Part shown: positions 1 through 64,000 of the stretch, in pieces
Position numbering within the stretch: the stretch's first letter is position 1
Layout of the letters: each line of letters starts with the position of its first letter
Assembly (NCBI GenBank): GCA_020510985.1
Contig: CM035843.1
Coordinates: 157,251,922 to 157,315,921 of the forward strand
Length of the DNA stretch: 64,000 nucleotides
DNA from: Pholidichthys leucotaenia
Taxonomy: Eukaryota
Direction: 5' to 3'
Translations under genes and position numbers: made by a program
Notes under the pieces: model-generated
What the model saw: only the letters and a program-made list of their open reading frames with translations
The model's database searches: none
What the model was told of the DNA's origin: nothing

Positions 1-1050
1 ATCAGGATTTGTCCTTCAATTCATATATTAAATTTGTTTCTAAGACTGCCTTCTATCATTTGCGTAATATTGCCAAGATTAGGAGCATCTTGTCTCAGAG
101 TGATGCTGAGAAGCTGATCCACGCTTTTGTTAGCTCGAGATTAGATTATTGTAATTCTTTATTATCAGGCTGTCCTAAAACATCTTTAAAAAGTCTTCAG
201 CTGATCCAAAATGCTGCAGCAAGAGTTTTAACAGGTACTAGAAAGAGAGATCATATCTCTCCGGTTCTGGCCTCCCTTCATTGGCTTCCCATAGAGTTTA
301 GAATTAAGTTTAAAATCCTTCTTCTCACTTACAAAGCTCTAAACAATCAGGCTCCTTTTTATTTAAAAGATCTGATACTACCGTATTATCCTAACAGAGC
401 ACTACGCTCTCAAAATGCAGGATTACTTGTAATACCTAGAATCTCCAAAAGTACAATGGGAGGCAGAGCCTTCAGTTATCAAGCTCCTCTCCTGTGGAAT
501 CAGCTGCCAATCTGGATTCGGGAGTCAGACTCGATCTCTGTTTTTAAGAATAGGGCTAAAACCTACCTTTTTGATCTAGCCTACAATTAGGGAGGGATCA
601 TGTGTTTCTGAACCCTCCCTTAGTTATGCTGCTAATAGGTTTAGTCAGCCGGGGGACCTCCAGTAATGCACTGGGCCTCACTCCTTTCCTCACTCTCTAT
701 GAAATATTTTTTTTTGCTGGTCATTAACATTTGTTTGTTCTCTCCCATAGATTGAGTCCCCATCGTGCTGTTTGCTCTCTACATGTCTGTTCTTTTCTTC
801 TTCTCTATCCCCTCACCCCCCAGCCAGTCGCAGCAGATGACTGCCCCTCCCTGAGCCTGGTTCTGCTGGAGGTTTCTTCCTGTTAAAAGGGAGTTTTTCC
901 TCTCCACCGTCGCCAAGTGCTTGCTCACAGGGGATCGCCTGATTGCTGGGGTCTTTCTGCAACTGTGGGGGTCCCCCCTACAGTTGATAGTGCTATGAGA
1001 TGACTGTTGTTGTGAAATGGCGCTATATAAATAAAGTTGAATATAAATAA
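1..1050 (+). mobile_element. LINE (L2/CR1-clade non-LTR retrotransposon), 3' portion: ORF2 C-terminus plus 3' UTR ending in an A/T-rich (AAATAAA)n tail; same family as the inverted copy at 50690-52545
   Basis: The ORF at 9-590 encodes the C-terminal part of a LINE ORF2. Positions 600-1020 are the reverse complement of 50700-51140, e.g. 'ggagtttttcctctccaccgtcgccaagtgcttgctcacagggg' read against 'cccctgtgagcaagcacttggcgacggtggagaggaaaaactcc'. Confidence 0.75.
9..590 (+). CDS. LINE ORF2 C-terminal fragment (post-RT domain), 5'-truncated by the window edge
   Basis: The 193-aa ORF 'HISPVLASLHWLPIEFRIKFKILLLTYKALNNQAPFYLKDL' is near-identical to the minus-strand ORF at 51148-51783, which is contiguous with an RT (FADD-containing) ORF. 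Confidence 0.7.
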   Translation: MSFNSYIKFVSKTAFYHLRNIAKIRSILSQSDAEKLIHAFVSSRLDYCNSLLSGCPKTSLKSLQLIQNAAARVLTGTRKRDHISPVLASLHWLPIEFRIKFKILLLTYKALNNQAPFYLKDLILPYYPNRALRSQNAGLLVIPRISKSTMGGRAFSYQAPLLWNQLPIWIRESDSISVFKNRAKTYLFDLAYN

Positions 1051-1451
1051 ATAAATAAAGTTGAAAAAGACTTCAAAGTTTGGAGGAAAAAAGTTACAAA
1101 TTTATGAGGAGAAAAAAAATCACAAGTTTCTAAGGAAAAAGTTGAAATTCACAGTGCATCTAGAAAGTCTTCACAGCGCTTCACTTCTTCCACATTTTAT
1201 GTTGCAGCCTTATTCCAAAATGGATTAAATAATTTTTTTTTCCTCAAAATTCTACACACAATACCCCATAATGACAACGTGAAAAAAGTTTTTTAGATTT
1301 TTGCAAATTTATTAAAAATACAAAAACTAAGAAATCACATGTACATAAGTATTCACAGCCTTTGCCATGAAGCTCAAAATTGAGCTCAGGTGCATCCTGT
1401 TTCCACTGATCATCCTTGAGATGTTTCTAACCAAGCAGGAAGTCAAAGGAA

Positions 1452-1979
1452 TTGTCTGTAGACCTCCAGGACAGGATTGTCTCGAGGCACAAATCTGGGG
1501 AAGGGTACAGAAAAATTTGGGCTGCTTTGAAGGTCCCAATGAGCACAGCAGCCTCCATCATCTATAAATGGAAGAAGTTCAGAACCACCAGGACTCTTCC
1601 TAGAGCTGGCCAGCTGTCTAAACTGAGCGATCGGGGAAGAAGGGCCTTAGTCAGGGAGGTGACCAAGAACACGATGGTCATTCTGTCAGGGCTCCAGCGT
1701 TGCTCTGTGGAGAGCAGAGAACCTTCCAGAAGGACAACCATCTCTGCAGTAATCCACCAATCAGGCCTGTATGGTAGAGTGGCCAGATGGAAGTCACTAC
1801 TTAGTAAAAGGCACATGGCAGCCCGCCTGGAGTTTGCCAAAAGGTACCTGAAGGACTCGCAGACCATGAGAAACAAAATTCTCTGGTCTGATGAGACAAA
1901 GATTGAACTGTTTGGCCTGAATGCCAGGCATCATGTTTGGAGGAAACCATCCATCCATACATCATCTTCTTCCACTTAA
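1452..1979 (+). pseudogene. Tc1 transposase N-terminal (paired-like HTH) region, interrupted by SINE insertion
   Basis: '…SRHKSGEGYRKI…KWKKFRTTRTLPRAG…[16 protein letters not shown]' is about 80% identical to the minus-strand transposase ORFs at 4664-5245 and 7386-7967. Confidence 0.8.
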
Positions 1980-2170
1980 TCCTTTTCGGGTCGCGGGGGG
2001 CTGGATCCTATCCCAGCATCTTTGGGCGAGAGGCAGGGTACACCCTGGACAGATCGCCAGTCCATCACAGGGCCAACACAGAGAGACAGACAACCATTCA
2101 CTGTCACAGTCATACCTAAGGACAATTTAGAATCCCCAGTTTGATGCCAATTAACCTAACTTGCATGTTT
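1960..2170 (-). mobile_element. SINE fragment (3' body of the tRNA-derived SINE family whose head is seen at 62110-62345), nested in Tc1 element A
   Basis: Sequence '…atcccagcatctttgggcgagaggcagggtacaccctggacagatcgccagtccatcacagggccaacacagagagacagacaaccattcactg…ccaattaacctaacttgcatgtttttggcatgt' is near-identical to 36400-36640 and is the reverse complement of 11640-11770. Confidence 0.75.
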
Positions 2171-2899
2171 TTGGCATGTAGGCACCGCTCATCACCAGGC
2201 CAATACCATCCCTACAGTGAAGCATGGTGGTGGCAGCATCATGCTGTGAGTATGTTTTTCAGTGGCAGGAACTGGGAGACAAGTCAGGATAGAGGGAAAG
2301 ATGAATGCAGCAATGTACAGAGACATCCTGGATGAAAACCTGCTCCAGAGCGCTCTTGACCTCAGACTGGGGTGATGGTTCATCTTTCAGCAGGACAACA
2401 ACCCTAAGCACACAGCCAAGATATCAAAGGAGTGCCTTCAGGACATCTCTGTGAATGTCCTTGAGTGGCCCAGCCAGAGCCCAGACTTGAATCCAATTGA
2501 ACATCTCTGGAGAGATCTGAAAATGGCTGTGCAATGACACTTCCCATCCAACCTGATGGAGCTTGAGAGGAGCTGCAAAGAGGGATGGGCCAAGCTGCCC
2601 AAAGATAGGTGTGCCAAGCTTGTGGCATCATATTCAAAAAGACTTGAGACTGTAATTGCTGCCAAAAGTGCATCAACAAAGTACTGAGCAAAAGCTGTGA
2701 ATGCTTATGTACATGTGATTTCTTAGTTTTTTATTTTTAATAAATTTGCAAATATCTCAAAACTTTTTTCACATTGTCATTATGGGGTATTGTGTGTAGA
2801 ATTTTGAGGAAAGAAATGAATTTAATCCCTTTTGGAATGAGGCTGTAACATAACAAAATTTGAAAAAATGAAGTGTTGTGAAGACTTTCCGGATGCACT

Positions 2900-3130
2900 G
2901 TACTATAAAAAAAGTGACAAATTTGCTGGCGGGGGGAGGGTGTGTGGAGGAGTAGCAGATTTGTGTTGGAAAAAGACATAAATTTGTGTGAAAAAAAAAT
3001 TACAAATTTCTAAGAAAGAAGTTGAAAATGCATAAGAAAAAGTAGCAAATCTACCAAAAAAGTCACAGATGTACCAGGAAAAAAGTGAGTTCATGGAAAA
3101 AAAAATATAAAAAAAATCAAACGTGTCCAT
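2900..3130 (+). repeat. A-rich ~22-bp satellite array (monomer approx 'GAGGAAAAAGTCACAAATTTAT'), forward orientation
   Basis: Visible tandem units 'aaaaagacataaatttgtgtgaaaaaaaaattacaaatttctaagaaagaagttgaaaatgcataagaaaaagtagcaaatctacc'. Same family at 3660-4010, 5640-5830, 6380-6720, 8340-8450, 21120-22200, 24170-24560, 59300-60720 and, in reverse orientation, 25400-25700, 26580-26890, 57300-58420. Confidence 0.85.
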
Positions 3131-3635
3131 GTTGATTCCTCTCCACTTCTGTCCTCCTTTCTAGAGTCTAAAGTTGGACATGGGTGAGAAGGGCGGCATG
3201 GCTGAGTGTTCTGCTTCTTCTTCTGATGAGGACATGGGTTTTGGGCTTTTCGATGATGATGTAATAGCGACTCCAGCCAAGCGGTCTTCAGAGAGTGAGC
3301 GTTCCTTACCTTCACCAGTACCACAGAAACACGCTGAGGCCATCTTCCTCCGCAAAAGACCTCGTGCTGCCTTTTATCATCCTCTTTCCAAACTCAGAGG
3401 ACGCATCGGCCGCCCAACGAGACTTTCTACAAAGAAGAAAGATTTGCTTGACAAATGTGAAGATGACGATATGGAGTCTCTTGTCTTGCTTGGTAAAGAC
3501 GTCCTGCCGGAAGTCTCCCCTAGCTTGGACGACTCTGTAAAGGTCTGTGGAGATCAGCTGAGGAAGATCTGCAGTCTCCGTAGGATCATGGAGAGATGCT
3601 GCAGCACTGTTAGCGATTGGTGGTGTCGCTGCTGA
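3130..3635 (+). CDS. Exon-like ORF, family copy 1: conserved acceptor-like block then a 153-aa ORF starting with the acidic 'SSSDEDMGFGLFDDDV' motif (ribosomal P-stalk tail-like); host gene unknown
   Basis: 'ttgattcctctccacttctgtcctcctttctag|AGTCTAAAGTTGGACATGG…'. ORF at 3174-3635. Identical copy at 5894-6355; divergent paralogs at 8508 and 22385. Confidence 0.45.
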
Positions 3636-3659
3636 ATTTGCAGCTGCTTGATGGCACAG

Positions 3660-4010
3660 GCTAGGGCTGGGGGGGTGGGTAGCAGATTTATGAGGAAAAA
3701 GTGACAAATTTACAAGAAAAAGGAGCTAGATTCATGAGAGAAAAAAGTAGCAGATTTAAGAGGAGAAAGTCACAAATTTCTATGGAAAAAGTTAAAATTT
3801 GCCAAGAAAAAATTGACAATTTACCGGAAAAAAGTACCAGATTTTTGAGGAAAAGTCACAAATTCATGAGGAAAAAGTTACAAATTTTTAAGGAAAAAAT
3901 TAGAAATTTACTCGGGGGGGGTGACAAATTTACCAGGAAAAAACTAATTTGAGGCAAAAATTCAAATAGATTCATGAGAGGAAAGTTGCAAATTCAGGAG
4001 TAAAAATTCC
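3660..4010 (+). repeat. ~22-bp satellite array
   Basis: 'gtgacaaatttacaagaaaaaggagctagattcatgagagaaaaaagtagcagatttaagaggagaaagtcacaaatttctatgg…' tandem units. Confidence 0.85.
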
Positions 4011-5625
4011 CAAATGCAGTGCATCCAGAAAGTATTCAGTGCTTCACTTTTCCACATTTTGTTATGTTACAGCCTTATTCCAAAAGGGATTAAATTCATT
4101 TCTTTCCTCAAAATTCTACACACAATACCCCATAATGACAATGTGAAAAAAGTTTTGATTTTTTTCAAATTTATTAAAAATAAAAAAACTAAGAAATCAC
4201 ATGTACATAAGTATTCACAGCCTTTGCTCAGTACTTTGTTGATGCAGCTTCGACAGCAATTACAGCTTCAAGTCTTTTAGAATATGATGCCACAAGTCTG
4301 GCACACCTATCTTTGGGCAGTTTTGCACATTCCTCTTTGCAGCACCTTTCAAACTCCATCAGGTTGGATGGGAAGCGTCGGTGCACAGCCATCTTCAGAT
4401 CTCTCCAGAGATGTTCAATTGGATTCAAGTCTGGGTCTGGCTGGGCCACTCAAGAACATTCACAGAGTTGTCCTGAAGTCACTCCTTTGATATCTTGGCT
4501 GTGTGCTTAGGGTCGTTGTCCTGCTGAAAGATGAACTGTCGCCCCAGTTGAGGTCCAGAGTGCTCTGGAGCAGGTTTTTATCCAGGATGTCTCTGTACAT
4601 TGCTGCATTCATCTTTCCCTCTATCCTGACTTGTCTCCCAGTTCCTGCCGTTGAAAAACATCCTCATAGCATGATGCCGCCACCACCATTGGCCTGGTAA
4701 TGAGCGGTGCCTGGTTTCCTCCAAACATGACGCCTGGCATTCATGCCAAAGAGTTCAATCGTTGTCTCATCAGACCAGAGAATTTTGTTTCTCATGGTCT
4801 GAGAGTCCTTCAGGTGCCTTTTGACAAATTCTAGATGGGCTGCTATGTGCATTTTACTAAGTAGTGACTTGCATCTGGCCACTCTACCATACAGGCCTGA
4901 TTGGTGGATTGCTGCAGAGATGGTTGTCCTTCTGGAAGGTTCTCCTCTGTCCACAGAGGAATGCTGGAGCTCTGACAGAGTGACCATCGGGTTCTTGGTC
5001 AGCTCCCTGACTAAGGTCCTTCTCCCCCGATCGATCAGTTTAGACAGCCGGCCAGCTCTAGGAAGAGTCCTGGTGGTTCTGAACTTCTTCCATTTATGGA
5101 TGATGGAGGCCACTGTGCTCATTGGGACCTTCAAAGCAGCAGAAATTTTTCTGTACCCTTCCCCAGATTTGTGCCTCGAGACAACCCTGTCCTGGAGGTT
5201 GACAGACAGTTCCTTTGACTTCATGCTTGCTTTGTGTTCTGACATGCACTGTCAACTCTGGGACCTTGTATAGACAGGTGTGTACCTTTCCAAATCATGT
5301 CCAATCAACTGAATTTACCACAGGTGGACTCCAATTAAGCTGTAGAAACATCTCAAGGATGATCAGTGGAAACAGGATGCACCTGAGCTCAGTTTTGAGC
5401 TTCATGGCAAAGGCTGTGAATACTTATGTACATGTGATTTCTTAGTTTTTTATTTTTAATAAATTTGCAAATATCTCAAAACTTTTTTCACATTGTCATT
5501 ATGGGGTATTGTGTGTAGAATTTTGAGGAAAGAAATGAATTTAATCCCTTTTGGAATGAGGCTGTAACATAACAAAATTTGAAAAAATGAAGTGTTGTGA
5601 AGACTTTCCGGATGCACTGTACTAT
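4010..5625 (-). mobile_element. Tc1/mariner element (family 1), minus orientation, full-length with both TIRs; transposase about 1018 nt but split by frameshift(s)
   Basis: TIRs at 4010-4230 and 5400-5625 ('cagtgcatccagaaagtattcagtgcttcac' … 'gtgaagactttccggatgcactgtac'). ORFs 4664-5245 (N-terminal 193 aa) and 4228-4449 (C-terminal '[15 protein letters not shown]…'). Confidence 0.85.
4664..5245 (-). pseudogene. Tc1 transposase N-terminal and central region (193 aa); C-terminal DDE part continues in another frame at 4228-4449
   Basis: 'MSEHKASMKSKELSVNLQDRVVSRHKSGEGYRKISAALKVPMSTVASIIHKWKKFRTTRTLPRAG…KILWSDETTIELFGMNARRHVWRKPG'. There is a frame break between 4449 and 4664. Confidence 0.8.
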
Positions 5626-5639
5626 AAAAAAAGTGACAA

Positions 5640-5830
5640 ATTTGCTGGCGGGGGGAGGGGTGTGTGGAGGAGTAGCAGATTTGTGTTGGAAAAAGACACA
5701 AAATTGTGTGAAAAAAAATTTACAAATTTCTAAGAAAGAAGTTGAAAATGCATAAGAAAAAGTAGCAAATCTACCAAAAAAGTCACAGATGTACCAGGAA
5801 AAAAGTGAGTTCATGGAAAAAAAAAAATAA
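5640..5830 (+). repeat. ~22-bp satellite array (duplicate of 2900-3130)
   Basis: Identical to 2920-3110. Confidence 0.85.
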
Positions 5831-5849
5831 AAAAAATCAAACGTGTCCA

Positions 5850-6355
5850 TGTTGATTCCTCTCCACTTCTGTCCTCCTTTCTAGAGTCTAAAGTTGGACA
5901 TGGGTGAGAAGGGCGGCATGGCTGAGTGTTCTGCTTCTTCTTCTGATGAGGACATGGGTTTTGGGCTTTTCGATGATGATGTAATAGCGACTCCAGCCAA
6001 GCGGTCTTCAGAGAGTGAGCGTTCCTTACCTTCACCAGTACCACAGAAACACGCTGAGGCCATCTTCCTCCGCAAAAGACCTCGTGCTGCCTTTTATCAT
6101 CCTCTTTCCAAACTCAGAGGACGCATCGGCCGCCCAACGAGACTTTCTACAAAGAAGAAAGATTTGCTTGACAAATGTGAAGATGACGATATGGAGTCTC
6201 TTGTCTTGCTTGGTAAAGACGTCCTGCCGGAAGTCTCCCCTAGCTTGGACGACTCTGTAAAGGTCTGTGGAGATCAGCTGAGGAAGATCTGCAGTCTCCG
6301 TAGGATCATGGAGAGATGCTGCAGCACTGTTAGCGATTGGTGGTGTCGCTGCTGA
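5850..6355 (+). CDS. Exon-like ORF, family copy 2 (identical to copy 1)
   Basis: ORF at 5894-6355 has the same 153 aa as 3174-3635, with the same upstream polypyrimidine-CTAG block. Confidence 0.45.
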
Positions 6356-6379
6356 ATTTGCAGCTGCTTGATGGCACAG

Positions 6380-6720
6380 GCTAGGGCTGGGGGGGTGGGT
6401 AGCAGATTTATGAGGAAAAAGTGACAAATTTACAAGAAAAAGGAGCTAGATTCATGAGAGAAAAAAGTAGCAGATTTAAGAGGAGAAAGTCACAAATTTC
6501 TATGGAAAAAGTTAAAATTTGCCAAGAAAAAATTGACAATTTACCGGAAAAAAGTACCAGATTTTTGAGGAAAAGTCACAAATTCATGAGGAAAAAGTTA
6601 CAAATTTTTAAGGAAAAAATTAGAAATTTACTCGGGGGGGTGACAAATTTACCAGGAAAAAACTAATTTGAGGCAAAAATTCAGATAGATTCATGAGAGG
6701 AAAAGTTGCAAATTCAGGAG
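6380..6720 (+). repeat. ~22-bp satellite array (duplicate of 3660-4010)
   Basis: Near-identical sequence. Confidence 0.85.
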
Positions 6721-6731
6721 TAAAAATTCCC

Positions 6732-8340
6732 AAATGCAGTGCATCCAGAAAGTATTCAGTGCTTCACTTTTCCACATTTTGTTATGTTACAGCCTTATTC
6801 CAAAAGGGATTAAATTCATTTCTTTCCTCAAAATTCTACACACAATACCCCATAATGACAATGTGAAAAAAGTTTTGATTTTTTTTTCACATTTATTAAA
6901 AATAAAAAAACTAAGAAATCACATGTACATAAGTATTCACAGCCTTTGCTCAGTACTTTGTTGATGCAGCTTCGACAGCAATTACAGCTTCAGGTCTTTT
7001 AGAATATGATGCCACAAGTCTGGCACACCTATCTTTGGGCAGTTTTGCACATTCCTCTTTGCAGCACCTTTCAAACTCCATCAGGTTGGATGGGAAGCGT
7101 CGGTGCACAGCCATCTTCAGATCTCTCCAGAGATGTTCAATTGGATTCAAGTCTGGGTCTGGCTGGGCCACTCAAGAACATTCACAGAGTTGTCCTGAAG
7201 TCACTCCTTTGATATCTTGGCTGTGTGCTTAGGGTCGTTGTCCTGCTGAAAGATGAACTGTCACCCCAGTTGAGGTCCAGAGTGCTCTGGAGCAGGTTTT
7301 TATCCAGGATGTCTCTGTACATTGCTGCATTCATCTTTCCCTCTATCCTGACTTGTCTCCCAGTTCCTGCCGTTGAAAAACATCCTCATAGCATGATGCC
7401 GCCACCACCATTGGCCTGGTAATGAGCGGTGCCTGGTTTCCTCCAAACATGATGCCTGGCATTCATGCCAAAGAGTTCAATCGTTGTCTCATCAGACCAG
7501 AGAATTTTGTTTCTCATGGTCTGAGAGTCCTTCAGGTGCCTTTTGACAAATTCTAGATGGGCTGCTATGTGCATTTTACTAAGTAGTGACTTGCATCTGG
7601 CCACTCTACCATACAGGCCTGATTGGTGGATTGCTGCAGAGATGGTTGTCCTTCTGGAAGGTTCTCCTCTGTCCACAGAGGAATGCTGGAGCTCTGACAG
7701 AGTGACCATCGGGTTCTTGGTCAGCTCCCTGACTAAGGTCCTTCTCCCCCGATCGATCAGTTTAGACAGCCGGCCAGCTCTAGGAAGAGTCCTGGTGGTT
7801 CTGAACTTCTTCCATTTATGGATGATGGAGGCCACTGTGCTCATTGGGACCTTCAAAGCAGCAGAAATTTTTCTGTACCCTTCCCCAGATTTGTGCCTCG
7901 AGACAACCCTGTCCTGGAGGTTGACAGACAGTTCCTTTGACTTCATGCTTGCTTTGTGTTCTGACATGCACTGTCAACTCTGGGACCTTGTATAGACAGG
8001 TGTGTACCTTTCCAAATCATGTCCAATCAACTGAATTTACCACAGGTGGACTCCAATTAAGCTGTAGAAACATCTCAAGGATGATCAGTGGAAACAGGAT
8101 GCACCTGAGCTCAGTTTTGAGCTTCATGGCAAAGGCTGTGAATACTTATGTGCATGTAATTTCTTAGTTTTTTACTTTTAATAAATTTACAAAAATCTCA
8201 AAAAAAAAACTTTTCCTGGCATCATTATGGGGTATTGTGTGTAGAAGTTTGAGGAAAGAAATGAATTTATTCTATTTTGGAATAAGGCTGTAACATAACA
8301 AAATGTGGAAAAAGTGAAGGGCTGTGAATAGTTTCTAGAT
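6732..8340 (-). mobile_element. Tc1/mariner element (family 1), minus orientation; duplicate of 4010-5625 with a more diverged outer TIR
   Basis: ORF at 7386-7967 is identical to 4664-5245 except R to H. TIR at about 8100-8330 is diverged. Confidence 0.85.
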
Positions 8341-8450
8341 ACACTGTATATGGAAGGAAAAGACAAATTAATGGGGGGAAAAATTCAAATTTACAAGAAA
8401 AATCATTGCAAATTTATGAGAAAATGTAAGTTTATAAAAAAAAAATCCAA
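8340..8450 (+). repeat. ~22-bp satellite (short array)
   Basis: 'ggaaggaaaagacaaattaatggggggaaaaattcaaatttacaagaaaaatcattgcaaatttatgagaaaatg'. Confidence 0.7.
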
Positions 8451-8454
8451 GTGT

Positions 8455-8760
8455 CCATGGTGATTCCTCTCCACTTCTGTCCTCCTTTCTAGAGTCAAAA
8501 ATTTGACATGATTCAGAAGCGCCACGTGGCTGAGAGTTCTGCTTCTTCTGATGAAGACATGGTCTTTGGATCTCTCAGCGATGATGTAATGGCAATTCCA
8601 GTTGAGCCTTCTTCAGTTAGGGAGCATTTTTCATCTTTTTTTTCCTTTTTTTTATTAATCAAGAAAATTTACATTAAAATCTCAAAAACTCCCATTACAA
8701 GCCAGGCACTCATACAAGCAATGCAAAAACAGTGGCAGCATAAGATAAGGAAAAATAAAT
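8455..8760 (+). CDS. Exon-like ORF, family copy 3 (divergent): 'SSASSDEDMVFGSLSDDVMAIPVEPSSV…' then decays into A/T-rich low complexity
   Basis: Same conserved upstream block 'tggtgattcctctccacttctgtcctcctttctagagtcaaaaatttgacATG'. ORF at 8508-8762. Confidence 0.35.
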
Positions 8761-11639
8761 AAAAGTGGGAATCTTCTTCCCCAATTTATAAAGAAACAAA
8801 TAAGTATAAATAGCAATCTAAACAAACATGTCACATTCTTGCAAGATTTGACATGTTTTTATAGCTTTCTGGTTGCTTGAACCAATAATAATTTTAACAT
8901 AAGTATTAAAATCTAGTGTAAACATTTTAAATTAAGGTTTACTGCTAAATTTACATTTATGAAAAAAAAATTACTATAAAAAAGGAGTAAATTCAGATTA
9001 TAGAAAAAAAATCTCTCTGTGTACCAATATTATCTGTATAACCAAATATGACATTTTCCAAACAAAGTTATAATGTAAACTAATTCTGTTGTCTGTATGT
9101 TGGCACAGATCTGAGCAGAAAACTTTCACATCAACACTTTTCCAAACAAATGGCAGAAGTCGTCTGGATATAGACCACAACATGAATACAGAATATCAGC
9201 ATCACAGTTCAATCCTGTTAAATACACTTTGGTCAGATAATATCTATGAATTATTTTAAGTGATATTTCTTTAACTTTTTTTCTTAAAATAAACTTGTTA
9301 AACAAAGCCCAGATTTGATACTCCAGAAATAAACTGCAGGGGGATTAGATGTGACCTCCCTTTGAAACAAGGCTTTAGCATGTTTATTTGTTCTTAAATT
9401 GGGAGGAAAACTAACTTTTCCACCACAGTATGAGAAGCTTCCAGACAGGGTTCTCTATCTGATAAATGTGATCTGGTTCTGAAAAGCCTGCTTAGCCCGT
9501 CAGGGATCGCATTCTTAACAAGATGGAATTCTCTAACTGAGCAGGAAAAGTTGAAGGTAGACACAAATTCTTCACACAACATACCATTTAAATTAAATAA
9601 TTGTCTAACTGTCAACATCTTATTATCAAACCAAGTTTTATAAAATAAGGATTTATTTTTATAAGTTATATTGTGGTTATTTCAAATAAAATAGTAATGG
9701 GAGAAAGTTTGTGTTTGTTATGAGAGACCAGGATAATAACAACTGTTTGTGAAATTGGGATAGTTTGACAGGAAGGTTTTCTAGTTTGTATGGACACAAT
9801 AACAGGAATTTTAAACCACCCACTTGAGAAAAAATATGTTCAGGAATAGGGGTGGGCGATATGGCCTAAAAATGATATTACGATATTTCTGTGAATTTTC
9901 ACGATAATAATATTCTTCACAATATTAAGGAATACAGTTTCTTCTTTTAAATTTATAAAGGACAGTTTCACAGGCCAGCATTAATTATGTTCAACATATT
10001 CAGTAAAACCAAAAACTCTTACTTCTCCAGTTTATAAAGAGCAGTTTAGAATGTGTTTGAAACTTTTTTGGATTCTGTATCAAATAATACCAGAAAATAT
10101 TATAAACCACCACATCTTAAGCGCACTGAGGGGTGGACTGGGACAAAGATTCAGGCCGGGAATTTGACTTCATCCTAGGCCACCCTGTTGTTGGAAACCA
10201 GAAACCACCACAGTTTTAGTAGGTTAATATTTTAAAATAACAGGTATCAAACTAGTGATAAATGTAATTATAGCCTTCAGCTTGGAGGAAAATTATAAAT
10301 TTGGATTTTAATAGTCAACTGATCTATTGATTATTAAAACAACTGATTAATCTTAATTTTAATCTGGTGCTGCTTCTGATTTCTTCACCTTTTCTGAATA
10401 AAAACACAAGGTCAGAGACTTTAGGTAAAAAGTTACAATTGTGCATGAAAAAGGTCACAAATTTGTCACCAAAAACATTCAAAATTTTAAAAAAATGTAC
10501 CTTCATGAAAAGATGTTTAAAAAAATGAGAAAATAAAACAAATTTAGGAGAGAACGGTAACAAGCAGATGACTAAAGTTGGTACTGCAGACTACATATAG
10601 CCTGTAGTTTTGAAAATTATAAAGTCTTTTCTTAAAACATCTGAATAGTCCTGAAAACATAAATGTAAGAGCAGTTTAGTTATGGTTAATGCAACCTATT
10701 TATTACATTAAAAACTTTAACCCTAAACTACAGTATAAGCAGCTGCAGCACCCTTGTATAACCACAGACACTCATTCACCACATTACTTCTGTCTTCACC
10801 TCATTTCTATGCTCTGGGGCATGAGGGGGTTTTGGTCATTTTAACATATTAAATTAATTTAGTATGTTATTTCACCGGGTCAGGAAGAGGGTCTAAATAA
10901 AACAGGAAGGAAGTGGGCTTATTTAAAAGTATTATTTCATCATTTGGCCTACCTGTCTGCCGTTTCCCCAACCAAGACACTTCTGCAGGTAAATGACCGC
11001 CGCGTCAGACCTCCCATCTCTCTCTCTTTCTCCGTTTACCCACGTTAGAAATCTCCGTTGCACAGACAGCTCCTGGGGCTGTTAACAGATTTTTATTTTT
11101 TTTTTCATTTGCTTGGCTGAATGAATCAATCTGGAGCAGCCACAAGGGAATGCAAATAAACCTCTGGACACTTCGGAGTCCGGACGTCAACAGCACTTCT
11201 TCAGGGTGAAGTAAAGCTTTTCACTGAAGCCGTGTTATTGACGTGCGGAAAAAAATGCGGGCAGATTATCCACATCACTCCACCACATTTTTTTAAGAAG
11301 GCAGCAGTCTGAAACGGCCTTAAAACTAAATAACTTCCTCACAACTAGACGCAGACGTTCCAAGCACAGAGCACCGCTTCTCACGCCATGTTTGGTTTGT
11401 CGTTTCTATGGTAATGCGTAACTTCCGTTGGCAGCATAACGGACCCCAAATATTGCGATATTCATTTTCACACCAGTATCAGAAATTATACCGGTATTAT
11501 CGTGAATGATACAACATGGCACACCCCAATCAGGGATACTATTCCAGATTGACGCAGAGTTCTGCTGGAACCATTTTATCCAGTTAATTTTAAAGGTATT
11601 ATTAAGAGTCTCAAAATCTGAAATATTTAACCCAGGTGT

Positions 11640-11820
11640 GACTGTGAGAGTGAATGGTTGTCTGTCTCTCTGTGTTGGCCCTGCGATGGACTGGCGATCT
11701 GTCCAGGGTGAACCCTGCCTCTCGCCCTAAGATGCTGGGATAGGCTCCAGCCCCCCCGCAACCCGAAAAGGATTAAGCGAAAGAAGATGAATGAGTGAAC
11801 GAATGAATATTGTAGCTGTT
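11640..11820 (+). mobile_element. SINE 3' fragment (same family as 62110-62345; tail '…ccccgcaacccgaaaaggattaagcg')
   Basis: Forward-orientation match to the reverse complement of 1975-2110 and 36420-36560. Confidence 0.7.
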
Positions 11821-12099
11821 TATTATCACAGATTTTTTTAATGAGTTTTATTTTTCCACAAAAAAGTAAATAGTATTGTGTCTGTTGATTTACTAATGTT
11901 CTTATTTACATGGATGGAGAAAGTTCTATAAATCAGCCTAGAAAATCCTTCTGTTTCTACTGGTTAAATCTTTTTTTTGTTTTTTTGTTTTTTCAATAAG
12001 TGGCTGAAAATGAGCCTCACATCTTACATCTTCATTTTTGATCACATTAACTCCCAGGTAGGTGACAGAATCTTTCACTGGAATGTTGAAGCACAATTA

Positions 12100-14650
12100 G
12101 AGGCTTAAAGAGACAGCAGCTCACATCTGTGGACGTTTCAAGTGAGTCCTGGGGCTTTAGAAAGCAGAGGAATAGTATTTAGAGCCAGTGGGATTTCTGA
12201 AGCATCTTTTAAAAACAGAGTAGCGTCATCAGCAACCTGACTAATCAAAATGTTGTAGTTTGCAAAAGAGATCCCTTTTAAAGGGCTAGATTTAATAGAG
12301 TCGGCAGTCAGCTGTGCACATAACAGGAAGAGGTAAGGGGAGACTTGACAACCTGGTCTCACCTCCCGTTCCCCTCAGATCTTTGTGAGGTTCCAGACTT
12401 CAGTTTGATAGAGCTGTGAGCGTTTTTATAAAGTGCTTTGGTGACATTACAGAATAAAGGTCCAAAACCAAATTTATTAAGAGCAGAAAAAATAAAATGA
12501 TGCTCAATAGTGTCAATAGCTTTATAAAAATCTAAAAATAAAATATAACTGTCACTTGTGATACAATGAGAGTACTCAGTAAGATCTAATATTGTCAGAA
12601 ATATGTCGACCCTTCATGAAGCCTGTCTGGGGTTCATCAGTTATAAACGGTATAACTGTTCTCATTCTGTTTACAAATATTTGGGCCAGTATTTTATAAT
12701 CTGTATTAAGAAGACAGATGGGGCGCCAATTATCAATTTGCAGTTTCTTTTTTTGGGTTTAGGGATTAGTGTAATTAGGCCCTGTGAGAGGGTGGCAGGT
12801 AAACGTTCAGTACATGGCATATACAATTTATGTAAAACAGGAGTCAGAGCATCAGAAAATACCTGATAAACTCGGCACTTCAGCCATCCACACCTGGAGA
12901 CTGTTCAGAAGACAAATTATTGCCTTCCTTAATGCTGTTCATAAAAGAGTGAGCAGATATTTCTGAACAATTTGATCTATACAGGTTACCATAGAAGGTA
13001 GAACAAAAAATTTTAATTAATTTGGGATCTTCTGTAATGACATCAATTTGTATTAAGTTTATGAATAGAATTAAATTGAGCCTGCTGTTTTTCCAAGCGG
13101 AAAAAAATGAGCTGTACTTTGCTCCCCCTCCTCTAGCCACTGTCTTCTAGACCTTACTATGCTCCTCTGGCCTTAGTAATGTAAAAATCATTGAGTCTCA
13201 TTTAACACATCCAGTTCTTCTTTTTCATTCACAGAAATATCATTGGGAAGCAAATCACACAAGTGTTCAGTTCTATCAATCAGAGTTTGTTCCTGCATTT
13301 TTCTCTCTTTTACTAAATTACTGCAGTAATATCTAAGCAATCTGGAAGACTCAAACTTAAAAAGATCCCAATAAACAATAAAATTATTTTCCACAGTGGC
13401 CTTATGAAAAATATACAAAATGATTTTTTTTCCATATGAGAAATAAGAGCCTTATGCACCAAAACGGAATGATTAAGTTTCCAGTGAGCTTTCAGCCTAA
13501 AGTCAGGGGTGGATGACCTGATCTGAATAAATACTGCTCTGTGCTCTGTTAACGGGGATAAAAATCAAACTTAACATCGTTGTTCTTCAGTGAGTCAGAA
13601 ATCAACCAATAATCCAATCTAGACATACACATTTTGGATTTGGTCATCCAAGTGTAATTTCTCACATCAGAAAAATGTTCCCTCCACCCATCAATTAAAT
13701 TAAATTTTTGGATTAAATTAATCAGTAGTTGGGTGGGAAACTTCTAGCTGGCCACCTATTCAGGTTTTCATCTAGAACCACATTAAAGTCACCACCGACC
13801 ACTATAAGCAGGTCAGGGTATTTAGAAAACCAGAAGTCAAGCAGACGTTCCAGAGTATCAAGTGAGCCATCATTGTTGCATTTATGTGGATAATGAACTA
13901 TAAAATGTCCATTTACACTACCGTTCAAAAGTTTGGGGTCACTTAGAAATTTCCTTATTTTTGAAAGAAAAGCACTTTTTTTCAATGAAGATAACTTTAA
14001 ACTAATCAGAAATACACTCTATACATTGCTAATGTGGTAAATGACTATTCTAGCTGCAAATGTCTGGTTTTTGGTGCAATATCTATATAGGTGTATAGAG
14101 GCCCATTTCCAGCAACTATCACTCCAGTGTTCTAATGGTACAGTGTGTTTGCTCATTGCGTCAGAAGGCTAATGGATGATTAGAAAACCCTTGTGCAATC
14201 ATGTTAGGTCTGCAATGCTGTAATTGCTGCAAATGGAGGATTCTTTGACGAAAGCAAAGTTTGAAGGAAAAAATTATTATTTCAAATACAAATCATTATT
14301 TCTAACCTTGTCAATGTCTTGACTATATTTTCTATTCATTTTATAACTCATGGTGGTAAATAAGTGTGACTTTTCATGGAAAATACAAAATAATTGTCTG
14401 GGTGCCCCCAAACTTTTGAACGGTAGTGTACATCGGAGTCAACAGACAAAATGTCTCCTTTAAAATTAAATGGCAGAACACCTGCAGAATAACTGGAACC
14501 GTGTGACAACCAAAGTTCGTTCCCCCACTGAGATTTCCAGATTTTAACATCCTCAGGTAAAGAATGTGCTTCTTGAATGGAAAAAAGTATGTATTTTTGC
14601 TGCTTTAAAAACAAAAATAAGGTCTTAGGTTTAACGGCGTCTCTGAGGCT
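12100..14650 (-). mobile_element. Degenerate LINE (APE-type endonuclease + RT remnants), minus orientation, carrying a nested MITE
   Basis: Minus-strand ORFs: endonuclease N-terminus at 14348-14614 ('LFSIQEAHSLPEDV'), 'VVGGDFNVVLDENLN' at 13722-13985, RT 'SPYLF…ISQVADDATLFL' at 12138-12362. Confidence 0.6.
13921..14423. mobile_element. Tc1/mariner-like MITE (~500 bp) with ~22-bp TIRs and TA target-site duplication, inserted in the LINE endonuclease region
   Basis: 'ta|CCGTTCAAAAGTTTGGGGTCAC … GGTGCCCCCAAACTTTTGAACGG|ta'. No coding capacity. Confidence 0.7.
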
Positions 14651-15717
14651 CCTGGCATTTAAAGAAAAAAGTGATAGGCAGTCTGGTAAACAGATGTGTC
14701 TAAATGTTTGATCTTCATCTCGTCAAGAAAAAAGGAGAAAAGTATTAAAAAAAAAAAAGTAATACTGACCCAGTCCCCTCAGTCCTTATCCCTCTACAGC
14801 TCTCCTCGTAGCTCTTTTCCATCTACGAAGCCTCGAGCCCTGATGGAAAAAAGCTTGTCTGCCCTCCTTCCTGGCCGCTTCAATCCACAGCCATAACTTC
14901 TCTCGAGCCAACTCATCAGCAGTGGTCAGGTCCTCAGGCGCTATGCTGGACAGTAGTCACTTGTCTCAGCTTGTTTCCAAACCAAATTCCTTATAGATCT
15001 ATTAGAGAACCTTAAAATAGTCACTCTTGGTTCTTTATCCTCTCGTATACAACCGAGTCAATGAGACACATCTATGTGACATGAAATATCGTCTGAGGCC
15101 TCTGGAGCAACAGCCTGGCACCTCTGAACAGCCCTCATTTTAATATTTTCATCCATCTCTTGAATGTCGTGTTCTCAGGTTTGCGCTCCACTTCATTCAG
15201 TCTCATCTCCAACTTCTCAATCTTCTTTTCATGCTCAGCACAAGTTGCAGAGACCTTTAGGACATCAGCTTTAAGAGTTTTACCTCCTCAAAGGCATATT
15301 CAAGAGATTTTTTAATGTCTTCAATGCAAGTTCTGTTTGCACTGATTTTTAATGCCAAATCATCGGCTCAGTCATTAACTAACTGCAGTAGTTTCCAGAG
15401 TGATGTCTTCTTTTGAACATTTGCCTGGAGGTTTTATCAGGGAGTCGCCTTCAGAGTCTACAGTTTCCAGGTTGGAGGTGTTTTTTGCTTACCAGACTGA
15501 CAGTAGCTGTGCTCTCTCTCTATAGAAGCCGTATCTGTTTGTGTTAAAGGCACACCAAATTCCATGTCTTCATAGAGTTGTTTCTCCTTGCTCTTCAAAG
15601 CAGATTTTTGTTTCTTTTCCTGAGTGAAATCTGCCGATGTAGCCATTGGCCTAGCGCAAAAACTTGTGCAACGTTCTGCTGAAAAGCACATTAAGAGACT
15701 CTCAGCTCCACAAACCA

Positions 15718-16343
15718 CTGGGGGGGGGGGGGGGTGTGCTCAAAATACAAAAGGTGGTAGAGCACTGATAAATAAACAGTATGGGATGAAAAAATTTCAA
15801 CTTCACTTCGTGACTGAAACATTTGTCACCACGGGCGCCATCTTGGCCTCCTCCTTTTTCATCCGTTTTTCATCTTCTGCTCCACCTCCACCACCAGAAC
15901 CACAGAAACACGCTGAGGCCATCTTCGACAAAGGATCTCCCAAAATCGTGCACTTGTGGCCGACACACATTGTGGGCTCACGTTGCCACAGAGACAGGAC
16001 TGCATGTGTATTGTGGGGTGTCACGTCTGCAAGGACAGAGGACTCGAATCTGCAGAAGATAACAAGGAAGTGTGAGATTTGTCTCTTTGTCCCACAGAAG
16101 ATGCCCCGGAGAGAATTCCGGTTCATCAGGAAATGAGAGACAATAGGTGAAGCTTCAAAGGGATGCTTTGTAACTGTATGTTTACTGAAGACACCATGTG
16201 ACTTGAATCCTGATGCTGGAAACGTATAAAAGGGTGTTGAGATATGATTCTTTCTCTTTCCTGCTTTGAGAATGCTAGAAGCTGTGTTCTATCAAATAAA
16301 GCTGGTTTATGACTAAACTCAGCCTCGTCATTTGAGCACATCT
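15718..16343 (+). repeat. 5' LTR (starts TG…, ends …CA; contains TATA box and AATAAA)
   Basis: 15794-16343 is identical to 20494-21043. 'tataaaag' at 16225-16232; 'aataaa' at 16295-16300. Confidence 0.8.
16225..16232 (+). promoter_or_regulatory. LTR TATA box (tataaaag); second copy at 20925-20932
   Basis: Canonical TATA in the U3/R region about 70 bp upstream of AATAAA. Confidence 0.5.
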
Positions 16344-16369
16344 TCTACACTGGTGACCTACGACGGAAA

Positions 16370-17134
16370 ATGAGCAGACAGAATTCTCCCGAGCAGGGCT
16401 CGGCGGAAGCCATCCTGATGGCCGCCTCCACGATCCGGCTGCCCGATTTCTGGCAGCACAGCCCGCGCTCATGGTTTAGTGCAGTCGAGGCGCAGTTCAA
16501 CCTCCGGAGAATCTCCAACGACGACACAAGATTCTACCACATGGTAGCGAAGCTGGACAGCGACACGGTCCAGAGAGTGGAGGATCTGGTTAACCATCCA
16601 CCAGACAGCGACAAGTACAGCGCATTGAAAGACGCGCTGATCAGCCATTTCACCCCCTCAGTCCAACAACGAGCAGAGGGGCTCCTGGCGCTGACGGAGG
16701 CAGAAAACGATAGACCTGCGGACCTGATGGTGAAGATGCTGCAGCTCAAAGCCTCTGAGGACGGCGAATTCATTTTCACCCACCTTTTCCTCCGAACCCT
16801 ACCACCAGCAGTGAGAGTGGCCCTGGCAGAGTTGCCCCGATTGGCCAGGCGAGACTACCATGGGTTGAGTAAGGAGGCGCAGCGGTTGGTCGACGCCCAC
16901 AAGCGGAACGCGGTTTCGGCCGCGGCGGCCAGTCCGGGAACGGCGTCCGGAGACAGCGCAGGTCCAGCGGCTGCGGCGCCAGACGCACCAACGGCGGCGG
17001 CGATGGGAGCCAGACGACGCAGAGCGGAGGACGGCCCGTGCTTCTACCACCGCCGTTTTGCAGAGAGAGCGCACAGGTGCGTCCCACCGTGCAACTTTAA
17101 GCGCCAGGGAAACGCCAAGACCGAGGGCCGGTAG
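16370..17134 (+). CDS. BEL/Pao gag (254 aa)
   Basis: 'MSRQNSPEQG…LPDFWQHSPRSWFSAVEAQFNLRRISNDDTRFYHMVAKLDSDTVQRV…' has DUF1759-like retrotransposon gag architecture. TAG stop at 17132-17134. Confidence 0.75.
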   Translation: MSRQNSPEQGSAEAILMAASTIRLPDFWQHSPRSWFSAVEAQFNLRRISNDDTRFYHMVAKLDSDTVQRVEDLVNHPPDSDKYSALKDALISHFTPSVQQRAEGLLALTEAENDRPADLMVKMLQLKASEDGEFIFTHLFLRTLPPAVRVALAELPRLARRDYHGLSKEAQRLVDAHKRNAVSAAAASPGTASGDSAGPAAAAPDAPTAAAMGARRRRAEDGPCFYHRRFAERAHRCVPPCNFKRQGNAKTEGR

Positions 17135-20100
17135 CAGCCGCGACCCTCGGCAACGAGAACAGGCTGCTTTACCTGACGGATGCACGCTCGGGGAAACAGT
17201 TCCTCGTGGACACGGGCTCTCAGCTGAGCTTCATCACACCCACCTACGCGGAACGGCTGTCGCCTTCTAAAGCCCCCTGGGTGTCAGTGTCAGCAGCGAA
17301 CGGCTCCACGATTAAAACGTTCGGTGAGAGGACCATGCTTCTGTCCTTACAGGGCCGTTCATTTGAGTGGACATTTATTGTAGCAGCAGTCAGTTTCAAC
17401 ATGTTAGGGGCTGATTTTTTGTGCTCACATGGTTTATTGGTTGACCTTGCTAATAGACGTCTGGTTAATGCACTGTCCTTTCATTCTATTCCCTGCACAG
17501 CTCGGGTGGCCCCGCCAACTGCACATGCCAGCGTCTCAGCTGCGGGTGGTAAGTTTCACACTTTGCTTGCTCAGTTTCCAGCACTCACAGTCCCCACGTT
17601 TTCGGCAACGGTGGCCAAACATGGGGTAGAACATTTCATAACAACCACAGGCCCTCCCGTTTTTGCAAAAGCTCGGCGCTTGGACCCAGCTAAACTGGCC
17701 ATCGCGCGCGAGGAGTTCACTAATCTGGAAAAACTGGGCATTGTTAGACGCTCCAAGAGCCCTTGGGCTTCGCCGTTACACATGGTCCCAAAGGCTGACG
17801 GCTCGTGGCGTCCTTGCGGCGATTTCCACAGGTTGAACAACGTTTCAGCTCATGACCGCTACCCGATTCCGCACATTCAGGATTTTTCTGTTCATTTGGC
17901 AGGGGCGCGCATTTTTTCTAAAATAGACTTGGTGCGCGGCTACCACCAGGTTCCAGTGCGCGCGCAGGATGTACCCAAAACAGCGGTCATAACTCCTTTC
18001 GGCCTTTTTGAGTTTTTGCGCATGCCTTTTGGCCTCAAGGGGGCCGCGCAGACTTTCCAACGCATGATGGATGCAGTTTTACGCGACCTGCCTTTCGTGT
18101 TCGTTTATTTGGACGATATTTTGGTAGCCAGCGCGTCCGAAGGCGAACATGAAAAACACCTCACAGCAGTTTTCCGGAGGCTGGCAGAGCACGGGTTAAT
18201 AGTTAACCCAGCGAAGTGCCAGTTTGGGGTGGCGCAGATTGATTTTTTGGGACATCGCGTTTCGGCAGAAGGAGCGGTTCCCCTTCCAAATAAAGTGCGT
18301 GCCATAACGGATTTTCCGCAACCTCAAACGGTCAAGGCGCTTCAGGAGTTTCTAGGGATGGTTAATTTTTACAACCGATTCCTCCCAAGCGCAGCACGAC
18401 TCATGCAGCCATTGTACACCGCGTTAAAAAAACAAAAGCCCGCAAATAAAGTTGAATGGTCTCCGGAGCGGGAGCGCGCTTTTGCCCAGGTCAAATCAGC
18501 CCTGGCAAACGCAGTTTTATTAGCGCACCCAGTTCCAACGGCCCGCATGGCGCTCACCACTGACGCTTCCGATGTAGCGGTGGGGGCGGTAGTTGAACAG
18601 TTTGTGGCAGGTACCTGGCAACCCCTCGCGTTTTTCAGCAGGACTTTGTGCGATAGTGAACGGAAATACAGCGCGTTTGACAGGGAGCTTGTGGCCCTAC
18701 ACTTGGCCATCCGTCATTTTCAGTTCTGGTTAGAGGGGCGACGTTTCACCGCTTTTGTGGATCATAAACCGCTAACGTTTGCGATGGCCAAAATTTCAGA
18801 ACCCTGGTCAGGCCGGCAACAAAGGCAACTAGCCGCAATATCGGAGTTCACTACTGATATTCAGCATGTCGCGGGTAAACACAATGTTGTGGCAGACTGC
18901 CTCTCGCGTGCAGTAGCACCGCCAAGCCCCATAGGGGCAGACTCTGTAGCCATGGCCGCGGGCCCGGGCAGCGACGCGGGAGCGCGCGCAGCCCCGGTCT
19001 GTGTTGGGTTAGATTATGCAGCCATGGCTGCGGAGCAGGTTAACGACGCGGACGTGCGTGCGCTCCAGTCTGGACCAACAGGGTTAAGGCTGGAGCACAG
19101 GGTGCAACAAAACGGTATGCCCCCACTAATCTGCGATGTCTCCACGGGATGGCCCCGCCCCGTGGTGCCAGCCGCGTGGCGTCGCCGCGTTTTTGACTTG
19201 GTCCATTCTCTCGCACACCCGGGGGTGCGCGCATCGATCAAATTGGTGGGGGAGAAATTTGTTTGGCCCGGGTTGCGCAAACAGGTCAAGGAATGGGCGG
19301 CAGCCTGCGTAGCGTGTCAGCGAGCCAAAATACACAGACACACTAAGGCCCCGTTAGAACCTTTTCACATCCCCGCTAAGCGTTTTGATCATGTGCATGT
19401 TGATTTGGTCGGTCCGCTTCCGTTATCACACGGGCACACACATCTTTTGACGATGGTAGATCGCACCACGCGCTGGCCAGAGGCGATTCCTCTGACATCA
19501 GCCACAGCGGAAGAAGTTGCGCGAGCATTTTTAGCAGCGTGGGTTGCGCATTTTGGTGTACCGTCGGACATAACGTCCTACAGGGGTCCCCAATTTATTT
19601 CCGAGCTATGGTCATCGATGGCCCGCAGCTTGGGGGTGAAGATTCATCGCACCACCGCGTATAACCCCCAGGCTAATGGTTTATGCGAACGCTTTCATAG
19701 GTCATTGAAGGCAGCCCTCAGAGCGTCGCTAACGGATACAAATTGGGTGGACAAACTTCCATGGGTTTTATTGGGGTTGCGTTCTGCACCTAAGGAAGAT
19801 TTGCATGCTTCCCCGGCTGAATTAGTTTTTGCACAACCGCTGCGTTTGCCGGGGGAATTTCTTCCCGATAATCCCGCACCTAATGGCCCCCCTGCTCAGC
19901 CGTGGCAGAGCGGCTCAGGAGCAAACACGCTCCCTGGCCCAGTCCATCACAGTTTCCCACACGTTTTTGTGCCAAAGGCTTTAAAAAATGCAGAGTTTGT
20001 TTTTGTTAAACATGATGCTCAGCGTCCAAGTTTGTGGCCGTTTTACGACGGACCGTTTCGAGTGCTGGAGACCGGGCAGAAGCATTTTCTGCTAGATTTA

Positions 20101-20343
20101 GGGGGCAGAAGGGAGCTGATTTGCATAAACAGGCTCAAACCCGCTTTTGTTCTGGCTGACGAGGAGGTGCAGCTCGCGAGGCCCCCCCGCCGTGGCAGGC
20201 CGCCGAGAGGACATTCTCCAAAGTCTTCACAGAAAGGTGCTAACAGTTTTAATCCACAGCTGCAGAGAGATGTTGCAGGTGCAGCCAAACCAGGTTGCAG
20301 CAGATTCGGCAGAAGGTTAAAACCTAGGCAGTTGGTGGATTGA
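17101..20343 (+). CDS. BEL/Pao pol polyprotein (protease-RT-RNaseH-integrase). The ORF-track start at 17206 is a GTG; the true reading frame begins in the gag overlap
   Basis: DTG protease motif at about 17209; 'FVYLDDILVAS' RT; integrase zinc finger 'HSLAHPGV…CVACQRAK'; DDE core; C-terminus '…KHFLLDLGGRRELICINRLKPAFVLADEE…'. Confidence 0.8.
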   Translation, partial: APGKRQDRGPVAAATLGNENRLLYLTDARSGKQFLVDTGSQLSFITPTYAERLSPSKAPWVSVSAANGSTIKTFGERTMLLSLQGRSFEWTFIVAAVSFNMLGADFLCSHGLLVDLANRRLVNALSFHSIPCTARVAPPTAHASVSAAGGKFHTLLAQFPALTVPTFSATVAKHGVEHFITTTGPPVFAKARRLDPAKLAIAREEFTNLEKLGIVRRSKSPWASPLHMVPKADGSWRPCGDFHRLNNVSAHDRYPIPHIQDFSVHLAGARIFSKIDLVRGYHQVPVRAQDVPKTAVITPFGLFEFLRMPFGLKGAAQTFQRMMDAVLRDLPFVFVYLDDILVASASEGEHEKHLTAVFRRLAEHGLIVNPAKCQFGVAQIDFLGHRVSAEGAVPLPNKVRAITDFPQPQTVKALQEFLGMVNFYNRFLPSAARLMQPLYTALKKQKPANKVEWSPERERAFAQVKSALANAVLLAHPVPTARMALTTDASDVAVGAVVEQFVAGTWQPLAFFSRTLCDSERKYSAFDRELVALHLAIRHFQFWLEGRRFTAFVDHKPLTFAMAKISEPWSGRQQRQLAAISEFTTDIQHVAGKHNVVADCLSRAVAPPSPIGADSVAMAAGPGSDAGARAAPVCVGLDYAAMAAEQVNDADVRALQSGPTGLRLEHRVQQNGMPPLICDVSTGWPRPVVPAAWRRRVFDLVHSLAHPGVRASIKLVGEKFVWPGLRKQVKEWAAACVACQRAKIHRHTKAPLEPFHIPAKRFDHVHVDLVGPLPLSHGHTHLLTMVDRTTRWPEAIPLTSATAEEVARAFLAAWVAHFGVPSDITSYRGPQFISELWSSMARSLGVKIHRTTAYNPQANGLCERFHRSLKAALRASLTDTNWVDKLPWVLLGLRSAPKEDLHASPAELVFAQPLRLPGEFLPDNPAPNGPPAQPWQSGSGANTLPGPVHHSFPHVFVPKALKNAEFVFVKHDAQRPSLWPFYDGPFRVLETGQKHFLLDLGGRRELICINRLKPAFVLADEEVQLARPPRRGRPPRGHSPKSSQKGANSFNPQLQRDVAGAAKPGCSRFGRRLKPRQLVD
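17107..17113 (+). promoter_or_regulatory. Candidate -1 programmed ribosomal frameshift slippery heptamer G GGA AAC (X XXY YYZ) at the gag/pol overlap
   Basis: Gag reads GGA AAC. The pol frame (-1) opens at 17101 right after a TAA and reads continuously through 'GKRQDRGPVAAATLGNENRLLYLTDARSGKQFLVDTGS' into the 1045-aa ORF. Confidence 0.6.
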
Positions 20344-20406
20344 TTAGCAATGTATGGAGTGCTTTGTGTTTTTCTTTTTTTTTTTTGTTATGCCATGCAG
20401 GTTTTG

Positions 20407-30231: not shown

Positions 30232-30415
30232 GCTCCACTGATCTCTATAGAAAACCTGAATAGCTCACACCCCATTAGCGAGTACAGAGCCGAGTGAAGC
30301 CACCTGGCTGCTATATTAGTACTGAGTGTTCATAGTGTACTAATATGGTGGCCAGGTGGCTTCACTTCTGGCAGCCAATGATCCAGCCAGTTTTTTCTAT
30401 AGAGGTCAGTGGCGC
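30232..30415. repeat. Long imperfect palindrome / foldback (~180 bp; arms 'gtgaagccacctggctgctatattagtac' / 'gtactaatatggtggccaggtggcttcac', outer arms 'ctctatagaaaacc' / 'ttttttctatagagg')
   Basis: Read directly from the sequence. Confidence 0.6.
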
Positions 30416-30755
30416 GCTCCTAATCGGACAGTGACAGCGAGAGTAAGTGACTGGAAATGCGAATGTTTCATCCTTCAACATACACAAAACTTTTCATACA
30501 TTCTGTAGGATGGAGAGTAAATTTTTGAAGCCTGGATAAGATGTCCTAATTGACAAAGGACTTAAAAACAAATGGCGCTAGGTGTGGATCGAAGAAATGG
30601 GCAGAGACGGCAAGCTTTTTGGTAGCTGGTGCAAAAAAATTGGAGAACCAGGGGTCTGTTTCTGCCAGCACCTTATGATGCTGGTTTCTGCACGTTGTGT
30701 TCGAAAAAGCTCATGTATGCAACTAGCGGTAAAAAGGTGTCAACACGTCACGAAC

Positions 30756-32340
30756 TACAGTGGGGCAAAAAAGTATTTAGTCAGCCACCAATTGAGCAAG
30801 TTCTCCCACTTAAAAGATGAGAGAGGTCTCCAATTTTCATCATAGGTATACCTCAACTATGAGAGACAAAATGAGAAAAAAAAAATCCAGAAAATCACAT
30901 TGAAAGATTTTTAATGAATTAATTGGTAAATTCCTCAGTAAAATAAGTATTTGGTCACCTACAAACAAGCAAGATTTCTGGCTCTCACAGACCTGTAACT
31001 TCTTTAAGAGGCTCCTCTGTCCTCCACTCGTTACCTGTATTAATGGCACCTGTTTGAACTCGTTATCAGTATAAAAGACATCTGTCCACAACCTCAAACA
31101 GTCAGACTTCAAACTCCACTATGGCCAAGACCAAAGAGCTGTCAAAGGACACCAGAAACAAAATTGTAGACCTGCACCAGGCTGGGAAGACTGAATCTGC
31201 AATAGGTAAGCAGCTTGATGTGAAGAAATCAACTGTGGGAGCAATTATTAGAAAATGGAAGACATACAAGACCACTGATAATCTCCCTCGATCTGGGGCT
31301 CCACGCAAGATCTCACCCCGTGGGGTCAAAGTTATCACGAGAACGGTGAGCAAAAATCCCAGAACCACATGGGGGGACCTAGTGAATGACCTGCAGAGAG
31401 CTGGGACCAAAGTAACAAAGGCTACATCAGAAACACACTATGCCGCCAGGGACTCAAATCCTGCAGTGCCAGACGTGTCCCCCTGCTTAAGCCAGTACAT
31501 GTCCAGGCCCGTCTGAATTTTGCTAGAGAGCATTTGGATGATCCAGAAGAGGATTGGGAGAATGTCATATGATCAGATGAAACCAAAATAAAACTTTTTG
31601 GTAAAAACTCAACTTGTCGTGTTTGGAGGAGAAAGAACACCATACCTACTGTGAAGCATGGGTGTGGAAACATCATACTTTGGGGCTGTTTTTCTGCAAA
31701 GGGACCGGGACGACTGATCCGTGTAAAGGAAAGAATGAATGGGGCCATGTATCGTGAGATTTTGAGTGAAAACCTCCTTCCACCAGCAAGGGCATTGAAG
31801 ATGAAACGTGGCTGGGTCTTTCAGCATGACAGTGATCCCAAACACACCGCCCGGGCAACGAAGGAGTGGCTTCGTAAGAAGCATTTGAAGGTCCTGGAGT
31901 GGCCTTGCCAGTCTCCAGATCTCAACCCCATAGAAAATCTTTGGAGGGAGTTGAAAGTCTGTGTTGCCCAGCGAAAGCCCCAAAACATCCCTGCTCTAGA
32001 GGAGATCTGCATGGAGGAATGGGCCAAAATACTAGCAACAGTGTGTGAAAACCTTGTGAAAACTTACAGAAAACGTTTGACGTCTGTCATTGCCAACAAA
32101 GGGTATATAACAAAGTATTGAGATGAAGTTTTTTTATTGACCAAATACTTATTTTACCGAGGAATTTACCAATTAATTCATTAAAAATCCTTCAATGTGA
32201 TTTTCTGGATTTTTTTTTTTCCTATTTTGTCTCTCATAGTTGAGGTATACCTATGATGAAAATTGGAGACCTCTCTCATCTTTTAAGTGGGAGAACTTGC
32301 ACAATTGGTGGCTGACTAAATACTTTTTTACCCCACCGTA
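30756..32340 (+). mobile_element. Tc1/mariner element (family 2; TIR 'TACAGTGGGGCAAAAAAGTATTTAGTCAGCCACC'), transposase with one frameshift
   Basis: ORFs at 31121-31516 ('[32 protein letters not shown]…') and 31651-32121 ('…[20 protein letters not shown]…[21 protein letters not shown]…'). Right TIR ends 'ccccaccgta' at 32340. Confidence 0.85.
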
Positions 32341-32591
32341 GATCCGGGCCACAGAGCAGCTGTTTTTGTTAACTGAATTAAAGCTGTAGTTTTCTGTAGT
32401 AATCTAACTTTGTGTGTTTGCCTTTCTATATTTTATAGTATTTAATTTACTGTTATTTCTTTTGAACAAAACAGTTATGGAAATAATGCAGTTTAGAATA
32501 TTGTATACAGTTCACTGTTGCTGTTTATTAAAACTACATGGTGCAAATGATGCACATTCCATTGAAAAATAGTAAATCAATGGCCTTTTCC

Positions 32592-34325
32592 ATATAGAGT
32601 GGTGTGAAAAAGTGTTTGCCCCCTTCCTGATTTCTCATTTTTTTTGTAAGTTTGTCACACTTAAATATTTCAGATCATCAAACAAATTTAAATATTAGAC
32701 AAAGATAACACAAGTAAAAACAAAATGCCGTTTTTAAATGGTAAATGGCATTCACTTATATAGCGCTTTTATTCTCATCTCTTGATGACCAAAGCGCTTT
32801 ACAGATTCAGCTATCCACCCATTCACACACACATTCACACACTGATGGCGGCATGCTGTCTAACATGGCACTTCCAGACCCACCAGGAGCAATTGGGGGT
32901 GAAGTGTCTTGCCTAGGGACACAACGGCAGGATATCCGGGGAGAGCGGGATTCGAACCGCCAACCATGGGGTTATTGGACGACCTGCTCTACCGCCTGAG
33001 CCTGAGCCACTGCCCCCCCTTTTTTAAATGAAGGTATTTATTATTAAAGGGGGAAAAAAAATCCAACCTTACATGGCCCTGTGTGAGAAAGTGACCCCCC
33101 CCCCCCCCCGGTTAAAACATGAATTAACTGTGGTTTATCACATCTTTGGAAAGCTGAGTTCAATTTCTCTAGCCACACCCAAGCCTGATTACTGCCACAT
33201 CTGTTCTCAGTCAAGAAATCACTTAAATAGGACCTGCCTGACAAAGTGAAGTAAACCAAAAGTTCCTCAAAAGCTAGACATCATGCTGTGATCCAGAGAA
33301 ATTGAGGAACAGATGAAAAACAAAGTTAATTGAGATCTATCAGTCTGGAAAAAGTTATAAAGCCATTTCTAAAGCTTTGGGACTCCAGCGAATCACAGTG
33401 AGAGCCATAATCCACAAATGGCCGGCCGACCAAAATTACCCCAAGAGCGCAGCAACGACTCATCCAAGAGGTCACAAAAGACCCCACAACAGCATCTAAA
33501 GGCTCATCTCAGTTTTGCCAGAAAACATCTTGATGATCCCCAAGACTTTTGGGAAAATACTCTGTGGACTGACGAGACAAAAGTTGAGCTTTTTGGAAGG
33601 TGTGTGTCCCATTACATCTGGTGTAAAAGTAACACAGCATTTCAGAAAAGGAACATCATACCAACAGTAAAATATGGTGTTGGTAGTGTGATGGTCTGGT
33701 GCTGTTTTGCTGCTTCAGGAACTGGAAGACTTTCTGTGGTAAATGGAACCATGAATTCTGCTGTCTACCAAAAAATCCTGAAGGAGAATGTCCAGCCATC
33801 TGTTCGTGACCTCAAGCTGAAGCGCACTTGGGTTCTGCAGCAGGACAATGATCCAAAGCACACCAGTAAGTCCACCTCTGAATGGCTTAAGAAAAACAAT
33901 ATGAAGATTTTGGAGTGGCCTAATCAAAGTCCTGACCTGAATCCGATTGAGATGCTGTGGCATGACCTTAAAAAGGCAGTTCATGCTCAACAATCCTCCA
34001 ATGTGGCTGAATTACAAAATTCTACAAATATGAGTGGGTCAAAATTCCTCCACAGCACTGTAAAAGACCCATTGCCAGTTATCACAAATGCTTGATTGCA
34101 GTTGTTGCTGCTTAGGTTGGCCCAACCAGGTATTAGGTTTAGGGGGCAATCACTTTTTCACACACGGCCATGTAGGTTTGGATTTTTTTCCCTTAATAAT
34201 AAACAACTTTATTTAAAAACTGCATTTTGTGTTTACTTGTGTTATCTTTGTCTAATATTTAAATTTGTTTGATGATCTGAAACATGTAAGTGTGACAAAC
34301 ATACAAAAAAATGAGAAATCAAGAA
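32592..34325 (+). mobile_element. Tc1/mariner element (family 3; outer TIR 'agtggtgtgaaaaagtgtttgccc'), degenerate, SINE nested in left TIR, right end truncated
   Basis: Transposase ORF at 33418-34095 ('…WTDETKVELFGR…[51 protein letters not shown]'). The long TIR region is shared with element at 42248-43612. Confidence 0.8.
32735..33010 (-). mobile_element. tRNA-derived SINE (minus orientation) inserted in the TIR of Tc1 family-3 element
   Basis: Reverse complement contains tRNA-like A and B boxes ('tggctcaggc…ggtagagcaggtcgtcc…ggttcgaatcccgctctcccc') followed by a conserved SINE body and '…catttaccatttaaaa' tail. Confidence 0.7.
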
Positions 34326-34489
34326 GAAACCTCATATATATATTTATTTATTATTTTTTTTTTTTTAATGGATGGATGGTTGGACTTTTTTGATCCCAAA
34401 CTGAGAAATTGCAGTGGAACCGCAGCATGACAGTAGACAACCAAATGACAGAAACACTCTCATGACAAAGAGATTACCCATGGAAAGTA

Positions 34490-37400
34490 AAACTAATAAG
34501 ATAAGATAAGATAAGCCTTTATTAGTCCCACAACGGGGAAATTCCAGGATTGCAACAGCACAGGGATAGCAACACTCAGAGCAACAATCAGAAGGCAAGA
34601 AAAAAAAAAACAAGCAAGCAAGAGCAGCTAATATACATATGTACATATTACTATAAAATATATATATACACACACAGACACACAGTGCAGAGCATTGTAG
34701 CTGGATGGAATAAATATATGAATATATGAATACTACTATAGTACTACTACTACTACTAATACTACTATAAAGCCTATGTACATCATAGCTTAATATATGA
34801 TGGCCCGTATAAACACATGAATCATATCCGCTGCACGATGCAGGACTATCAGAAGTAGAGTGAAATGTGAGGCACCAGTCAGACTGTAAGGTGCAATGTG
34901 GCAGCATAGTTATGAGCCGAATACAACATCATAGTGAGTTATTGTACAGTGAAATGGCATGCAGCAGGAAAGATTTCTTGTACCTGGTCATTTGGCAGCG
35001 AAGCTGTAGTAGTCTACTGGAGAAAGTGCTCTGCTGTGTGTCCAGTGTGTGATGGAGGGGGTGATCACAATTGTCCATGATGGATCGCAGTTTATTTAGT
35101 GTTCTTCTCTCCACCACCGTCTCAAAGATCTCCAGCCTGAGACCAATACAGAGCCAGCCCTCTTGATAATCTTGTCAAGTCTGTTGGTGTTGCTGGCTCT
35201 GATACTGCTACCCCAACAGACAGCAGCAAAGATGGCGCTGATGACAGTGGTGTTGTAGAAAAGCTCCAGCATCGTGCTGCACATGTTTAGGGATCTCAGC
35301 TTCCTCAGGAAGTAGAGTCTGCTCATCCCCTTCTTGTGCACAGCATTGGTCAGCATCCTCAACCACCCCACATCCTCCCCCCTAATCTGCAATGGCTGAG
35401 AAGGCGACCTCTTCTTCCTGAAGTCAATCACCATCTCTCTGGTCTTGCTGACATTCAGCCTCAGGTGATTCTGCTCTGTCCACTCCACAAATCTATCTAC
35501 CAGTGCCCTGTACTCTCCCTCCTCTCCCCCTCTTATACACCCCACAACAGCTGAGTCATCAGAGAATTTCTGCAGGTGGCACGACTCAGTGTTGTACTGA
35601 AAGTCAGTGGTGTATAAGATGAAGAGAAAAGAAGAGAGCACAGTCCCCTGTGGAGCTCCCGTATCACTAACCACCACGCCAGACAAGACACTGCCCAGCC
35701 AGTCAAACTGTGGCCTGCCTGTCGGGTAGTCAGTAATCCAGGCATCGATGGAGCGACCCCCATCACTCGCAGCTTCTCACCCAGCAGCAGTGGCTGGATG
35801 GTGTTAAAGGCACTGGAGAAATCAAAAAATGTGATTCTCACAGTGTCTCCTCCACCATCCAGTGCAGATGGGCTTGTTGCAGCAGGTAGATGACAGCATC
35901 TTCAATTCCTAAATGGGGCTGATATGCAATCTGCAGAGGGTCCAGCCACATCTTCACCTGCAGCCTCAGGTGGGCTAAGACCAGTCTCTCCAGGACCTTC
36001 ATCACATGAGATGTGAGGACAGCTGGTCGATAGTCATTCAGGTCTGATGGAGATGACTTCTTGGGGACAGGAACCAGGCAGGACGTCTTCCACAGCACCG
36101 GTACTCTCTCGAGACTCAAGCTCAAGTTGTACAAGTGTTTCAGTACCGGAGCTAGCTGGTTGGCACAGGTCCTCAGGATCCTGGCGGAGATGCCATCAGG
36201 GCCCGCCACCTTCCACTGACAGTCTCTCTCCAGCTGTTTCTTAACCTGGTCTGTAGTCACAGTGATGTGAGGGAGGGTCCTGGTGTCCCCCAAGGAGGAG
36301 GAGGGGGGTGGGGGGGGAGATGGAGAGAGGTGCTGCACAGGACGGTGGAGGGAGGGGTGTGTGAGGGTCTGGCTGTGTTGTAGGGGTGATGGACTATGAG
36401 GTCATTCATTCATTCATCTTCTTCCGCTTAATCCTTTTCGGGTCGCGGGGGGGCGGGGGGCTGGAGCCTATCCCAGCATCTTTGGGCGAGAGGCAAGGTA
36501 CACCCTGGACAGATCGCCAGTCCATCGCAGGGCCAACACAGAGAGACAGACAACCATTCACTCTCACAGTCATACCTAAGGACAATTTAGAATCCCCAGT
36601 TTGATGCCAATTAACCTAACTTGCATGTTTTTGGCATGTGGGAGGAAACCAGAGAAATGCCCAAGTAAACCCACGCAGACATGGGGAGAATATGCAAACT
36701 CCACACAGATCACTGTTGGTCGGGGGCTGGGAGTTGAACCTACTAAAAAACAGATTCAATTCATCAGACCTGGCTCTCAGATGGCTGCCTGACTCTCCCC
36801 TTGCACCCAGTTATTTGTTTCATTCCCTCCCACACATCTTTAGCGTTGTTTTGCCTGAGTTTATCCTCCAGCTTCCTCCTATAATTGTCCTTGCACCTCC
36901 TCAGCATCTCTCTCAGCTCATGCTGCACTCCCCTCAGCTTCTCCTTGTCTCCGGACCTAAAAGCTCTCTTCTTTTTGTTCAGAAGTGCTTTCAGGTCACT
37001 CGTGACCCATGGTCTGTTGTTAGAGAAGCAGTGTACAGTCTGTGCTGGCATGGTCGTGTCCTCACAGAATTTGATGTATTCTGTGATGCAGTCGGTCATA
37101 TTGTCTATGTCCACTCCATGTTGTTCACAGAGTACGCTCCAGTCTGTTGTCTCAAAGCAGTCCTGCAGTGCGTCAGCAGCCTCCCGTGTCCACCTCCTCA
37201 CCGTCCGTGTATAAGCAGACTGGCTTTGCACAAGGGGAATGTGCTTGGGTGACAATATGACCATGCAGTGATCCGATTTGCCAATGGGGGGTAGAGCTGT
37301 GGCACTATATACATCCCAATCCAGTGTTTTTTTTTTCTGGTGGAGCAGTCAACAAACTAGTGAAAGTTTGGTATTGTTTTTCCCAGTGAGACATGATTAA

Positions 37401-37560
37401 AATCACCGTGATGGCCATAAAAGCGTCCGGGTGCTTCTCCAGTAATGTGGCCATAGTGGAGCTGATGATGTCACGGGCCACCGCTGCATCAGCTGACGGA
37501 GGGACGTAGACGATAATTATTAAGGCGCGTGTGTGTGTATGTATATGTACAGTGGTGTGA
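34490..37560 (-). mobile_element. LINE (Rex/L2-like; RT motif 'FDFSSAFNTIQP'), minus orientation, (TTATC)n-tailed 3' UTR at 34490-34930, carrying a nested SINE at 36395-36750
   Basis: Minus-strand ORFs: 36764-37264 (EN-RT linker '…DALQDCFETTDWSVLCEQHG…'), 35838-36338 and 35533-35841 (RT N-terminus), 35096-35686 (RT C-terminus 'LNVSKTREMVIDFRKK…'), 34929-35117 (ORF2 tail). Homologous to the + copy at 44860-47800. Confidence 0.8.
36395..36750 (-). mobile_element. SINE (near full body, minus orientation) nested inside the LINE
   Basis: 36620-36720 is the reverse complement of 62230-62335; 36400-36620 matches 1960-2170. Confidence 0.75.
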
Positions 37561-37647
37561 AAAAGTGTCCTTCCTGATTCCTCATTTTTTTATATGTTTC
37601 AGTGTTTCCTCTGGCTTAAAGACCTTGGCGCGATAAACATACCGGAA

Positions 37648-40047
37648 TACAGTGGGGTAAAAAAGTATTTAGTCAGCCACCAATTGTGCCGGTTCTCCCA
37701 CTTAAAAGATGAGAGAGGTCTCCAATTTTCATCATAGGTATACCTCAACTATGAGAGACAAAATAAGAAAAAAAAAATCCAGAAAATCACATTGAAGGAT
37801 TTTTAATGAATTAATTGGTAAATTCCTTGGTAAAATAAGTATTTGGTCAATAACAAAAGTTCATCTCAGTACTTTGTTATATACCCTTTGTTGGCAATGA
37901 CAGAGGTCAAACGTTTTCTGTAAGTTTTCACAAGGTTTTCACACACTGTTGCTGGTATTTTGGCCCATTCCTCCATGCAGATCTCCTCTAGAGCAGTGAT
38001 GTTTTGGGGCTGTCACTGGGCAACACAGACTTTCAACTCCCTCCAAAGATTTTCTATGGGGTTGAGATCTGGAGACTGGCTCGGCCACTCCAGGACCTTG
38101 AAATGCTTCTTACGAAGCCACTCCTTTGTTGCCCGGGTGGTGTGTTTAGGATCATTGTCATGCTGAAAGACCCAGCCACGTTTCATCTTCAGTGCCCTTG
38201 CTGGTAGATGGAGGTTTTCACTCAAAATCTCACGATACATGGCCCCATTCAGAATCAGAATCAGAATCAGATTTATTGCCATTGTTCATGTAGTACACAA
38301 ACTAGGAATTTGTCTCGATGCCATGCTGCAACATTAAAAACATGATGAGAAAAAGAGATAAACTAAAAAACTAAAGGACTGAAAACATGCAATAAGTGTA
38401 GAAAAATAAGTAATAATAAGTAATAATGATAATAATAATAATAACAATACTAGTAATAATGAGTAGTACTAGTCAAGGCAGTTTTAAAAAATTAGCAAGT
38501 AGCAGATAATGTGAAGTACCACATAGTGCAGTCGATAATGCAACAGAAAACAGTGATGAATGACGTGAGTCTGGTTGAGCTGCTGTACATAGTGCACGAG
38601 AGTCAAAAAGTCATTTAATGTTCAGCAGTCTGATGGCAGAGGGGAAAAAGCTGTTCATGTGCCGGGAGGTTTTAGTCCGAATGGACCGAAGTCTTCTACC
38701 TGAGGGGAGGGGAGCAAACAGTACGTGACCAGGATGTGAAGGATCGGCTATGATCCGGCCAGCACGCCTCCGGGTCCTGGAGATGTACAGGTCCTGGAGA
38801 GATGGGAGCTCGCAGCCTATCACCTTCTCAGCAGTGCGCACGACGCGCTGCAGCCTTAGTCTGTCCCTGGCAGTGGCTCCTGCATACCACACAGTTATGG
38901 AGGAGGTGAGGATGGACTCGATGATGGCCGTGTAGAACTGCACTAACATCTTGGTGGGTAGCTTGAGCTTCCTCAGCTGCCGCAGAAAGAACATCCTCTG
39001 CTGGGCCTTTTTGATGGGCCCAGCAGAGGGCCCATCATCATCAGGGCCCATCAGGGCCATTCATTCTTTCCTTTACACGGATCAGTCATCCTGGTCCCTT
39101 TGGAGAAAAACAGCCCCAAAGCATGATGTTTGCACCCCCATGCTTCACAGTAGGCATGGTGTTCTTTCTCCTCCAAACACGACAAGTTGAGTTTTTACCA
39201 AAAAGTTCCATTTTGGTTTGATCTGACCATATGACATTCTCCCAGTACTCTTCTGGATCATCCAAATGCTCTCTCGCAAACTTCAGACGGGCCTGGACAT
39301 GTACTGGCTTAAGCAGGGGGACACGTCTGGCACTGCAGGATTTGAGTCCCTGGTGGCGTAGTGTGTTTCTGATGTAGCCTTTGTTACTTTGGTCCCAGCT
39401 CTCTGCAGGGCATTCACTAGGCCCCCCCATGTGGTTCTGGGATTTTTGCTCACCATTCTCGTGATAATTTTGACCCCACGGGGTGAGATCTTGCGTGGAG
39501 CCCCAGATCGAGGGAGATTATCAGTGGTCTTGTTTGTCTTCCATTTTCTAATAATTGCTCCCACAGTTGATTTCTTCACACCAAGCTGCTTACCTATTGC
39601 AGATTCAGTCTTCCCAGCCTGGTGCAGGTCTACAATTTTGTTTCTGGTGTCCTTTGACAGCTCTTTGGTCTTGGCCATAGTGGAGTTTGGAGTCTGACTG
39701 TTTGAGGTTGTGGACAGGTGTCTTTTATACTGATAACGAGTTCAAACAGGTGCCATTAATACAGGTAACGAGTGGAGGACAGAGGAGCCTCTTAAAGAAG
39801 AAGTTACAGGTCTGTGAGAGCCAGAAATCTTGCTTGTTTGTAGGTGACCAAATATTTATTTTACTGAGGAATTCACCAATTAATTCATTAAAAATCCTTC
39901 AATGTGATTTTCTGGATTTTTTTTTTTCTCATTTTGTCTCTCATAGTTGAGGTATACCTATGATGAAAATTGGAGACCTCTCTCATCTTTTAAGTGGGAG
40001 AACTTGCACAATTGGTGGTTGACTAAATACTTTTTTGCCCCACTGTA
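37648..40047 (-). mobile_element. Tc1/mariner element (family 2), minus orientation, disrupted by an ~800-bp LINE 3' fragment insertion (38259-39050) with about 10-bp target-site duplication 'ggccccattca / gggccattca'
   Basis: TIR 'tacagtggggtaaaaaagtatttagtcagccacc' at 37648; end 'ccccactgta' at 40047. Transposase N-terminus at 39283-39678 (-). The inserted ORF at 38611-39060 (-) is a LINE ORF2 C-terminus '…HPGHVLFAPLPSGRRLRSIRTKTSRHMNSFFPSAIRLLN' with a (CTGATT)n tail. Confidence 0.8.
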
Positions 40048-40899
40048 TGTTAATTTTATGCTATTTATTTCTTTTCAAAATTTTACACAGTAACGTTGCA
40101 TATGGAACTTACCGTCTGAAGTACTGTACAACCAAGGCTTGAATATTGGGCCAGTTGGGTTCCCACCCAGACATCCTGTGTTTAGACTTTTTAGTGGTGT
40201 TATCCTTCTCTCCTTCCTCTGCCTGAACACTTTCCTCTCCTTGGCTCCTCTCTTCTGTCTCATCTTGCCCTCCCTGAGGTCTATCTAATTCAGGTTCTCT
40301 CTCAGTCTATGGTGGTATACAAATAGGTTAGAAAATATCAAGTGTCATGTTTTGTCCTGCAGGATTTTTTTGTCATGGTTTACATAAATGACAAAAATAT
40401 GTGTATTTTTTGTATTTTTATTCTAGTGTTTCTTTTTTTCCATTGAGAGAGTAGGGAAGGGAAAGAAACATTCATAATAGTAATGTACTGTGCATACTTA
40501 AATTATATGATCAGGTGGGTATAGTAACCAGAAATTCTACTCATGTAAAAGCAGTGCTTTGAAATTAATAATTAAAAGTAGGCAACCAAAAATTTCTATT
40601 TGAGTTAAGGGTACAAAGAGCGCCCACTTAAAAACTTGAGTAATGACTTCAGTCTTGAAGGTTTGAGGTTTTTCTCAAAAATTTATAACAATTTTCTTAT
40701 AGTTTTCTACTTTTCTCTGTAAATCTATCTAAAGTTGAAACCATGTTCCTCAAATTTGTAATTTCCTCTTGTAAAATTGACTTTTTTGTACATTTGAAGC
40801 TTTATTATAAATTTGTGCATTATTTTATGACTAATTTTTGTCTGTTTTTTTTTTTAATTAGTTTTTTGTTAGATAAATTTGAAACAGACTGTGGTATTT

Positions 40900-41220
40900 T
40901 TTTTTACTCTTTCCTTATAACAATTTACATTTTTGACAGCTTCCTCCCACAAGCTGTCAGGATGCTGAACAGCTGACCCGGAATCTCACATACACACTAC
41001 TGCACCTATGGACATTTTGTATATTATAGTTAGTTATTCTTTTTCCCCAAGTATGTCTCAGGGATGTGTGAATGGATGGGGGGGTGGGAGCTATGTGGGA
41101 GTGTGTCTTAATCATGCTGCTTCTTATATGGATGCCGAGAGAAACGCAATTTCATCTTGCCTGCACTACAGTTGTATGTACAGCAATATGACAATAAAGT
41201 TTGATTTGATTTGATTTTTG
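40900..41220 (+). mobile_element. LINE 3'-terminal fragment (ORF2 last residues '…SFLPQAVRMLNS*' plus 3' UTR with (GATTT)n tail)
   Basis: Homology to the C-termini at 47700-47793 and 38611-38660. Confidence 0.55.
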
Positions 41221-42247
41221 ACCATAACTTTGCAGTCAGAACAGAACAATAATTTAACTCTGATTACAAAGAAAAAATTTTAATAACATTGTATTTAATG
41301 AAATAAATTAAATTAAATGACCAAGGATGCCATTATTTCTGTTATAGTATTTCTTTATAGTTTTTTTTTTTTGGTTGGTTTTTTTTTTAGAAATCTCGTT
41401 ACCACCCAGACAGCAGGAAAAACCTCCCTTATTTTGAAATCAAATGTTGACACGTTTAGTTTGTCTGAAGGCTGCTGACAGATTAAAGTCATTGACTTCG
41501 TGAATTTCGGTCATCTTAACCTGCCAGGCACATAATAGGGAACTGTAGCGGACTCTAAAGACATAATTCACCACAATATGTGTTCATGAACAGAATGATC
41601 TGTTTAGGCAGTTACAGTTGTGCGCTCAGGCTTTCTCATCAGGCACCTCTCTAGGCAGTTTAGAGCTAGTGTTTTTAGCTGTTGCTTTTTGTCACTGCCA
41701 CTGGAGAATAAAAACGGTACGCCTGCTCGTGCGAGAAAAGAGAGAAATTGCCAGTCTCTTCATTCCTGCAATTCCTACAGAACATAACTCAATATTGTAG
41801 TGGCTGGTGAAATATATCCTCAGCAATTCATCAATCCCCCTTGCCTTTCCCTTCATATGAAGCTGGCTGCATATGAATTCTAACCACATCTCTTAGCTAA
41901 GCGACTCTTCCGTTATTGCCCCTGTTTCCACAGGGTTAAAACCATGATAAACGCCAGTGCTTACATACCGCTTATGATTTTTTTTCCACGTTTAAAGTAC
42001 TTTAACAAAGTACTTTCTGTCAGATAGTCACGCTTAGCGAGACACTGTTTGCTGACTGACTGGAAAACTCGCGTGGGCAGGACGCTTCTAAACTCCGCGC
42101 GGATGACGGCCACACGCGTTGTTCGTGTGCGCGTTTGCGGAGTCATTGCTTCATATATTTTTCTTAATAAATTCATATCGCCTTGGGGTGGCCGTACAAT
42201 TTCTGGCACAGCGGGCCGCCACCGAGAAATGTTACCAGAGGAAACCC

Positions 42248-43612
42248 TGTGTTTGTCACACTTAAATGTCTCAGATCATTTAACAAATTTAAATGTTAGA
42301 CAAAGATAACGCAAGTAATTACAAAATGCAGTTTCTAAATGAAGGTATTTATTATTAAGGGGAAAAAATCCAAACCTACATGGCCCTGTGTGAAAAAGTG
42401 ATTGCCCCTAAACCTAATAACTGGTTGGGCCACCCTTAGAAGCAACAACTGCAGTCAAGCGTTTGTGATAACTGGCAATGAGTCTTTTACAGTGCTGTGG
42501 AGGAATTTTGGTCCACTCATCTTTGCAGAATTCTTGTAATTCAGCCACATTGGAGGGTTTTCGAGCATGAACTGCCTTTTTAAGGTCGTGCCACAGCATC
42601 TCAATTGGATTCAGGTCAGGACTTTGATTAGGCCACTCCAAAGTCTTCATTTTGTTTTTCTTAAGCCATTCAGAAGTGGACTTGCTGGTGTGTTTTGGAT
42701 CATTGTCCTGCTGCAGATCCCAAGTGCGCTTTAGCTTGAGGTCATGGACAGATGGTCGGACATTCTCCTTCATGATTTTTTGGTAGACAGAAGAATTCAT
42801 AGTTCCATTTACCACAGCAAGTCTTCCTGGTCCCGAAGCAGCAAAACAGCCCCAGACCATCACACTACCACCACCATATTTTACTGTTGGTATGATGTTC
42901 CTTTTCTGAAATGCTGTGTTACTTTTACACGGGATGTAATGGGACACACACCTTCCAACTGTCTGTCCAACTGACTGTCTTGTCAGTCCACAGAGTATTT
43001 TCCCAAAAGTCTTGAGGATCATCAAGATGTTTTCTGGCAAAATTGAGACAAGCCTTTGTTCTTTTTGCTCAGCAGGTGTTTTCGTCTTGGAACATTGTTG
43101 GCCATTTTTGGCCAGTCTCTTTCTTATGATGGAGTCATGAACACTGATCTTAACTGAGGCAAGTGAGGTCTGCAGTTCTTTGGATGTTGTTGTGGGGTCT
43201 TTTTGTGACCTCTTGGATGAGTCGCCGCTGCGCTGTTAGGGTAATTTTGGTCAGTCAACCGCTCCTGGGAAGGCTCACCACTGTTCCATGTTTTCCCCAT
43301 TTGTGGATAATGGCTCTCACTGTGGTTCGCTGGAGTCTCAGAGCTTTAGAAATGGCTTTATAACCTTTTCCAGACTGATATGTCTGTTACTTTGTTTCTC
43401 ATTTATTCCTGAATTTCTTTGAATTGCAGCATGATGTCTAGCTTTTGAAGATCTTTTGATCTACTTCACTTTGTCAGGCAGGTCCTATTTAAGTGATTTC
43501 TTGATTGAGAACAGGTGTGGGAATAATCAGGCCTGGGAAATTGAACTCAGCTTTCCAAAGACATGATAAACCACAGTTAATTTATGTGTTGGGGGGGGGG
43601 TGCGGCTGGTGG
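42248..43612 (-). mobile_element. Tc1/mariner element (family 3), minus orientation, both ends truncated; 208-aa C-terminal transposase ORF
   Basis: ORF at 42414-43040 (-) '…TVKYGGGSVMVWGCFAASGPGRLAVVNGTMNSSVYQKIMKENV…[68 protein letters not shown]…'. Confidence 0.8.
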
Positions 43613-43639
43613 GGATCCTACCCTAGCGGGTGAAATTCT

Positions 43640-44830
43640 CAGAAGAAATCAACTAAGGTGACATCACTCACCATTGGCACTTGGAATGTGCGAACGCTTA
43701 TGGACAGCTCCAAAGCAGACAGACCTGAGAGATGGACAGCACTTGGCTGCGCACTCAACACCGCTACAGAGGCCCAGATGCAGCAGAGCATGAACTGCTT
43801 CTTCACTGCTTGTGACAGCTTTGGGCTCACAATCAGTATGAAGAAAACCGAGGTCCTGCACCAACCCGCACTGCAGAAGACTTACGTGGAACCAGCCGTC
43901 ACTGTCAACGGGGAGACCCTCAAGGCTGTTGACAAGTTCACATACCTCGGTAGCACACTGTCCAGGTCTGTCAACATTGACGACGAGGTCGATTCATGCA
44001 TTGCAAAGGCAAGCTCAGCATTTGGACGTCTATGTGCAACAGTGTGGGAAAGGACAGGCATCAGGCTGACCAGAAAACTGAAGGTGTACAAGGCAGTTGT
44101 CCTGCCTTCCCAACTGTACGCCTGCAAAACCTGGACAGTCTACGAGCGCCATGCCAGAAAGCTAAACCTCTTCCACCTGAATTGCCTCAGAAAGCTCCTG
44201 AAGATCACCTGGAAGGACAAAATGCCTGACATGGAGATCCTCTCCCAAGCTGAGCTCCCTAGCATCGACACTCTGCTCAAGAGAGCCCAGATTAGGTGGG
44301 CTGGCCACCTTGTTTGTTTGCCTGACTCATGCCTACCAAAGAGACTGTTCTACGGTGAACTAGCAGACGGCAAGCGGTCACAAGGTGGTCAGAAGAAGCG
44401 CTACAAAGACACTCTTAAGGCCTCCCTGAAGCGCTTTGACGTAAGTCCTGACACCTGGGAGACCCTAGCGCTAGACCGACCAGACTGGCGTAGCCGTACC
44501 AGCAAAGGTGCTGCCTTCTTTGAGCTGAACAGGATTGCCAAAGGCCAGAGAAAACGTGAGCGTCGCAAGTCCACAGCCACCCCTGTATCTTCTGCCTGCA
44601 CAGACCACCTGCGCCCGACCTGTGGCAGAGCCTTCCGTGTCCGCATCGGACTGATCAGCCACAGCCGGACACACCGCACCCAGTCCTCTTCCCTGTGATG
44701 TCCTTGGTCATTGTCAAGAACGACGGACGAACAACTACAACAAATGTGTGTGTGTGTGTGTGTCGGTGTGTGTGTGTGTATGTATGTATGTGTGTGTATA
44801 TATATGTATGTGTATATGTATATATAATAT
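43640..44830 (+). mobile_element. Internally deleted CR1/L2-type LINE: a single uninterrupted 346-aa ORF fuses the first ~15 residues of the APE endonuclease ('LTIGTWNVRTL') directly to the RT C-terminal/thumb and CCHH zinc-knuckle tail; followed by a (TG)n tail
   Basis: ORF at 43658-44698: '…LNLFHLNCLRKLLKITWKDKMPDMEILSQAELPSIDTLLKRAQIRWAGHLV…CTDHLRPTCGRAFRVRIGLISHSRTH'. Microsatellite at 44741-44790. Confidence 0.7.
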
Positions 44831-46371
44831 GAGTTAATCTGAGTTTTTTCTTCCTCTAACTTTCTGATCCGGCGACAACTTATACATCACGGACACACAG
44901 ATCGCCCCAAATGTCTCCCGAGCCGGTGGACGGAGCCACTGTTTATAGCAGGAGACGGTACAATAGGGACCAGCTGTTAGCACTTAACCGCCACTCGGTG
45001 CTAACGAAAAAACTCGACATACCGGGAGAAATAAGACGAAAACGACGTGGGTGTCGTGCTGGTGTAAGACGGCGGGCAAGGAATATAAGGTACAGACCCC
45101 CCCCTCCCATCCGTTGTTATGAGGAATGTACGATCGATAATTGGAAAGACAGATGAGCTAGCGGCTATCTCTGCTGCCGTATGCTATTCACTGAGACGTG
45201 GCTATCAGAACTAGCAGCAGATGCTAACATTGAACTGGAGGGTTTCCATGCAATACGGGCAGACCAAACACCAGACAGTGGGGAGGCAAGGGGCGGTGGA
45301 GTGATAATGTATGTTAATAACAACTAGTGCAGACCGGGACATATCACGGTTAAACAACAACACTGCAACAAGGACATGGAGTTGCTAGCTGTTAGCATGC
45401 GGCCTACCTATCTCCCGAGGGAATACTCACACGTGATCTGCATTGTTATTTATGCAAATCCGACAACGAACGCTGGGACAGCGCGTGATGTCATCCACTC
45501 AGTAACTGGCAGGCTGCAGACAGAACACCCAGGTGCTCTTCTCCTCATCTCAGGTGACTTCAACCATGTTTCACTGTCTCCCATTCTACCCACTTTCACC
45601 CAGTATGTCACATGCCACACTAGAGACAATAAAACACTGGACTTATTGTACGCAAACACTAAGGAGGCGTACACCTCATCACCACTCCCCCCCACTCGGG
45701 AGATTGGATCACAACTTGGTTCATCTCCGGCCGGTGTACAAACCCCTAGTGCACAGACAACCTCCGGTCATGCGCACAGTGAAGTTATGGTCTGAGGAGG
45801 CAATGGACGCTTTAAAGGACTGTTTTGAAACCACTGCTTGGGAGCAGCTCTGCGAGCCACATGGTGAGGACATCGATGGCCTCACTCACACCATCACGGA
45901 CTACATCAGCTTCTGTGTGGACAACACCGTACCCACCAAGACCATACGGTGTTGCTCGAACAACAAACCCTGGATCAACCCTGAGATAAAAACACTTCTG
46001 AGAGAGAAGAAGAGGATCTTCAGGTCGGGGAACAGGGAGATGCTGAAGTTCGTACAGAGGGAGCTGAGGAGGAAGATCAGAGAAAGCAAGGACAGCTTCA
46101 GGAAGAAGATGGAGGACAAGCTGCAACAGAGCGACATTGGTGGGGTCTGGAGAAACCTTAAAACCATCTCTGGGCTCCAGAATACCTCCCCCCAGGCCAC
46201 GGGGAGGCAGGGAGTGGGCGAACAATCTGAACCTGTTTTTTAATAGGTTTGACCAACCGCCCTCCCCCCCGACTGCACAACAACCACTGCTGCCTCTGAA
46301 GACATCGAGTCCTGCTGCCCACACCCCACTCCACCATCACCCCCCCCACTCCCAACACACAGCCCCCCAAC

Positions 46372-47793
46372 ATGACCCTCACTAAGACCCAGGTGAGGAC
46401 GGAGCTGAGGAAGATCAAGGCGAGGAAGGCGTCGGGACCGGACGGCATCAGCGCAAAGCTCCTCAAGTCCTGTGCAGACCAGCTGTGTGGGATTGTGGAG
46501 CTCATCTTCAACCTGAGCCTGAAGCTGGGGAGGGTACCACAGTTGTGGAAAACATCTTGTGTGGTACCTGTACCAAAGACTTCCCACCCCAAAGATCTGA
46601 ACAGCTACAGACCAGTGGCCCTGACGTCCCACATGATGAAGACCCTGGAGAGACTGCTCCTTGCTCACCTCCGCCCCCTGGTGGGACCAGTGATGGATCC
46701 ACTGCAGTTCGCCTACCAGCATGGCATTGGGGTGGAAGATGTGGTGATCTTCCTCCTTCAGCATTCTTTGTCCCACCTGGAGAAGCCCGGGAATGCGGTG
46801 AGGATCATGTTCTTTGACTTCTCCAGTGCTTTCAACGCCATCCAACCTATGATCCTGAAGGACAAGCTGCTGTGCGCAGGGGTGGACCAGCACCTGTCAT
46901 CATGGATCCTGGACTACCTCACTAACCGGCCACAGTTTGTGAGAACCCGGGACTGTGTGTCCGACACGATCATCGGTAGCACGGGGGCCCCCCAGGGAAC
47001 GGTTTTGGCTCCCTTCCTGTTCACTCTTTATACTGCAGACTTCTCACACAACACAACACACTGCCATCTACAGAAGTTCTCTGACGACTCGATCGTCGGC
47101 CTCATCTCCAACGGAGATGAAGCTGAGTACAGAGGACTTATCCAGGACTTCGTGGACTGGTGCCATCAGAACTGCCTCCAGATCAACGCGAGGAAAACTA
47201 AGGAGCTGGTGGTGGACTGCCGCAGGCAAGGTCAACCCCTCACAGCACCAGTAAATATACAGGGAACAGACATTGAGATGGTGGCATCCCACAAGTACCT
47301 GGGTGTTCATCTGAACAATAAACTAGACTGGTCACACAATACTGACGCACTCTACAAGAAAGGACAGCGCAGGCTGTTCCTACTGAGGAGACTCAGGTCT
47401 TTTGGTGTACAAGGGGCGCTGCTGAAGACATTCTATGACACGGTGGTGGCACCAGCCATCACTTTTGGAGTGGTCTGCTGGAGTAGTGGCGTTACAGCAG
47501 CCGATAGGAAGAGACTGAACAAACTGATCAAGAAAGCTAGCTCTGTCCTGGGGCAACGCCTTGACCCAGTGGAGGAGATGGGAGAGAGAAGGACGGTGGC
47601 TAAACTGTCATCTCTGCTGGAGTCCGAGTTCCACCCTATGCAGGACATACTGAACGCACTGAGGAGCTCATTTAGCAGCAGACTACATCATCCCAGGTGC
47701 ACAACCGAGAGGTTCCACAGGTCCTTCCTACCTACGGCTGTCAGACTGTATAACCTAAGCAGGGCTGCTCACAGAGATAGCAAAAAAACGTGA
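46372..47793 (+). CDS. LINE ORF2 reverse-transcriptase region (473 aa, uninterrupted)
   Basis: '…LWKTSCVVPVPKTSHPKDLNSYRPVALTSHMMKTLERLLL…FFDFSSAFNAIQP…FSDDSIVGL…NARKTKELVVDCRR…'. Confidence 0.8.
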   Translation: MTLTKTQVRTELRKIKARKASGPDGISAKLLKSCADQLCGIVELIFNLSLKLGRVPQLWKTSCVVPVPKTSHPKDLNSYRPVALTSHMMKTLERLLLAHLRPLVGPVMDPLQFAYQHGIGVEDVVIFLLQHSLSHLEKPGNAVRIMFFDFSSAFNAIQPMILKDKLLCAGVDQHLSSWILDYLTNRPQFVRTRDCVSDTIIGSTGAPQGTVLAPFLFTLYTADFSHNTTHCHLQKFSDDSIVGLISNGDEAEYRGLIQDFVDWCHQNCLQINARKTKELVVDCRRQGQPLTAPVNIQGTDIEMVASHKYLGVHLNNKLDWSHNTDALYKKGQRRLFLLRRLRSFGVQGALLKTFYDTVVAPAITFGVVCWSSGVTAADRKRLNKLIKKASSVLGQRLDPVEEMGERRTVAKLSSLLESEFHPMQDILNALRSSFSSRLHHPRCTTERFHRSFLPTAVRLYNLSRAAHRDSKKT

Positions 47794-48011
47794 CAACCTA
47801 ATAGTAGTGAATGCAAAAGACGCAATAGATTTACACAATGGTCCCCTCTGGTATACAACTAGGAAAATACCGGTCGCTACGGAGGGTGACAATATGTATG
47901 GGTACATAATCATACCATGTAGGATAACTAAGTAGACGGTTATGCTGTTCGTTCCATCTAGCTACAATGCTCCGCACTGTGTGTTTATATATTTATATAT
48001 TTATTTGTACA

Positions 48012-49699
48012 TACAGTGGGGTAAAAAAGTATTTAGTGAGCCACCAATTGTGCAAGTTCTCCCACTTAAAAGATGAGAGAGGTCTCCAATTTTCATCATA
48101 GGTATACCTCAACTATGAGACAAAATGAGAAAAAAAAAATCCAGAAAATCACACTGAAGGATTTTTAATGAATTAATTGGTAAATTCCTAAAATAAGTAT
48201 TTGGTCAATAACAAAAGTTCATCTCAGTACTTTGTTATATACCCTTTGTTGGCAATGCCAGAGGTCAAACGTTTTCTGTAAGTCTTCACAAGGTTTTCAC
48301 ACACTGTTGGTGGTATTTTGGCCCATTCCTCCATGCAGATCTCCTCTAGAGCAGTGATGTTTTGGGGCTGTCACTGGGCAACACAGACTTTCAACTCCCT
48401 CCAAAGATTTTCTATGAGGTTGAGATCTGGAGACTGGCTAGGCCACTCCAGGACCTTGAAATGCTTCTTACGAAGCCACTCCTTCGTTGCCCGGGCAGTG
48501 TGTTTGGGATCATTGTCATGCTGAAAGACCCAGCCACATTTCATCTTCAATGCCCTTGCTGATGGAAGGAGGTTTTCACTCAAAATCTCACGATACATGG
48601 CCCCATTCATTCTTTCCTTTACACGGATCAGTCGTCCTGGTCCCTTTGCAGAAAAACAGCCCCAAAGCACAATGTTTCCACCCCCATGCTTCACAGTAGG
48701 TATGGTGTTCTTTCTCCTCCAAACACGACAAGTTGAGTTTTTACAATAAAGTTCTATTTTGGTTTCATCTGACCATATGACATTCTCTCAGTCCTCTTCT
48801 GGATCATCCAAATGCTCTCTAGCAAACTTCAGACGGGCCTGGACATGTACTGGCTTAAGCAGGGGGACACGTCTGGCACTGCAGGATTTGAGTCCTTGGT
48901 GGAGTAGAGTGTGGAGTAGTGTGTTACTGATGGTAGCCTTTGTTACTTTGGTCCCAGCTCTCAGCAGGTCATTCACTAGGTCCCCCCGTGTGGTTCTGGG
49001 ATTTTTGCTCACCGTTCTCGTGATCATTTTGACCCCACGGGGTGAGATCTTGCATGGAGCCCCAGATCAAGGGAGATAATCAGTGGTCTTGTATGTCTTC
49101 CATTTTCTAATAATTGCTCCCACAGTTGATTTCTTCGCACCAAGCTGCTTACCTATTGCAGATTCAGTCTTCCCAGCCTGGTGCAGGTCTACAATTTTGT
49201 TTCTGGTGTCCTTTGACAGCTCTTTGGTCTTGACCATAGTGGAGTTTGGAGTCTGACTGTTTGAGGTTGTGGACAGGTGTCTTTTATACTGATAAAGAGT
49301 TCAAACAGGTGCCATTAATACAGGTAACGAGTGGAGGACACAGACCTGTAACTTCTTCTTAAAGAAGAAGTTACAGGTAACTTCTGTAACTGTAACTTCT
49401 TCTTTAAGAAGAAGTTGTCATGCTGTCATGTTGTCATGCTTCTTCTTTAAGAAGAAGTTACAGGTCTGTGAGAGCCAGAAATCTTGCTTGTTTTTAGGTG
49501 ACCAAATACTTATTTTACCGAGGAATTTACCAATTAATTCATTAAAAATCCTTCAATGTGATTTTCTGGATTTTTTTTTTCTCATTTTGTCTCTCATAGT
49601 TGAGGTATACCTATGATGAAAATTGGAGACCTCTCTCGTCTTTTAAGTGGGAGAACTTGCACAATTGGTGGCTGACTAAATACTTTTTTCCCCACTGTA
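48012..49699 (-). mobile_element. Tc1/mariner element (family 2), minus orientation, inserted at a TA in the LINE 3' UTR; internal palindromic rearrangement of the TIR-proximal region at 49330-49480
   Basis: '…tttgtacaTA|cagtggggtaaaaaagt … ccccactg|TAtgtatactcg'. Removing the element restores 'tgtacatatgtatac', matching the uninterrupted LINE copy near 34630. Transposase pieces at 48371-48694 and 48788-49027 (-). Confidence 0.85.
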
Positions 49700-49807
49700 T
49701 GTATACTCGCTGCTCTTGTTTTTTTCCTTCTGATTGTTGCTGTCCCTGTGCTGTTGCAATCCTGGAATTTCCCCATTGTGGGACTAATAAAGGCTTATCT
49801 TATCTTA

Positions 49808-49810
<3 letters not shown>

Positions 49811-49872
<62 letters not shown>
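49811..49872. repeat. (TG)n microsatellite (about 31 units) following the (TTATC)n LINE tail
   Basis: Direct observation. Confidence 0.95.
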
Positions 49873-49875
<3 letters not shown>

Positions 49876-50689
49876 ACCCCTGTGACCCTGCCCTTGGAAA
49901 AAAGTTAAGACTCAGGATTTTTTTTTTTTTTTTTTGCTTTAACCCCTGGAGATAACCAAAGGTAGCATTAACAGTGGTAATTTTGCATATACAAAGAAAG
50001 AGAAATATTTACATATTTACAGGTTTTGCATGTGTGAAATAGAATAGAATCGGCTTTATTGTCATTGTACAGTACAACAGCTGTACATTGACAATAAGGC
50101 GATTCTATTCTCTTCTGTTTCACACAAATGAGGCTGAGATGTGATCATGTAGCTGAATGGCGAATTAGTGAGATGATAATGGTGACAAAAATTGAGTATA
50201 ATGCAAAACTAATGAAAAAGGAATTTTGATAAAGTGTTATAAAAAAAGAAAAAAAGATTAATTTTACATTATGCTCAAAAGAGAACGGTAGTTACAGCAA
50301 AGCTTATGGCTGAGGTGGATAGGAGTCTGTCCCTGAAACTGATGCTGTTGGCTGACTTACTTCCTTGGAGTGGCTTTGTTCACAAAAGATTCAGACCGAA
50401 ATGGAATAGAGCTGTCAAGCCTTATTTGGTCACAGGCCCTGGAGGATTGGGCTCCTGGTAGCCCGGCTTGGTCCAACCTGGGTTGGAGATAGGGCCTTGG
50501 CAGCACGAGTTGTCTCTGTGGTTCTGCACCCAGAGGTCTTGACCTGGGAATCTTCTCAGAAGGGAGAACCTGGCTTAGGGCCTGCAGCTTGGGTCTGCTT
50601 AGGTCTTCTTGGAACAATGGATTACCCACTCGGACAGCATTTGACGTTGCTCAGCCCAGAAGAAAGCTTTAATTCAATTCAATTCAATT

Positions 50690-52545
50690 CAACTTTATTT
50701 ATATAGCGCCATTTCACAACAACAGTCATCTCATAGCACTATCAACTGTAGGGGGGAACCCCCACAGTTGCAGAAAGACCCCAGCAATCAGGCGATCCCC
50801 TGTGAGCAAGCACTTGGCGACGGTGGAGAGGAAAAACTCCCTTTTAACAGGAAGAAACCTCCAGCAGAACCAGGCTCAGGGAGGGGCAGTCATCTGCTGC
50901 GACTGGCTGGGGGGTGAGGGGATAGAGAAGATGAAAAGAACAGACATGTAGAGAGCAAACAGCACGATGGGGACTCAATCTATGGGAGAGAACAAACAGA
51001 TGTTAATGACCAGCAAAAAAAAATATATATATATTTCATAGAGAGTGAGGAAAGGAGTGAGGCCCAGTGCATTACTGGAGGTCCGCCGGCTGACTAAACC
51101 TATTAGCAGCATAACTAAGGGAGGGTTCAGAAACACATGATCCCTCCCTAATTGTAGGCTATATCAAAAAGGTAGGTTTTAGCCCTATTCTTAAAAACAG
51201 AGATCGAGTCTGACTCCCGAATCCAGATTGGCAGCTGATTCCACAGGAGAGGAGCTTGATAACTGAAGGCTCTGCCTCCCATTGTACTTTTGGAGATTCT
51301 AGGTATTACAAGTAATCCTGCATTTTGGGAGCGTAGTGCTGTGTTAGGATAATACGGTAGTATCAGATCTTTTAAATAAAAAGGAGCCTGATTGTTTAGA
51401 GCTTTGTAAGTAAGAAGAAGGATTTTAAACTTAATTCTAAACTCAATGGGAAGCCAATGAAGGGAGACCAGAACCGGAGAGATATGATCTCTCTTTCTAG
51501 TACCTGTTAAAACTCTTGCTGCAGCATTTTGGATCAGCTGAAGACTTTTTAAAGATGTTTTAGGACAGCCTGATAATAAAGAATTACAATAATCTAATCT
51601 CGAGCTAACAAAAGCGTGGATCAGCTTCTCAGCATCACTCTGAGACAAGATGCTCCTAATCTTGGCAATATTACGCAAATGATAGAAGGCAGTCTTAGAA
51701 ACAAATTTAATATGTGAATTGAAGGACAAATCCTGATCAAAAATAAGATAAGATAAGATAAGATAAGCCTTTATTAGTCCCACAATGGGGAAATTCCAGG
51801 ATTTCCCCCCAAAAAAACTCCAAGGTTCCTCACAGAGCTATTAAGAGAAAGAGTAACTGCATCCAAACTGAAAGTTTGATTTGGAAAGGAATTTCTAAGG
51901 TTTTTTGGACCAACAAGAATGACTTCAGTCTTATCTGAATTTAATAGCAGGAAATTACAAGTCATCCAAGCTTTGATTTCCTTAAGACAGGCTTCTAACT
52001 TGGCTAATTGATTACTATCATCTGGCTTCATTGACAGGTATAATTGTGTGTCATCTGCATAACAATGAAAATGTATACAGTGCTTTCTAATAATGTTGCC
52101 TAACAGAAGCATATATAAACTAAAAAGAGTAGGGCCTAGCACAGATCCCTGTGGAACTCCATGACTAAGCTTTGAGTTGAAAGAAAACTCATTATTTACA
52201 TGAACAAACTGGAACCTATCAGATAAATAAGATCTAAACCATTGCAACGAAGTTCCATTAAGTCCAACATAGTGTTCTAATCTATCAAGTAGAATATTAT
52301 GATCGATAGTATCAAAAGCTGCACTAAGGTCTAAAAGGACAAGGACAGAAACTAGTCCATTATCAGATGCAATGAGGAGGTCGTTAGTGACCTTCGCTAA
52401 GGCTGTTTCAGTACTATGATGGATTCTAAACCCAGATTGAAACTCTTCAAGTAAACCATTTCCCTGCAGGTGGTCAAATAATTGCGTAGCAACAACTCTT
52501 TAAGATGGATTTGCTAGGGATGCTCTAAAGTGTGTAGGTATGCTT
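50690..52545 (-). mobile_element. LINE (same family as 1-1050), minus orientation: RT ('[11 protein letters not shown]', 'YADDTQLY'), ORF2 C-terminus, 3' UTR with (TTGAA)n tail; about 65-bp foreign fragment (LINE (TTATC)n tail piece) inserted at 51752-51815
   Basis: Minus-strand ORFs at 51774-52247 and 51148-51783. 50700-51140 is the reverse complement of 600-1020. Confidence 0.8.
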
Positions 52546-52908
52546 GAGCTTACAGATAAAATAAGGTTAAAGAGAAAAATGAAAAATTGAGGATTAACTC
52601 CAACTAGTCACTACTTTGGAAAGAAGGTAGCAAAACTTTAAGGAAAAATTCAAAAGGTGTAAAAGTTTAAATGAAGAGAGCATTCCAAGAACAAGAAGAA
52701 AGCTTCATCTTTATCGTAAGTAAAAACAAGAGAGCTGTGTGAAAGGCCTGTAGGCCTCAGAAGACAGAGAGAGACGCAGGTCTGTCCTGGAGAAGTGTCA
52801 AGGGCAAAAAAATGTAGAACTCTGGTCTTATTGTGTGATAAAAGGGGAACAGATTCATGCACATGCCAGTCCTTGCTGTGACCACCCAATCAGGGATTAT
52901 ATGCCTAA

Positions 52909-55900
52909 AGGCGCTTTTCCACTAGCCCAGCCCAGCCCCGATTGAAAACCCGACTCTACTCACTTCGGTTCGGTTCAGCCTCAGTTGCTTTTCAACTACT
53001 GCTGGCGCACCTGCTGTGGGTGGGATTTGTTGAACAGCAGGTGGCGCCACACCCTCGTGACGTGAAACACGCGACCGAATCCTCCACAACAAACAAAATG
53101 GCTGATGACGAGGAGAGAAGGAAGGAGGAAGGAGAGAGGAATGACTGTGACATGAAACTGGTGAAATCTATGGTTCTGACTTGTTGTGCTCTGCACAATC
53201 TGTGTGAGAGTCATGGAGAGACGTTTGACACTACATTGGATGATGCAGTAGATGAACCAGTGGTGGCAGCGGCACAGAGAGCAGAGGAGCAGGGTGGTGA
53301 TATTGTAGCGAACTCAATATAAGCACCCTACTTAGCTTGCCAAGTGGGTTGACCCTATTGGCGACACAGGTAGAGTGCGGGACTCCGGAGCAGGAGACGT
53401 GAGTTCGAACCTGCCGGTGGGACGTCGCCATGTCGAGCTGCACATTACAATATAATACGAGATGCTGTGATGCAATACTTGTCTATTTCGTCCACATTTA
53501 TGTGCATACATATTTCAAAAATGTTTTTTGTAAATAAAATGTTGTGCATGGTCCATCTACCTGTCCTCTTGTTCATAACGCTTATCTGTTAAGAAGGTGC
53601 GAAGCCATCAGCCTAATGATGAGTCCACACTTCTCACTGTTGTGATAATTACTCACGCTGAGCGCTCTGACAGCCCCGCTGTGGGGGTCACACACGACAT
53701 GTTCCTCCCCACACTCTCAATAATTTTTCCCGTATATTTTTCTCTTTGGCGTACAGAAATGGCAATACGCCCGTATTTGCTAAAATTGCATTTTCCCCGT
53801 ATTAAAATACGGCGAAACCGTATCACTTGACAGGTATGTAATTACATGCAAAAACACCGCACAGGCCATCTTCACAAAAATCCAGCTCGACAAGCCACTT
53901 TTGCTTTGGTGGAAATGCAAATTGAACTATAAATCATGTGCTGATACATGTCATATTTTCCCATGTAAAGGTCTCCCACTTTTACTTACAAATTGATTTT
54001 TAATTTTGGGGAAAAGGGAATATAAATTTTGCACTTGTTGGTAACAACAGTTGTGTGCAACAAAAACACAGTTGTGTATCCTTGTCCAATTTGTCTACTG
54101 TTATTAGTGCCATATTTTTGCTAGATTCCTTCTTAATTTATTAAATTTTGACTGGTGATGCAACATTCAACTTACACGTACTTACCTTTAGCAGTGTCTA
54201 CAAGTTCAAGCACACCTGTACAACTGCTTATAACCTAAAAAATTTACCCGTTCAAGAGAAATGGATTCCGCATTGCAAATTTGTTTAAAATGAAAAAAAA
54301 AAAACTACCAAGACATTACGTTTCGTTGTGTTGTTAAAAATTAAATTACCATTAGAAGGCTATACACCTGACCTGATGAACAGCAGCATGTGGAGTGAAC
54401 AGAGAATGGAATGTGTATGTAATTATTGGCTTTTCTCATACGGTGTCATAACACATAAACCAGACTTTTGATGCAAACAATACAATTTTATTCCAGAAGC
54501 AAAATTTACAAACAAAAAAACAGACTGGGCGATGACATTCTCTGCGAGCTCTTCCCTTCATAACGCAGCGTCCTGCTCCAGGGCTTCATGCGCATCTGCC
54601 CGCACATCTGCGGCCACCTGTCGCAAATGCTGCATGTACTCCTGATTCTTGCCGCTGGTCATGTTGCCGTTCCAAGAGCCGCATCTCTTCGTCATGCATG
54701 TTGACCATCGCTAATGTAAGGTCAGCGATGGGAGTTGTCTGTTTTCGTCTTGCCTAGATGGAAAGACAGAAAGGCATGGTCGTTAAAGCTGGATCACTAC
54801 ATATATTATGGAATTACACAGGTGAAAGTCTGTGGTGGAATGTCACTATTATATTATGCTTCATTGCTGTATATAAGCTGAACTGTCATGTTGCTGCCCC
54901 TCAGTAGAGCAGATTTTGCAACACGCAGGGTGCTGTCTTCGGCTGCAGCCCCCCTGCAAAACTAAAAAGGATTAAGATTAAGAATATGGATGGATGGATG
55001 GGTAATGTTTAAACTAGTTGCTTGTAGTGTGGCCGCAGAAATCTGAATGGGTTAATACAGTCAGCTGACGCGAAGCATTTCAATGAAGCATGTGGATTTC
55101 AACGGCAGTTCATGCGCTTTATTTGTTTTTCTAAAACAGGAATTACAACAGCACCAATCACCACACCTAAAAATGGTTGTGGAACACCGATAAGTGAAGA
55201 CCAAAGAATAACCTTTTTGTACATTTAAAAAGACATTTTCAATTAATTAATATGCAGCTACAGGAAATTGCATTAATCAATTTGGGACATAAATTGTTAG
55301 GCTCCAGCCCCCCCGCAACCTGTAAAGGATTAAGCGGTAGAAGATGGATGGATGGATGGATTTTTGACCCTGGTTTCCGCTGGACCTGTTTCAACCAAAA
55401 AAAAAAATTGTGGTTATTGTGCCTTACCGGCACTTGAACGTGATCCAGATGGAGCTGGTGATGTGGCTGACATGGGAGTCAATCCAGCTGGCGCTCCGCC
55501 AGACGCAGCGCCAGGAGAGTCCGGTGTGTCCATGTCCACTGAGGTGGACCCCTGTGATATGAACTGCGATTCTAGAAAGAAAATGCACGCAATTTAAAAC
55601 TTAACACCAAAGTGTAACATGTACACAACACTCTCAAGTTTTTAACCGGAATACAATAAGCGTAATTCAGCGTTTTGTTCGCGCTAATACTTAACACAAA
55701 GCAAGCGTGAATCTGCAGTTGGCTGCAAAACAATAGGAAAGCCTCAGTAACAACCATTACCCACAATCTAACAACCTTCCTATTTCTTAAAAACAGTGAG
55801 CTTGGCACAGAAAGGATAAAGTGGCGAAAAGATGCGCAATATCAAAATAACACTCACCATCCACGGTTTCCAAGGCCGTGACCGTGACAGTGGCCGTGTC

Positions 55901-56493
55901 GAGCCCAATGTCTCTCAGCGAACCACTTCCACTCCTTCCGATCCGCTGCACTTCGAGCATTGTGGTCCTTCACTGCTCGGTAATCGCTTTTCAGCTTTTT
56001 CAGCTTCTCCCGACACTGTTTGGCAGTACGGATGTGCCCTTGGGAACCCATTTGCTCGGACACCTGCATTTCAAGTAGATCCGTCCAACTCGCGCCGGAT
56101 GTGATCGTCGCCTAATATAGAAAGAAAATTGCGCACCTCCTAATATATAATATTAGGAGTATATTATTATATAAATATACAGTATATTAATATAATATAC
56201 CGTATTAAAGGGGCCCACTGTGTTCACTGGCTGAACAATTACAAACGGCAGTCGTGGAGTAAATTCAGCAGAAAAAGTCGCTTTCGTGACGTTACGACCT
56301 TACCAATCAGTGGCGACCAGTCTCTTAAAGTCATATCACAGCCATACTCAGCCCTACTCAGCTCGGTTAGACCCTGCCCTGGATCAGGTACGAAAAAAGT
56401 ACCTGCTAACCTGTGCTGGGGCTGATGGAAAAGCGCCTAAAGCGGGCTGAGTGGTGCGGTGTAGGGCTAAGTGAGGCTAGTGGAAAAGGGCCT
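52909..56493. mobile_element. PIF/Harbinger DNA transposon (~3.6 kb), decayed or non-autonomous: 17-18-bp TIRs 'AGGCGCTTTTCCACTAGCC…GGCTAGTGGAAAAGGGCCT' flanked by TAA target-site duplications
   Basis: TAA at 52906-52908 and 56494-56496. Harbinger transposase C-terminal signature '…SMVLTCCALHNLCESHGETFD' at about 53100-53322 (+). Myb/SANT-like partner ORF 'HIRTAKQCREKLKKLKSDYRAVKDHNARSAADRKEWKWFAE' at 55854-56069 (-). Confidence 0.65.
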
Positions 56494-57299
56494 TAACTCT
56501 CATCCCCATGTGTGAGCTAGCTCACCCAGATGAGATCTGTTGGTCACATGACAAACAGCATTGAGTTTTTTGCATGGTGGAATTTACAAGTACCCCTACT
56601 TTCCTAGGTGATATTTACCTACTCTAAAAGAATTCATATTGAGGGAAAACATGCACAAACATTTATGACAACAAGCAATGCAGATAGAGTCAAATGTAGC
56701 TCTTATTTCATCTCTTCAGCTGCTCTTGGATAGATGCAGCCATAAACCGAAGATCTGAGTCTTTCTTCTTCTGCTCCTCTTCTGACATCTGTGTGTAAAG
56801 TCTGTGTTGTTGGGGGGGGGGGGCACCCAGAAGCTGTGTGGCTCCTGTGGGGGCGATAAAACTTGGAGCGGGGTTAAAACAGTCTTATAAGTTCATAAAT
56901 GAAGCAACAGAGTTCATGAGAGGGAATTGCAGAGTTCTGTCTGGCTTGAGTGTGCTACAATTGTAATTTGCGACTTTTTGAAATTTTAAATTGGCATCTT
57001 TATCATATTTTTGCACTTTTTATTCTTGCAAATTTACGTCTAATTTACATTTATCCATTTGTACCTCATGCTAAATTTGTGAATACTGACCACCCCTTTT
57101 TTTGAAAGATAACAAATGACCCACTGCTGATGCTCATGACACGCTCCATCTGTGCACGTGTGTGTGGTCCAGGTAAGAAGGCCCATGGTGACATCTTGAG
57201 GCTCGTGGCCACTCTTCTGGTTCTGCAGCTCATGAGGTTGATGGAGTTGGAAGAAGGCAAACTGCTCCGAAGTCTCTTCAGCCTGGAGGAGGCCCCTCT

Positions 57300-58420
57300 T
57301 CCCAGGTTTGCAACTTTTTCCAAAATATTTGCAAATTTTCCCTAAATTTGTGATTATTTTTTTTTTCCACAGTCAAATTGTACTTGAACAAAAATAGCAT
57401 TACCTTTACAGTTTGCTAAATTTTTCCAATAAAATTTCAGTGTTTTTCTGGTAAATGTACAATGTTTTTTCTGGTAAATTTGCAACTTTCGCATAGATTT
57501 GCAATTTTTTTCTTGTAAATTTTCAGTGTTTTTCCTCATAAATTTGCAAATTTTCCTCAAAAATTTGCATATTTTTTCATAAATTTGCAACTTCGTTTTG
57601 CATAAATTTGTGCATTTTTTCCTCAAATTTTCAACTTTTTTCTCTTAAATTTGCAATTTTTTCCACATAAATTTGACTTTTTCCTGTAAATTTTCAACAT
57701 TTTGCCATTTTCATCGATTTGCAACATCTCTCCTAAATTTGCAAAAATGTTCCCAAAATTTGCAAATTTTCTCAATCTGCAGCTTTTTCCCCAATCTTAT
57801 ATAGCTGCAGTTGTCTCATAATGTTGTATTTTTTTAATAAATTTGCAACTTTCCCCAAGTCTTACAAATTTATGCATTTTTCTCATTTACATAGATTTGC
57901 AACATTTTCCCCTAAATTTGTAAATTTTCTGAAAATCTGCCACTTCCTTTTCAATCTCGTAAATTTGTAACTTTTTTCTGATAAGTTTACAAATTTATCT
58001 CAAATTTGTAACTTTTTTCCAGTCTCGCAACTTTGAAAATTTTTCCTAAACATAAAACTTTCCCCCAATCCCTAAAATTGTAACTTTTTTCCAATAAATT
58101 TGTAAATTGTCCCTAATTTTGCAGCTTTTTTCCCTGTGTCTTAAAATTGAGACTTTTTCTAATCTTGTAAATTTTACAACTTTTTCCAAAATATCTGTAA
58201 ATGTTATTTAAATTTGTGACTTTTGTCCCAGCCTCGTTGTTTTGCTAATTTTTAATGAATTCCCAACTTTTCCCCAATCTTGTAAATTTGCAACATGTTC
58301 CTATAAAGTTCCAAATTTTCTCAAAATCTGCAACTTCTGTTTCGTTCTTGTAGATTTGTAACTTTTTTCTGGTAAATATGCAACTTTTTGTTAAATTTGT
58401 GACTTTCCCTCAGTCTCTTA
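57300..58420 (-). repeat. ~22-bp satellite, ~1.1-kb array in reverse orientation, immediately upstream of the ARF-domain exon
   Basis: 'aaatttgcaactttttccaaaatatttgcaaattttccctaaatttgtga…ctcataaatttgcaaattttcctcaaaaatttgcatattttttcataaatttgcaacttcg…'. Confidence 0.9.
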
Positions 58421-58498
58421 AGCCCCACCTTTAGAAACTTCCCACCTGAGTCACAATTTCAGAGAAAGTTGTTTCTGACGGTCGAGTTTCTCTTGCAG

Positions 58499-59189
58499 AC
58501 CAAAGTTCTGGGATCAGGTGAAGAAGGCGGTGGACTGGGCTTACCGGGCCGACCGCCACTACCCCTGCATCTGCAGCCGGTTGGAGTTCGGCTTCAGCTG
58601 GGAGTCCGCCACCCGTCAGCTCCTGGGTTACGAGAAACCGCCTCCCTTCTCTCCCCTCAGCTGTCTCGATCTGCAGATCACCACAACCAGGAGAGAATTG
58701 AAGATTGTCATCCTCGGGTTGGACAACGCCGGAAAAACAAGTATCCTCTACAAGATGAAGATAGGAGAGGCGATCCCCACCATCCCCACCATCGGCTTTA
58801 ACGTGGAGACCGTGGAACACCGAGACATGGTCTTCAACCTTTGGGACGTTGGCGGTCAGAAGAAGATCAGGCCTCTGTGGCGCCACTACATCTACGACAT
58901 TCATGGTATAATGTTTGTGGTGGACAGCAGCGACAAGGTGAGACTAAACGAAGCCAGGGAGGAGCTGAACAAAGTCCTCACTGAAGACGAACTCGGAGAC
59001 ACCCCGCTGCTGGTTTACGCCAACAAACTGGATCTCCCCGACGCCATGGATGACGCAGAGATCGCAGAGAAGCTGGGCCTGCACGCCCTCCATCAGCGCC
59101 GCTGGTGTATCCAGCCCTGCAGTAGCATCACGGCGGAGGGGCTGTATGAGGGCCTGGACTGGTTCTGCTTCCAGATGATCCAGGAATGA
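58499..59189 (+). CDS. Terminal coding exon of an ARF-family small GTPase domain (P-loop GLDNAGKT, switch '[11 protein letters not shown]', 'WDVGGQ', 'ANKLDL', C-terminus '…[16 protein letters not shown]'), preceded in the same exon by a ~75-aa non-GTPase extension with no in-frame ATG (acceptor 'tttctcttgcag|AC', intron phase 2)
   Basis: Frame of ORF-track entry 58518-59189 (that start is a GTG). Strong ARF/ARL family motifs. The nearest architecture analogy is an ARF domain appended to a larger protein (TRIM23/ARD1-like), but no upstream exons were identified. Confidence 0.7.
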
Positions 59190-59299
59190 TGATCTCTTCC
59201 TCCAGGTTTTGATTTTTACAAAACTACCACACTATTAGTAAAGCCATTCCAGAGCGTTAATTTAATTATGAGTTCTGGTTTTCTGTTTGGAAAAATATT

Positions 59300-60720
59300 G
59301 TAACTTAAAATTTTAGAGAAAAGTTTTCCTTCATGAGAGTGGGAAAGAACAGCAAATTATGAGGGGGTGGAAAATGTACAAAACTGGGCAAAAAATGTTG
59401 CAAAATTTACAAAGGGGAGGAGGCTGCCGATTTAAAAGATGAGGAAAAGTCACAAATTTACAAGACAAAAAGCAGCCACGAATATATGAGATGGGAAAAA
59501 GTTTCATATTTATGAAACCAGGGTAAAATTCACAGATTTACGAGGGCAAGTTGCAAATTTACGGGGAGGGGGTTCACAAAATATGAGACTCAATGAATAG
59601 TTGCAAATTTACAAAATGAGGAAAAAGTTGTGAATTTTAAAAACTTGACAAAGTTGCAGATTTATGGAACTAAGGCAAAAGTCACAAATTCATGAATCAG
59701 GAAGTAGTTACAAATTTACAAGGCTGGGGGAAAGTTGCAAATTTACAAAATGAGGAAAAAGTGAAAAAAAATTAAGACGTGGAAAAAGTCGCAAATTTAT
59801 AAAATGAGGAAAGAGTTGCAAATTTATAAAATGGTGAAAAAGTACCAAATTTATAAAATAATAACAAATAATACATTTTATTTATGGGCACCTTTCATGA
59901 CACTCAAGGTCACCTTACAATAATAAAAAAAATAAAAATTAAATAGAAAACTGAAGAAAAAGTAGCGAATTTATAAAATGGGGAAAAGCAGCAAATTTAT
60001 AAAATAATAACAAATAATACATTTTATTTATGGGCACCTTTCATGACACTCAAGGTCACTTTACAATAACAAAAAATAAATAAAAATTAAGCTTAAATAG
60101 AAAAATGAAGAAAAAGTAGCAAATTTATAAAATGGGGGGAAAAGTCACAAATTTATGAGAAAAAAAGTCAAATTTTTTTTAAAAATGTGAAATTGTCACA
60201 AATTTACAAGACAGAAGTCACAATTTTACAAGATGAGGAAAAGGCTGCAAATTTAATAAACTAGGCCAAAAGTTACAAATTTATGAATCAGGAAGTATTT
60301 ATAAATTTACGACGGTAGGGAAGAGTTGCAAATTTGCGAGACTACGAAGAAAAGTTGCAAGTTTACAAAATGAAGAAAAAATTGAAAATATGAAGGTGAA
60401 GTCGCAAATTTATGAAACTTCAAATTCTCAAATTTACAAAACAGGAAAATGTTGCAAATTTTTGAAACGGCATGGAAAGTTGCAAGTTTATAAGAAGAAG
60501 TCACAAAGTTGAATTTAACTGTTGATTTTAATAAAGGTAAATTGCAATTTACCAAAAGAGCCCTGCAAATTTAGGGGAAAATTTCCACAAATTCGTGGGG
60601 AAAAAAATTACATTTTGATGATAAAAGCAAAAAAATTTACAAAAAAAGAAATCGCATTTAAATGGAAAAAAACTGACCCGAATCTACATGACAAAAGTTG
60701 TAATTTTCCAAAAGATTTAA
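59300..60720 (+). repeat. ~22-bp satellite, ~1.4-kb array in forward orientation, containing a 2 x ~135-bp higher-order duplicate (59855-59990 and 59990-60125)
   Basis: 'agttgcaaatttacaaaatgaggaaaaagttgtgaattttaaaaacttgacaaagttgcagatttatggaactaaggcaaaagtcacaaattcatgaatc…'. Confidence 0.9.
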
Positions 60721-61017
60721 ATTTAGGTAAAATGTTTACATTTACAAACAGTTTCTGGTGCCTTATGCAGCATACATCACGCTGAATAAAATAATTAAAA
60801 CTAGAAAAGCACTCGGAGAGCGCAGACCTCTGCCAAGCGGCACAGTTCCCCCCTTACAGTGTTTGTGTGTACGTTTTCAGATTCCCTGAGCATGAAAAGA
60901 TATGACTAGCAATTGGATTCACAATGATTATTTGTTTATTTGACATGGACAGTGCAATAAACAGACAATTAATGAATGACAATCAATGTGATAGTGATAG
61001 GATTAGTGGTTCAGTAG

Positions 61018-61248
61018 TGTAAAACGGGGCTATAAGGGACGGCGGGTTGATAAGGGACACTTTTCTGGGAAATGTTTTAAATGTAATTGTGCTTTTTTTA
61101 TTTTGAGCAGGACGCTGAGTTGTGTTTTTATTGTCAAATATCCATGAATCCTTCATCAAATGTAGGCGGAAGCAAATTAAAAAAGCAGAATTACATTTAG
61201 AAAAGTGTCCCATATTACCCCGCCGTCCCTTATAGCCCCGTTTTACGG
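61018..61248. mobile_element. MITE-like element (~230 bp) with about 55-60-bp terminal inverted repeats 'GTAAAACGGGGCTATAAGGGACGGCGGG…GGGACACTTTTC'
   Basis: Left arm 61018-61075; right arm 61190-61248 is its reverse complement, with a variable 6-bp block. Confidence 0.6.
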
Positions 61249-61379
61249 TAGTAAAAGCATTGCCTCCTTGGCGGAGGTAATAAACTGAAGTGTTGGTGTG
61301 TGCATCTCCTCCACTGACGGATGCAGATTGGTTAGACAGGTTGCCGTGGGTTTTATATTATATTGGGGTTGCGCTCGGC

Positions 61380-61760
61380 GGCAAAACAGAATTTAGAATT
61401 TTCCCCGGCAGAGAGGTCGTTTTTACGCAGCGCCTATAGCTGGGCGGGGAATTTGTGGCAAATAATCGGGCGGCGGACAGGTGGCCGTGTCAGGTTTTGC
61501 AGCGTCGCGGAAAAAGCGGGCACGCTGGCGGGCCCAGGCCAGCAGTGTTTTCCGCGTGCTTTTGTGCCTAAAACGTTGAAGAACGCGGAGTTTGTGTTGG
61601 TCAGACACGACAAGCAGCGCAATGTGCGCAGCGCCTATGGCTGGCGGGCCCAGGCTACCAGTGTTTTCCGCATGCTTTTGTGGCTAAAACGTTGAAGAAG
61701 GCGGAGTTTGTGTTGGTCAGACACGACGCCCAGCGCCATCCATTGCGCCTGCGCACATGT
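61380..61760 (+). repeat. About 120-bp tandem duplication (2 full plus 1 partial unit) whose unit encodes a BEL/Pao pol C-terminal fragment ('FPRAFVPKTLKNAEFVLVRHDKQR', cf. pol 'FPHVFVPKALKNAEFVFVKHDAQR' at about 19960)
   Basis: Units at about 61525-61645 and 61645-61760, with partial similarity at 61380-61520 ('cagcgcctatagctgggcgggg'). Confidence 0.6.
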
Positions 61761-61927
61761 TGGAAATGGCCATATGTCACAGTGTGGAAAAATGCTTTAA
61801 AAAATTCCTGTATGCAGATGGTGATGCGGATCATCCCCAAAATGTAATCAGTTCTTCCTTGTACCATTTCCAACAACGCCTGAAAGTTTCATGGAAATGC
61901 GTCCAAGATTTTTTGAGTTATCTTGCT

Positions 61928-61932
61928 AACCA

Positions 61933-61999
<67 letters not shown>

Positions 62000-62010
62000 A
62001 ACAGACAAAC
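61928..62010. repeat. (CAGA)n microsatellite
   Basis: 'cagacagacagacagacagacagacagacagacagacagacagacagacagacagacaaacaaacagacaaac'. Confidence 0.95.
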
Positions 62011-62109
62011 CCCGGCAAAAACATAACCTCCTCCTGGCCTTTTCGGCCTGGCGGAGGTAACAAAAGGAAACCATTACATTTGAAATGCTGGATGCTAGGT
62101 GTCTACTAA

Positions 62110-62345
62110 TGGAACAAACGTTCCATTAGTATGGGCTGCACGGTGGCGCAGTGGTTAGCACTGTGGCAGCACAGTTTTACCCTCGGCCGGGGGATCGCGG
62201 GGACCGTGAGATCGTGGGTTCGATCCCTGCCCCCGGCCAACAGTGATCTGTGTGGAGTTTGCATGTTCTCCCCATGTTTACGTGGGTTTACTCCGGGATT
62301 TCTCCGGTTTCCTCCCACATGCCAAAAACATGCAGGTTAGGGAGT
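62110..62345 (+). mobile_element. tRNA-derived SINE, 5' head plus body (A box 'tggcgcagtggttagcactg', B box 'ggttcgatccc')
   Basis: Pol III boxes visible. The body continues as '…gtggagtttgcatgttctccccatgtttacgtgggtttactccgggatttctccggtttcctcccacatgccaaaaacatgcaggtta'. The same family appears at 1960-2170, 11640-11820, 36395-36750 and 55290-55360. Confidence 0.75.
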
Positions 62346-64000
62346 TAAGGGGCGCTTGCGCACGCAGCGACCGGCAGCTGGTGGCTTGTCACCAGACTGC
62401 AAAACAAATCTACCTACGGGTACAAAATAAGTAATAAAAATATATATATATATATATTGTTCATTCCGTGTTTTAGTAATCGCCGGATGGCTATGCCATT
62501 AGCCCACTATGGCTGCATTCAGACTGCAGGAAAAAGTTCCCCAATTCCAATTTTTTTTGTTCTAAATCTTTTTTGTTGTTGTTGGGTTTTTTTTAATGAT
62601 GGACTGAACAGCAGAAAATGGCACGAAATCTTGACTTTTTCCACCTCAGACCTGGTCCACATTCATATGTGGTCCCAAATCAGATCCAGATCCTGGGTCT
62701 GAACAGCCCTGTCATGGTTCATCCGAATTTTACATCAGTCTTGCGCCACAGTCTTATTAAAAGAAATATTTTTTCATAATGGATGGATGGATAAATCTGA
62801 GACTCGAGAACTTCTTGTGCCTAAACTGTTATTCTCTGAAGATCTCTCATGACCTACACAAACAGTCCACAGATGTTGCCTTATACTTCCCCCATACTTC
62901 TCCGTCTGGTTCTCATCAACTCTGTAAAGTTCAGCCATAAAGTCATAAATTTCTGACTTGTTTCATGTCATTTTTATTGCTTTTTTCTTTTAAATGTTCC
63001 ACTGTTTTTCCTCATAGATATGCCAGTGATTTCTCATAATTTTACTGCCTTTTTGTCATAAATTTCTGACTTTCATGTAATTTTGCCACTTTTCTCATGA
63101 ATTTTTGCCTCAAGAATTTGCATCTTTATTTCTCATATTACTACTTTTTCCTCAAAAGTTTGCCACTTTTTTCAAAAATTAGCTGTTTTTCATCTAAATT
63201 GGCAAGTTTTTTCCACATAAATTGTTGCAGGTTTTTTTTTTTTTTTTTTTTTTAATTTCACGAAGTCACTTGGGGGGCCATGGTTAGTTCTCACTGATTT
63301 CTGATACAGAACAGCCACAAAAGCATAATTGTATCTGAGCAATTAAACCAAGTTCAGTCCTGCTGTCTGAATGTAGCCTACAGTAAATACACAATTTATT
63401 GTTTTATATTGGGGTTAAACCAGTCCAGTTCTTATACTTTTAAAGTTCAGGTTTGGTTAGAAGGTAAATCTGATCACTTTGGTTTTCATTGCTGCTACAC
63501 AGGTGTTCTTGGCTTTAATTTTGATGCTTTTGGAAAGAAGGTCTGCAGTTTTGTTTGCCTTACCAATAGAGCTTTTGTTTTTTCCGTGTCCTCATTGGAG
63601 TGAAAAACATGCAAATGCTGAGAAGTTTCACTTTTAATGCTTGATTCTATAAAGTTGGGGATCTGTGTGTTCTTATTCCACTGAATGTATTCCACATGTG
63701 GCATATTAATCCTGAAATTGTCATTAATTAATAAACAAAATGTGCAACACCCACACTTTGAAAATAAAGGATTATAACCAGATGAAGAATGTGTTGGTAT
63801 TGGTCTCTCTCCACTAATAATTTCATCCCTGCAGTTGTACGCACCACCTGTTGGCAATCAAGCTCAGCCTTCAAATAGGAGCAGGACTCGTGTCAGACTC
63901 TCCAGCTGTCTGTGGGACCTCTTCCTCAGTGTGCAGTCTGGACTCCTGTCGCCTTCTCCCCCAACCTGCAAACACATGAGGACTGCAGTTCTTTCAACCA

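Follow-up and report, generated by a model that had tools for sequence, protein, structure and literature searches.

Alu-Alu events in primates are an example of tandem segmental duplication mediated by transposable elements (TEs). In maize, duplications produced by alternative transposition of Ac/Ds have their junctions at the transposon termini, with target-site duplications. The locus described here is likewise a tandem direct duplication bounded by copies of a DNA transposon, but its junction is internal to an end-repeat. Tandem duplications are known to arise by NAHR between paralogous TE copies, TIRs and LTRs included (PMC9659126). Our locus resembles such events in that direct-oriented dispersed repeats bound the duplicated segment, a hybrid repeat shows one in-register switch, and passengers lie between the repeats. 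It differs in its partners, a pair of end-repeats about 214 bp long and 84% identical that belong to two Tc1s of opposite orientation, and in its switch, which falls within 7 bp of identity. Homology of this extent is at or below the amount usually thought necessary for efficient NAHR. With FoSTeS/MMBIR events, the locus shares a switch at 7 bp of perfect identity and the simple head-to-tail layout of its duplication, whereas its breakpoints lie in register within a longer homeologous block and are free of templated insertions and added complexity.

The Tc1 copies concerned are similar to the teleost Tc1/mariner elements of the Sleeping-Beauty type (IR/DR). They are approximately 1.6 kb long, have end-repeats of approximately 213 bp with an outer and an inner AAGTATTCAC motif in each, and the right-hand ends of Tc1 A, B and C each adjoin a TA. 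Their transposase shows HTH_SB, HTH_Tnp_Tc3_2 and a weak DDE_3, and is 41-52% identical to SB10. In contrast to Sleeping-Beauty-type elements, the three copies are pseudogenes and one of them, Tc1 B, is chimeric. The duplicated segment also carries an ORF with the exact peptide SDEDMGFGLFD, which corresponds to the C-terminal peptide SD[D/E]DMGFGLFD of P0, P1 and P2, the proteins in the ribosomal P-stalk (PMC3280276), except that it is internal in the ORF.

Results

The window, which is the whole 64-kb stretch of DNA that was analysed, contains no Ns at all. It harbours a 2.72-kb tandem duplication of fish-like, repeat-rich DNA with a period of 2719-2722 bp and approximately 99.5% identity between the copies. 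In a self-BLAST, 2688-5625 matched 5407-8351 over 2949 columns with 98.3% identity (E=0, 5160 bits), and a repeat search gave direct-repeat spacings of 2719, 2720 and 2722 bp, in agreement with the offset of 2719-2722 bp reported for ORF pairs in the initial annotation. Base-by-base alignment placed the near-identical block at 2688-5429 and 5407-8151; past 5430/8152, the identity drops to approximately 85%. Copy 1 (2711-5429, + strand, 2719 bp) and copy 2 (5430-8151, + strand, 2722 bp) are separated by 9 substitutions and 4 indels, i.e. 13 differences in 2719 bp. The indels all sit in homopolymer runs, and homopolymer borders carry these four indels as well as three of the four transversions. 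These differences may be consensus errors, and the true divergence between the copies may be approximately 0.2%. The substitutions at 4541 and 4731, which are CpG/TpG differences, look like biological mutations and not consensus errors.

Each unit comprises, in base order, the outer part of an end-repeat, a degenerate minisatellite, the exon-like ORF, a clearer 22-bp minisatellite and the body of a dead Sleeping-Beauty-type Tc1. The twofold duplication and its composite unit (a Tc1, two satellite arrays and the P-stalk-motif ORF) were thus as initially described, all parts being located in both copies. The duplication is probably recent and single-step; we infer its recent age, which had also been proposed, from a substitution divergence of 0.33% between the copies, compared with 7-8% between Tc1 A and Tc1 B/C. 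Two details needed correction. The change from R to H in the transposase had been given as the sole protein-level difference, whereas the transposase frames also show L to P (4271/6993) and R to stop (4541/7263). The ORF pairs had otherwise been described as identical, whereas several satellite-spanning pairs differ because of indels between the copies.

As the initial annotation had stated, an oppositely oriented Tc1 lies upstream of the array. This element, Tc1 A (1152-2900, + strand), is a dead Sleeping-Beauty-type copy inverted with respect to the other two, and its right terminal inverted repeat is TIR1 (2688-2900). Tc1 B (4017-5619, - strand) is a chimera with a dead transposase and a hybrid repeat at its right end: the parental Tc1 supplied the body and, in the right repeat, the inner 23 bp, and Tc1 A supplied the outer 190 bp. 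In Tc1 C (6737-8346, - strand), the Tc1 body occurs for the second time and the outer end-repeat is the parental one. In reverse complement, Tc1 A is 92-93% identical to Tc1 B/C. In tblastn searches with the SB10 transposase, aa 3-340 of the query were covered at 41-61% identity; the matches in Tc1 A (aa 3-171 and 173-340, + strand) contain three in-frame stops. Pfam matches were HTH_SB and HTH_Tnp_Tc3_2 in Tc1 A, and HTH_SB (2.3e-25) and HTH_Tnp_Tc3_2 (5e-15), both above the cut-offs, in Tc1 B/C, where DDE_3 was weak (3.3e-4, 21 bits, below Pfam's cut-off of 28.6 bits).

The transposase of Tc1 B/C has suffered a 21-bp in-frame deletion, two frameshifts and two to three stops, and Tc1 A carries a 231-bp insertion in addition to its stops. 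One premature stop is found at the same codon (GGGSIML*) in Tc1 A and Tc1 B/C. An intact transposase ORF, as in an autonomous copy, is absent from all three, and Tc1 B/C are incapable of encoding a transposase. The inverted arms of Tc1 B (4017-4227 and 5407-5619) are 92.5% identical. In each repeat, a AAGTATTCA(C/G) motif occurs approximately 13 nt and approximately 195 nt from the element end; these motifs are assumed to be transposase-binding repeats. On their right sides, Tc1 A and the parental Tc1 are each followed by a TA (2901-2902 and 8347-8348, respectively), and the left-side flanks, CA for Tc1 A (1150-1151) and TG for Tc1 B (4015-4016), are each one transition from TA. The insertion within Tc1 A (1950-2180) is SINE/MITE-like, spans approximately 231 bp and corresponds to a gap in Tc1 B/C. 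Other copies of it, 91-94% identical, are present at 36403-36639 and 11634-11802.

TIR1 and the parental right end-repeat, TIR3 (8129-8346), are in direct orientation, about 214 bp long and about 84% identical; before the event, they would have lain 2.72 kb apart. The end-repeat at the duplication junction, TIR2 (5407-5619), is a hybrid of both. Up to 5422, each of the 22 informative sites agrees with TIR3 and its body side; from 5430 on (5430-5649), each of the 47 agrees with TIR1 and its flank. The single switch falls inside the 7-bp identity island CTTATGT (5423-5429), which overlaps the inner AAGTATTCACAG motif of TIR2. Measured from the repeat's inner edge, the switch is at 16-23 bp, and the junction lies approximately 190 bp inside the end-repeat and not at a transposon terminus. 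Bases 2693 and 2703 are specific to TIR1, differing from all five other end-repeats; they are therefore older than the event and set the left limit of the switch. Further out, TIR1 and TIR3 share perfect stretches of 25 (2777-2801, the longest), 20 and 16 bp, and the switch lies elsewhere. Alignment revealed neither inserted or templated extra bases nor a new TA target duplication or footprint at the junction.

With regard to NAHR, TIR1 and TIR3 provide direct-oriented homologous repeats at both breakpoints and TIR2 is an in-register hybrid, but long perfect identity is lacking at the crossover, which offers 7 bp only. For this reason, we refer to the event as a homology-guided unequal exchange rather than as strict classical NAHR. 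Breakpoints at homologous positions of repeats that are 84% alike are, as read from the sequence, the signature of such an exchange, and the clean switch from one TIR to another argues that it was neither satellite-mediated nor a transposition.

The degenerate minisatellite, with core AAAAGTNRCAAATTT, is located downstream of Tc1 A (2903-3110, + strand; copy at 5622-5830). It has five core-motif matches in each copy, and TRF detected only 3037-3076, with 2 copies of a 20-bp unit. The 22-bp minisatellite, delimited by TRF and motif matches (3660-4014, + strand; copy at 6380-6734), has an 87-bp higher-order period; TRF called 3696-3911 and 6416-6631, with 9.8 copies. It is 74-79% identical to an array at 21739-22035. 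When the empty sites of both Tc1s were reconstructed, they aligned straight through the junction with a paralogous satellite array (21.8-21.9 kb), scoring 78 and 76 compared with a shuffle maximum of 38, which indicates that both Tc1s are simple insertions into pre-existing minisatellite. They occupy equivalent TA sites of a 67-bp higher-order satellite unit. By 3:0, the diagnostic sites in the end-repeats favour an inverted orientation for all of Tc1 A, its ends as well. The two Tc1s' satellite flanks gave scores of 39 and 50; for random satellite pieces used as controls, the medians were 47 and 55. These results make a modest case for independent insertion of Tc1 A and of the parental Tc1.

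The exon-like ORF (3165-3635, + strand; copy 2 at 5885-6355, + strand) consists of 156 codons from an acceptor-like sequence, CCTCCTTTCTAG directly before AGT, and holds the 11-residue peptide SDEDMGFGLFD at residues 20-30. Its two copies, also delimited as 3174-3635 and 5894-6355, are nucleotide-identical (100% in tblastn). In the base-by-base alignment, 3107-3913 is devoid of any difference between the copies, and none of the 9 substitutions falls inside the ORF, where 1.6 would be expected. No Pfam family was detected at E<=0.1, and no homologues were found in a word search of 5.8 billion proteins or in a phmmer search of 1.84 billion representatives; the protein database searched includes fish proteomes. 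The AF2 model of the product has a pLDDT of 44 and no predicted fold. We considered the ORF as a ribosomal P protein and rejected this assignment, as it has no Ribosomal_60s domain and its acidic peptide is not at the extreme C-terminus.

Outside the recent duplication, a short minisatellite is followed by a decayed acceptor and exon-start paralogue, copy 3 (8349-8627, + strand). Upstream of the acceptor, 60 bp of it match copy 1 at 93% identity, and the identity is 74% in the exon, which is truncated after approximately 45 codons; the amino-acid identity is 54% over 46 residues. The features that had been taken for a third partial unit are indeed present at 8129-8627, but they probably do not belong to the same array: 8129-8346 is more readily understood as the parental Tc1's own outer end, and what follows as the older exon paralogue. 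Copy 4 (22311-23827, + strand) shows the same acceptor motif and phase and has a 485-codon ORF with a 27-bp coding repeat. The acceptor motif, reading phase and acidic motif are common to the four copies, which speaks in favour of the ORF as a candidate protein-coding exon.

Discussion

The locus most probably originated in a recent single-step tandem duplication by unequal exchange between two Tc1 end-repeats. The ancestral order would have been a minisatellite, the inverted Tc1 A, a minisatellite, the exon-like ORF, a minisatellite and the parental Tc1, followed by the short minisatellite and the older exon paralogue. As any Tc1 has a left and a right repeat in either orientation, TIR1 and TIR3 would have been direct repeats. 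Exchange between them, on sister chromatids or homologues or through a homology-guided replication template switch, would have doubled all the DNA lying between, leaving the hybrid repeat and two copies of the segment made up of satellites, ORF and Tc1 body. The ORF and satellites would have been passengers, and the transposase would have had no necessary part in the event. This exchange requires 8129-8346 to be the outer end of the parental Tc1. Of the mechanism put forward in the initial annotation, unequal exchange between repeats is retained, with the Tc1 end-repeats rather than the satellites as partners; the preference for tandem duplication over transposition agrees with the dead Tc1 copies and with a junction off the transposon terminus.

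This is a real yet ordinary kind of genome rearrangement, mapped cleanly, and the general picture is unchanged by it. It offers a base-resolved example of dead DNA transposons still reshaping a genome, in which approximately 214 bp of direct end-repeat homology between two oppositely oriented Tc1s would have been enough to duplicate 2.7 kb. For assembly curation, the case flags a segment that is likely to vary in copy number, along with a chimeric Tc1. The exon family was enlarged through local tandem duplication, in two or more layers. Any wider potential is confined to the candidate P-stalk-motif ORF, which was carried as a passenger.

The recombination pathway is less firmly indicated than the partners. 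Classical meiotic NAHR usually relies on longer perfect identity, and for that reason homeologous recombination or microhomology-mediated template switching may have been the pathway instead. It is possible, although on the unlikely side, that replication-based template switching (FoSTeS/MMBIR-type) at CTTATGT, and not meiotic unequal crossover, gave the same product. The island is flanked by mismatches and close to the homology edge, longer perfect stretches were left unused, and the partners are only 84% identical, all of which would suit template switching; pure microhomology use, however, would not require the exactly homologous breakpoints that we observed, and the junction is free of inserted or templated bases. 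In sequence, template switching would be indistinguishable from homeologous recombination. Aberrant or alternative transposition using the ends of two Tc1 copies is extremely improbable, given a junction well inside the end-repeat, the lack of a new TA duplication or footprint and the dead local copies, even though the duplicated segment has a Tc1 on either side and the switch overlaps the inner AAGTATTCACAG motif, a presumed inner transposase-binding repeat.

We consider it unlikely that units 1 and 2 belong to an old array of Tc1, satellite and exon that was homogenised by gene conversion, with the interior of Tc1 A flipped. A flip between self-repeats would leave the outer ends of Tc1 A in place, contrary to the 3:0 diagnostic sites, and the conversion tract would have to span exactly from repeat to repeat, yet leave a single-switch hybrid. 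The satellite flanks score no better than the control medians, and identities of 74% in the exon and 84% between TIR1 and TIR3 stand against 93% for the Tc1 bodies. Such an array would nevertheless account for the recurrence of the order repeat, satellite, acceptor and exon past 8129, the shared premature stop, the equivalent TA sites, and the 93% identity of copies 1 and 3 upstream of the acceptor, which is close to the Tc1 A/B identity. An assembly artefact, in which the second unit is a retained haplotype or mis-join, or in which more than two units were collapsed, is quite improbable. Copy divergence of 0.2-0.33% is within the range of allelic heterozygosity, and the differences at homopolymer borders resemble consensus errors, but those of CpG type look biological, and the clean in-register hybrid has no gap or N at or near its junction. 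A linearised haplotype bubble could give this junction only through a coincidental break at homologous positions of two different repeats. A mis-join through overlap would call for 214 bp of overlap at 84% identity, and a de Bruijn cycle would have its switch at the 25-mer common to both repeats (2777-2801), giving identical copies. Locus-specific 29- and 33-mers had no matches in two metagenome scans. The two units in the assembly probably represent the true copy number.

Finally, the ORF could represent a genuine coding exon, restricted to this lineage, that yields a P-stalk mimic or decoy and whose copy gain is under selection. We regard this as very improbable. If true, the decoy would meet stalk-docking factors or toxins, and the Tc1 repeats would merely have been a recombination substrate. 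Between the ORF and copy 3, dN/dS is approximately 0.7 over 45 codons, and the older exon paralogues carry a degenerate P-stalk peptide (DEDMVFGSLSD and DEDFGVISDDD).

Structure and age of the duplication

Self-BLAST aligned 2688-5625 with 5407-8351 over 2949 columns (98.3% identity, E=0, 5160 bits), and the direct-repeat spacings in the duplicated segment were 2719, 2720 and 2722 bp. Base by base, the alignment consists of a near-identical block (2688-5429 = 5407-8151) followed by a tail (5430-5625 vs 8152-8351) at approximately 85%. These analyses bear out the 2.72-kb tandem duplication proposed in the initial annotation, whose two units are referred to here as copy 1 (2711-5429) and copy 2 (5430-8151). 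Each unit starts within a Tc1 end-repeat, of which it has the outer 190 bp. Next comes a degenerate minisatellite (2903-3110), in which TRF found only two 20-bp copies and core-motif hits numbered five, and then an acceptor-like tract ending in CCTCCTTTCTAG that leads into an ORF of 156 codons (3165-3635). This ORF is followed by a clear array of 22-bp repeats (3696-3911), whose higher-order period is 87 bp, and by a minus-strand Tc1 of 1.6 kb (Tc1 B, 4017-5619, with its second copy, Tc1 C, at 6737-8346).

The two copies are distinguished by 9 substitutions and 4 indels. All four indels fall within homopolymer runs and three of the four transversions amount to a shifted border between an A-run and a T-run, so that the substitution divergence of 0.33% is perhaps nearer 0.2%. 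Two transitions, at 4541 and 4731, are CpG/TpG differences and look like genuine mutations. On the assumption of a neutral rate of the vertebrate type (1-5e-9 per site per year), K ~0.002-0.003 would date the duplication to roughly 0.2-1.7 Myr ago. It would be far younger than the Tc1 insertions, given the 7-8% divergence between Tc1 B and the upstream Tc1 A, or than the older exon paralogues (18-26%).

The Tc1 elements

The assignment of these elements to the Sleeping-Beauty type is solid: Pfam returned HTH_SB (2e-25), HTH_Tnp_Tc3_2 (5e-15) and a weak DDE_3 match, and an alignment to the SB10 transposase covers aa 3-340. In both Tc1 B and Tc1 C the transposase frame has lost 21 bp without a change of phase, is shifted at two further points and is interrupted by several stops; both elements are dead. 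A change from R to H had been reported as the only difference between their transposases; this change is present, but it is not the sole one, since three codons differ, the others being L to P and R to stop. Tc1 A (1152-2900) lies upstream in the opposite orientation, is 92-93% identical to Tc1 B and C, and is broken by a 231-bp SINE/MITE-like insertion. A premature stop in place of W occurs at the same transposase codon (GGGSIML*) in Tc1 A (~2230) and in Tc1 B and C (~4660 and 7382, respectively). All of them therefore go back to a source lineage that had lost its activity beforehand and was mobilised in trans.

The insertion within Tc1 A (1950-2180) belongs to an unclassified repeat of about 230 bp, with further copies at 36403-36639 and 11634-11802. 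The three copies are 91-94% identical, and neither a tRNA nor an Rfam match was found for them.

The junction and the mechanism

The right-hand end-repeats were aligned, namely TIR1 of Tc1 A (2688-2900), TIR2 at the duplication junction (5407-5619) and TIR3 of the parental, pre-duplication Tc1 (8129-8346), and all sites differing between TIR1 and TIR3 were taken as informative. Up to 5422, TIR2 agrees with TIR3 and the Tc1 body side at 22/22 informative sites; from 5430 to 5649 it agrees with TIR1 and its outside flank at 47/47. There is a single switch in TIR2, within CTTATGT (5423-5429). Its left bound is set by two TIR1-specific bases (2693 and 2703), which are unlike all five other end-repeats and can therefore be regarded as old mutations of Tc1 A rather than post-duplication changes; at a rate of 9 in 2719 bp, a pair of new mutations within 23 bp is very improbable. 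The identity of TIR1 and TIR3 is only 84%, and the switch lies in 7 bp of identity, with perfect stretches of 25, 20 and 16 bp further out left unused.

As a Tc1 reads from left repeat to right repeat in either orientation, the right ends of oppositely oriented Tc1s are direct repeats. Unequal exchange between TIR1 and TIR3 would convert R1-M-R2 into R1-M-R(2/1)-M-R2, and the pattern observed in TIR2 is the one predicted. Homology is then confined to the ~214-bp repeat, which accounts for the duplication boundary lying at the inner edge of the repeat. Given the 84% identity of the partners and the 7-bp switch, we have chosen to describe the event as a probable homology-guided unequal exchange; the pathway may have been a homeologous crossover or microhomology-mediated template switching, which the sequence cannot separate. 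The crossover between satellites envisaged in the initial annotation is not borne out, because the switch lies inside the end-repeat of a Tc1 and the satellites that border the junction are co-linear copies. Transposase-mediated duplication or transposition was rejected on the grounds that the junction lies ~190 bp inside the end-repeat and the elements are dead; no new TA duplication or footprint was found at the junction. Each end-repeat contains two AAGTATTCAC motifs, and the switch overlaps the inner one. By its position this motif would be the counterpart of the inner repeat at which transposase binds in IR/DR elements, and the overlap is treated as incidental.

A second unit created during assembly would be consistent with a divergence within the allelic range and with the resemblance of several differences to homopolymer errors, but it appears distinctly unlikely. 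The junction region is without a gap (Ns in the window, 0), and a haplotype bubble that had been linearised would need, by coincidence, breaks at corresponding homologous sites in two separate repeats. An overlap mis-join would require 214 bp at 84% identity, and in a de Bruijn cycle the switch would fall at the shared 25-mer and the copies would be identical. The duplication is real and recent, with its mechanism pinned to 7 bp. Events of this kind, unequal exchange between repeats, are already well known, and the duplication is of low interest unless the ORF that it carries turns out to be functional.

Older history of the locus

The initial annotation described a third, older partial unit downstream of the duplication. 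TIR3 is not a remnant of such a unit, being the parental Tc1's own outer end, as the exchange model requires, but an older exon paralogue does follow it. On the 3' side of TIR3 there are 85 bp of minisatellite and then a paralogue of the acceptor and exon start (copy 3, 8434-8627), which runs into unrelated AT-rich sequence. Compared with copy 1, the 60 bp before the acceptor AG (3105-3164 vs 8434-8492) are identical at 56/60 positions, while the 45 codons after it are 74% identical (102/138 nt) and 54% identical at the amino-acid level, with dN/dS ~0.7. The region before the acceptor, also found at 22325-22369, is far better conserved than the coding part after it, which is odd for an exon and could reflect splice-region constraint, local conversion or fast peptide evolution.

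With regard to the origin of the two Tc1 insertions, an old duplication of a whole unit of Tc1, satellite and exon beneath the recent one would account for the shared order of parts and for the stop at the same codon in Tc1 A and Tc1 B/C. Furthermore, the reconstructed empty sites of both Tc1s are equivalent TA sites of a 67-bp higher-order unit, and their alignments to the array that precedes copy 4 scored 78 and 76, with shuffled sequences reaching at most 38. In contrast, the satellite sequences flanking the two Tc1s resemble each other no more than random satellite pieces do, and divergence is far greater in the exon and the end-repeats than in the Tc1 bodies. The left/right diagnostic sites are 3:0 for Tc1 A having been inverted whole, ends included, a pattern that an inversion through its own two repeats would not yield. 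We consider the old unit duplication less likely and favour, as the probable history, that a non-autonomous lineage inserted twice, independently, into a satellite-exon repeat that was already present. Once the Tc1s and the recent duplication are removed, exon copies 1 and 3 lie ~1 kb apart, so an older tandem layer preceded the recent Tc1-mediated one.

The carried ORF and the exon family

The duplicated ORF (3165-3635 and 5885-6355) contains SDEDMGFGLFD (3222-3254 and 5942-5974), which agrees at 11/11 residues with the conserved tail of the P-stalk, SD[D/E]DMGFGLFD (PMC3280276). This peptide is C-terminal in the ribosomal stalk proteins P0/P1/P2, whereas it is internal in the duplicated ORF, and it is degenerate in the older paralogues at 8493 and 22370. 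An acidic-hydrophobic motif is kept in all exon copies (DEDMGFGLFDDD, DEDMVFGSLSDD and DEDFGVISDDD). No Pfam match was found for the ORF, nor any homologue in a word-indexed search of 5.8 billion proteins or with phmmer run in full against 1.84 billion representatives, in a database that does include fish proteomes, and an AF2 single-sequence model predicted no fold (pLDDT 44). These results speak against a real gene. An exact-sequence look-up of ten window ORFs gave no match. Among all plus-strand ORFs from 8.3 to 31.6 kb (stop to stop, 50 aa or longer), examined for a host gene, Pfam matched only a LINE RT fragment, and no domain-bearing exons were found near the ORF on the same strand.

The copies are free of differences over 807 bp (3107-3913), but with 13 differences a largest gap of this size has P ~0.14 by hand calculation; as this is not significant, it provides no evidence for constraint or conversion. 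The absence of differences inside the ORF, against 1.6 expected, is likewise not significant. The ORF is at most a candidate expressed exon, and a functional P-stalk mimic under amplification seems highly improbable. If a donor at 3543/3544 were used, the exon would measure 379 nt, a length not divisible by 3, and inclusion of both copies would change the frame.

Copy 4 (22311-23827) has the same acceptor motif and phase and opens a 485-codon ORF at 22370, which contains a 27-bp coding repeat. This ORF (480 aa) gave no Pfam hit and no homologue, although the word search was perhaps swamped by low-complexity candidates. The repeat (22978-23536) comprises ~20 tandem copies encoding FSFGAAPQS-like nonamers, is FG-repeat-like, and is also open on the opposite strand for 195 codons.

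Other features of the window

The window is repeat-rich eukaryotic DNA, teleost-like in look, with LINE reverse-transcriptase fragments in addition to the Sleeping-Beauty-type Tc1 elements. No RNA genes were detected in the whole window (Rfam at the gathering threshold; ARAGORN), and two exact-pattern scans of metagenome contigs found no independent DNA of the locus. A 22-bp minisatellite, the landing site of both Tc1 insertions, is dispersed through it (core AAAAGTNRCAAATTT, 148 hits vs 4.1 expected). Its blocks, at 1089-1129, 2910-3072, 3697-3995, 10428-10464, 21154-22012, 24170-24551, 25494-26882, 56964-58407, 59393-60707 and 62938-63210, spread over the whole window and lie beside every ORF-bearing segment.

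A near-intact LTR retrotransposon occupies ~15.8-21.05 kb (15786-21050). It has a gag-like ORF and a pol of 1045 aa in which RT, RNase H and integrase domains are present, and its LTRs (~15786-16350 and 20485-21050) are 99% identical over the 300-nt stretch compared. In each LTR, ~60-75 bp (15866-15926 and 20566-20626) are homologous to the exon family (3313-3347 and 22513-22556), with 34/35 identical positions against the duplicated ORF at 3313-3347. Either host sequence was captured by the LTR or the exon family took LTR sequence.

An intronless Arf-family ORF (58518-59189, plus strand; Pfam Arf 3e-66) is ~62% identical to canonical ARF1-type proteins, and has a 55-aa N-terminal extension; it could represent either a retrogene or a paralogue that has diverged. 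It is flanked by inverted blocks of the 22-bp minisatellite (56964-58407, minus; 59393-60707, plus). Finally, an inverted pair of ~1.05 kb (1-1042 and 50687-51737), apparently the 3' part of a LINE with an ORF lacking a Pfam match, is 98.2% identical, which suggests a very recent insertion pair or segmental copy.

Follow-up and report, generated by a model that had tools for sequence, protein, structure and literature searches.

Two identical exon-like reading frames in a window of 64,000 nucleotides of the Pholidichthys leucotaenia genome (the whole stretch that we analyzed, on contig CM035843.1) encode a peptide equal to the C-terminal tail of ribosomal stalk protein P0. The frames (copies 1 and 2) arose by recent duplication of a short paralogue of the hypervariable-exon head in parp4, the gene of the vault PARP, and the peptide is the local form of a motif that belongs to this exon family. 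Judging by the sequence comparisons presented here, the look-alike is probably convergent rather than a mimic of the stalk. An exact 11-mer is much to ascribe to convergence, and this counts against our reading. Four paralogous exon heads lie in series on the plus strand, all with the same 3' splice site.

3135..3164, plus strand: 3' splice site of copy 1, with the polypyrimidine tract ...ctctccacttctgtcctcctttctag (read from the sequence)
3165..3635, plus strand: copy 1, a parp4 linker-exon head with a 156-codon frame from the acceptor to TGA (ORF, collinearity with fish PARP4 linkers)
3222..3260, plus strand: the SDEDMGFGLFDDD motif of copy 1 (translation; 11/11 to the P0 tail)
5885..6355, plus strand: copy 2, identical to copy 1; it belongs to the second of two tandem units of 2.72 kb (motif at 5942-5980)
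8493..8628, plus strand: copy 3, a cut-off exon head with SDEDMVFGSLSDD at 8547-8585 (homology to copy 1 stops at 8628)
22370..23823, plus strand: copy 4, the complete linker exon that the gene uses, with DADEDFGVISDDD at 22403-22441 (donor gaa/GTGAGT)

The match to the P0 tail

The original prediction had described open reading frames at 3174-3635 (153 amino acids) and 5894-6355, together with the peptide that they encode, and these read from the sequence as described. The two frames are identical, both encode ...ECSASSSDEDMGFGLFDDDVIATPAKRSS..., and each holds the 13-residue motif SDEDMGFGLFDDD (3222-3260 in copy 1 and 5942-5980 in copy 2). The claimed resemblance to the P-stalk tail is also real. 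The figure given for it, 10 of 11 residues, refers to P1 and P2 and is too low: in a phmmer search against PDB chains, the P0 tail ESEESDEDMGFGLFD was identical to the copy 1 peptide SDEDMGFGLFD at 11 of 11 positions. All 15 phmmer matches to the peptide among PDB chains were P0, P1, or P2. Against SDEDMGFGLFD, approximately 128,000 11-mers from the six-frame translation of the window gave a background of at most 5 of 11 identities (nine cases), and the exon copies scored 11, 11, and 7. The motif match is above the background chance of the window.

The similarity ends with the motif. Copy 1 did not reach the gathering score of the Pfam model Ribosomal_60s (PF00428), scoring 8 bits against a cutoff of 28.1, and the match was limited to model positions 77 to 88, i.e., the last 12 positions; the result is thus a motif match and not a P protein. 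Outside the 11 residues, neither Pfam nor phmmer against PDB chains found any similarity to P proteins. The tails of the stalk proteins P0, P1, and P2, SD(D/E)DMGFGLFD, share all 11 residues with the motif, including the acidic D/E run and GFGLFD. In the stalk proteins, however, this tail is a free C terminus and accompanies a dimerization domain and a hinge, whereas the motif of the parp4 exon is internal, and the copy has neither of these parts and unrelated flanks. The motif occupies residues 20 to 32 of the 156-codon frame that opens at the splice acceptor, in the context ...SSSDEDMGFGLFDDDVIATP..., so its proposed position at the N terminus of a protein does not hold. Nor does it form an extreme C terminus in copy 1, where GLFD is followed by DD and 122 further residues (124 in all).

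In the stalk tail, the acidic D/E run and GFGLFD are the residues contacted by the ricin A chain and trichosanthin (PMC5086656); the crystallized P2 peptide carries DDD where copy 1 has DED (PMC5086656). We also searched for papers containing "GFGLFD." Among the matches listed, the titles and abstracts were all on ribosomal P proteins, and PARP4 appeared in none of them.

The host gene and its hypervariable exon

We identified the host gene from the exons downstream of the copies, which encode the MINT/MVP-ID domain of PARP4 (PF26156; PDB 9bw6 and 9bw7; Lodwick et al. 2025, PMC12280208). This domain docks PARP4 inside the vault cage (PMC12280208). The downstream exons are the following.

25846..25921, plus strand: small parp4 exon (..RDHGLEARELSKPRWRTNIFKMQHP) (splice model)
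26060..26162, plus strand: exon of the MINT (MVP-interaction) domain, DGYWELTTELG... (human PARP4 match, splice model)
57173..57305, plus strand: exon of the MINT domain, KKAHGDILRLVATLLVLQLMR... (human PARP4 match, splice model)
58499..59189, plus strand: last exon, running from the end of MINT into an in-frame ARF GTPase domain (58695-59186) and a stop (splice model)

A conceptual splice of five exons (22370-23823/25846-25921/26060-26162/57173-57305/58499-59189) gave an uninterrupted frame of 818 codons, and each of its junctions is flanked by AG/GT. The largest exon of this model is copy 4, which alone among the copies reads in frame into the MINT exons; copies 1 and 2 have no in-frame connection to the domain. 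The exons were located (at approximately 26.06, 57.17, and 58.50 kb) with the human PARP4 C terminus and VWA5A as probes that served for location only, and the MINT part of this placement was later confirmed against a real PDB chain: human PARP4 residues 1574 to 1715 match the spliced downstream exons with an E value of 1.6e-29. The probe comparison found no VIT or VWA similarity within the 64-kb window. A protein search for the host gene led to the same family. With copy 4 plus the downstream exons as the query, the only real matches were teleost PF26156 (PARP4_MVP-ID) proteins, with 64 to 74% identity in the best 20 or so; the PF26156 proteins of Lates, Zoarces, and Dicentrarchus were 70 to 74% identical to the composite query. 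When the query consisted of the MINT exons and the ARF domain, the matches were swamped by ARF proteins.

The other half of the gene can be seen in relatives. Directly upstream of the MVP-ID model, and on its strand, Dicentrarchus, Lates, and Poecilia mexicana have a gene model that contains BRCT, WGR-like, PARP, VIT, and VWA domains. The upstream model of Megalops, also on the same strand, has BRCT, WGR-like, PARP, and VIT matches, VWA not being among the matches listed. The upstream BRCT-to-VWA model and the MVP-ID model of these fish look like one gene split by annotation. Logan RNA contig SRR5997774, from another fish, reads VSTSELQKTRNS-MAPLSGLDEEEEESDPDMDFGLFDEYIPSAPAP...PPPPP...MINT and joins a VWA-side exon (VSTSELQKTR) to SDPDMDFGLFDE, a poly-Pro tract, and the MINT domain; where the contig begins, it matches the VWA-side exon found in Lates and Dicentrarchus. 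From the MINT exons downstream, the upstream half-gene in relatives, and the RNA contig that joins the VWA side to MINT, we infer that the motif exon is an internal parp4 exon, the likely teleost counterpart of the "largest exon" of the gene. The frame around the motif had been taken for the start of a separate nonribosomal protein; it is instead an extra copy of the head of the parp4 hypervariable linker exon.

Across vertebrates, the largest exon of PARP4 differs greatly in length and sequence; it is disordered and under positive selection, and it has been hypothesized to bind pathogen proteins and bring them to vaults (Daugherty et al. 2014, PMC4038475). The exon described here encodes the linker that leads from the VWA region to MINT, the vault-docking domain. 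It agrees with human exon 30 (PMC4038475) in gene and place, just before the MINT exons; the human region is likewise disordered, of low complexity, and rich in Pro, Ser, and Ala, with a high dN/dS ratio and large variation in length and sequence between species. Between human and fish, the linker exon has no detectable similarity, while MINT aligns at the E value given above. The head of copy 4 showed no similarity to human PARP4 among PDB sequences. An alignment of this head to human "SEDFEEDGLGVL" is accordingly a tentative lead only.

In three respects, the fish locus differs from the exon of PMC4038475: there are four heads, and every one has a splice acceptor to itself; two of the copies are short and terminate at a stop codon; and the head motif occurs in a form identical to the P0 tail. 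PMC4038475 describes none of these features, and neither do the titles and abstracts of the listed papers containing GFGLFD.

Separately, we observed that the last parp4 exon of the window fuses the ARF GTPase domain (58695-59186) in frame to the MINT domain. In the seven other fish loci examined, the 10 kb that follow the MVP-ID (3' parp4) model yielded no ARF domain. Proteins of the TRIM23/ARD1 type carry a C-terminal ARF domain behind RING, B-box, and coiled-coil regions. Both arrangements place an ARF GTPase without an N-terminal amphipathic helix at the C terminus of another protein, but here the partner is the vault-docking domain of PARP4.

Duplication and splicing of the exon heads

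The suggestion that the motif lies in an exon-like frame and not in a ribosomal protein gene was borne out. A polypyrimidine tract and AG directly precede position 3165. The same acceptor stands nearly letter for letter before 3165, 5885, 8493, and 22370 and is followed by AGTC... and the same frame. The last 31 bases of the copy 1 acceptor are identical before copy 3 and almost identical before copy 4, and the acceptor plus the first 100 to 140 nucleotides or so are common to all copies. Beyond this shared head, the copies take different courses. Copy 4 is an exon of 1,454 nucleotides with poly-Pro tracts and, at 22843-23617, approximately 18 units of a 27-bp repeat encoding FSFGAAPQS. An exhaustive HMMER search with copy 4 returned 21 matches, all on Ala/Pro/Gly-rich repeats and none on the motif head. 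The homology of copy 3 to copy 1 covers 199 nucleotides at 80% identity and then breaks off, and its exon head stops after 45 codons. Copies 3 and 4 had been called degenerate versions of the motif, and they are: copy 3 reads SDEDMVFGSLSDD, and copy 4 reads DADEDFGVISDDD, without M-G and L-F.

Copies 1 and 2 form head-to-tail units of approximately 2.72 kb that are 99.25% identical over 2,798 bp (21 differences), and each unit also holds arrays of a 22-bp satellite and a fragment of a Sleeping Beauty-type transposase. This duplication is very recent. All 21 differences lie in the flanks, and a stretch of 814 bp that includes the exon (3107-3920) has none. Homogenization explains this stretch as likely as selection does, since it includes noncoding satellite.

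How the two copies might be spliced is constrained by their donors. A donor scan found no phase-2 donor in copies 1 and 2 with which to reach the exon at 25846. The only donor of copy 1, aag/GTCTGT at 3543, is of phase 0 and weak (C at +3); from it, the frame would continue at the acceptors of copies 2 and 4 but not at the exon at 25846. Both copies end in a stop codon, and poly(A)-like signals follow approximately 450 to 550 nucleotides past the stop, which makes an alternative last exon possible. Copies 1 and 2 could thus be alternative last exons (giving PARP4 without MINT), weak cassettes, or dead. The copy 1 frame of 156 codons stayed open in only 8 of 20,000 shuffles. That it is open despite a dS of approximately 0.38 from copy 3 argues that copy 1 is translated now or was until recently, with the motif possibly exposed on a real protein. 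On record, we found no exact matches to the copy 1 open reading frame or to that of the last exon, and a search of 5.8 billion proteins with copy 1 gave no match at an E value of ≤0.01. A further candidate, in which the tail of copy 1 is a processed copy of the downstream exons, was rejected, as it gave only insignificant matches.

We consider it rather unlikely, though a serious alternative, that copies 1 to 3 are dead pseudo-exons, i.e., unexpressed segmental duplicates decaying among transposons and satellite, either within an intron or upstream, in which the motif is idle. The early end of copy 3 would fit such decay, as would the position of copies 1 and 2 between satellite arrays and transposase fragments, their terminal stops and lack of a strong donor of compatible phase, a dN/dS ratio near neutral, and the missing protein homologue of copy 1 in the 5.8 billion sequences. 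Decay is harder to reconcile with a splice acceptor that is perfectly preserved, with the open frame in the face of substantial divergence from copies 3 and 4, and with the fact that the exon of copies 1 and 2 falls in the stretch without differences.

The high identity of the two units over 2.8 kb, with the differences clustered at the unit ends, could also come from an assembly artifact, with a single copy wrongly represented twice as haplotypes 1 and 2 of one locus. This is improbable, as the units follow each other head to tail within a single contiguous sequence and align without a break, and the independent, diverged copy 3 shows that the locus does duplicate. Such an artifact would alter the copy number and not the motif.

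The motif in other fishes and its possible role

The window and other fishes gave the following forms of the motif, all located at or shortly before the start of the linker exon.

SDEDMGFGLFDDD: copies 1 and 2 of the window
SDEDMVFGSLSDD: copy 3 of the window
DADEDFGVISDDD: copy 4 of the window
SDPDMDFGLFDEY: RNA contig L001
FSDEQEMSGFGLRG and FSDEQEMEGFGLGG: Trematomus, in an internally duplicated linker
FSDDKKWQALVSGL: Dissostichus, the other notothenioid in the set
EEEEEDMDMGFYLAD: Lates
MPDMGFVQDQ: Dicentrarchus
EMDRDEPMKFLGEEDFLLGSS: Scomber
ESDDATLVDPIFEFLPSG: Zoarces
MDLDFFDD: Characodon
EYDDFYSLY: P. mexicana

The closest form occurs in the expressed mRNA of another fish, where SDPDMDFGLFDE in the RNA contig matches the stalk tail at 9 of 11 positions. 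Trematomus has SDEQEMSGFGL twice, and Dissostichus has SDDKKWQALVSGL. In Zoarces, Scomber, Poecilia, and Characodon, there is an acidic run with F/L residues only. GFGL(F) is common to three lineages, which hints at some constraint, and the stalk-like form may be old but quick to decay. From these alignments, the feature of the family appears to be (M-x-)F-G/D-hydrophobic after an acidic run, with a poly-Pro tract further along. We would describe the motif as a putative, weakly constrained acidic-hydrophobic linear motif (roughly SD-E-x-x-M-x-GFGL) of the hypervariable exon, present in several percomorphs. A Gambusia sequence, DMGFGSLSD (P0154), was set aside, as no acidic run precedes it and its place is after MINT in a gene model that is partial and scrambled. 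Copies 3 and 4 and some orthologues conform to the pattern of LC3-interaction motifs (acidic run plus F-x-x-L/I/V), from which copy 1 departs with F-G-L-F.

Copy 1 is collinear with the linkers of Trematomus, Fundulus, and the RNA contig, in which the motif is followed by a P-x-P-x-(K/D)HA block and then a basic block. In a BLASTP comparison of copy 1 with 56 sequences, the L001 protein P0136 matched at an E value of 7.8e-4 (40 amino acids, 42%), Fundulus P0134 matched at 0.014 (47% identity), and Trematomus matched at 0.94. The original prediction had proposed conservation among orthologues and dN/dS across copies as checks. Looser forms of the motif are present in some percomorphs, while it is lost in a close relative of a motif-bearing species. 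The dN/dS ratio between copies 1 and 3 was 0.72 (dS of 0.38), a value near neutral and of low power over 45 codons; a high dN/dS ratio is normal for the functional largest PARP4 exon (PMC4038475). The prediction had also left a choice between copies 1 and 2 retaining an ancestral motif and a chance peak in an acidic xDEDxGFGxxDD family, and the latter is nearer to the evidence. Part of the former survives: GFGL(F) is shared with outgroups (SDPDMDFGLFDE and SDEQEMSGFGL of Trematomus), and the stalk-like form may be ancestral, not peculiar to copies 1 and 2.

The alignment of copies 1 and 3 bears on how the exact match arose. It is ungapped across the motif, the sole indel being one missing Ser codon just upstream, and the insertion of foreign sequence is therefore excluded. 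A retro-inserted fragment of a P gene was ruled out by this alignment and by the end of the P similarity at 11 residues. The L-F-D codons of copies 1 and 3 differ at six of nine bases, while their flanks are approximately 80% identical, and this local divergence could reflect selection or a templated event.

We favor, with moderate confidence, the reading that copies 1 and 2 are a duplicated parp4 linker-exon head whose identity to P0 is a convergent peak and whose motif would serve as an internal docking peptide rather than a stalk tail. In this reading, copy 4 is the exon that joins MINT in frame, copy 3 is a truncated relic, and copies 1 and 2 are recent tandem units. The stalk-like peptide arose in place, by point substitutions and not from a ribosomal P-gene insertion, and its exact identity to the P0 tail would be the peak of a weakly constrained motif. 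If spliced in, copies 1 and 2 may end the protein early (PARP4 without MINT) or add an extra cassette through the weak phase-0 donor. Whatever its partner, the motif would act as an internal acidic/hydrophobic docking peptide of a pathogen-facing disordered region.

A functional mimic of the P-stalk tail is a good deal harder to accept, and we regard it as quite improbable on the sequence. A PARP4 isoform would then dock or titrate translational GTPases, GCN2, ribosome-inactivating toxins, or pathogen proteins, perhaps inside vaults. Besides the identity at 11 of 11 positions and the frame kept open in copy 1, this proposal can draw on the presence of all toxin-contact residues (the acidic D/E run and GFGLFD; PMC5086656), on related motifs in the expressed mRNA of another fish and in Trematomus, and on the proposal that the host exon, which is positively selected, forms a surface for binding pathogens (PMC4038475). 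Cryo-tomography from 2026 found that approximately 8% of Dictyostelium vaults enclose 80S ribosomes (PMC13100048), which adds to the interest of a stalk-like peptide carried by a vault-resident protein, as context and not as evidence. The motif is internal, however, with 124 residues after it and no free C terminus, and copy 4, the copy in frame with the rest of the gene, is without M-G and L-F. It is also lost in Dissostichus, Zoarces, Scomber, and poeciliids, the dN/dS ratio is 0.72, and a strong in-frame donor is absent from copies 1 and 2. Short-patch gene conversion from an rplp0/1/2 gene or a processed pseudogene, sharpening a similar acidic motif into the exact P0 tail, is scarcely credible: it could account for the divergent L-F-D codons between flanks of approximately 80% identity, and the flanking GATGA(G/A)GACATGG and TTTGG would presumably give microhomology to a P gene, but SDPDMDFGLFDE of another species has L-F-D without such an event, P-protein similarity is absent beyond the 11 residues, and the window itself contains no P gene for comparison.

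If convergence in a spare exon copy has produced the match by accident alone, it calls for caution, as short acidic-hydrophobic motifs of disordered, fast-evolving exons can match famous sequences exactly. It is very improbable, though conceivable from the sequence, that the positively selected, disordered vault-PARP exon of percomorphs carries a bait copying the P-stalk tail, multiplied here into alternative cassettes of which one has the exact P0 tail, so that a PARP4 isoform, within vaults or outside them, could capture stalk-docking factors (toxins, pathogen proteins, translational GTPases, or GCN2). If this were true, vaults, which can enclose ribosomes, would be linked to translation control or to defense against toxins or viruses. 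The stalk-tail head and its looser versions in other fishes provide a concrete short peptide for what the hypervariable PARP4 exon might bind.

Split gene models and the repeat-rich linker exon

The public annotations of Dicentrarchus, Lates, Poecilia mexicana and Megalops (loci L002, L003, L007 and L008) divide parp4 between a pair of neighbouring gene models; one covers the enzyme half at the N-terminus, and the other is a C-terminal protein named either "PARP4 MVP-ID domain-containing" or "formin-like." In all four, the split falls at the hypervariable linker exon. An RNA contig from another fish (L001; SRR5997774) joins both halves, with several of the VWA-side exons skipped.

We located two kinds of tandem repeat in and around the copies of this exon in the window:

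22843-23617, 27-bp tandem repeats inside copy 4 (the full linker exon), about 18 units
2900-3100, 3696-3911, 6416-6631, 8350-8430, 21800-22100 and 59340-59700, A-rich minisatellite of 20 to 25 bp

The 27-bp units encode FSFGAAPQS-type repeats, the only part of the copy 4 exon with any similarity in a search of 1.84 billion proteins. The A-rich minisatellite (consensus, AAAAAGTGACAAATTTACAAGA) flanks all copies of the exon head, recurs beyond the last exon and may have promoted the exon duplications. The two 2.72-kb tandem units that carry copies 1 and 2 differ from each other at 21 positions. Because none of these differences lies within an 814-bp stretch (3107-3920 versus 5827-6640), which comprises the exon and the satellite downstream of it, the comparison suggests that this stretch has been recently homogenised or is under selection.

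Transposons within the locus

One retrotransposon shares sequence with the exon copies:

about 15.6-20.8 kb, Gypsy-type element
15892-15926 and 20592-20626, stretches in its long terminal repeats (LTRs) matching copy 1

The element is intact, with a pol of 1,045 amino acids containing reverse transcriptase, RNase H and integrase domains. Each LTR includes a 35-nt match to copy 1 at 97% identity (copy 1 positions 3313-3347, which encode PQKHAEAIF), and about 60 nt are similar to copy 4 (FSSAPPPPP...). The LTRs seem to hold a captured fragment of the parp4 exon family, or the reverse.

Transposons are also dense in a single long intron:

26163-57172, intron within the MINT domain, 31 kb

It is crowded with non-LTR reverse transcriptases and fragments of Tc1/mariner-type transposases, and a repeat unit of 7 to 10 kb is present three times (at 30.7, 37.6 and 48.0 kb). 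The entire MVP-ID gene model spans just 3 to 5 kb in Lates, Dicentrarchus and Scomber.

An ARF domain in the last parp4 exon

The last exon encodes more than the end of MINT:

58499-59189, last parp4 exon, MINT end plus ARF GTPase domain (ARF part, 58695-59186)

The ARF domain is complete (Pfam Arf, 3e-66) and follows in frame on the end of MINT, the domain that docks to the vault. It contains no introns and lacks the N-terminal amphipathic helix; the P-loop and NKLD motifs are both intact. Its best ARF relatives are only about 62 to 64% identical to it. At the seven other fish loci, no ARF domain turned up in the 10 kb that follow the MVP-ID gene model (3' parp4), and in the five of these species with proteins read (including Scomber and Trematomus) the protein ends in ...LQKTAAPLLVH. 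This gene looks like a lineage-specific PARP4-ARF fusion.

Follow-up and report, generated by a model that had tools for sequence, protein, structure and literature searches.

Why should a stretch of about 55 bp from the coding region of a host exon family occur at both ends of a retrotransposon? In the window, by which we mean the whole stretch of 64,000 nucleotides analysed here, the sequence-only reading had assigned such a block to the U3 of a BEL/Pao LTR. It had proposed that either the element captured a fragment of the host family or the family derived part of its exon from an LTR-like sequence. We have examined how good the match is, what kind of element is involved, where its LTRs begin and what lies on either side of them.

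The match itself is genuine, with an identity far beyond chance, although its coordinates had to be shifted. The block lies at 15873-15926 (5') and 20573-20626 (3'), about 12 nt lower than first reported (15885-15938 and 20585-20638). The 35-mer CACCAGAACCACAGAAACACGCTGAGGCCATCTTC is present at 15892-15926 and 20592-20626 and recurs with one mismatch (34/35 identical) at 3313-3347 and 6033-6067, in exon copies 1 and 2. In 100 dinucleotide shuffles the 35-mer found no chance match (expected by chance, 0), and BLAST within the window gives an E-value of about 1e-10 for the block against the exon copies. The upstream part of the block, the 25-mer TCTTCTGCTCCACCTCCACCACCAG (15873-15897 and 20573-20597), differs from copy 4 (22523-22547) at 2 positions. 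Overall, the block and copy 4 share 80% identity over 55 bp, the copy 4 match lying at 22523-22572, about 7 nt below the 22530-22580 given previously. In shuffle tests, the core 15873-15926 was significant against copy 1 (z=19.6) and against copy 4 (z=11.1); the similarity of the neighbouring repeat parts 15787-15872 and 15927-15954 to the exon copies was not. A generic Pro-codon microsatellite, raised at the outset as a trivial source of the match, does not account for it, the block being no low-complexity repeat within this window.

Three further similarities were considered and set aside. A soft alignment to copy 4 plausibly extended the homology upstream to about 15834, but shuffles gave the extension no significance, and that stretch is now assigned to the 5' end of a LINE. 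A satellite origin of 15784-15833, from the 22-bp satellite flanking the exons, scored no better than shuffles. A 17-nt similarity between the end of the block and the last 17 nt of the LTR was judged a chance seed extension.

The exon family has some traits of its own. Copies 1 and 2 show no difference over 521 bp and lie, together with the 22-bp satellite, in a 2720-bp tandem duplication (2931-8000), which also holds an ORF for a Tc1-like transposase (minus strand, 4664-5245 and 7386-7967). Both copies encode SDEDMGFGLFD (3228-3260 and 5948-5980), which agrees in 11/11 residues with the conserved tail found at the C-terminus of the ribosomal stalk proteins P0/P1/P2, and weaker versions occur in copy 3 near 8541-8580 and in copy 4 near 22409-22445. 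All 24 PDB matches of a 30-aa query containing this motif (24/24) were P0/P1/P2 C-termini, with E-values of just 0.16-1.6; in the exon family the motif has an internal position instead of a C-terminal one. Neither exon copy 1 nor the ORF running through the repeat gave homologues in protein searches, and an exhaustive profile search with copy 4 in a collection of 1.8 billion proteins gave low-complexity repeat matches only. The copy 4 ORF (22385-23827, 480 aa) includes tandem repeats of about 27 bp (22843-23617) coding for FSFGAAPQS-like units, reminiscent of FG-nucleoporin repeats. Near 22737 it has a possible splice donor, CCA|GTGAAAG, aligned with the putative donors of copies 1 and 3; therefore the long ORF of copy 4 may not be all exon. 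Elsewhere in the window, an ORF of 223 aa (58518-59189, plus strand) has no introns, carries ARF/ARL-type GTPase motifs and may be a retrogene.

The coding part of the element consists of two open reading frames:

16370-17134, plus strand: gag ORF (Pfam DUF7041, E 6.7e-22)
17206-20343, plus strand: pol ORF, 1045 aa, with protease (DTGS), RT, RNase H and integrase (Pfam RVT_1, RT_RNaseH_2, RT_RNaseH, Integrase_H2C2, rve)

In the pol product, DTGS is N-terminal and the Pfam scan places RVT_1 at 194-352, RT_RNaseH_2 at 418-515, Integrase_H2C2 at 654-709 and rve at 726-821. This is the protease-RT-RNase H-integrase order of Ty3/Gypsy elements (Metaviridae), with a Gypsy-type RNase H and the H2C2 zinc domain of the integrase. 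Identity of pol to its database matches ranges from 44 to 71% among the matches listed; the closest named among them are fish proteins annotated as 'Gypsy retrotransposon integrase-like protein 1' or K02A2.6-like (62-71%). The BEL/Pao families Peptidase_A17, DUF1758/DUF1759 and DUF5641 were absent from the Pfam scan of gag and pol. Because of these domains and closest database proteins, the element is, on the protein evidence, Ty3/Gypsy, and the BEL/Pao label has to be dropped. No exact match was obtained for gag, for pol or for the LTR ORF, no second copy of the element exists in the window, and the block, scanned as DNA against metagenome and prokaryote genome collections, had no match there. 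A second, unrelated integrase fragment (61314-61748, plus strand) is about 30% identical to the C-terminal region of the Gypsy integrase of database relatives.

Next, we defined the limits of the LTRs. The relevant features are as follows:

15951-15954, plus strand: left target-site duplication CACT
15955-16349, plus strand: canonical 5' LTR, 395 bp, TGTGG...TCTACA, starting with the same 48 nt as follow the polypurine tract at 20436
inside the 5' LTR, plus strand: TATAAAAG near 16226 and AATAAA near 16295
16351-16366, plus strand: primer-binding site TGGTGACCTACGACGG (direct reading; relatives have (T)TGGTGACCCCG at the equivalent place)
20422-20435, plus strand: polypurine tract (PPT), G11 (20422-20432) then TAG (direct reading; the G-rich tract of relatives is at the same place)
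20436-20483, plus strand: first 48 nt of the original 3' LTR (A1), 48/48 identical to 20655-20702 and 15955-16002
20655-21049, plus strand: full LTR copy at the 3' end, identical (395/395) to 15955-16349
21050-21053, plus strand: right target-site duplication CACT, equal to the left copy

Two related fish elements, with pol identity of about 66-68%, served for comparison: one from Entelurus (L001, 39078-43311) and one from Synchiropus (L002, 2805-7179). Both have LTRs of 175 bp which start with TGTGG right after a G-rich PPT and end in CACA, followed by the primer-binding site (T)TGGTGACC; their 4-bp target-site duplications are GTGT (Entelurus) and ATCC (Synchiropus). In the element studied here, the segment directly following the PPT, TGTGGCCGAC...GGACTG (20436-20483), recurs without change at 15955 and at 20655, and for this reason the LTR begins at these two positions. 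Its start is thus placed, on the two relatives and the target-site duplications, at TGTGG, and its length is 395 bp. So delimited, the element displays the structural hallmarks of Ty3/Gypsy: a TG...CA pair of LTRs, primer-binding site, PPT and a 4-bp duplication, CACT, flanking 15955-21049 exactly. As a separate observation on the Entelurus aequoreus sequence (CM067113.1), the public gene model for P0009 extends over 40 kb (3001-42936 of L001), the retroelement it encodes occupying only 39078-43311; this model looks like an annotation artefact joining distant pieces.

Since the LTR starts at 15955 and CACT is present on both sides of the element, the 5' block belongs to the left flank and not to the LTR. 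Only the 3' block sits between LTR sequences. The location in U3 claimed at first therefore fails for the 5' block and holds for the 3' block just in so far as the latter is within a composite 3' end. The 5' fragment is found upstream of the LTR start, contains the left target-site duplication and has no LTR start before it, which is not the arrangement of a block captured in a mobile U3.

If the 5' block is flanking DNA, to what does it belong? Upon inspection of the sequences to the left and right, a third member of the exon family was recognized, divided into three pieces by two insertions:

8493-8637, plus strand: copy 3 piece 1, 78% identical to copy 1 over 164 bp, the homology ending at a T-run
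8627-8637 (left) and 15866-15876 (right), plus strand: target-site duplication TTTTTCATCTT of the LINE, 11/11 identical, at both homology breakpoints
8638-15865, minus strand: degenerate LINE (non-LTR retrotransposon) inside copy 3, recognized by Pfam domains and the 11-bp duplication
8638-8653, minus strand: poly(A) tail of the LINE, a T6CCT8 run on the plus strand
about 12758-11941, minus strand: LINE RT (Pfam RVT_1)
about 14722-13552, minus strand: LINE ORF2 endonuclease (Pfam Exo_endo_phos)
about 15647-14789, minus strand: LINE ORF1-like region, a coiled-coil frame starting MATSADF...
15865-15648, minus strand: LINE 5' UTR, including C15 (15720-15734)
15866-15954, plus strand: copy 3 piece 2, 89 nt, holding the block 15873-15926, 34/35 identical to copy 1, colinear when 8637 is joined to 15877
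21054-21148, plus strand: copy 3 piece 3, with an open frame over the empty-site join and a 13-mer colinear with copy 1

The LINE carries an APE-type endonuclease and an RT on one strand; it ends in a poly(A) tail and is bounded on either side by its target-site duplication. In concatenated minus-strand pieces, RVT_1 scored well above its cut-off (E 9.5e-23), and Exo_endo_phos reached E 2.4e-4 with 21.3 bits, under the curated cut-off of 24.5 bits. The ORFs are broken by stops and frameshifts (minus strand, about 15650-9400). Shuffle tests detected no significant similarity of 15787-15865 to the exon copies, which fits our assignment of this stretch to the 5' end of the antisense LINE. The first nucleotides of the LINE are CGGATGAAAAAGGAGGAGGCCAAGATGGCGCCCG (15830-15865, minus strand), and their core GCCAAGATGGCG may resemble the YY1 box that starts the 5' UTR of human L1. 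It was also considered whether G15, TGTG and 48 nt in the 5' flank are a PPT and LTR-start remnant of an upstream or tandem Gypsy element; this was rejected, there being no Gypsy coding remnant in 9-15.7 kb, where the region consists of LINE 5' UTR and ORF1 on the other strand.

A conserved acceptor tract (8461-8492) precedes piece 1, which ends with the left 11-bp duplication of the LINE; piece 2 ends with the left Gypsy duplication, the 4 nt CACT. With both insertions taken out (joins 8637/15877 and 15954/21054), copies 1 and 4 align colinearly to copy 3 over both joins, and copy 3 forms a single open frame, reading ...EPSSVREHFSSSAPPPPPEPQKHAEAIFDKGSPKIVHFPNP... At the LINE join, GGAGCATTTTTCATCTT|CTGCTCCA---CCTCCACCACCAG of copy 3 stands against GGAGTTCTTTCTCTTCTGCTCCACCTCCTCCACCACCAG of copy 4, and at the Gypsy join the frame stays open as ...EPSSVREHFSSSAPPPPPEPQKHAEAIFDKGSPKIVH|FPNPLLL... 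The 13-mer CTTTCCAAAC(C/T)CA bridges the Gypsy empty site and is colinear with copy 1 at 3383-3395; taken alone it is weak, 50 of 300 shuffles doing as well. Piece 3 appears to end at a possible donor, GAG|GTGAAA. The empty sites predicted for copy 3 would read ...GGGAGCATTTTTCATCTTCTGCTCC... and ...AATCGTGCACTTTCCAAACCC... Because of the target-site duplications, and because removal of both insertions restores colinearity and an open frame, we regard the 5' block as the middle piece (15866-15954) of exon copy 3, split by a LINE and a Gypsy element; jointly with a later copying of flank plus LTR to the 3' end, described below, this is very probably correct. Copy 3 is accordingly a three-piece pseudo-exon.

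Copies 1 and 3 show 34/35 identity in the block (3313-3347 versus 15892-15926), yet 78% over 164 bp upstream. Candidate causes of this contrast are a local constraint acting on ...PQKHAEAIF and sequence conversion among the paralogues.

The opposite derivation, in which an LTR-like sequence supplied the exon family with the block part of its exon, has nothing in its favour beyond the shared block itself. It conflicts with the position of the block outside the canonical LTR, with its sharing by descent among copies 1, 3 and 4 (80-97% identity), and with the 175-bp LTRs of the two relatives, which have no block-like segment. We give it next to no credence, and this half of the original proposal is contradicted. 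The block does link a mobile element with the exon family, as had been stated, and the direction, if there is one, is from exon to element.

How, then, did the block come to be at the 3' end? There, the following segments were distinguished in addition to the 48-nt LTR start:

20484-20490, plus strand: rearrangement junction TGTTGAC (GGGATGA in the 5' copy), with 3 mismatches in 7 nt, then 1 in 564
20487-20654, plus strand: duplicated left flank, 168 bp, holding the block 20573-20626, part of a 564-bp direct repeat
20487-20565, plus strand: LINE 5' end part of the duplicated flank, 79 nt
20566-20654, plus strand: exon copy 3 piece 2 part of the duplicated flank, 89 nt, ending in CACT

The order at this end is PPT, 48 nt of LTR, the irregular junction of 7 nt, 79 nt of LINE, 89 nt of exon, full LTR and CACT; the sequence where the 48 nt meet the flank is GGACTGTGTTGACAAAATTTC. 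From the PPT on, the 48 nt, flank and LTR make up a composite 3' LTR of 614 bp. The direct repeat (15787-16350 and 20487-21050) is 564 bp long and 99.8% identical, with a single difference at 15790. Within it, 15787-15954 equals 20487-20654 but for that 1 difference and is contiguous with the identical LTRs, a layout expected of conversion between flank and LTR or of ectopic recombination. Such repeats are error-prone in assembly, and the 3' flank copy (20484-20654) might in principle be an artefact, the real locus having a plain 395-bp 3' LTR. The two copies differ at 15790, though, and the 7 nt unique to the junction are unusual for a simple collapse or duplication error, which makes an artefact very unlikely.

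The 5' copy is the one in its native context, because its left 79 nt continue into the LINE body, whose matching 11-bp duplication lies 7 kb away beside piece 1. On the same grounds of contiguity, we take it that the 5' copy is the source of the duplicated flank.

These relations bear directly on whether an ancestor of the element captured the block in a genuine U3, for example through a template switch of the RT while it copied a read-in transcript. The element studied here would then be a transposed descendant with real LTRs of 564-614 bp. The block is indeed present at both ends, in one orientation, within a 99.8% identical repeat. PPT, 48 nt, insert and full LTR might be the outcome of one non-homologous template switch on read-in RNA, and a G-run with TGTG precedes both repeats at equal spacing. 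Against these points, the 5' repeat has no copy of the 48-nt LTR start upstream of the block. The insert ends with CACT before TGTGG, and CACT also follows the 3' LTR, which fits an insert drawn from the flank at this very locus; a chance match would occur 1 time in 256. Finally, the left 79 nt of the insert run into the LINE body, the other end of which has the 11-bp duplication beside piece 1. Ancestral capture is consequently highly improbable. The claim that the LTR captured a host fragment does not hold at the 5' end and survives at the 3' end only as a local, apparently single-locus rearrangement that carries LINE sequence too.

We therefore return to nested insertion and propose the following history. 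An antisense LINE would have entered copy 3 (8638-15865), producing the 11-bp target-site duplication. The Ty3/Gypsy element would then have inserted 78 bp further into the exon (15955-21049), with the 4-bp duplication CACT. A later event, presumably at the DNA level, would have placed a second copy of the 5' LTR, along with the 168 bp to its left, at the 3' end, the copied stretch joining 48 nt into the original 3' LTR. This event could have been ectopic repair of a double-strand break, or an unequal exchange followed by LTR-LTR deletion. The outcome would be a 564-bp direct repeat that mimics an LTR carrying the block in a 'U3'. In our judgement, the doubled block is very likely explained by a LINE and a Gypsy element nested in a paralogous exon, followed by copying of flank plus LTR, with ectopic repair or recombination as the most likely way of duplicating the flank.

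Candidate mechanisms of the duplication step would include break repair running into the flank, unequal exchange with LTR-LTR deletion, and a cDNA route. One misfit should be pointed out: simple synthesis-dependent repair with tail clipping would have left the 3' copy with the 48 nt of the LINE, whereas those present there are the first 48 nt of the LTR. In each copy, the duplicated flank is preceded at a distance of 51-52 nt by a G-run with TGTG (G15 of the LINE 5' UTR at 15720-15734, G11 of the PPT at 20422-20432), and just five G runs of at least 10 exist on the plus strand of the window. CACT is also found directly before the G15 run (15716-15719). The repair event was perhaps anchored by this microhomology, which has the same spacing at both places. 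As such an anchor, G-run plus TGTG may explain the equal spacing and the retained LTR 48 nt, but only partially. True homology of the 48 nt after G15 and TGTG to the first 48 nt of the LTR was considered and dropped. Their global alignment beats 1999 of 2000 shuffles; the local score of the same pair is tied with unrelated places in the window, similarity beyond G-run plus TGTG is weak, and the case was treated as microhomology.

The cDNA route starts from the same nested insertions. Read-in RNA, from the host gene or antisense to the LINE, would yield an aberrant cDNA (PPT, 48 nt, flank, LTR) which converts the resident element. It accounts for the LTR's 48 nt kept at the 3' copy and for the untouched 5' flank, and mis-annealing of a G-run primer on C15 could give the equal spacing. 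Conversion mediated by cDNA is known for yeast Ty elements, which counts in its favour. It needs more steps than a DNA-level event, however, and the messy 7-nt junction is equally compatible with end-joining. We hold this route to be unlikely and keep to the DNA-level event.

A related possibility concerns the future of the element. Since gag and pol are open and the PPT abuts the TGTGG start, progeny would inherit the 614-bp composite at both ends. The composite 3' LTR might accordingly be read as an early acquisition of host sequence, 89 nt of exon and 79 nt of LINE set between the PPT-proximal LTR start and the full LTR, a reading to which we attach little weight. If it were true, such copies could give rise to transcripts or small RNAs that cross-react with the exon family (copies 1 and 2 match at 34/35), and if progeny with the composite LTR exist, they would illustrate cleanly one way in which a U3 can capture host sequence. 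The block has no known function in the element.

In our interpretation, the doubled block is the product of ordinary transposon-insertion history and is no new link between gene and transposon. The apparent link results from an LTR boundary mis-drawn over a doubly interrupted exon paralogue, and the value of the analysis is mainly corrective. For annotation it means a three-piece pseudo-exon (copy 3), a Ty3/Gypsy element with a 395-bp LTR, and a LINE at 8638-15865. More generally, LTR callers based on direct repeats can take in flanking host DNA where duplications of flank plus LTR arise, and LTR identity (100% here) would then date the rearrangement, not the insertion.

Compared with known systems, the element closely resembles the fish 'Gypsy retrotransposon integrase-like protein 1' or K02A2.6-like elements. 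It shares with them the DUF7041 gag and a pol with RVT_1, RT_RNaseH_2, Integrase_H2C2 and rve, identity of 62-71% among those listed, the TGTGG start, the TGGTGACC primer-binding site and a 4-bp duplication, and differs in its LTR of 395 bp from the 175 bp of the two relatives examined. The locus as a whole conforms to nested insertions splitting a gene or exon paralogue. It has a LINE with poly(A) and an 11-bp duplication, as well as an LTR element with TG...CA, primer-binding site, PPT and a 4-bp duplication, and removal of both restores a colinear open exon; nothing essential is unusual except that just 89 nt of exon are left between the insertions, abutting the LTR.

Capture or transduction of host fragments by LTR retrotransposons and retroviruses is known, for example from maize Bs1 and from oncogene transduction. 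As in those cases, progeny could inherit the exon fragment of the 3' composite as U3, with the PPT-proximal LTR start on one side of it and a full LTR on the other. Unlike in them, the 5' copy is undisturbed host flank, the fragment includes LINE sequence, and there is no sign of mobilisation.

A parallel to the duplication step comes from plants. Gene conversion within LTR retrotransposons and, rarely, between element-internal and flanking DNA has been reported in rice and maize, according to PMC5751070 (citing Vitte and Panaud 2003 and Ma et al. 2005). In the conversions outlined there, as here, a stretch of flank recurs inside the element beside the other LTR, and the LTRs are homogenised (395/395 in our case). 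As against these rice and maize cases, flank plus the whole LTR are involved here, meeting the 3' LTR 48 nt from its start through a junction without homology, by a proposed mechanism and in a teleost-like genome.

Follow-up and report, generated by a model that had tools for sequence, protein, structure and literature searches.

In the present work, we describe a terminal exon (58499-59189, forward strand) in a window of 64,000 nucleotides, the whole stretch of DNA that was analysed, in which a single open frame runs from the end of a PARP4 MVP-interaction domain (MINT/MVP-ID) directly into an ARF G-domain. This arrangement probably represents a lineage-specific PARP4-ARF chimera that was formed by in-frame insertion of a processed ARF1-like copy, has been maintained since, and would presumably be expressed. 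The combination of a PARP4 MVP-ID with an ARF domain is new, as it occurred in no protein database searched; its parts and the kind of event that joined them are known.

The open frame of the terminal exon begins at 58479, after an in-frame TGA (58476-58478), and the splice acceptor (tttctcttgcag, followed by the A of the exon) has its polypyrimidine tract 3' of this TGA and its AG at 58497-58498. Position 58499 supplies the last nucleotide of a split codon whose first two, AG, stand at the end of the preceding exon; joining yields the codon AGA, in line with an earlier sequence-only reading that had placed the exon behind a strong acceptor with split-codon entry. The exon holds 229 whole codons in one frame and terminates with TGA at 59187-59189, directly followed by a second TGA; the 223-aa translation given in the earlier reading corresponds to an open reading frame counted from a GTG start. 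Because the first in-frame methionine (58755-58757) lies 3' of the P-loop, the complete G-domain is unable to start within this exon. The previous observations that no in-frame ATG precedes the G-domain and that the leader is devoid of methionine thus stand, while the length assigned to this leader (75 residues) does not: ARF homology sets in after 63 residues, and the P-loop after 72. Besides, an antisense open reading frame of 157 aa (58431-58904, reverse strand) overlaps the coding exon; we regard it as a side effect of the high GC content of the coding sequence on the opposite strand.

Protein searches with the whole exon were dominated by ARF1 matches, and the leader was searched alone instead. 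As a query, it returned five fish proteins that are either named 'PARP4-like' or carry PF26156 (PARP4_MVP-ID), at 67-74% identity (71-77% in another comparison), and it matched residues 1666-1715 of the 1724 residues of human PARP4 with E=2e-9 (PDB 9bw6, 9bw7, 11jf). When joined to the exons preceding it, the spliced MVP-ID aligned to residues 1574-1715 of human PARP4 (Q9UKK3; E=1.6e-29) and retrieved 55 teleost MVP-ID proteins (PF26156), the best of them at 77% identity. The MINT/MVP-ID anchors PARP4 inside the vault (PMC10711553, PMC12280208), whereby residues 1562-1724 bind MVP repeats 3-5 and S1614, K1618, Q1682 and R1689 are MVP-contact residues (PMC12280208). Three of their equivalents, those of S1614 (exon N-2), K1618 (exon N-1) and R1689 (terminal exon), are conserved here, and Q1682 is replaced by H, at a position where other fishes have Q, E or H. 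Judged by homology, the first 63 codons of the terminal exon are the end of the PARP4 MVP-interaction domain, which fixes the protein to the inner vault wall, so that the TRIM23/ARD1-like partner suggested by the sequence-only reading had to be abandoned. The best explanation of the locus is PARP4 of a percomorph-like teleost, its nearest relatives being percomorph teleosts.

For the second part of the exon, the Pfam Arf profile (PF00025) gave 222.5 bits (cut-off 22.3; E=3.4e-66) over residues 61-223, covering profile positions 9-171 of 174. As had been proposed from the letters, the Arf G-domain is complete: the P-loop (G1) GLDNAGKT at 58716-58739, the switch-I PTIGF at 58785-58799, DVGGQ at 58845-58859 and NKLD at 59022-59033 are all present, and G5 reads CSS (59118-59126) in place of CAT or CSA, an Ala-to-Ser change. 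The nearest solved structures are those of ARF1 and ARF3 (~61% identity over 163 residues, gapless), with ARF4, ARF5 and ARF6 scoring ~20 bits lower and ARLs lower still. Homology starts at the equivalent of ARF1 K15/K16 without Met-Gly, which agrees with the previously noted lack of an N-terminal myristoylation glycine, and the segment brings its own stop. It shares with ARF1 and class-I ARFs the P-loop, the switch-I Thr, DVGGQ, NKxD, the interswitch Trp and a predicted GTP-form fold, but lacks residues 1-14 (the myristoylated amphipathic helix with Gly2), a start codon and introns; in addition, 39% of its residues are replaced, mostly family-variable ones, and NKQD has become NKLD, CAT has become CSS and D72 has become K. 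In an alignment-based AF2 model (pLDDT 81), MINT-type helices are followed by a canonical ARF fold that lies 1.3-1.6 Å from GTP-form ARF1 and ~4 Å from GDP forms; a single-sequence AF2 model (pLDDT 45) was uninformative. Cholera toxin, SopF and MCF were among the structural matches to the alignment-based model. The G-domain presumably binds GTP, and the fusion is presumably expressed.

Compared with fish ARF1, the ARF part shows 61% protein and 73% DNA identity across 166 ungapped codons, and both have 'LHALRQR' in common. Three introns interrupt the corresponding coding region of a fish ARF1 gene (L005). All of them are absent from the window, where the ARF part is collinear with the spliced L005 coding sequence across the three parental intron positions. 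Since this collinearity with an intron-less spliced ARF1 coding sequence is gapless for 166 codons, we take the ARF part to derive from a processed copy. LINE reverse-transcriptase open reading frames within the window are compatible with retroposition, and the insertion may well have been RNA-mediated. Of the hallmarks of retroposition, neither a clear poly-A tail nor a target-site duplication could be made out, and similarity to the ARF1 3' UTR after the stop was not above that of shuffled sequences (699 of 2000 shuffles reached the observed score). A stretch reading 'KTTTLLVK' (~59220-59243, in frame after the stop) was considered as a displaced PARP4 tail with an ACCACA target-site duplication; the resemblance is suggestive but not significant (empirical p of ~0.13). 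In the most probable scenario, a processed and 5'-truncated class-I ARF (ARF1-like) coding sequence would have inserted in frame shortly ahead of the PARP4 stop, by a few codons, and would supply the rest of the protein together with the stop codon. The predicted product would be PARP4, or an isoform using these 3' exons, whose last few residues are replaced by an ARF G-domain at the C-terminus; this domain would lack the N-terminal helix and hence the myristoyl membrane switch.

The junction coincides with the place where PARP4 usually ends. Each of the 55 teleost MVP-ID proteins carries PF26156 only and none an Arf domain, and in the 20 that were read the stop follows '…L[NDK]LQ[RK]T' at a short distance, in most cases 7-10 residues (e.g. 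LDLQRTTAPVLVQ and stop). The window reads LDLQITTT at this point and then continues with ARF sequence, the transition being in frame exactly at the usual PARP4 end. A protein covering both the MVP-ID and the ARF part was found neither in a search of 5.8 billion clusters nor in one of 1.84 billion representatives. The C-terminal ARF fusions that the latter contained have kinase, LRR, DUF4246 or CFA20 partners according to Pfam scans, none of them related to PARP4. Two metagenome scans returned neither related loci nor the junction itself, these scans and the 55 MVP-ID proteins did not include a second species with a PARP4-ARF fusion, and a literature search for a PARP4-ARF link in fish found no papers. 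The extreme C-terminus of fish PARP4, as read from these sequences, is variable between lineages. In another fish (L006:302-574; Logan SRR31175790), a 23-residue tail follows 'LQR' (IAEEAPKEEIFERMRAMRNYFGVF and stop), in which no hidden ARF was detected.

For the ARF part, compared with the fish ARF1 of another species, dN was 0.245 and dS 0.81, a pairwise ratio of 0.30. As the ARF1 protein is almost invariant, nearly all of this dN falls on the branch of the copy, whose own dN/dS would be at least ~0.6 and could approach 1; with such a value, constraint on the ARF part is only partial. The pattern of change is nevertheless not a neutral one: of the 166 residues, 65 have changed, yet none of the ten columns with at least 90% conservation, and substitutions accumulate where the family itself varies (Mann-Whitney p=4.6e-11), the rare changes in conserved columns being K to R, L to M, I to M and G to A. 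These data have to be held against the view that the processed copy is a mere passenger that landed in frame and is translated or tolerated without a function of its own, its open frame and motifs either persisting by chance or stemming from an already-diverged ARF paralogue that inserted recently. Such a history would fit a fusion that no other species shows among the 55 MVP-ID proteins, a tail after 'LQ[RK]' that varies among fishes and hence tolerates changes, and the high dN/dS on the ARF branch. Besides, when neutral drift was simulated up to the divergence observed, the frame stayed free of stops with a probability of ~0.04, which is small but not negligible. Against it speak the avoidance of conserved ARF columns and the 166 codons that contain neither an indel nor a stop. 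A premature stop here would spare the MINT, and an intact 3' half therefore points to selection on the ARF itself. As to a diverged source, no match above ~64% identity to the ARF part was among those listed in the search of 5.8 billion clusters (90%-identity clusters), the 1.84 billion representatives being picked at 50% identity and so providing no measure of closer ARF relatives. Taken together, we consider a functionless passenger unlikely, and less likely than a maintained chimera.

The sequence-only reading had regarded the 57 kb upstream of the terminal exon as devoid of recognisable exons. This was overturned when a metagenome contig with a compact fish PARP4 gene (L002) was used as a tblastx query against the window, with the halibut (L003) and eelpout (L004) loci run likewise, which uncovered exons N-1 and N-2. 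A third upstream exon, N-3, also matches fish PARP4 in sequence, and a fourth, larger one is probable (Table 1). Exons N-1 (133 nt) and N-2 (103 nt) have exactly the length and phase of their L002 counterparts, at 8831-8963 and 8655-8757, respectively, and exon N-2 also aligns to human PARP4. Exon N-3 comprises 76 nt (one base plus 25 codons; acceptor ttttcag, donor CCA/gtaaga) and agrees with fish PARP4 in splice phase, and the acceptor of the terminal exon matches those of L001-L004 in both position and phase. All upstream PARP4 exons have canonical AG/GT sites and compatible phases. The candidate large exon is a 484-codon open frame, disordered and Pro-rich with FG-like 'SFGAAPQ' repeats, and is bounded by the acceptor tccttcctag and the donor AA/gtgagt. 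Its final two nucleotides form part of a split codon, and its end phase fits the next exon and is that of the equivalent exon in L002; no Pfam or TE domain was found in it and no homologue at the other fish loci compared. Splicing of the five exons gives 2457 nt with an 818-codon open frame and a single terminal stop. The earlier claim that this is the last exon of a larger gene, with an ARF module appended to another protein, was thereby borne out.

Table 1. Features of the window discussed in the text (positions in the window; strand + forward, - reverse).
Feature	Position	Strand	Basis or remark
LTR-like flanking segments, identical ORFs	15806-16288 and 20506-20988	-	
LTR element, gag-like DUF7041 ORF	16313-17131	+	
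LTR element, pol ORF, 1080 aa	17101-20340	+	protease, RT, RNase H, integrase
Candidate large PARP4 exon	22370-23823	+	presumed from position, strand and phase
PARP4 MVP-ID exon N-3 (…PRWRTNIFKMQHP)	25846-25921	+	matches fish segment …LRWTKIFQMQHS
PARP4 MVP-ID exon N-2 (DGYWELTTELG…KGINSLG)	26060-26162	+	tblastx, 61-80% identity to fish PARP4
Tc1/mariner (DDE_3) remnants	31058-34092, 39286-39741, 42417-43235, 48374-48787		
LINE RT ORFs	35099-36401, 43634-47790, 51151-52499		
PARP4 MVP-ID exon N-1 (KKAHGDILRLVATLLVLQLMR…LEEAPLP)	57173-57305	+	tblastx, 73-78% identity to fish PARP4
Degenerate minisatellite, unit TTTTTCTCATAAATTTGCAA, 20-22 bp period	57307-58420		fills last intron, non-coding
Terminal exon, part 1, last helices of PARP4 MVP-ID	58499-58688	+	homology to human and fish PARP4
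Terminal exon, part 2, putatively inserted ARF1-derived G-domain	58689-59189	+	Pfam Arf, ARF1 alignment, AF2 model
Inverted minisatellite (reverse complement), 27 bp and 146 bp periods	59330-60500		3' flank, presumed 3' UTR

The remainder of PARP4 is not represented in the window: tblastx with two fish PARP4 loci detected none of the core exons (BRCT, PARP, VIT, vWA), including in the 22 kb upstream of the large exon. L002, by contrast, has an order of open reading frames that, read by eye, likely corresponds to a BRCT region, the end of the PARP catalytic domain, VIT, vWA and MVP-ID, and at the halibut locus the MVP-ID model is immediately preceded, in the same orientation, by a gene model with the domains BRCT-WGR-PARP-VIT-VWA. 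It is from this halibut synteny that we infer a linkage of the window exons to full-length PARP4, whose core exons may sit beyond the start of the window, given introns of up to 31 kb. In RefSeq, the halibut PARP4 locus is represented by two separate models, one for the PARP4 core (1271 aa) and one for the MVP-ID (205 aa). Teleost MVP-ID proteins in databases are generally short (146-241 aa), and some start with intron-derived residues ('MALFLCVLQ/EGYWEL'; P0272, P0291, P0295); an internal promoter could give rise to a stand-alone MINT protein, or these could merely be incomplete models or unspliced RNA.

The missing core, the 31 kb of TEs that make up one intron and the short fish MVP-ID models separate from the PARP4 core would fit a scenario in which the MVP-ID exons and the ARF were a non-functional, partial 3' duplicate of PARP4 stranded among TEs, with the real PARP4 elsewhere. 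Yet splice sites and phases are still canonical in all four exons that have homology support, and these join the candidate large exon in one frame, the MVP-contact residues are conserved, and each PARP4 exon occurs in a single copy within the window. Moreover, dN/dS of the MVP-ID exons was 0.14-0.24 against five fishes, indistinguishable from the 0.11-0.32 among those presumably functional orthologues. On these substitution rates, the 3' end of the host PARP4 gene is under normal purifying selection. A stranded duplicate thus appears improbable, more so than a passenger copy, and likewise falls behind the chimera. The same ratios, along with the strong constraint pattern of the ARF part, argue against the orphaned, pseudogenised or transduced exon that had been offered as an alternative in the sequence-only reading; both halves of the fusion look constrained, the ARF half partially so.

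An ordinary ARF/ARL gene with a short upstream ATG exon, which the earlier reading had kept in reserve, or a TRIM23/ARD1-type RING-B-box-ARF gene would account for an ARF domain that has no start of its own and lies behind a splice acceptor, and TRIM23 is the classical C-terminal ARF fusion, but both are excluded for practical purposes by the 63 residues of the same exon and the preceding exons that are PARP4 MVP-ID by homology, by the lack of a RING or B-box upstream and by ARF1/ARF3 being the closest G-domains.

The surroundings of the PARP4-ARF exons are rich in repeats. The inverted satellite arrays reported to flank the terminal exon are real, albeit degenerate: the 11-mer core AAATTTGCAAC occurs at a forward:reverse ratio of 14:3 in 57.5-58.5 kb and of 0:15 in 59.5-60.5 kb, and the first AATAAA past the stop of the terminal exon is at 59922. 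Minisatellites of the AAATTTGCAAC type also recur elsewhere within the introns of the gene (~21-21.9 kb, 24 kb and 26.5 kb), which suggests a family of dispersed repeats and not one peculiar to the ARF exon. Tc1/mariner (DDE_3) transposase remnants and LINE-type reverse-transcriptase open reading frames fill the 31-kb intron between exons N-2 and N-1, and an apparently complete LTR retrotransposon spans 15600-21000 on the forward strand. Close to the start of the window, we observed a 2.72-kb tandem duplication (3094-3725 / 5814-6445 and 4667-5251 / 7389-7973). A duplicated open reading frame therein (3165-3632 = 5885-6352) had no Pfam match and contains 'SSSDEDMGFGLFDDD', resembling the acidic tail of ribosomal P proteins; its 'PQKHAEAIF' is common to the LTR region at 20573-20629.

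With respect to known systems, the host part is that of vault PARP: the last four exons encode a MINT/MVP-ID with its contact residues and with the exon sizes (103 and 133 nt) and phases of fish PARP4. It departs from canonical PARP4 in that a 166-residue ARF G-domain takes the place of the tail of 7-10 residues past the last MINT helix, and in that the catalytic and VIT/vWA exons are absent from the window. With TRIM23/ARD1, the predicted product shares the layout of a larger protein with a C-terminal, non-myristoylated ARF domain, but the partner there is a RING-B-box-coiled-coil and here the PARP4 MINT; besides, the ARF domain of TRIM23 is ancient and split by introns, in contrast to the intron-less and lineage-specific one of the window. 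As to the kind of event, TRIM5-CypA (TRIMCyp) and other chimeric genes derived from retrocopies are cases in which a host gene has gained a new C-terminal domain from a processed housekeeping-gene copy inserted at its 3' end. In TRIMCyp, splicing joins on a cDNA that resides in an intron or the 3' UTR, whereas the ARF copy lies in frame inside a coding exon. PARP4-ARF may thus be likened to both TRIM23 and TRIM5-CypA while being a member of neither family.

A third parallel comes from engineered INT/mINT tags, with which proteins fused to PARP4 ~1563-1724 are delivered into the vault lumen. By analogy with such INT-tagged cargo, the MINT anchor would carry the ARF module into the lumen. Vaults would then hold a tethered, helix-less, GTP-binding ARF as a natural counterpart of the engineered cargo, a notion that we advance tentatively and hold to be possible rather than probable. 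The differences are that the engineered fusions are synthetic and usually have their cargo N-terminal to INT, while the window fusion is natural, predicted, and has its ARF at the C-terminus.

Were the fusion unexpressed or a passenger, it would be a curiosity of a TE-rich locus. If it is indeed a maintained chimera, PARP4-ARF could link what vaults or PARP4 do to GTP state, ARF effectors or GEFs, or it could serve as a decoy or sensor for the many bacterial toxins whose cofactor is host ARF (cholera toxin, SopF, MCF), and the fast-evolving ARF surface would reflect neofunctionalisation. PARP4 is the sole known enzymatic component of vaults. A vault anchor joined to a GTPase switch domain would be a natural experiment in what vaults can usefully tether, and it would also provide a clean case of domain gain, in which a processed gene copy was inserted in frame into a coding exon.
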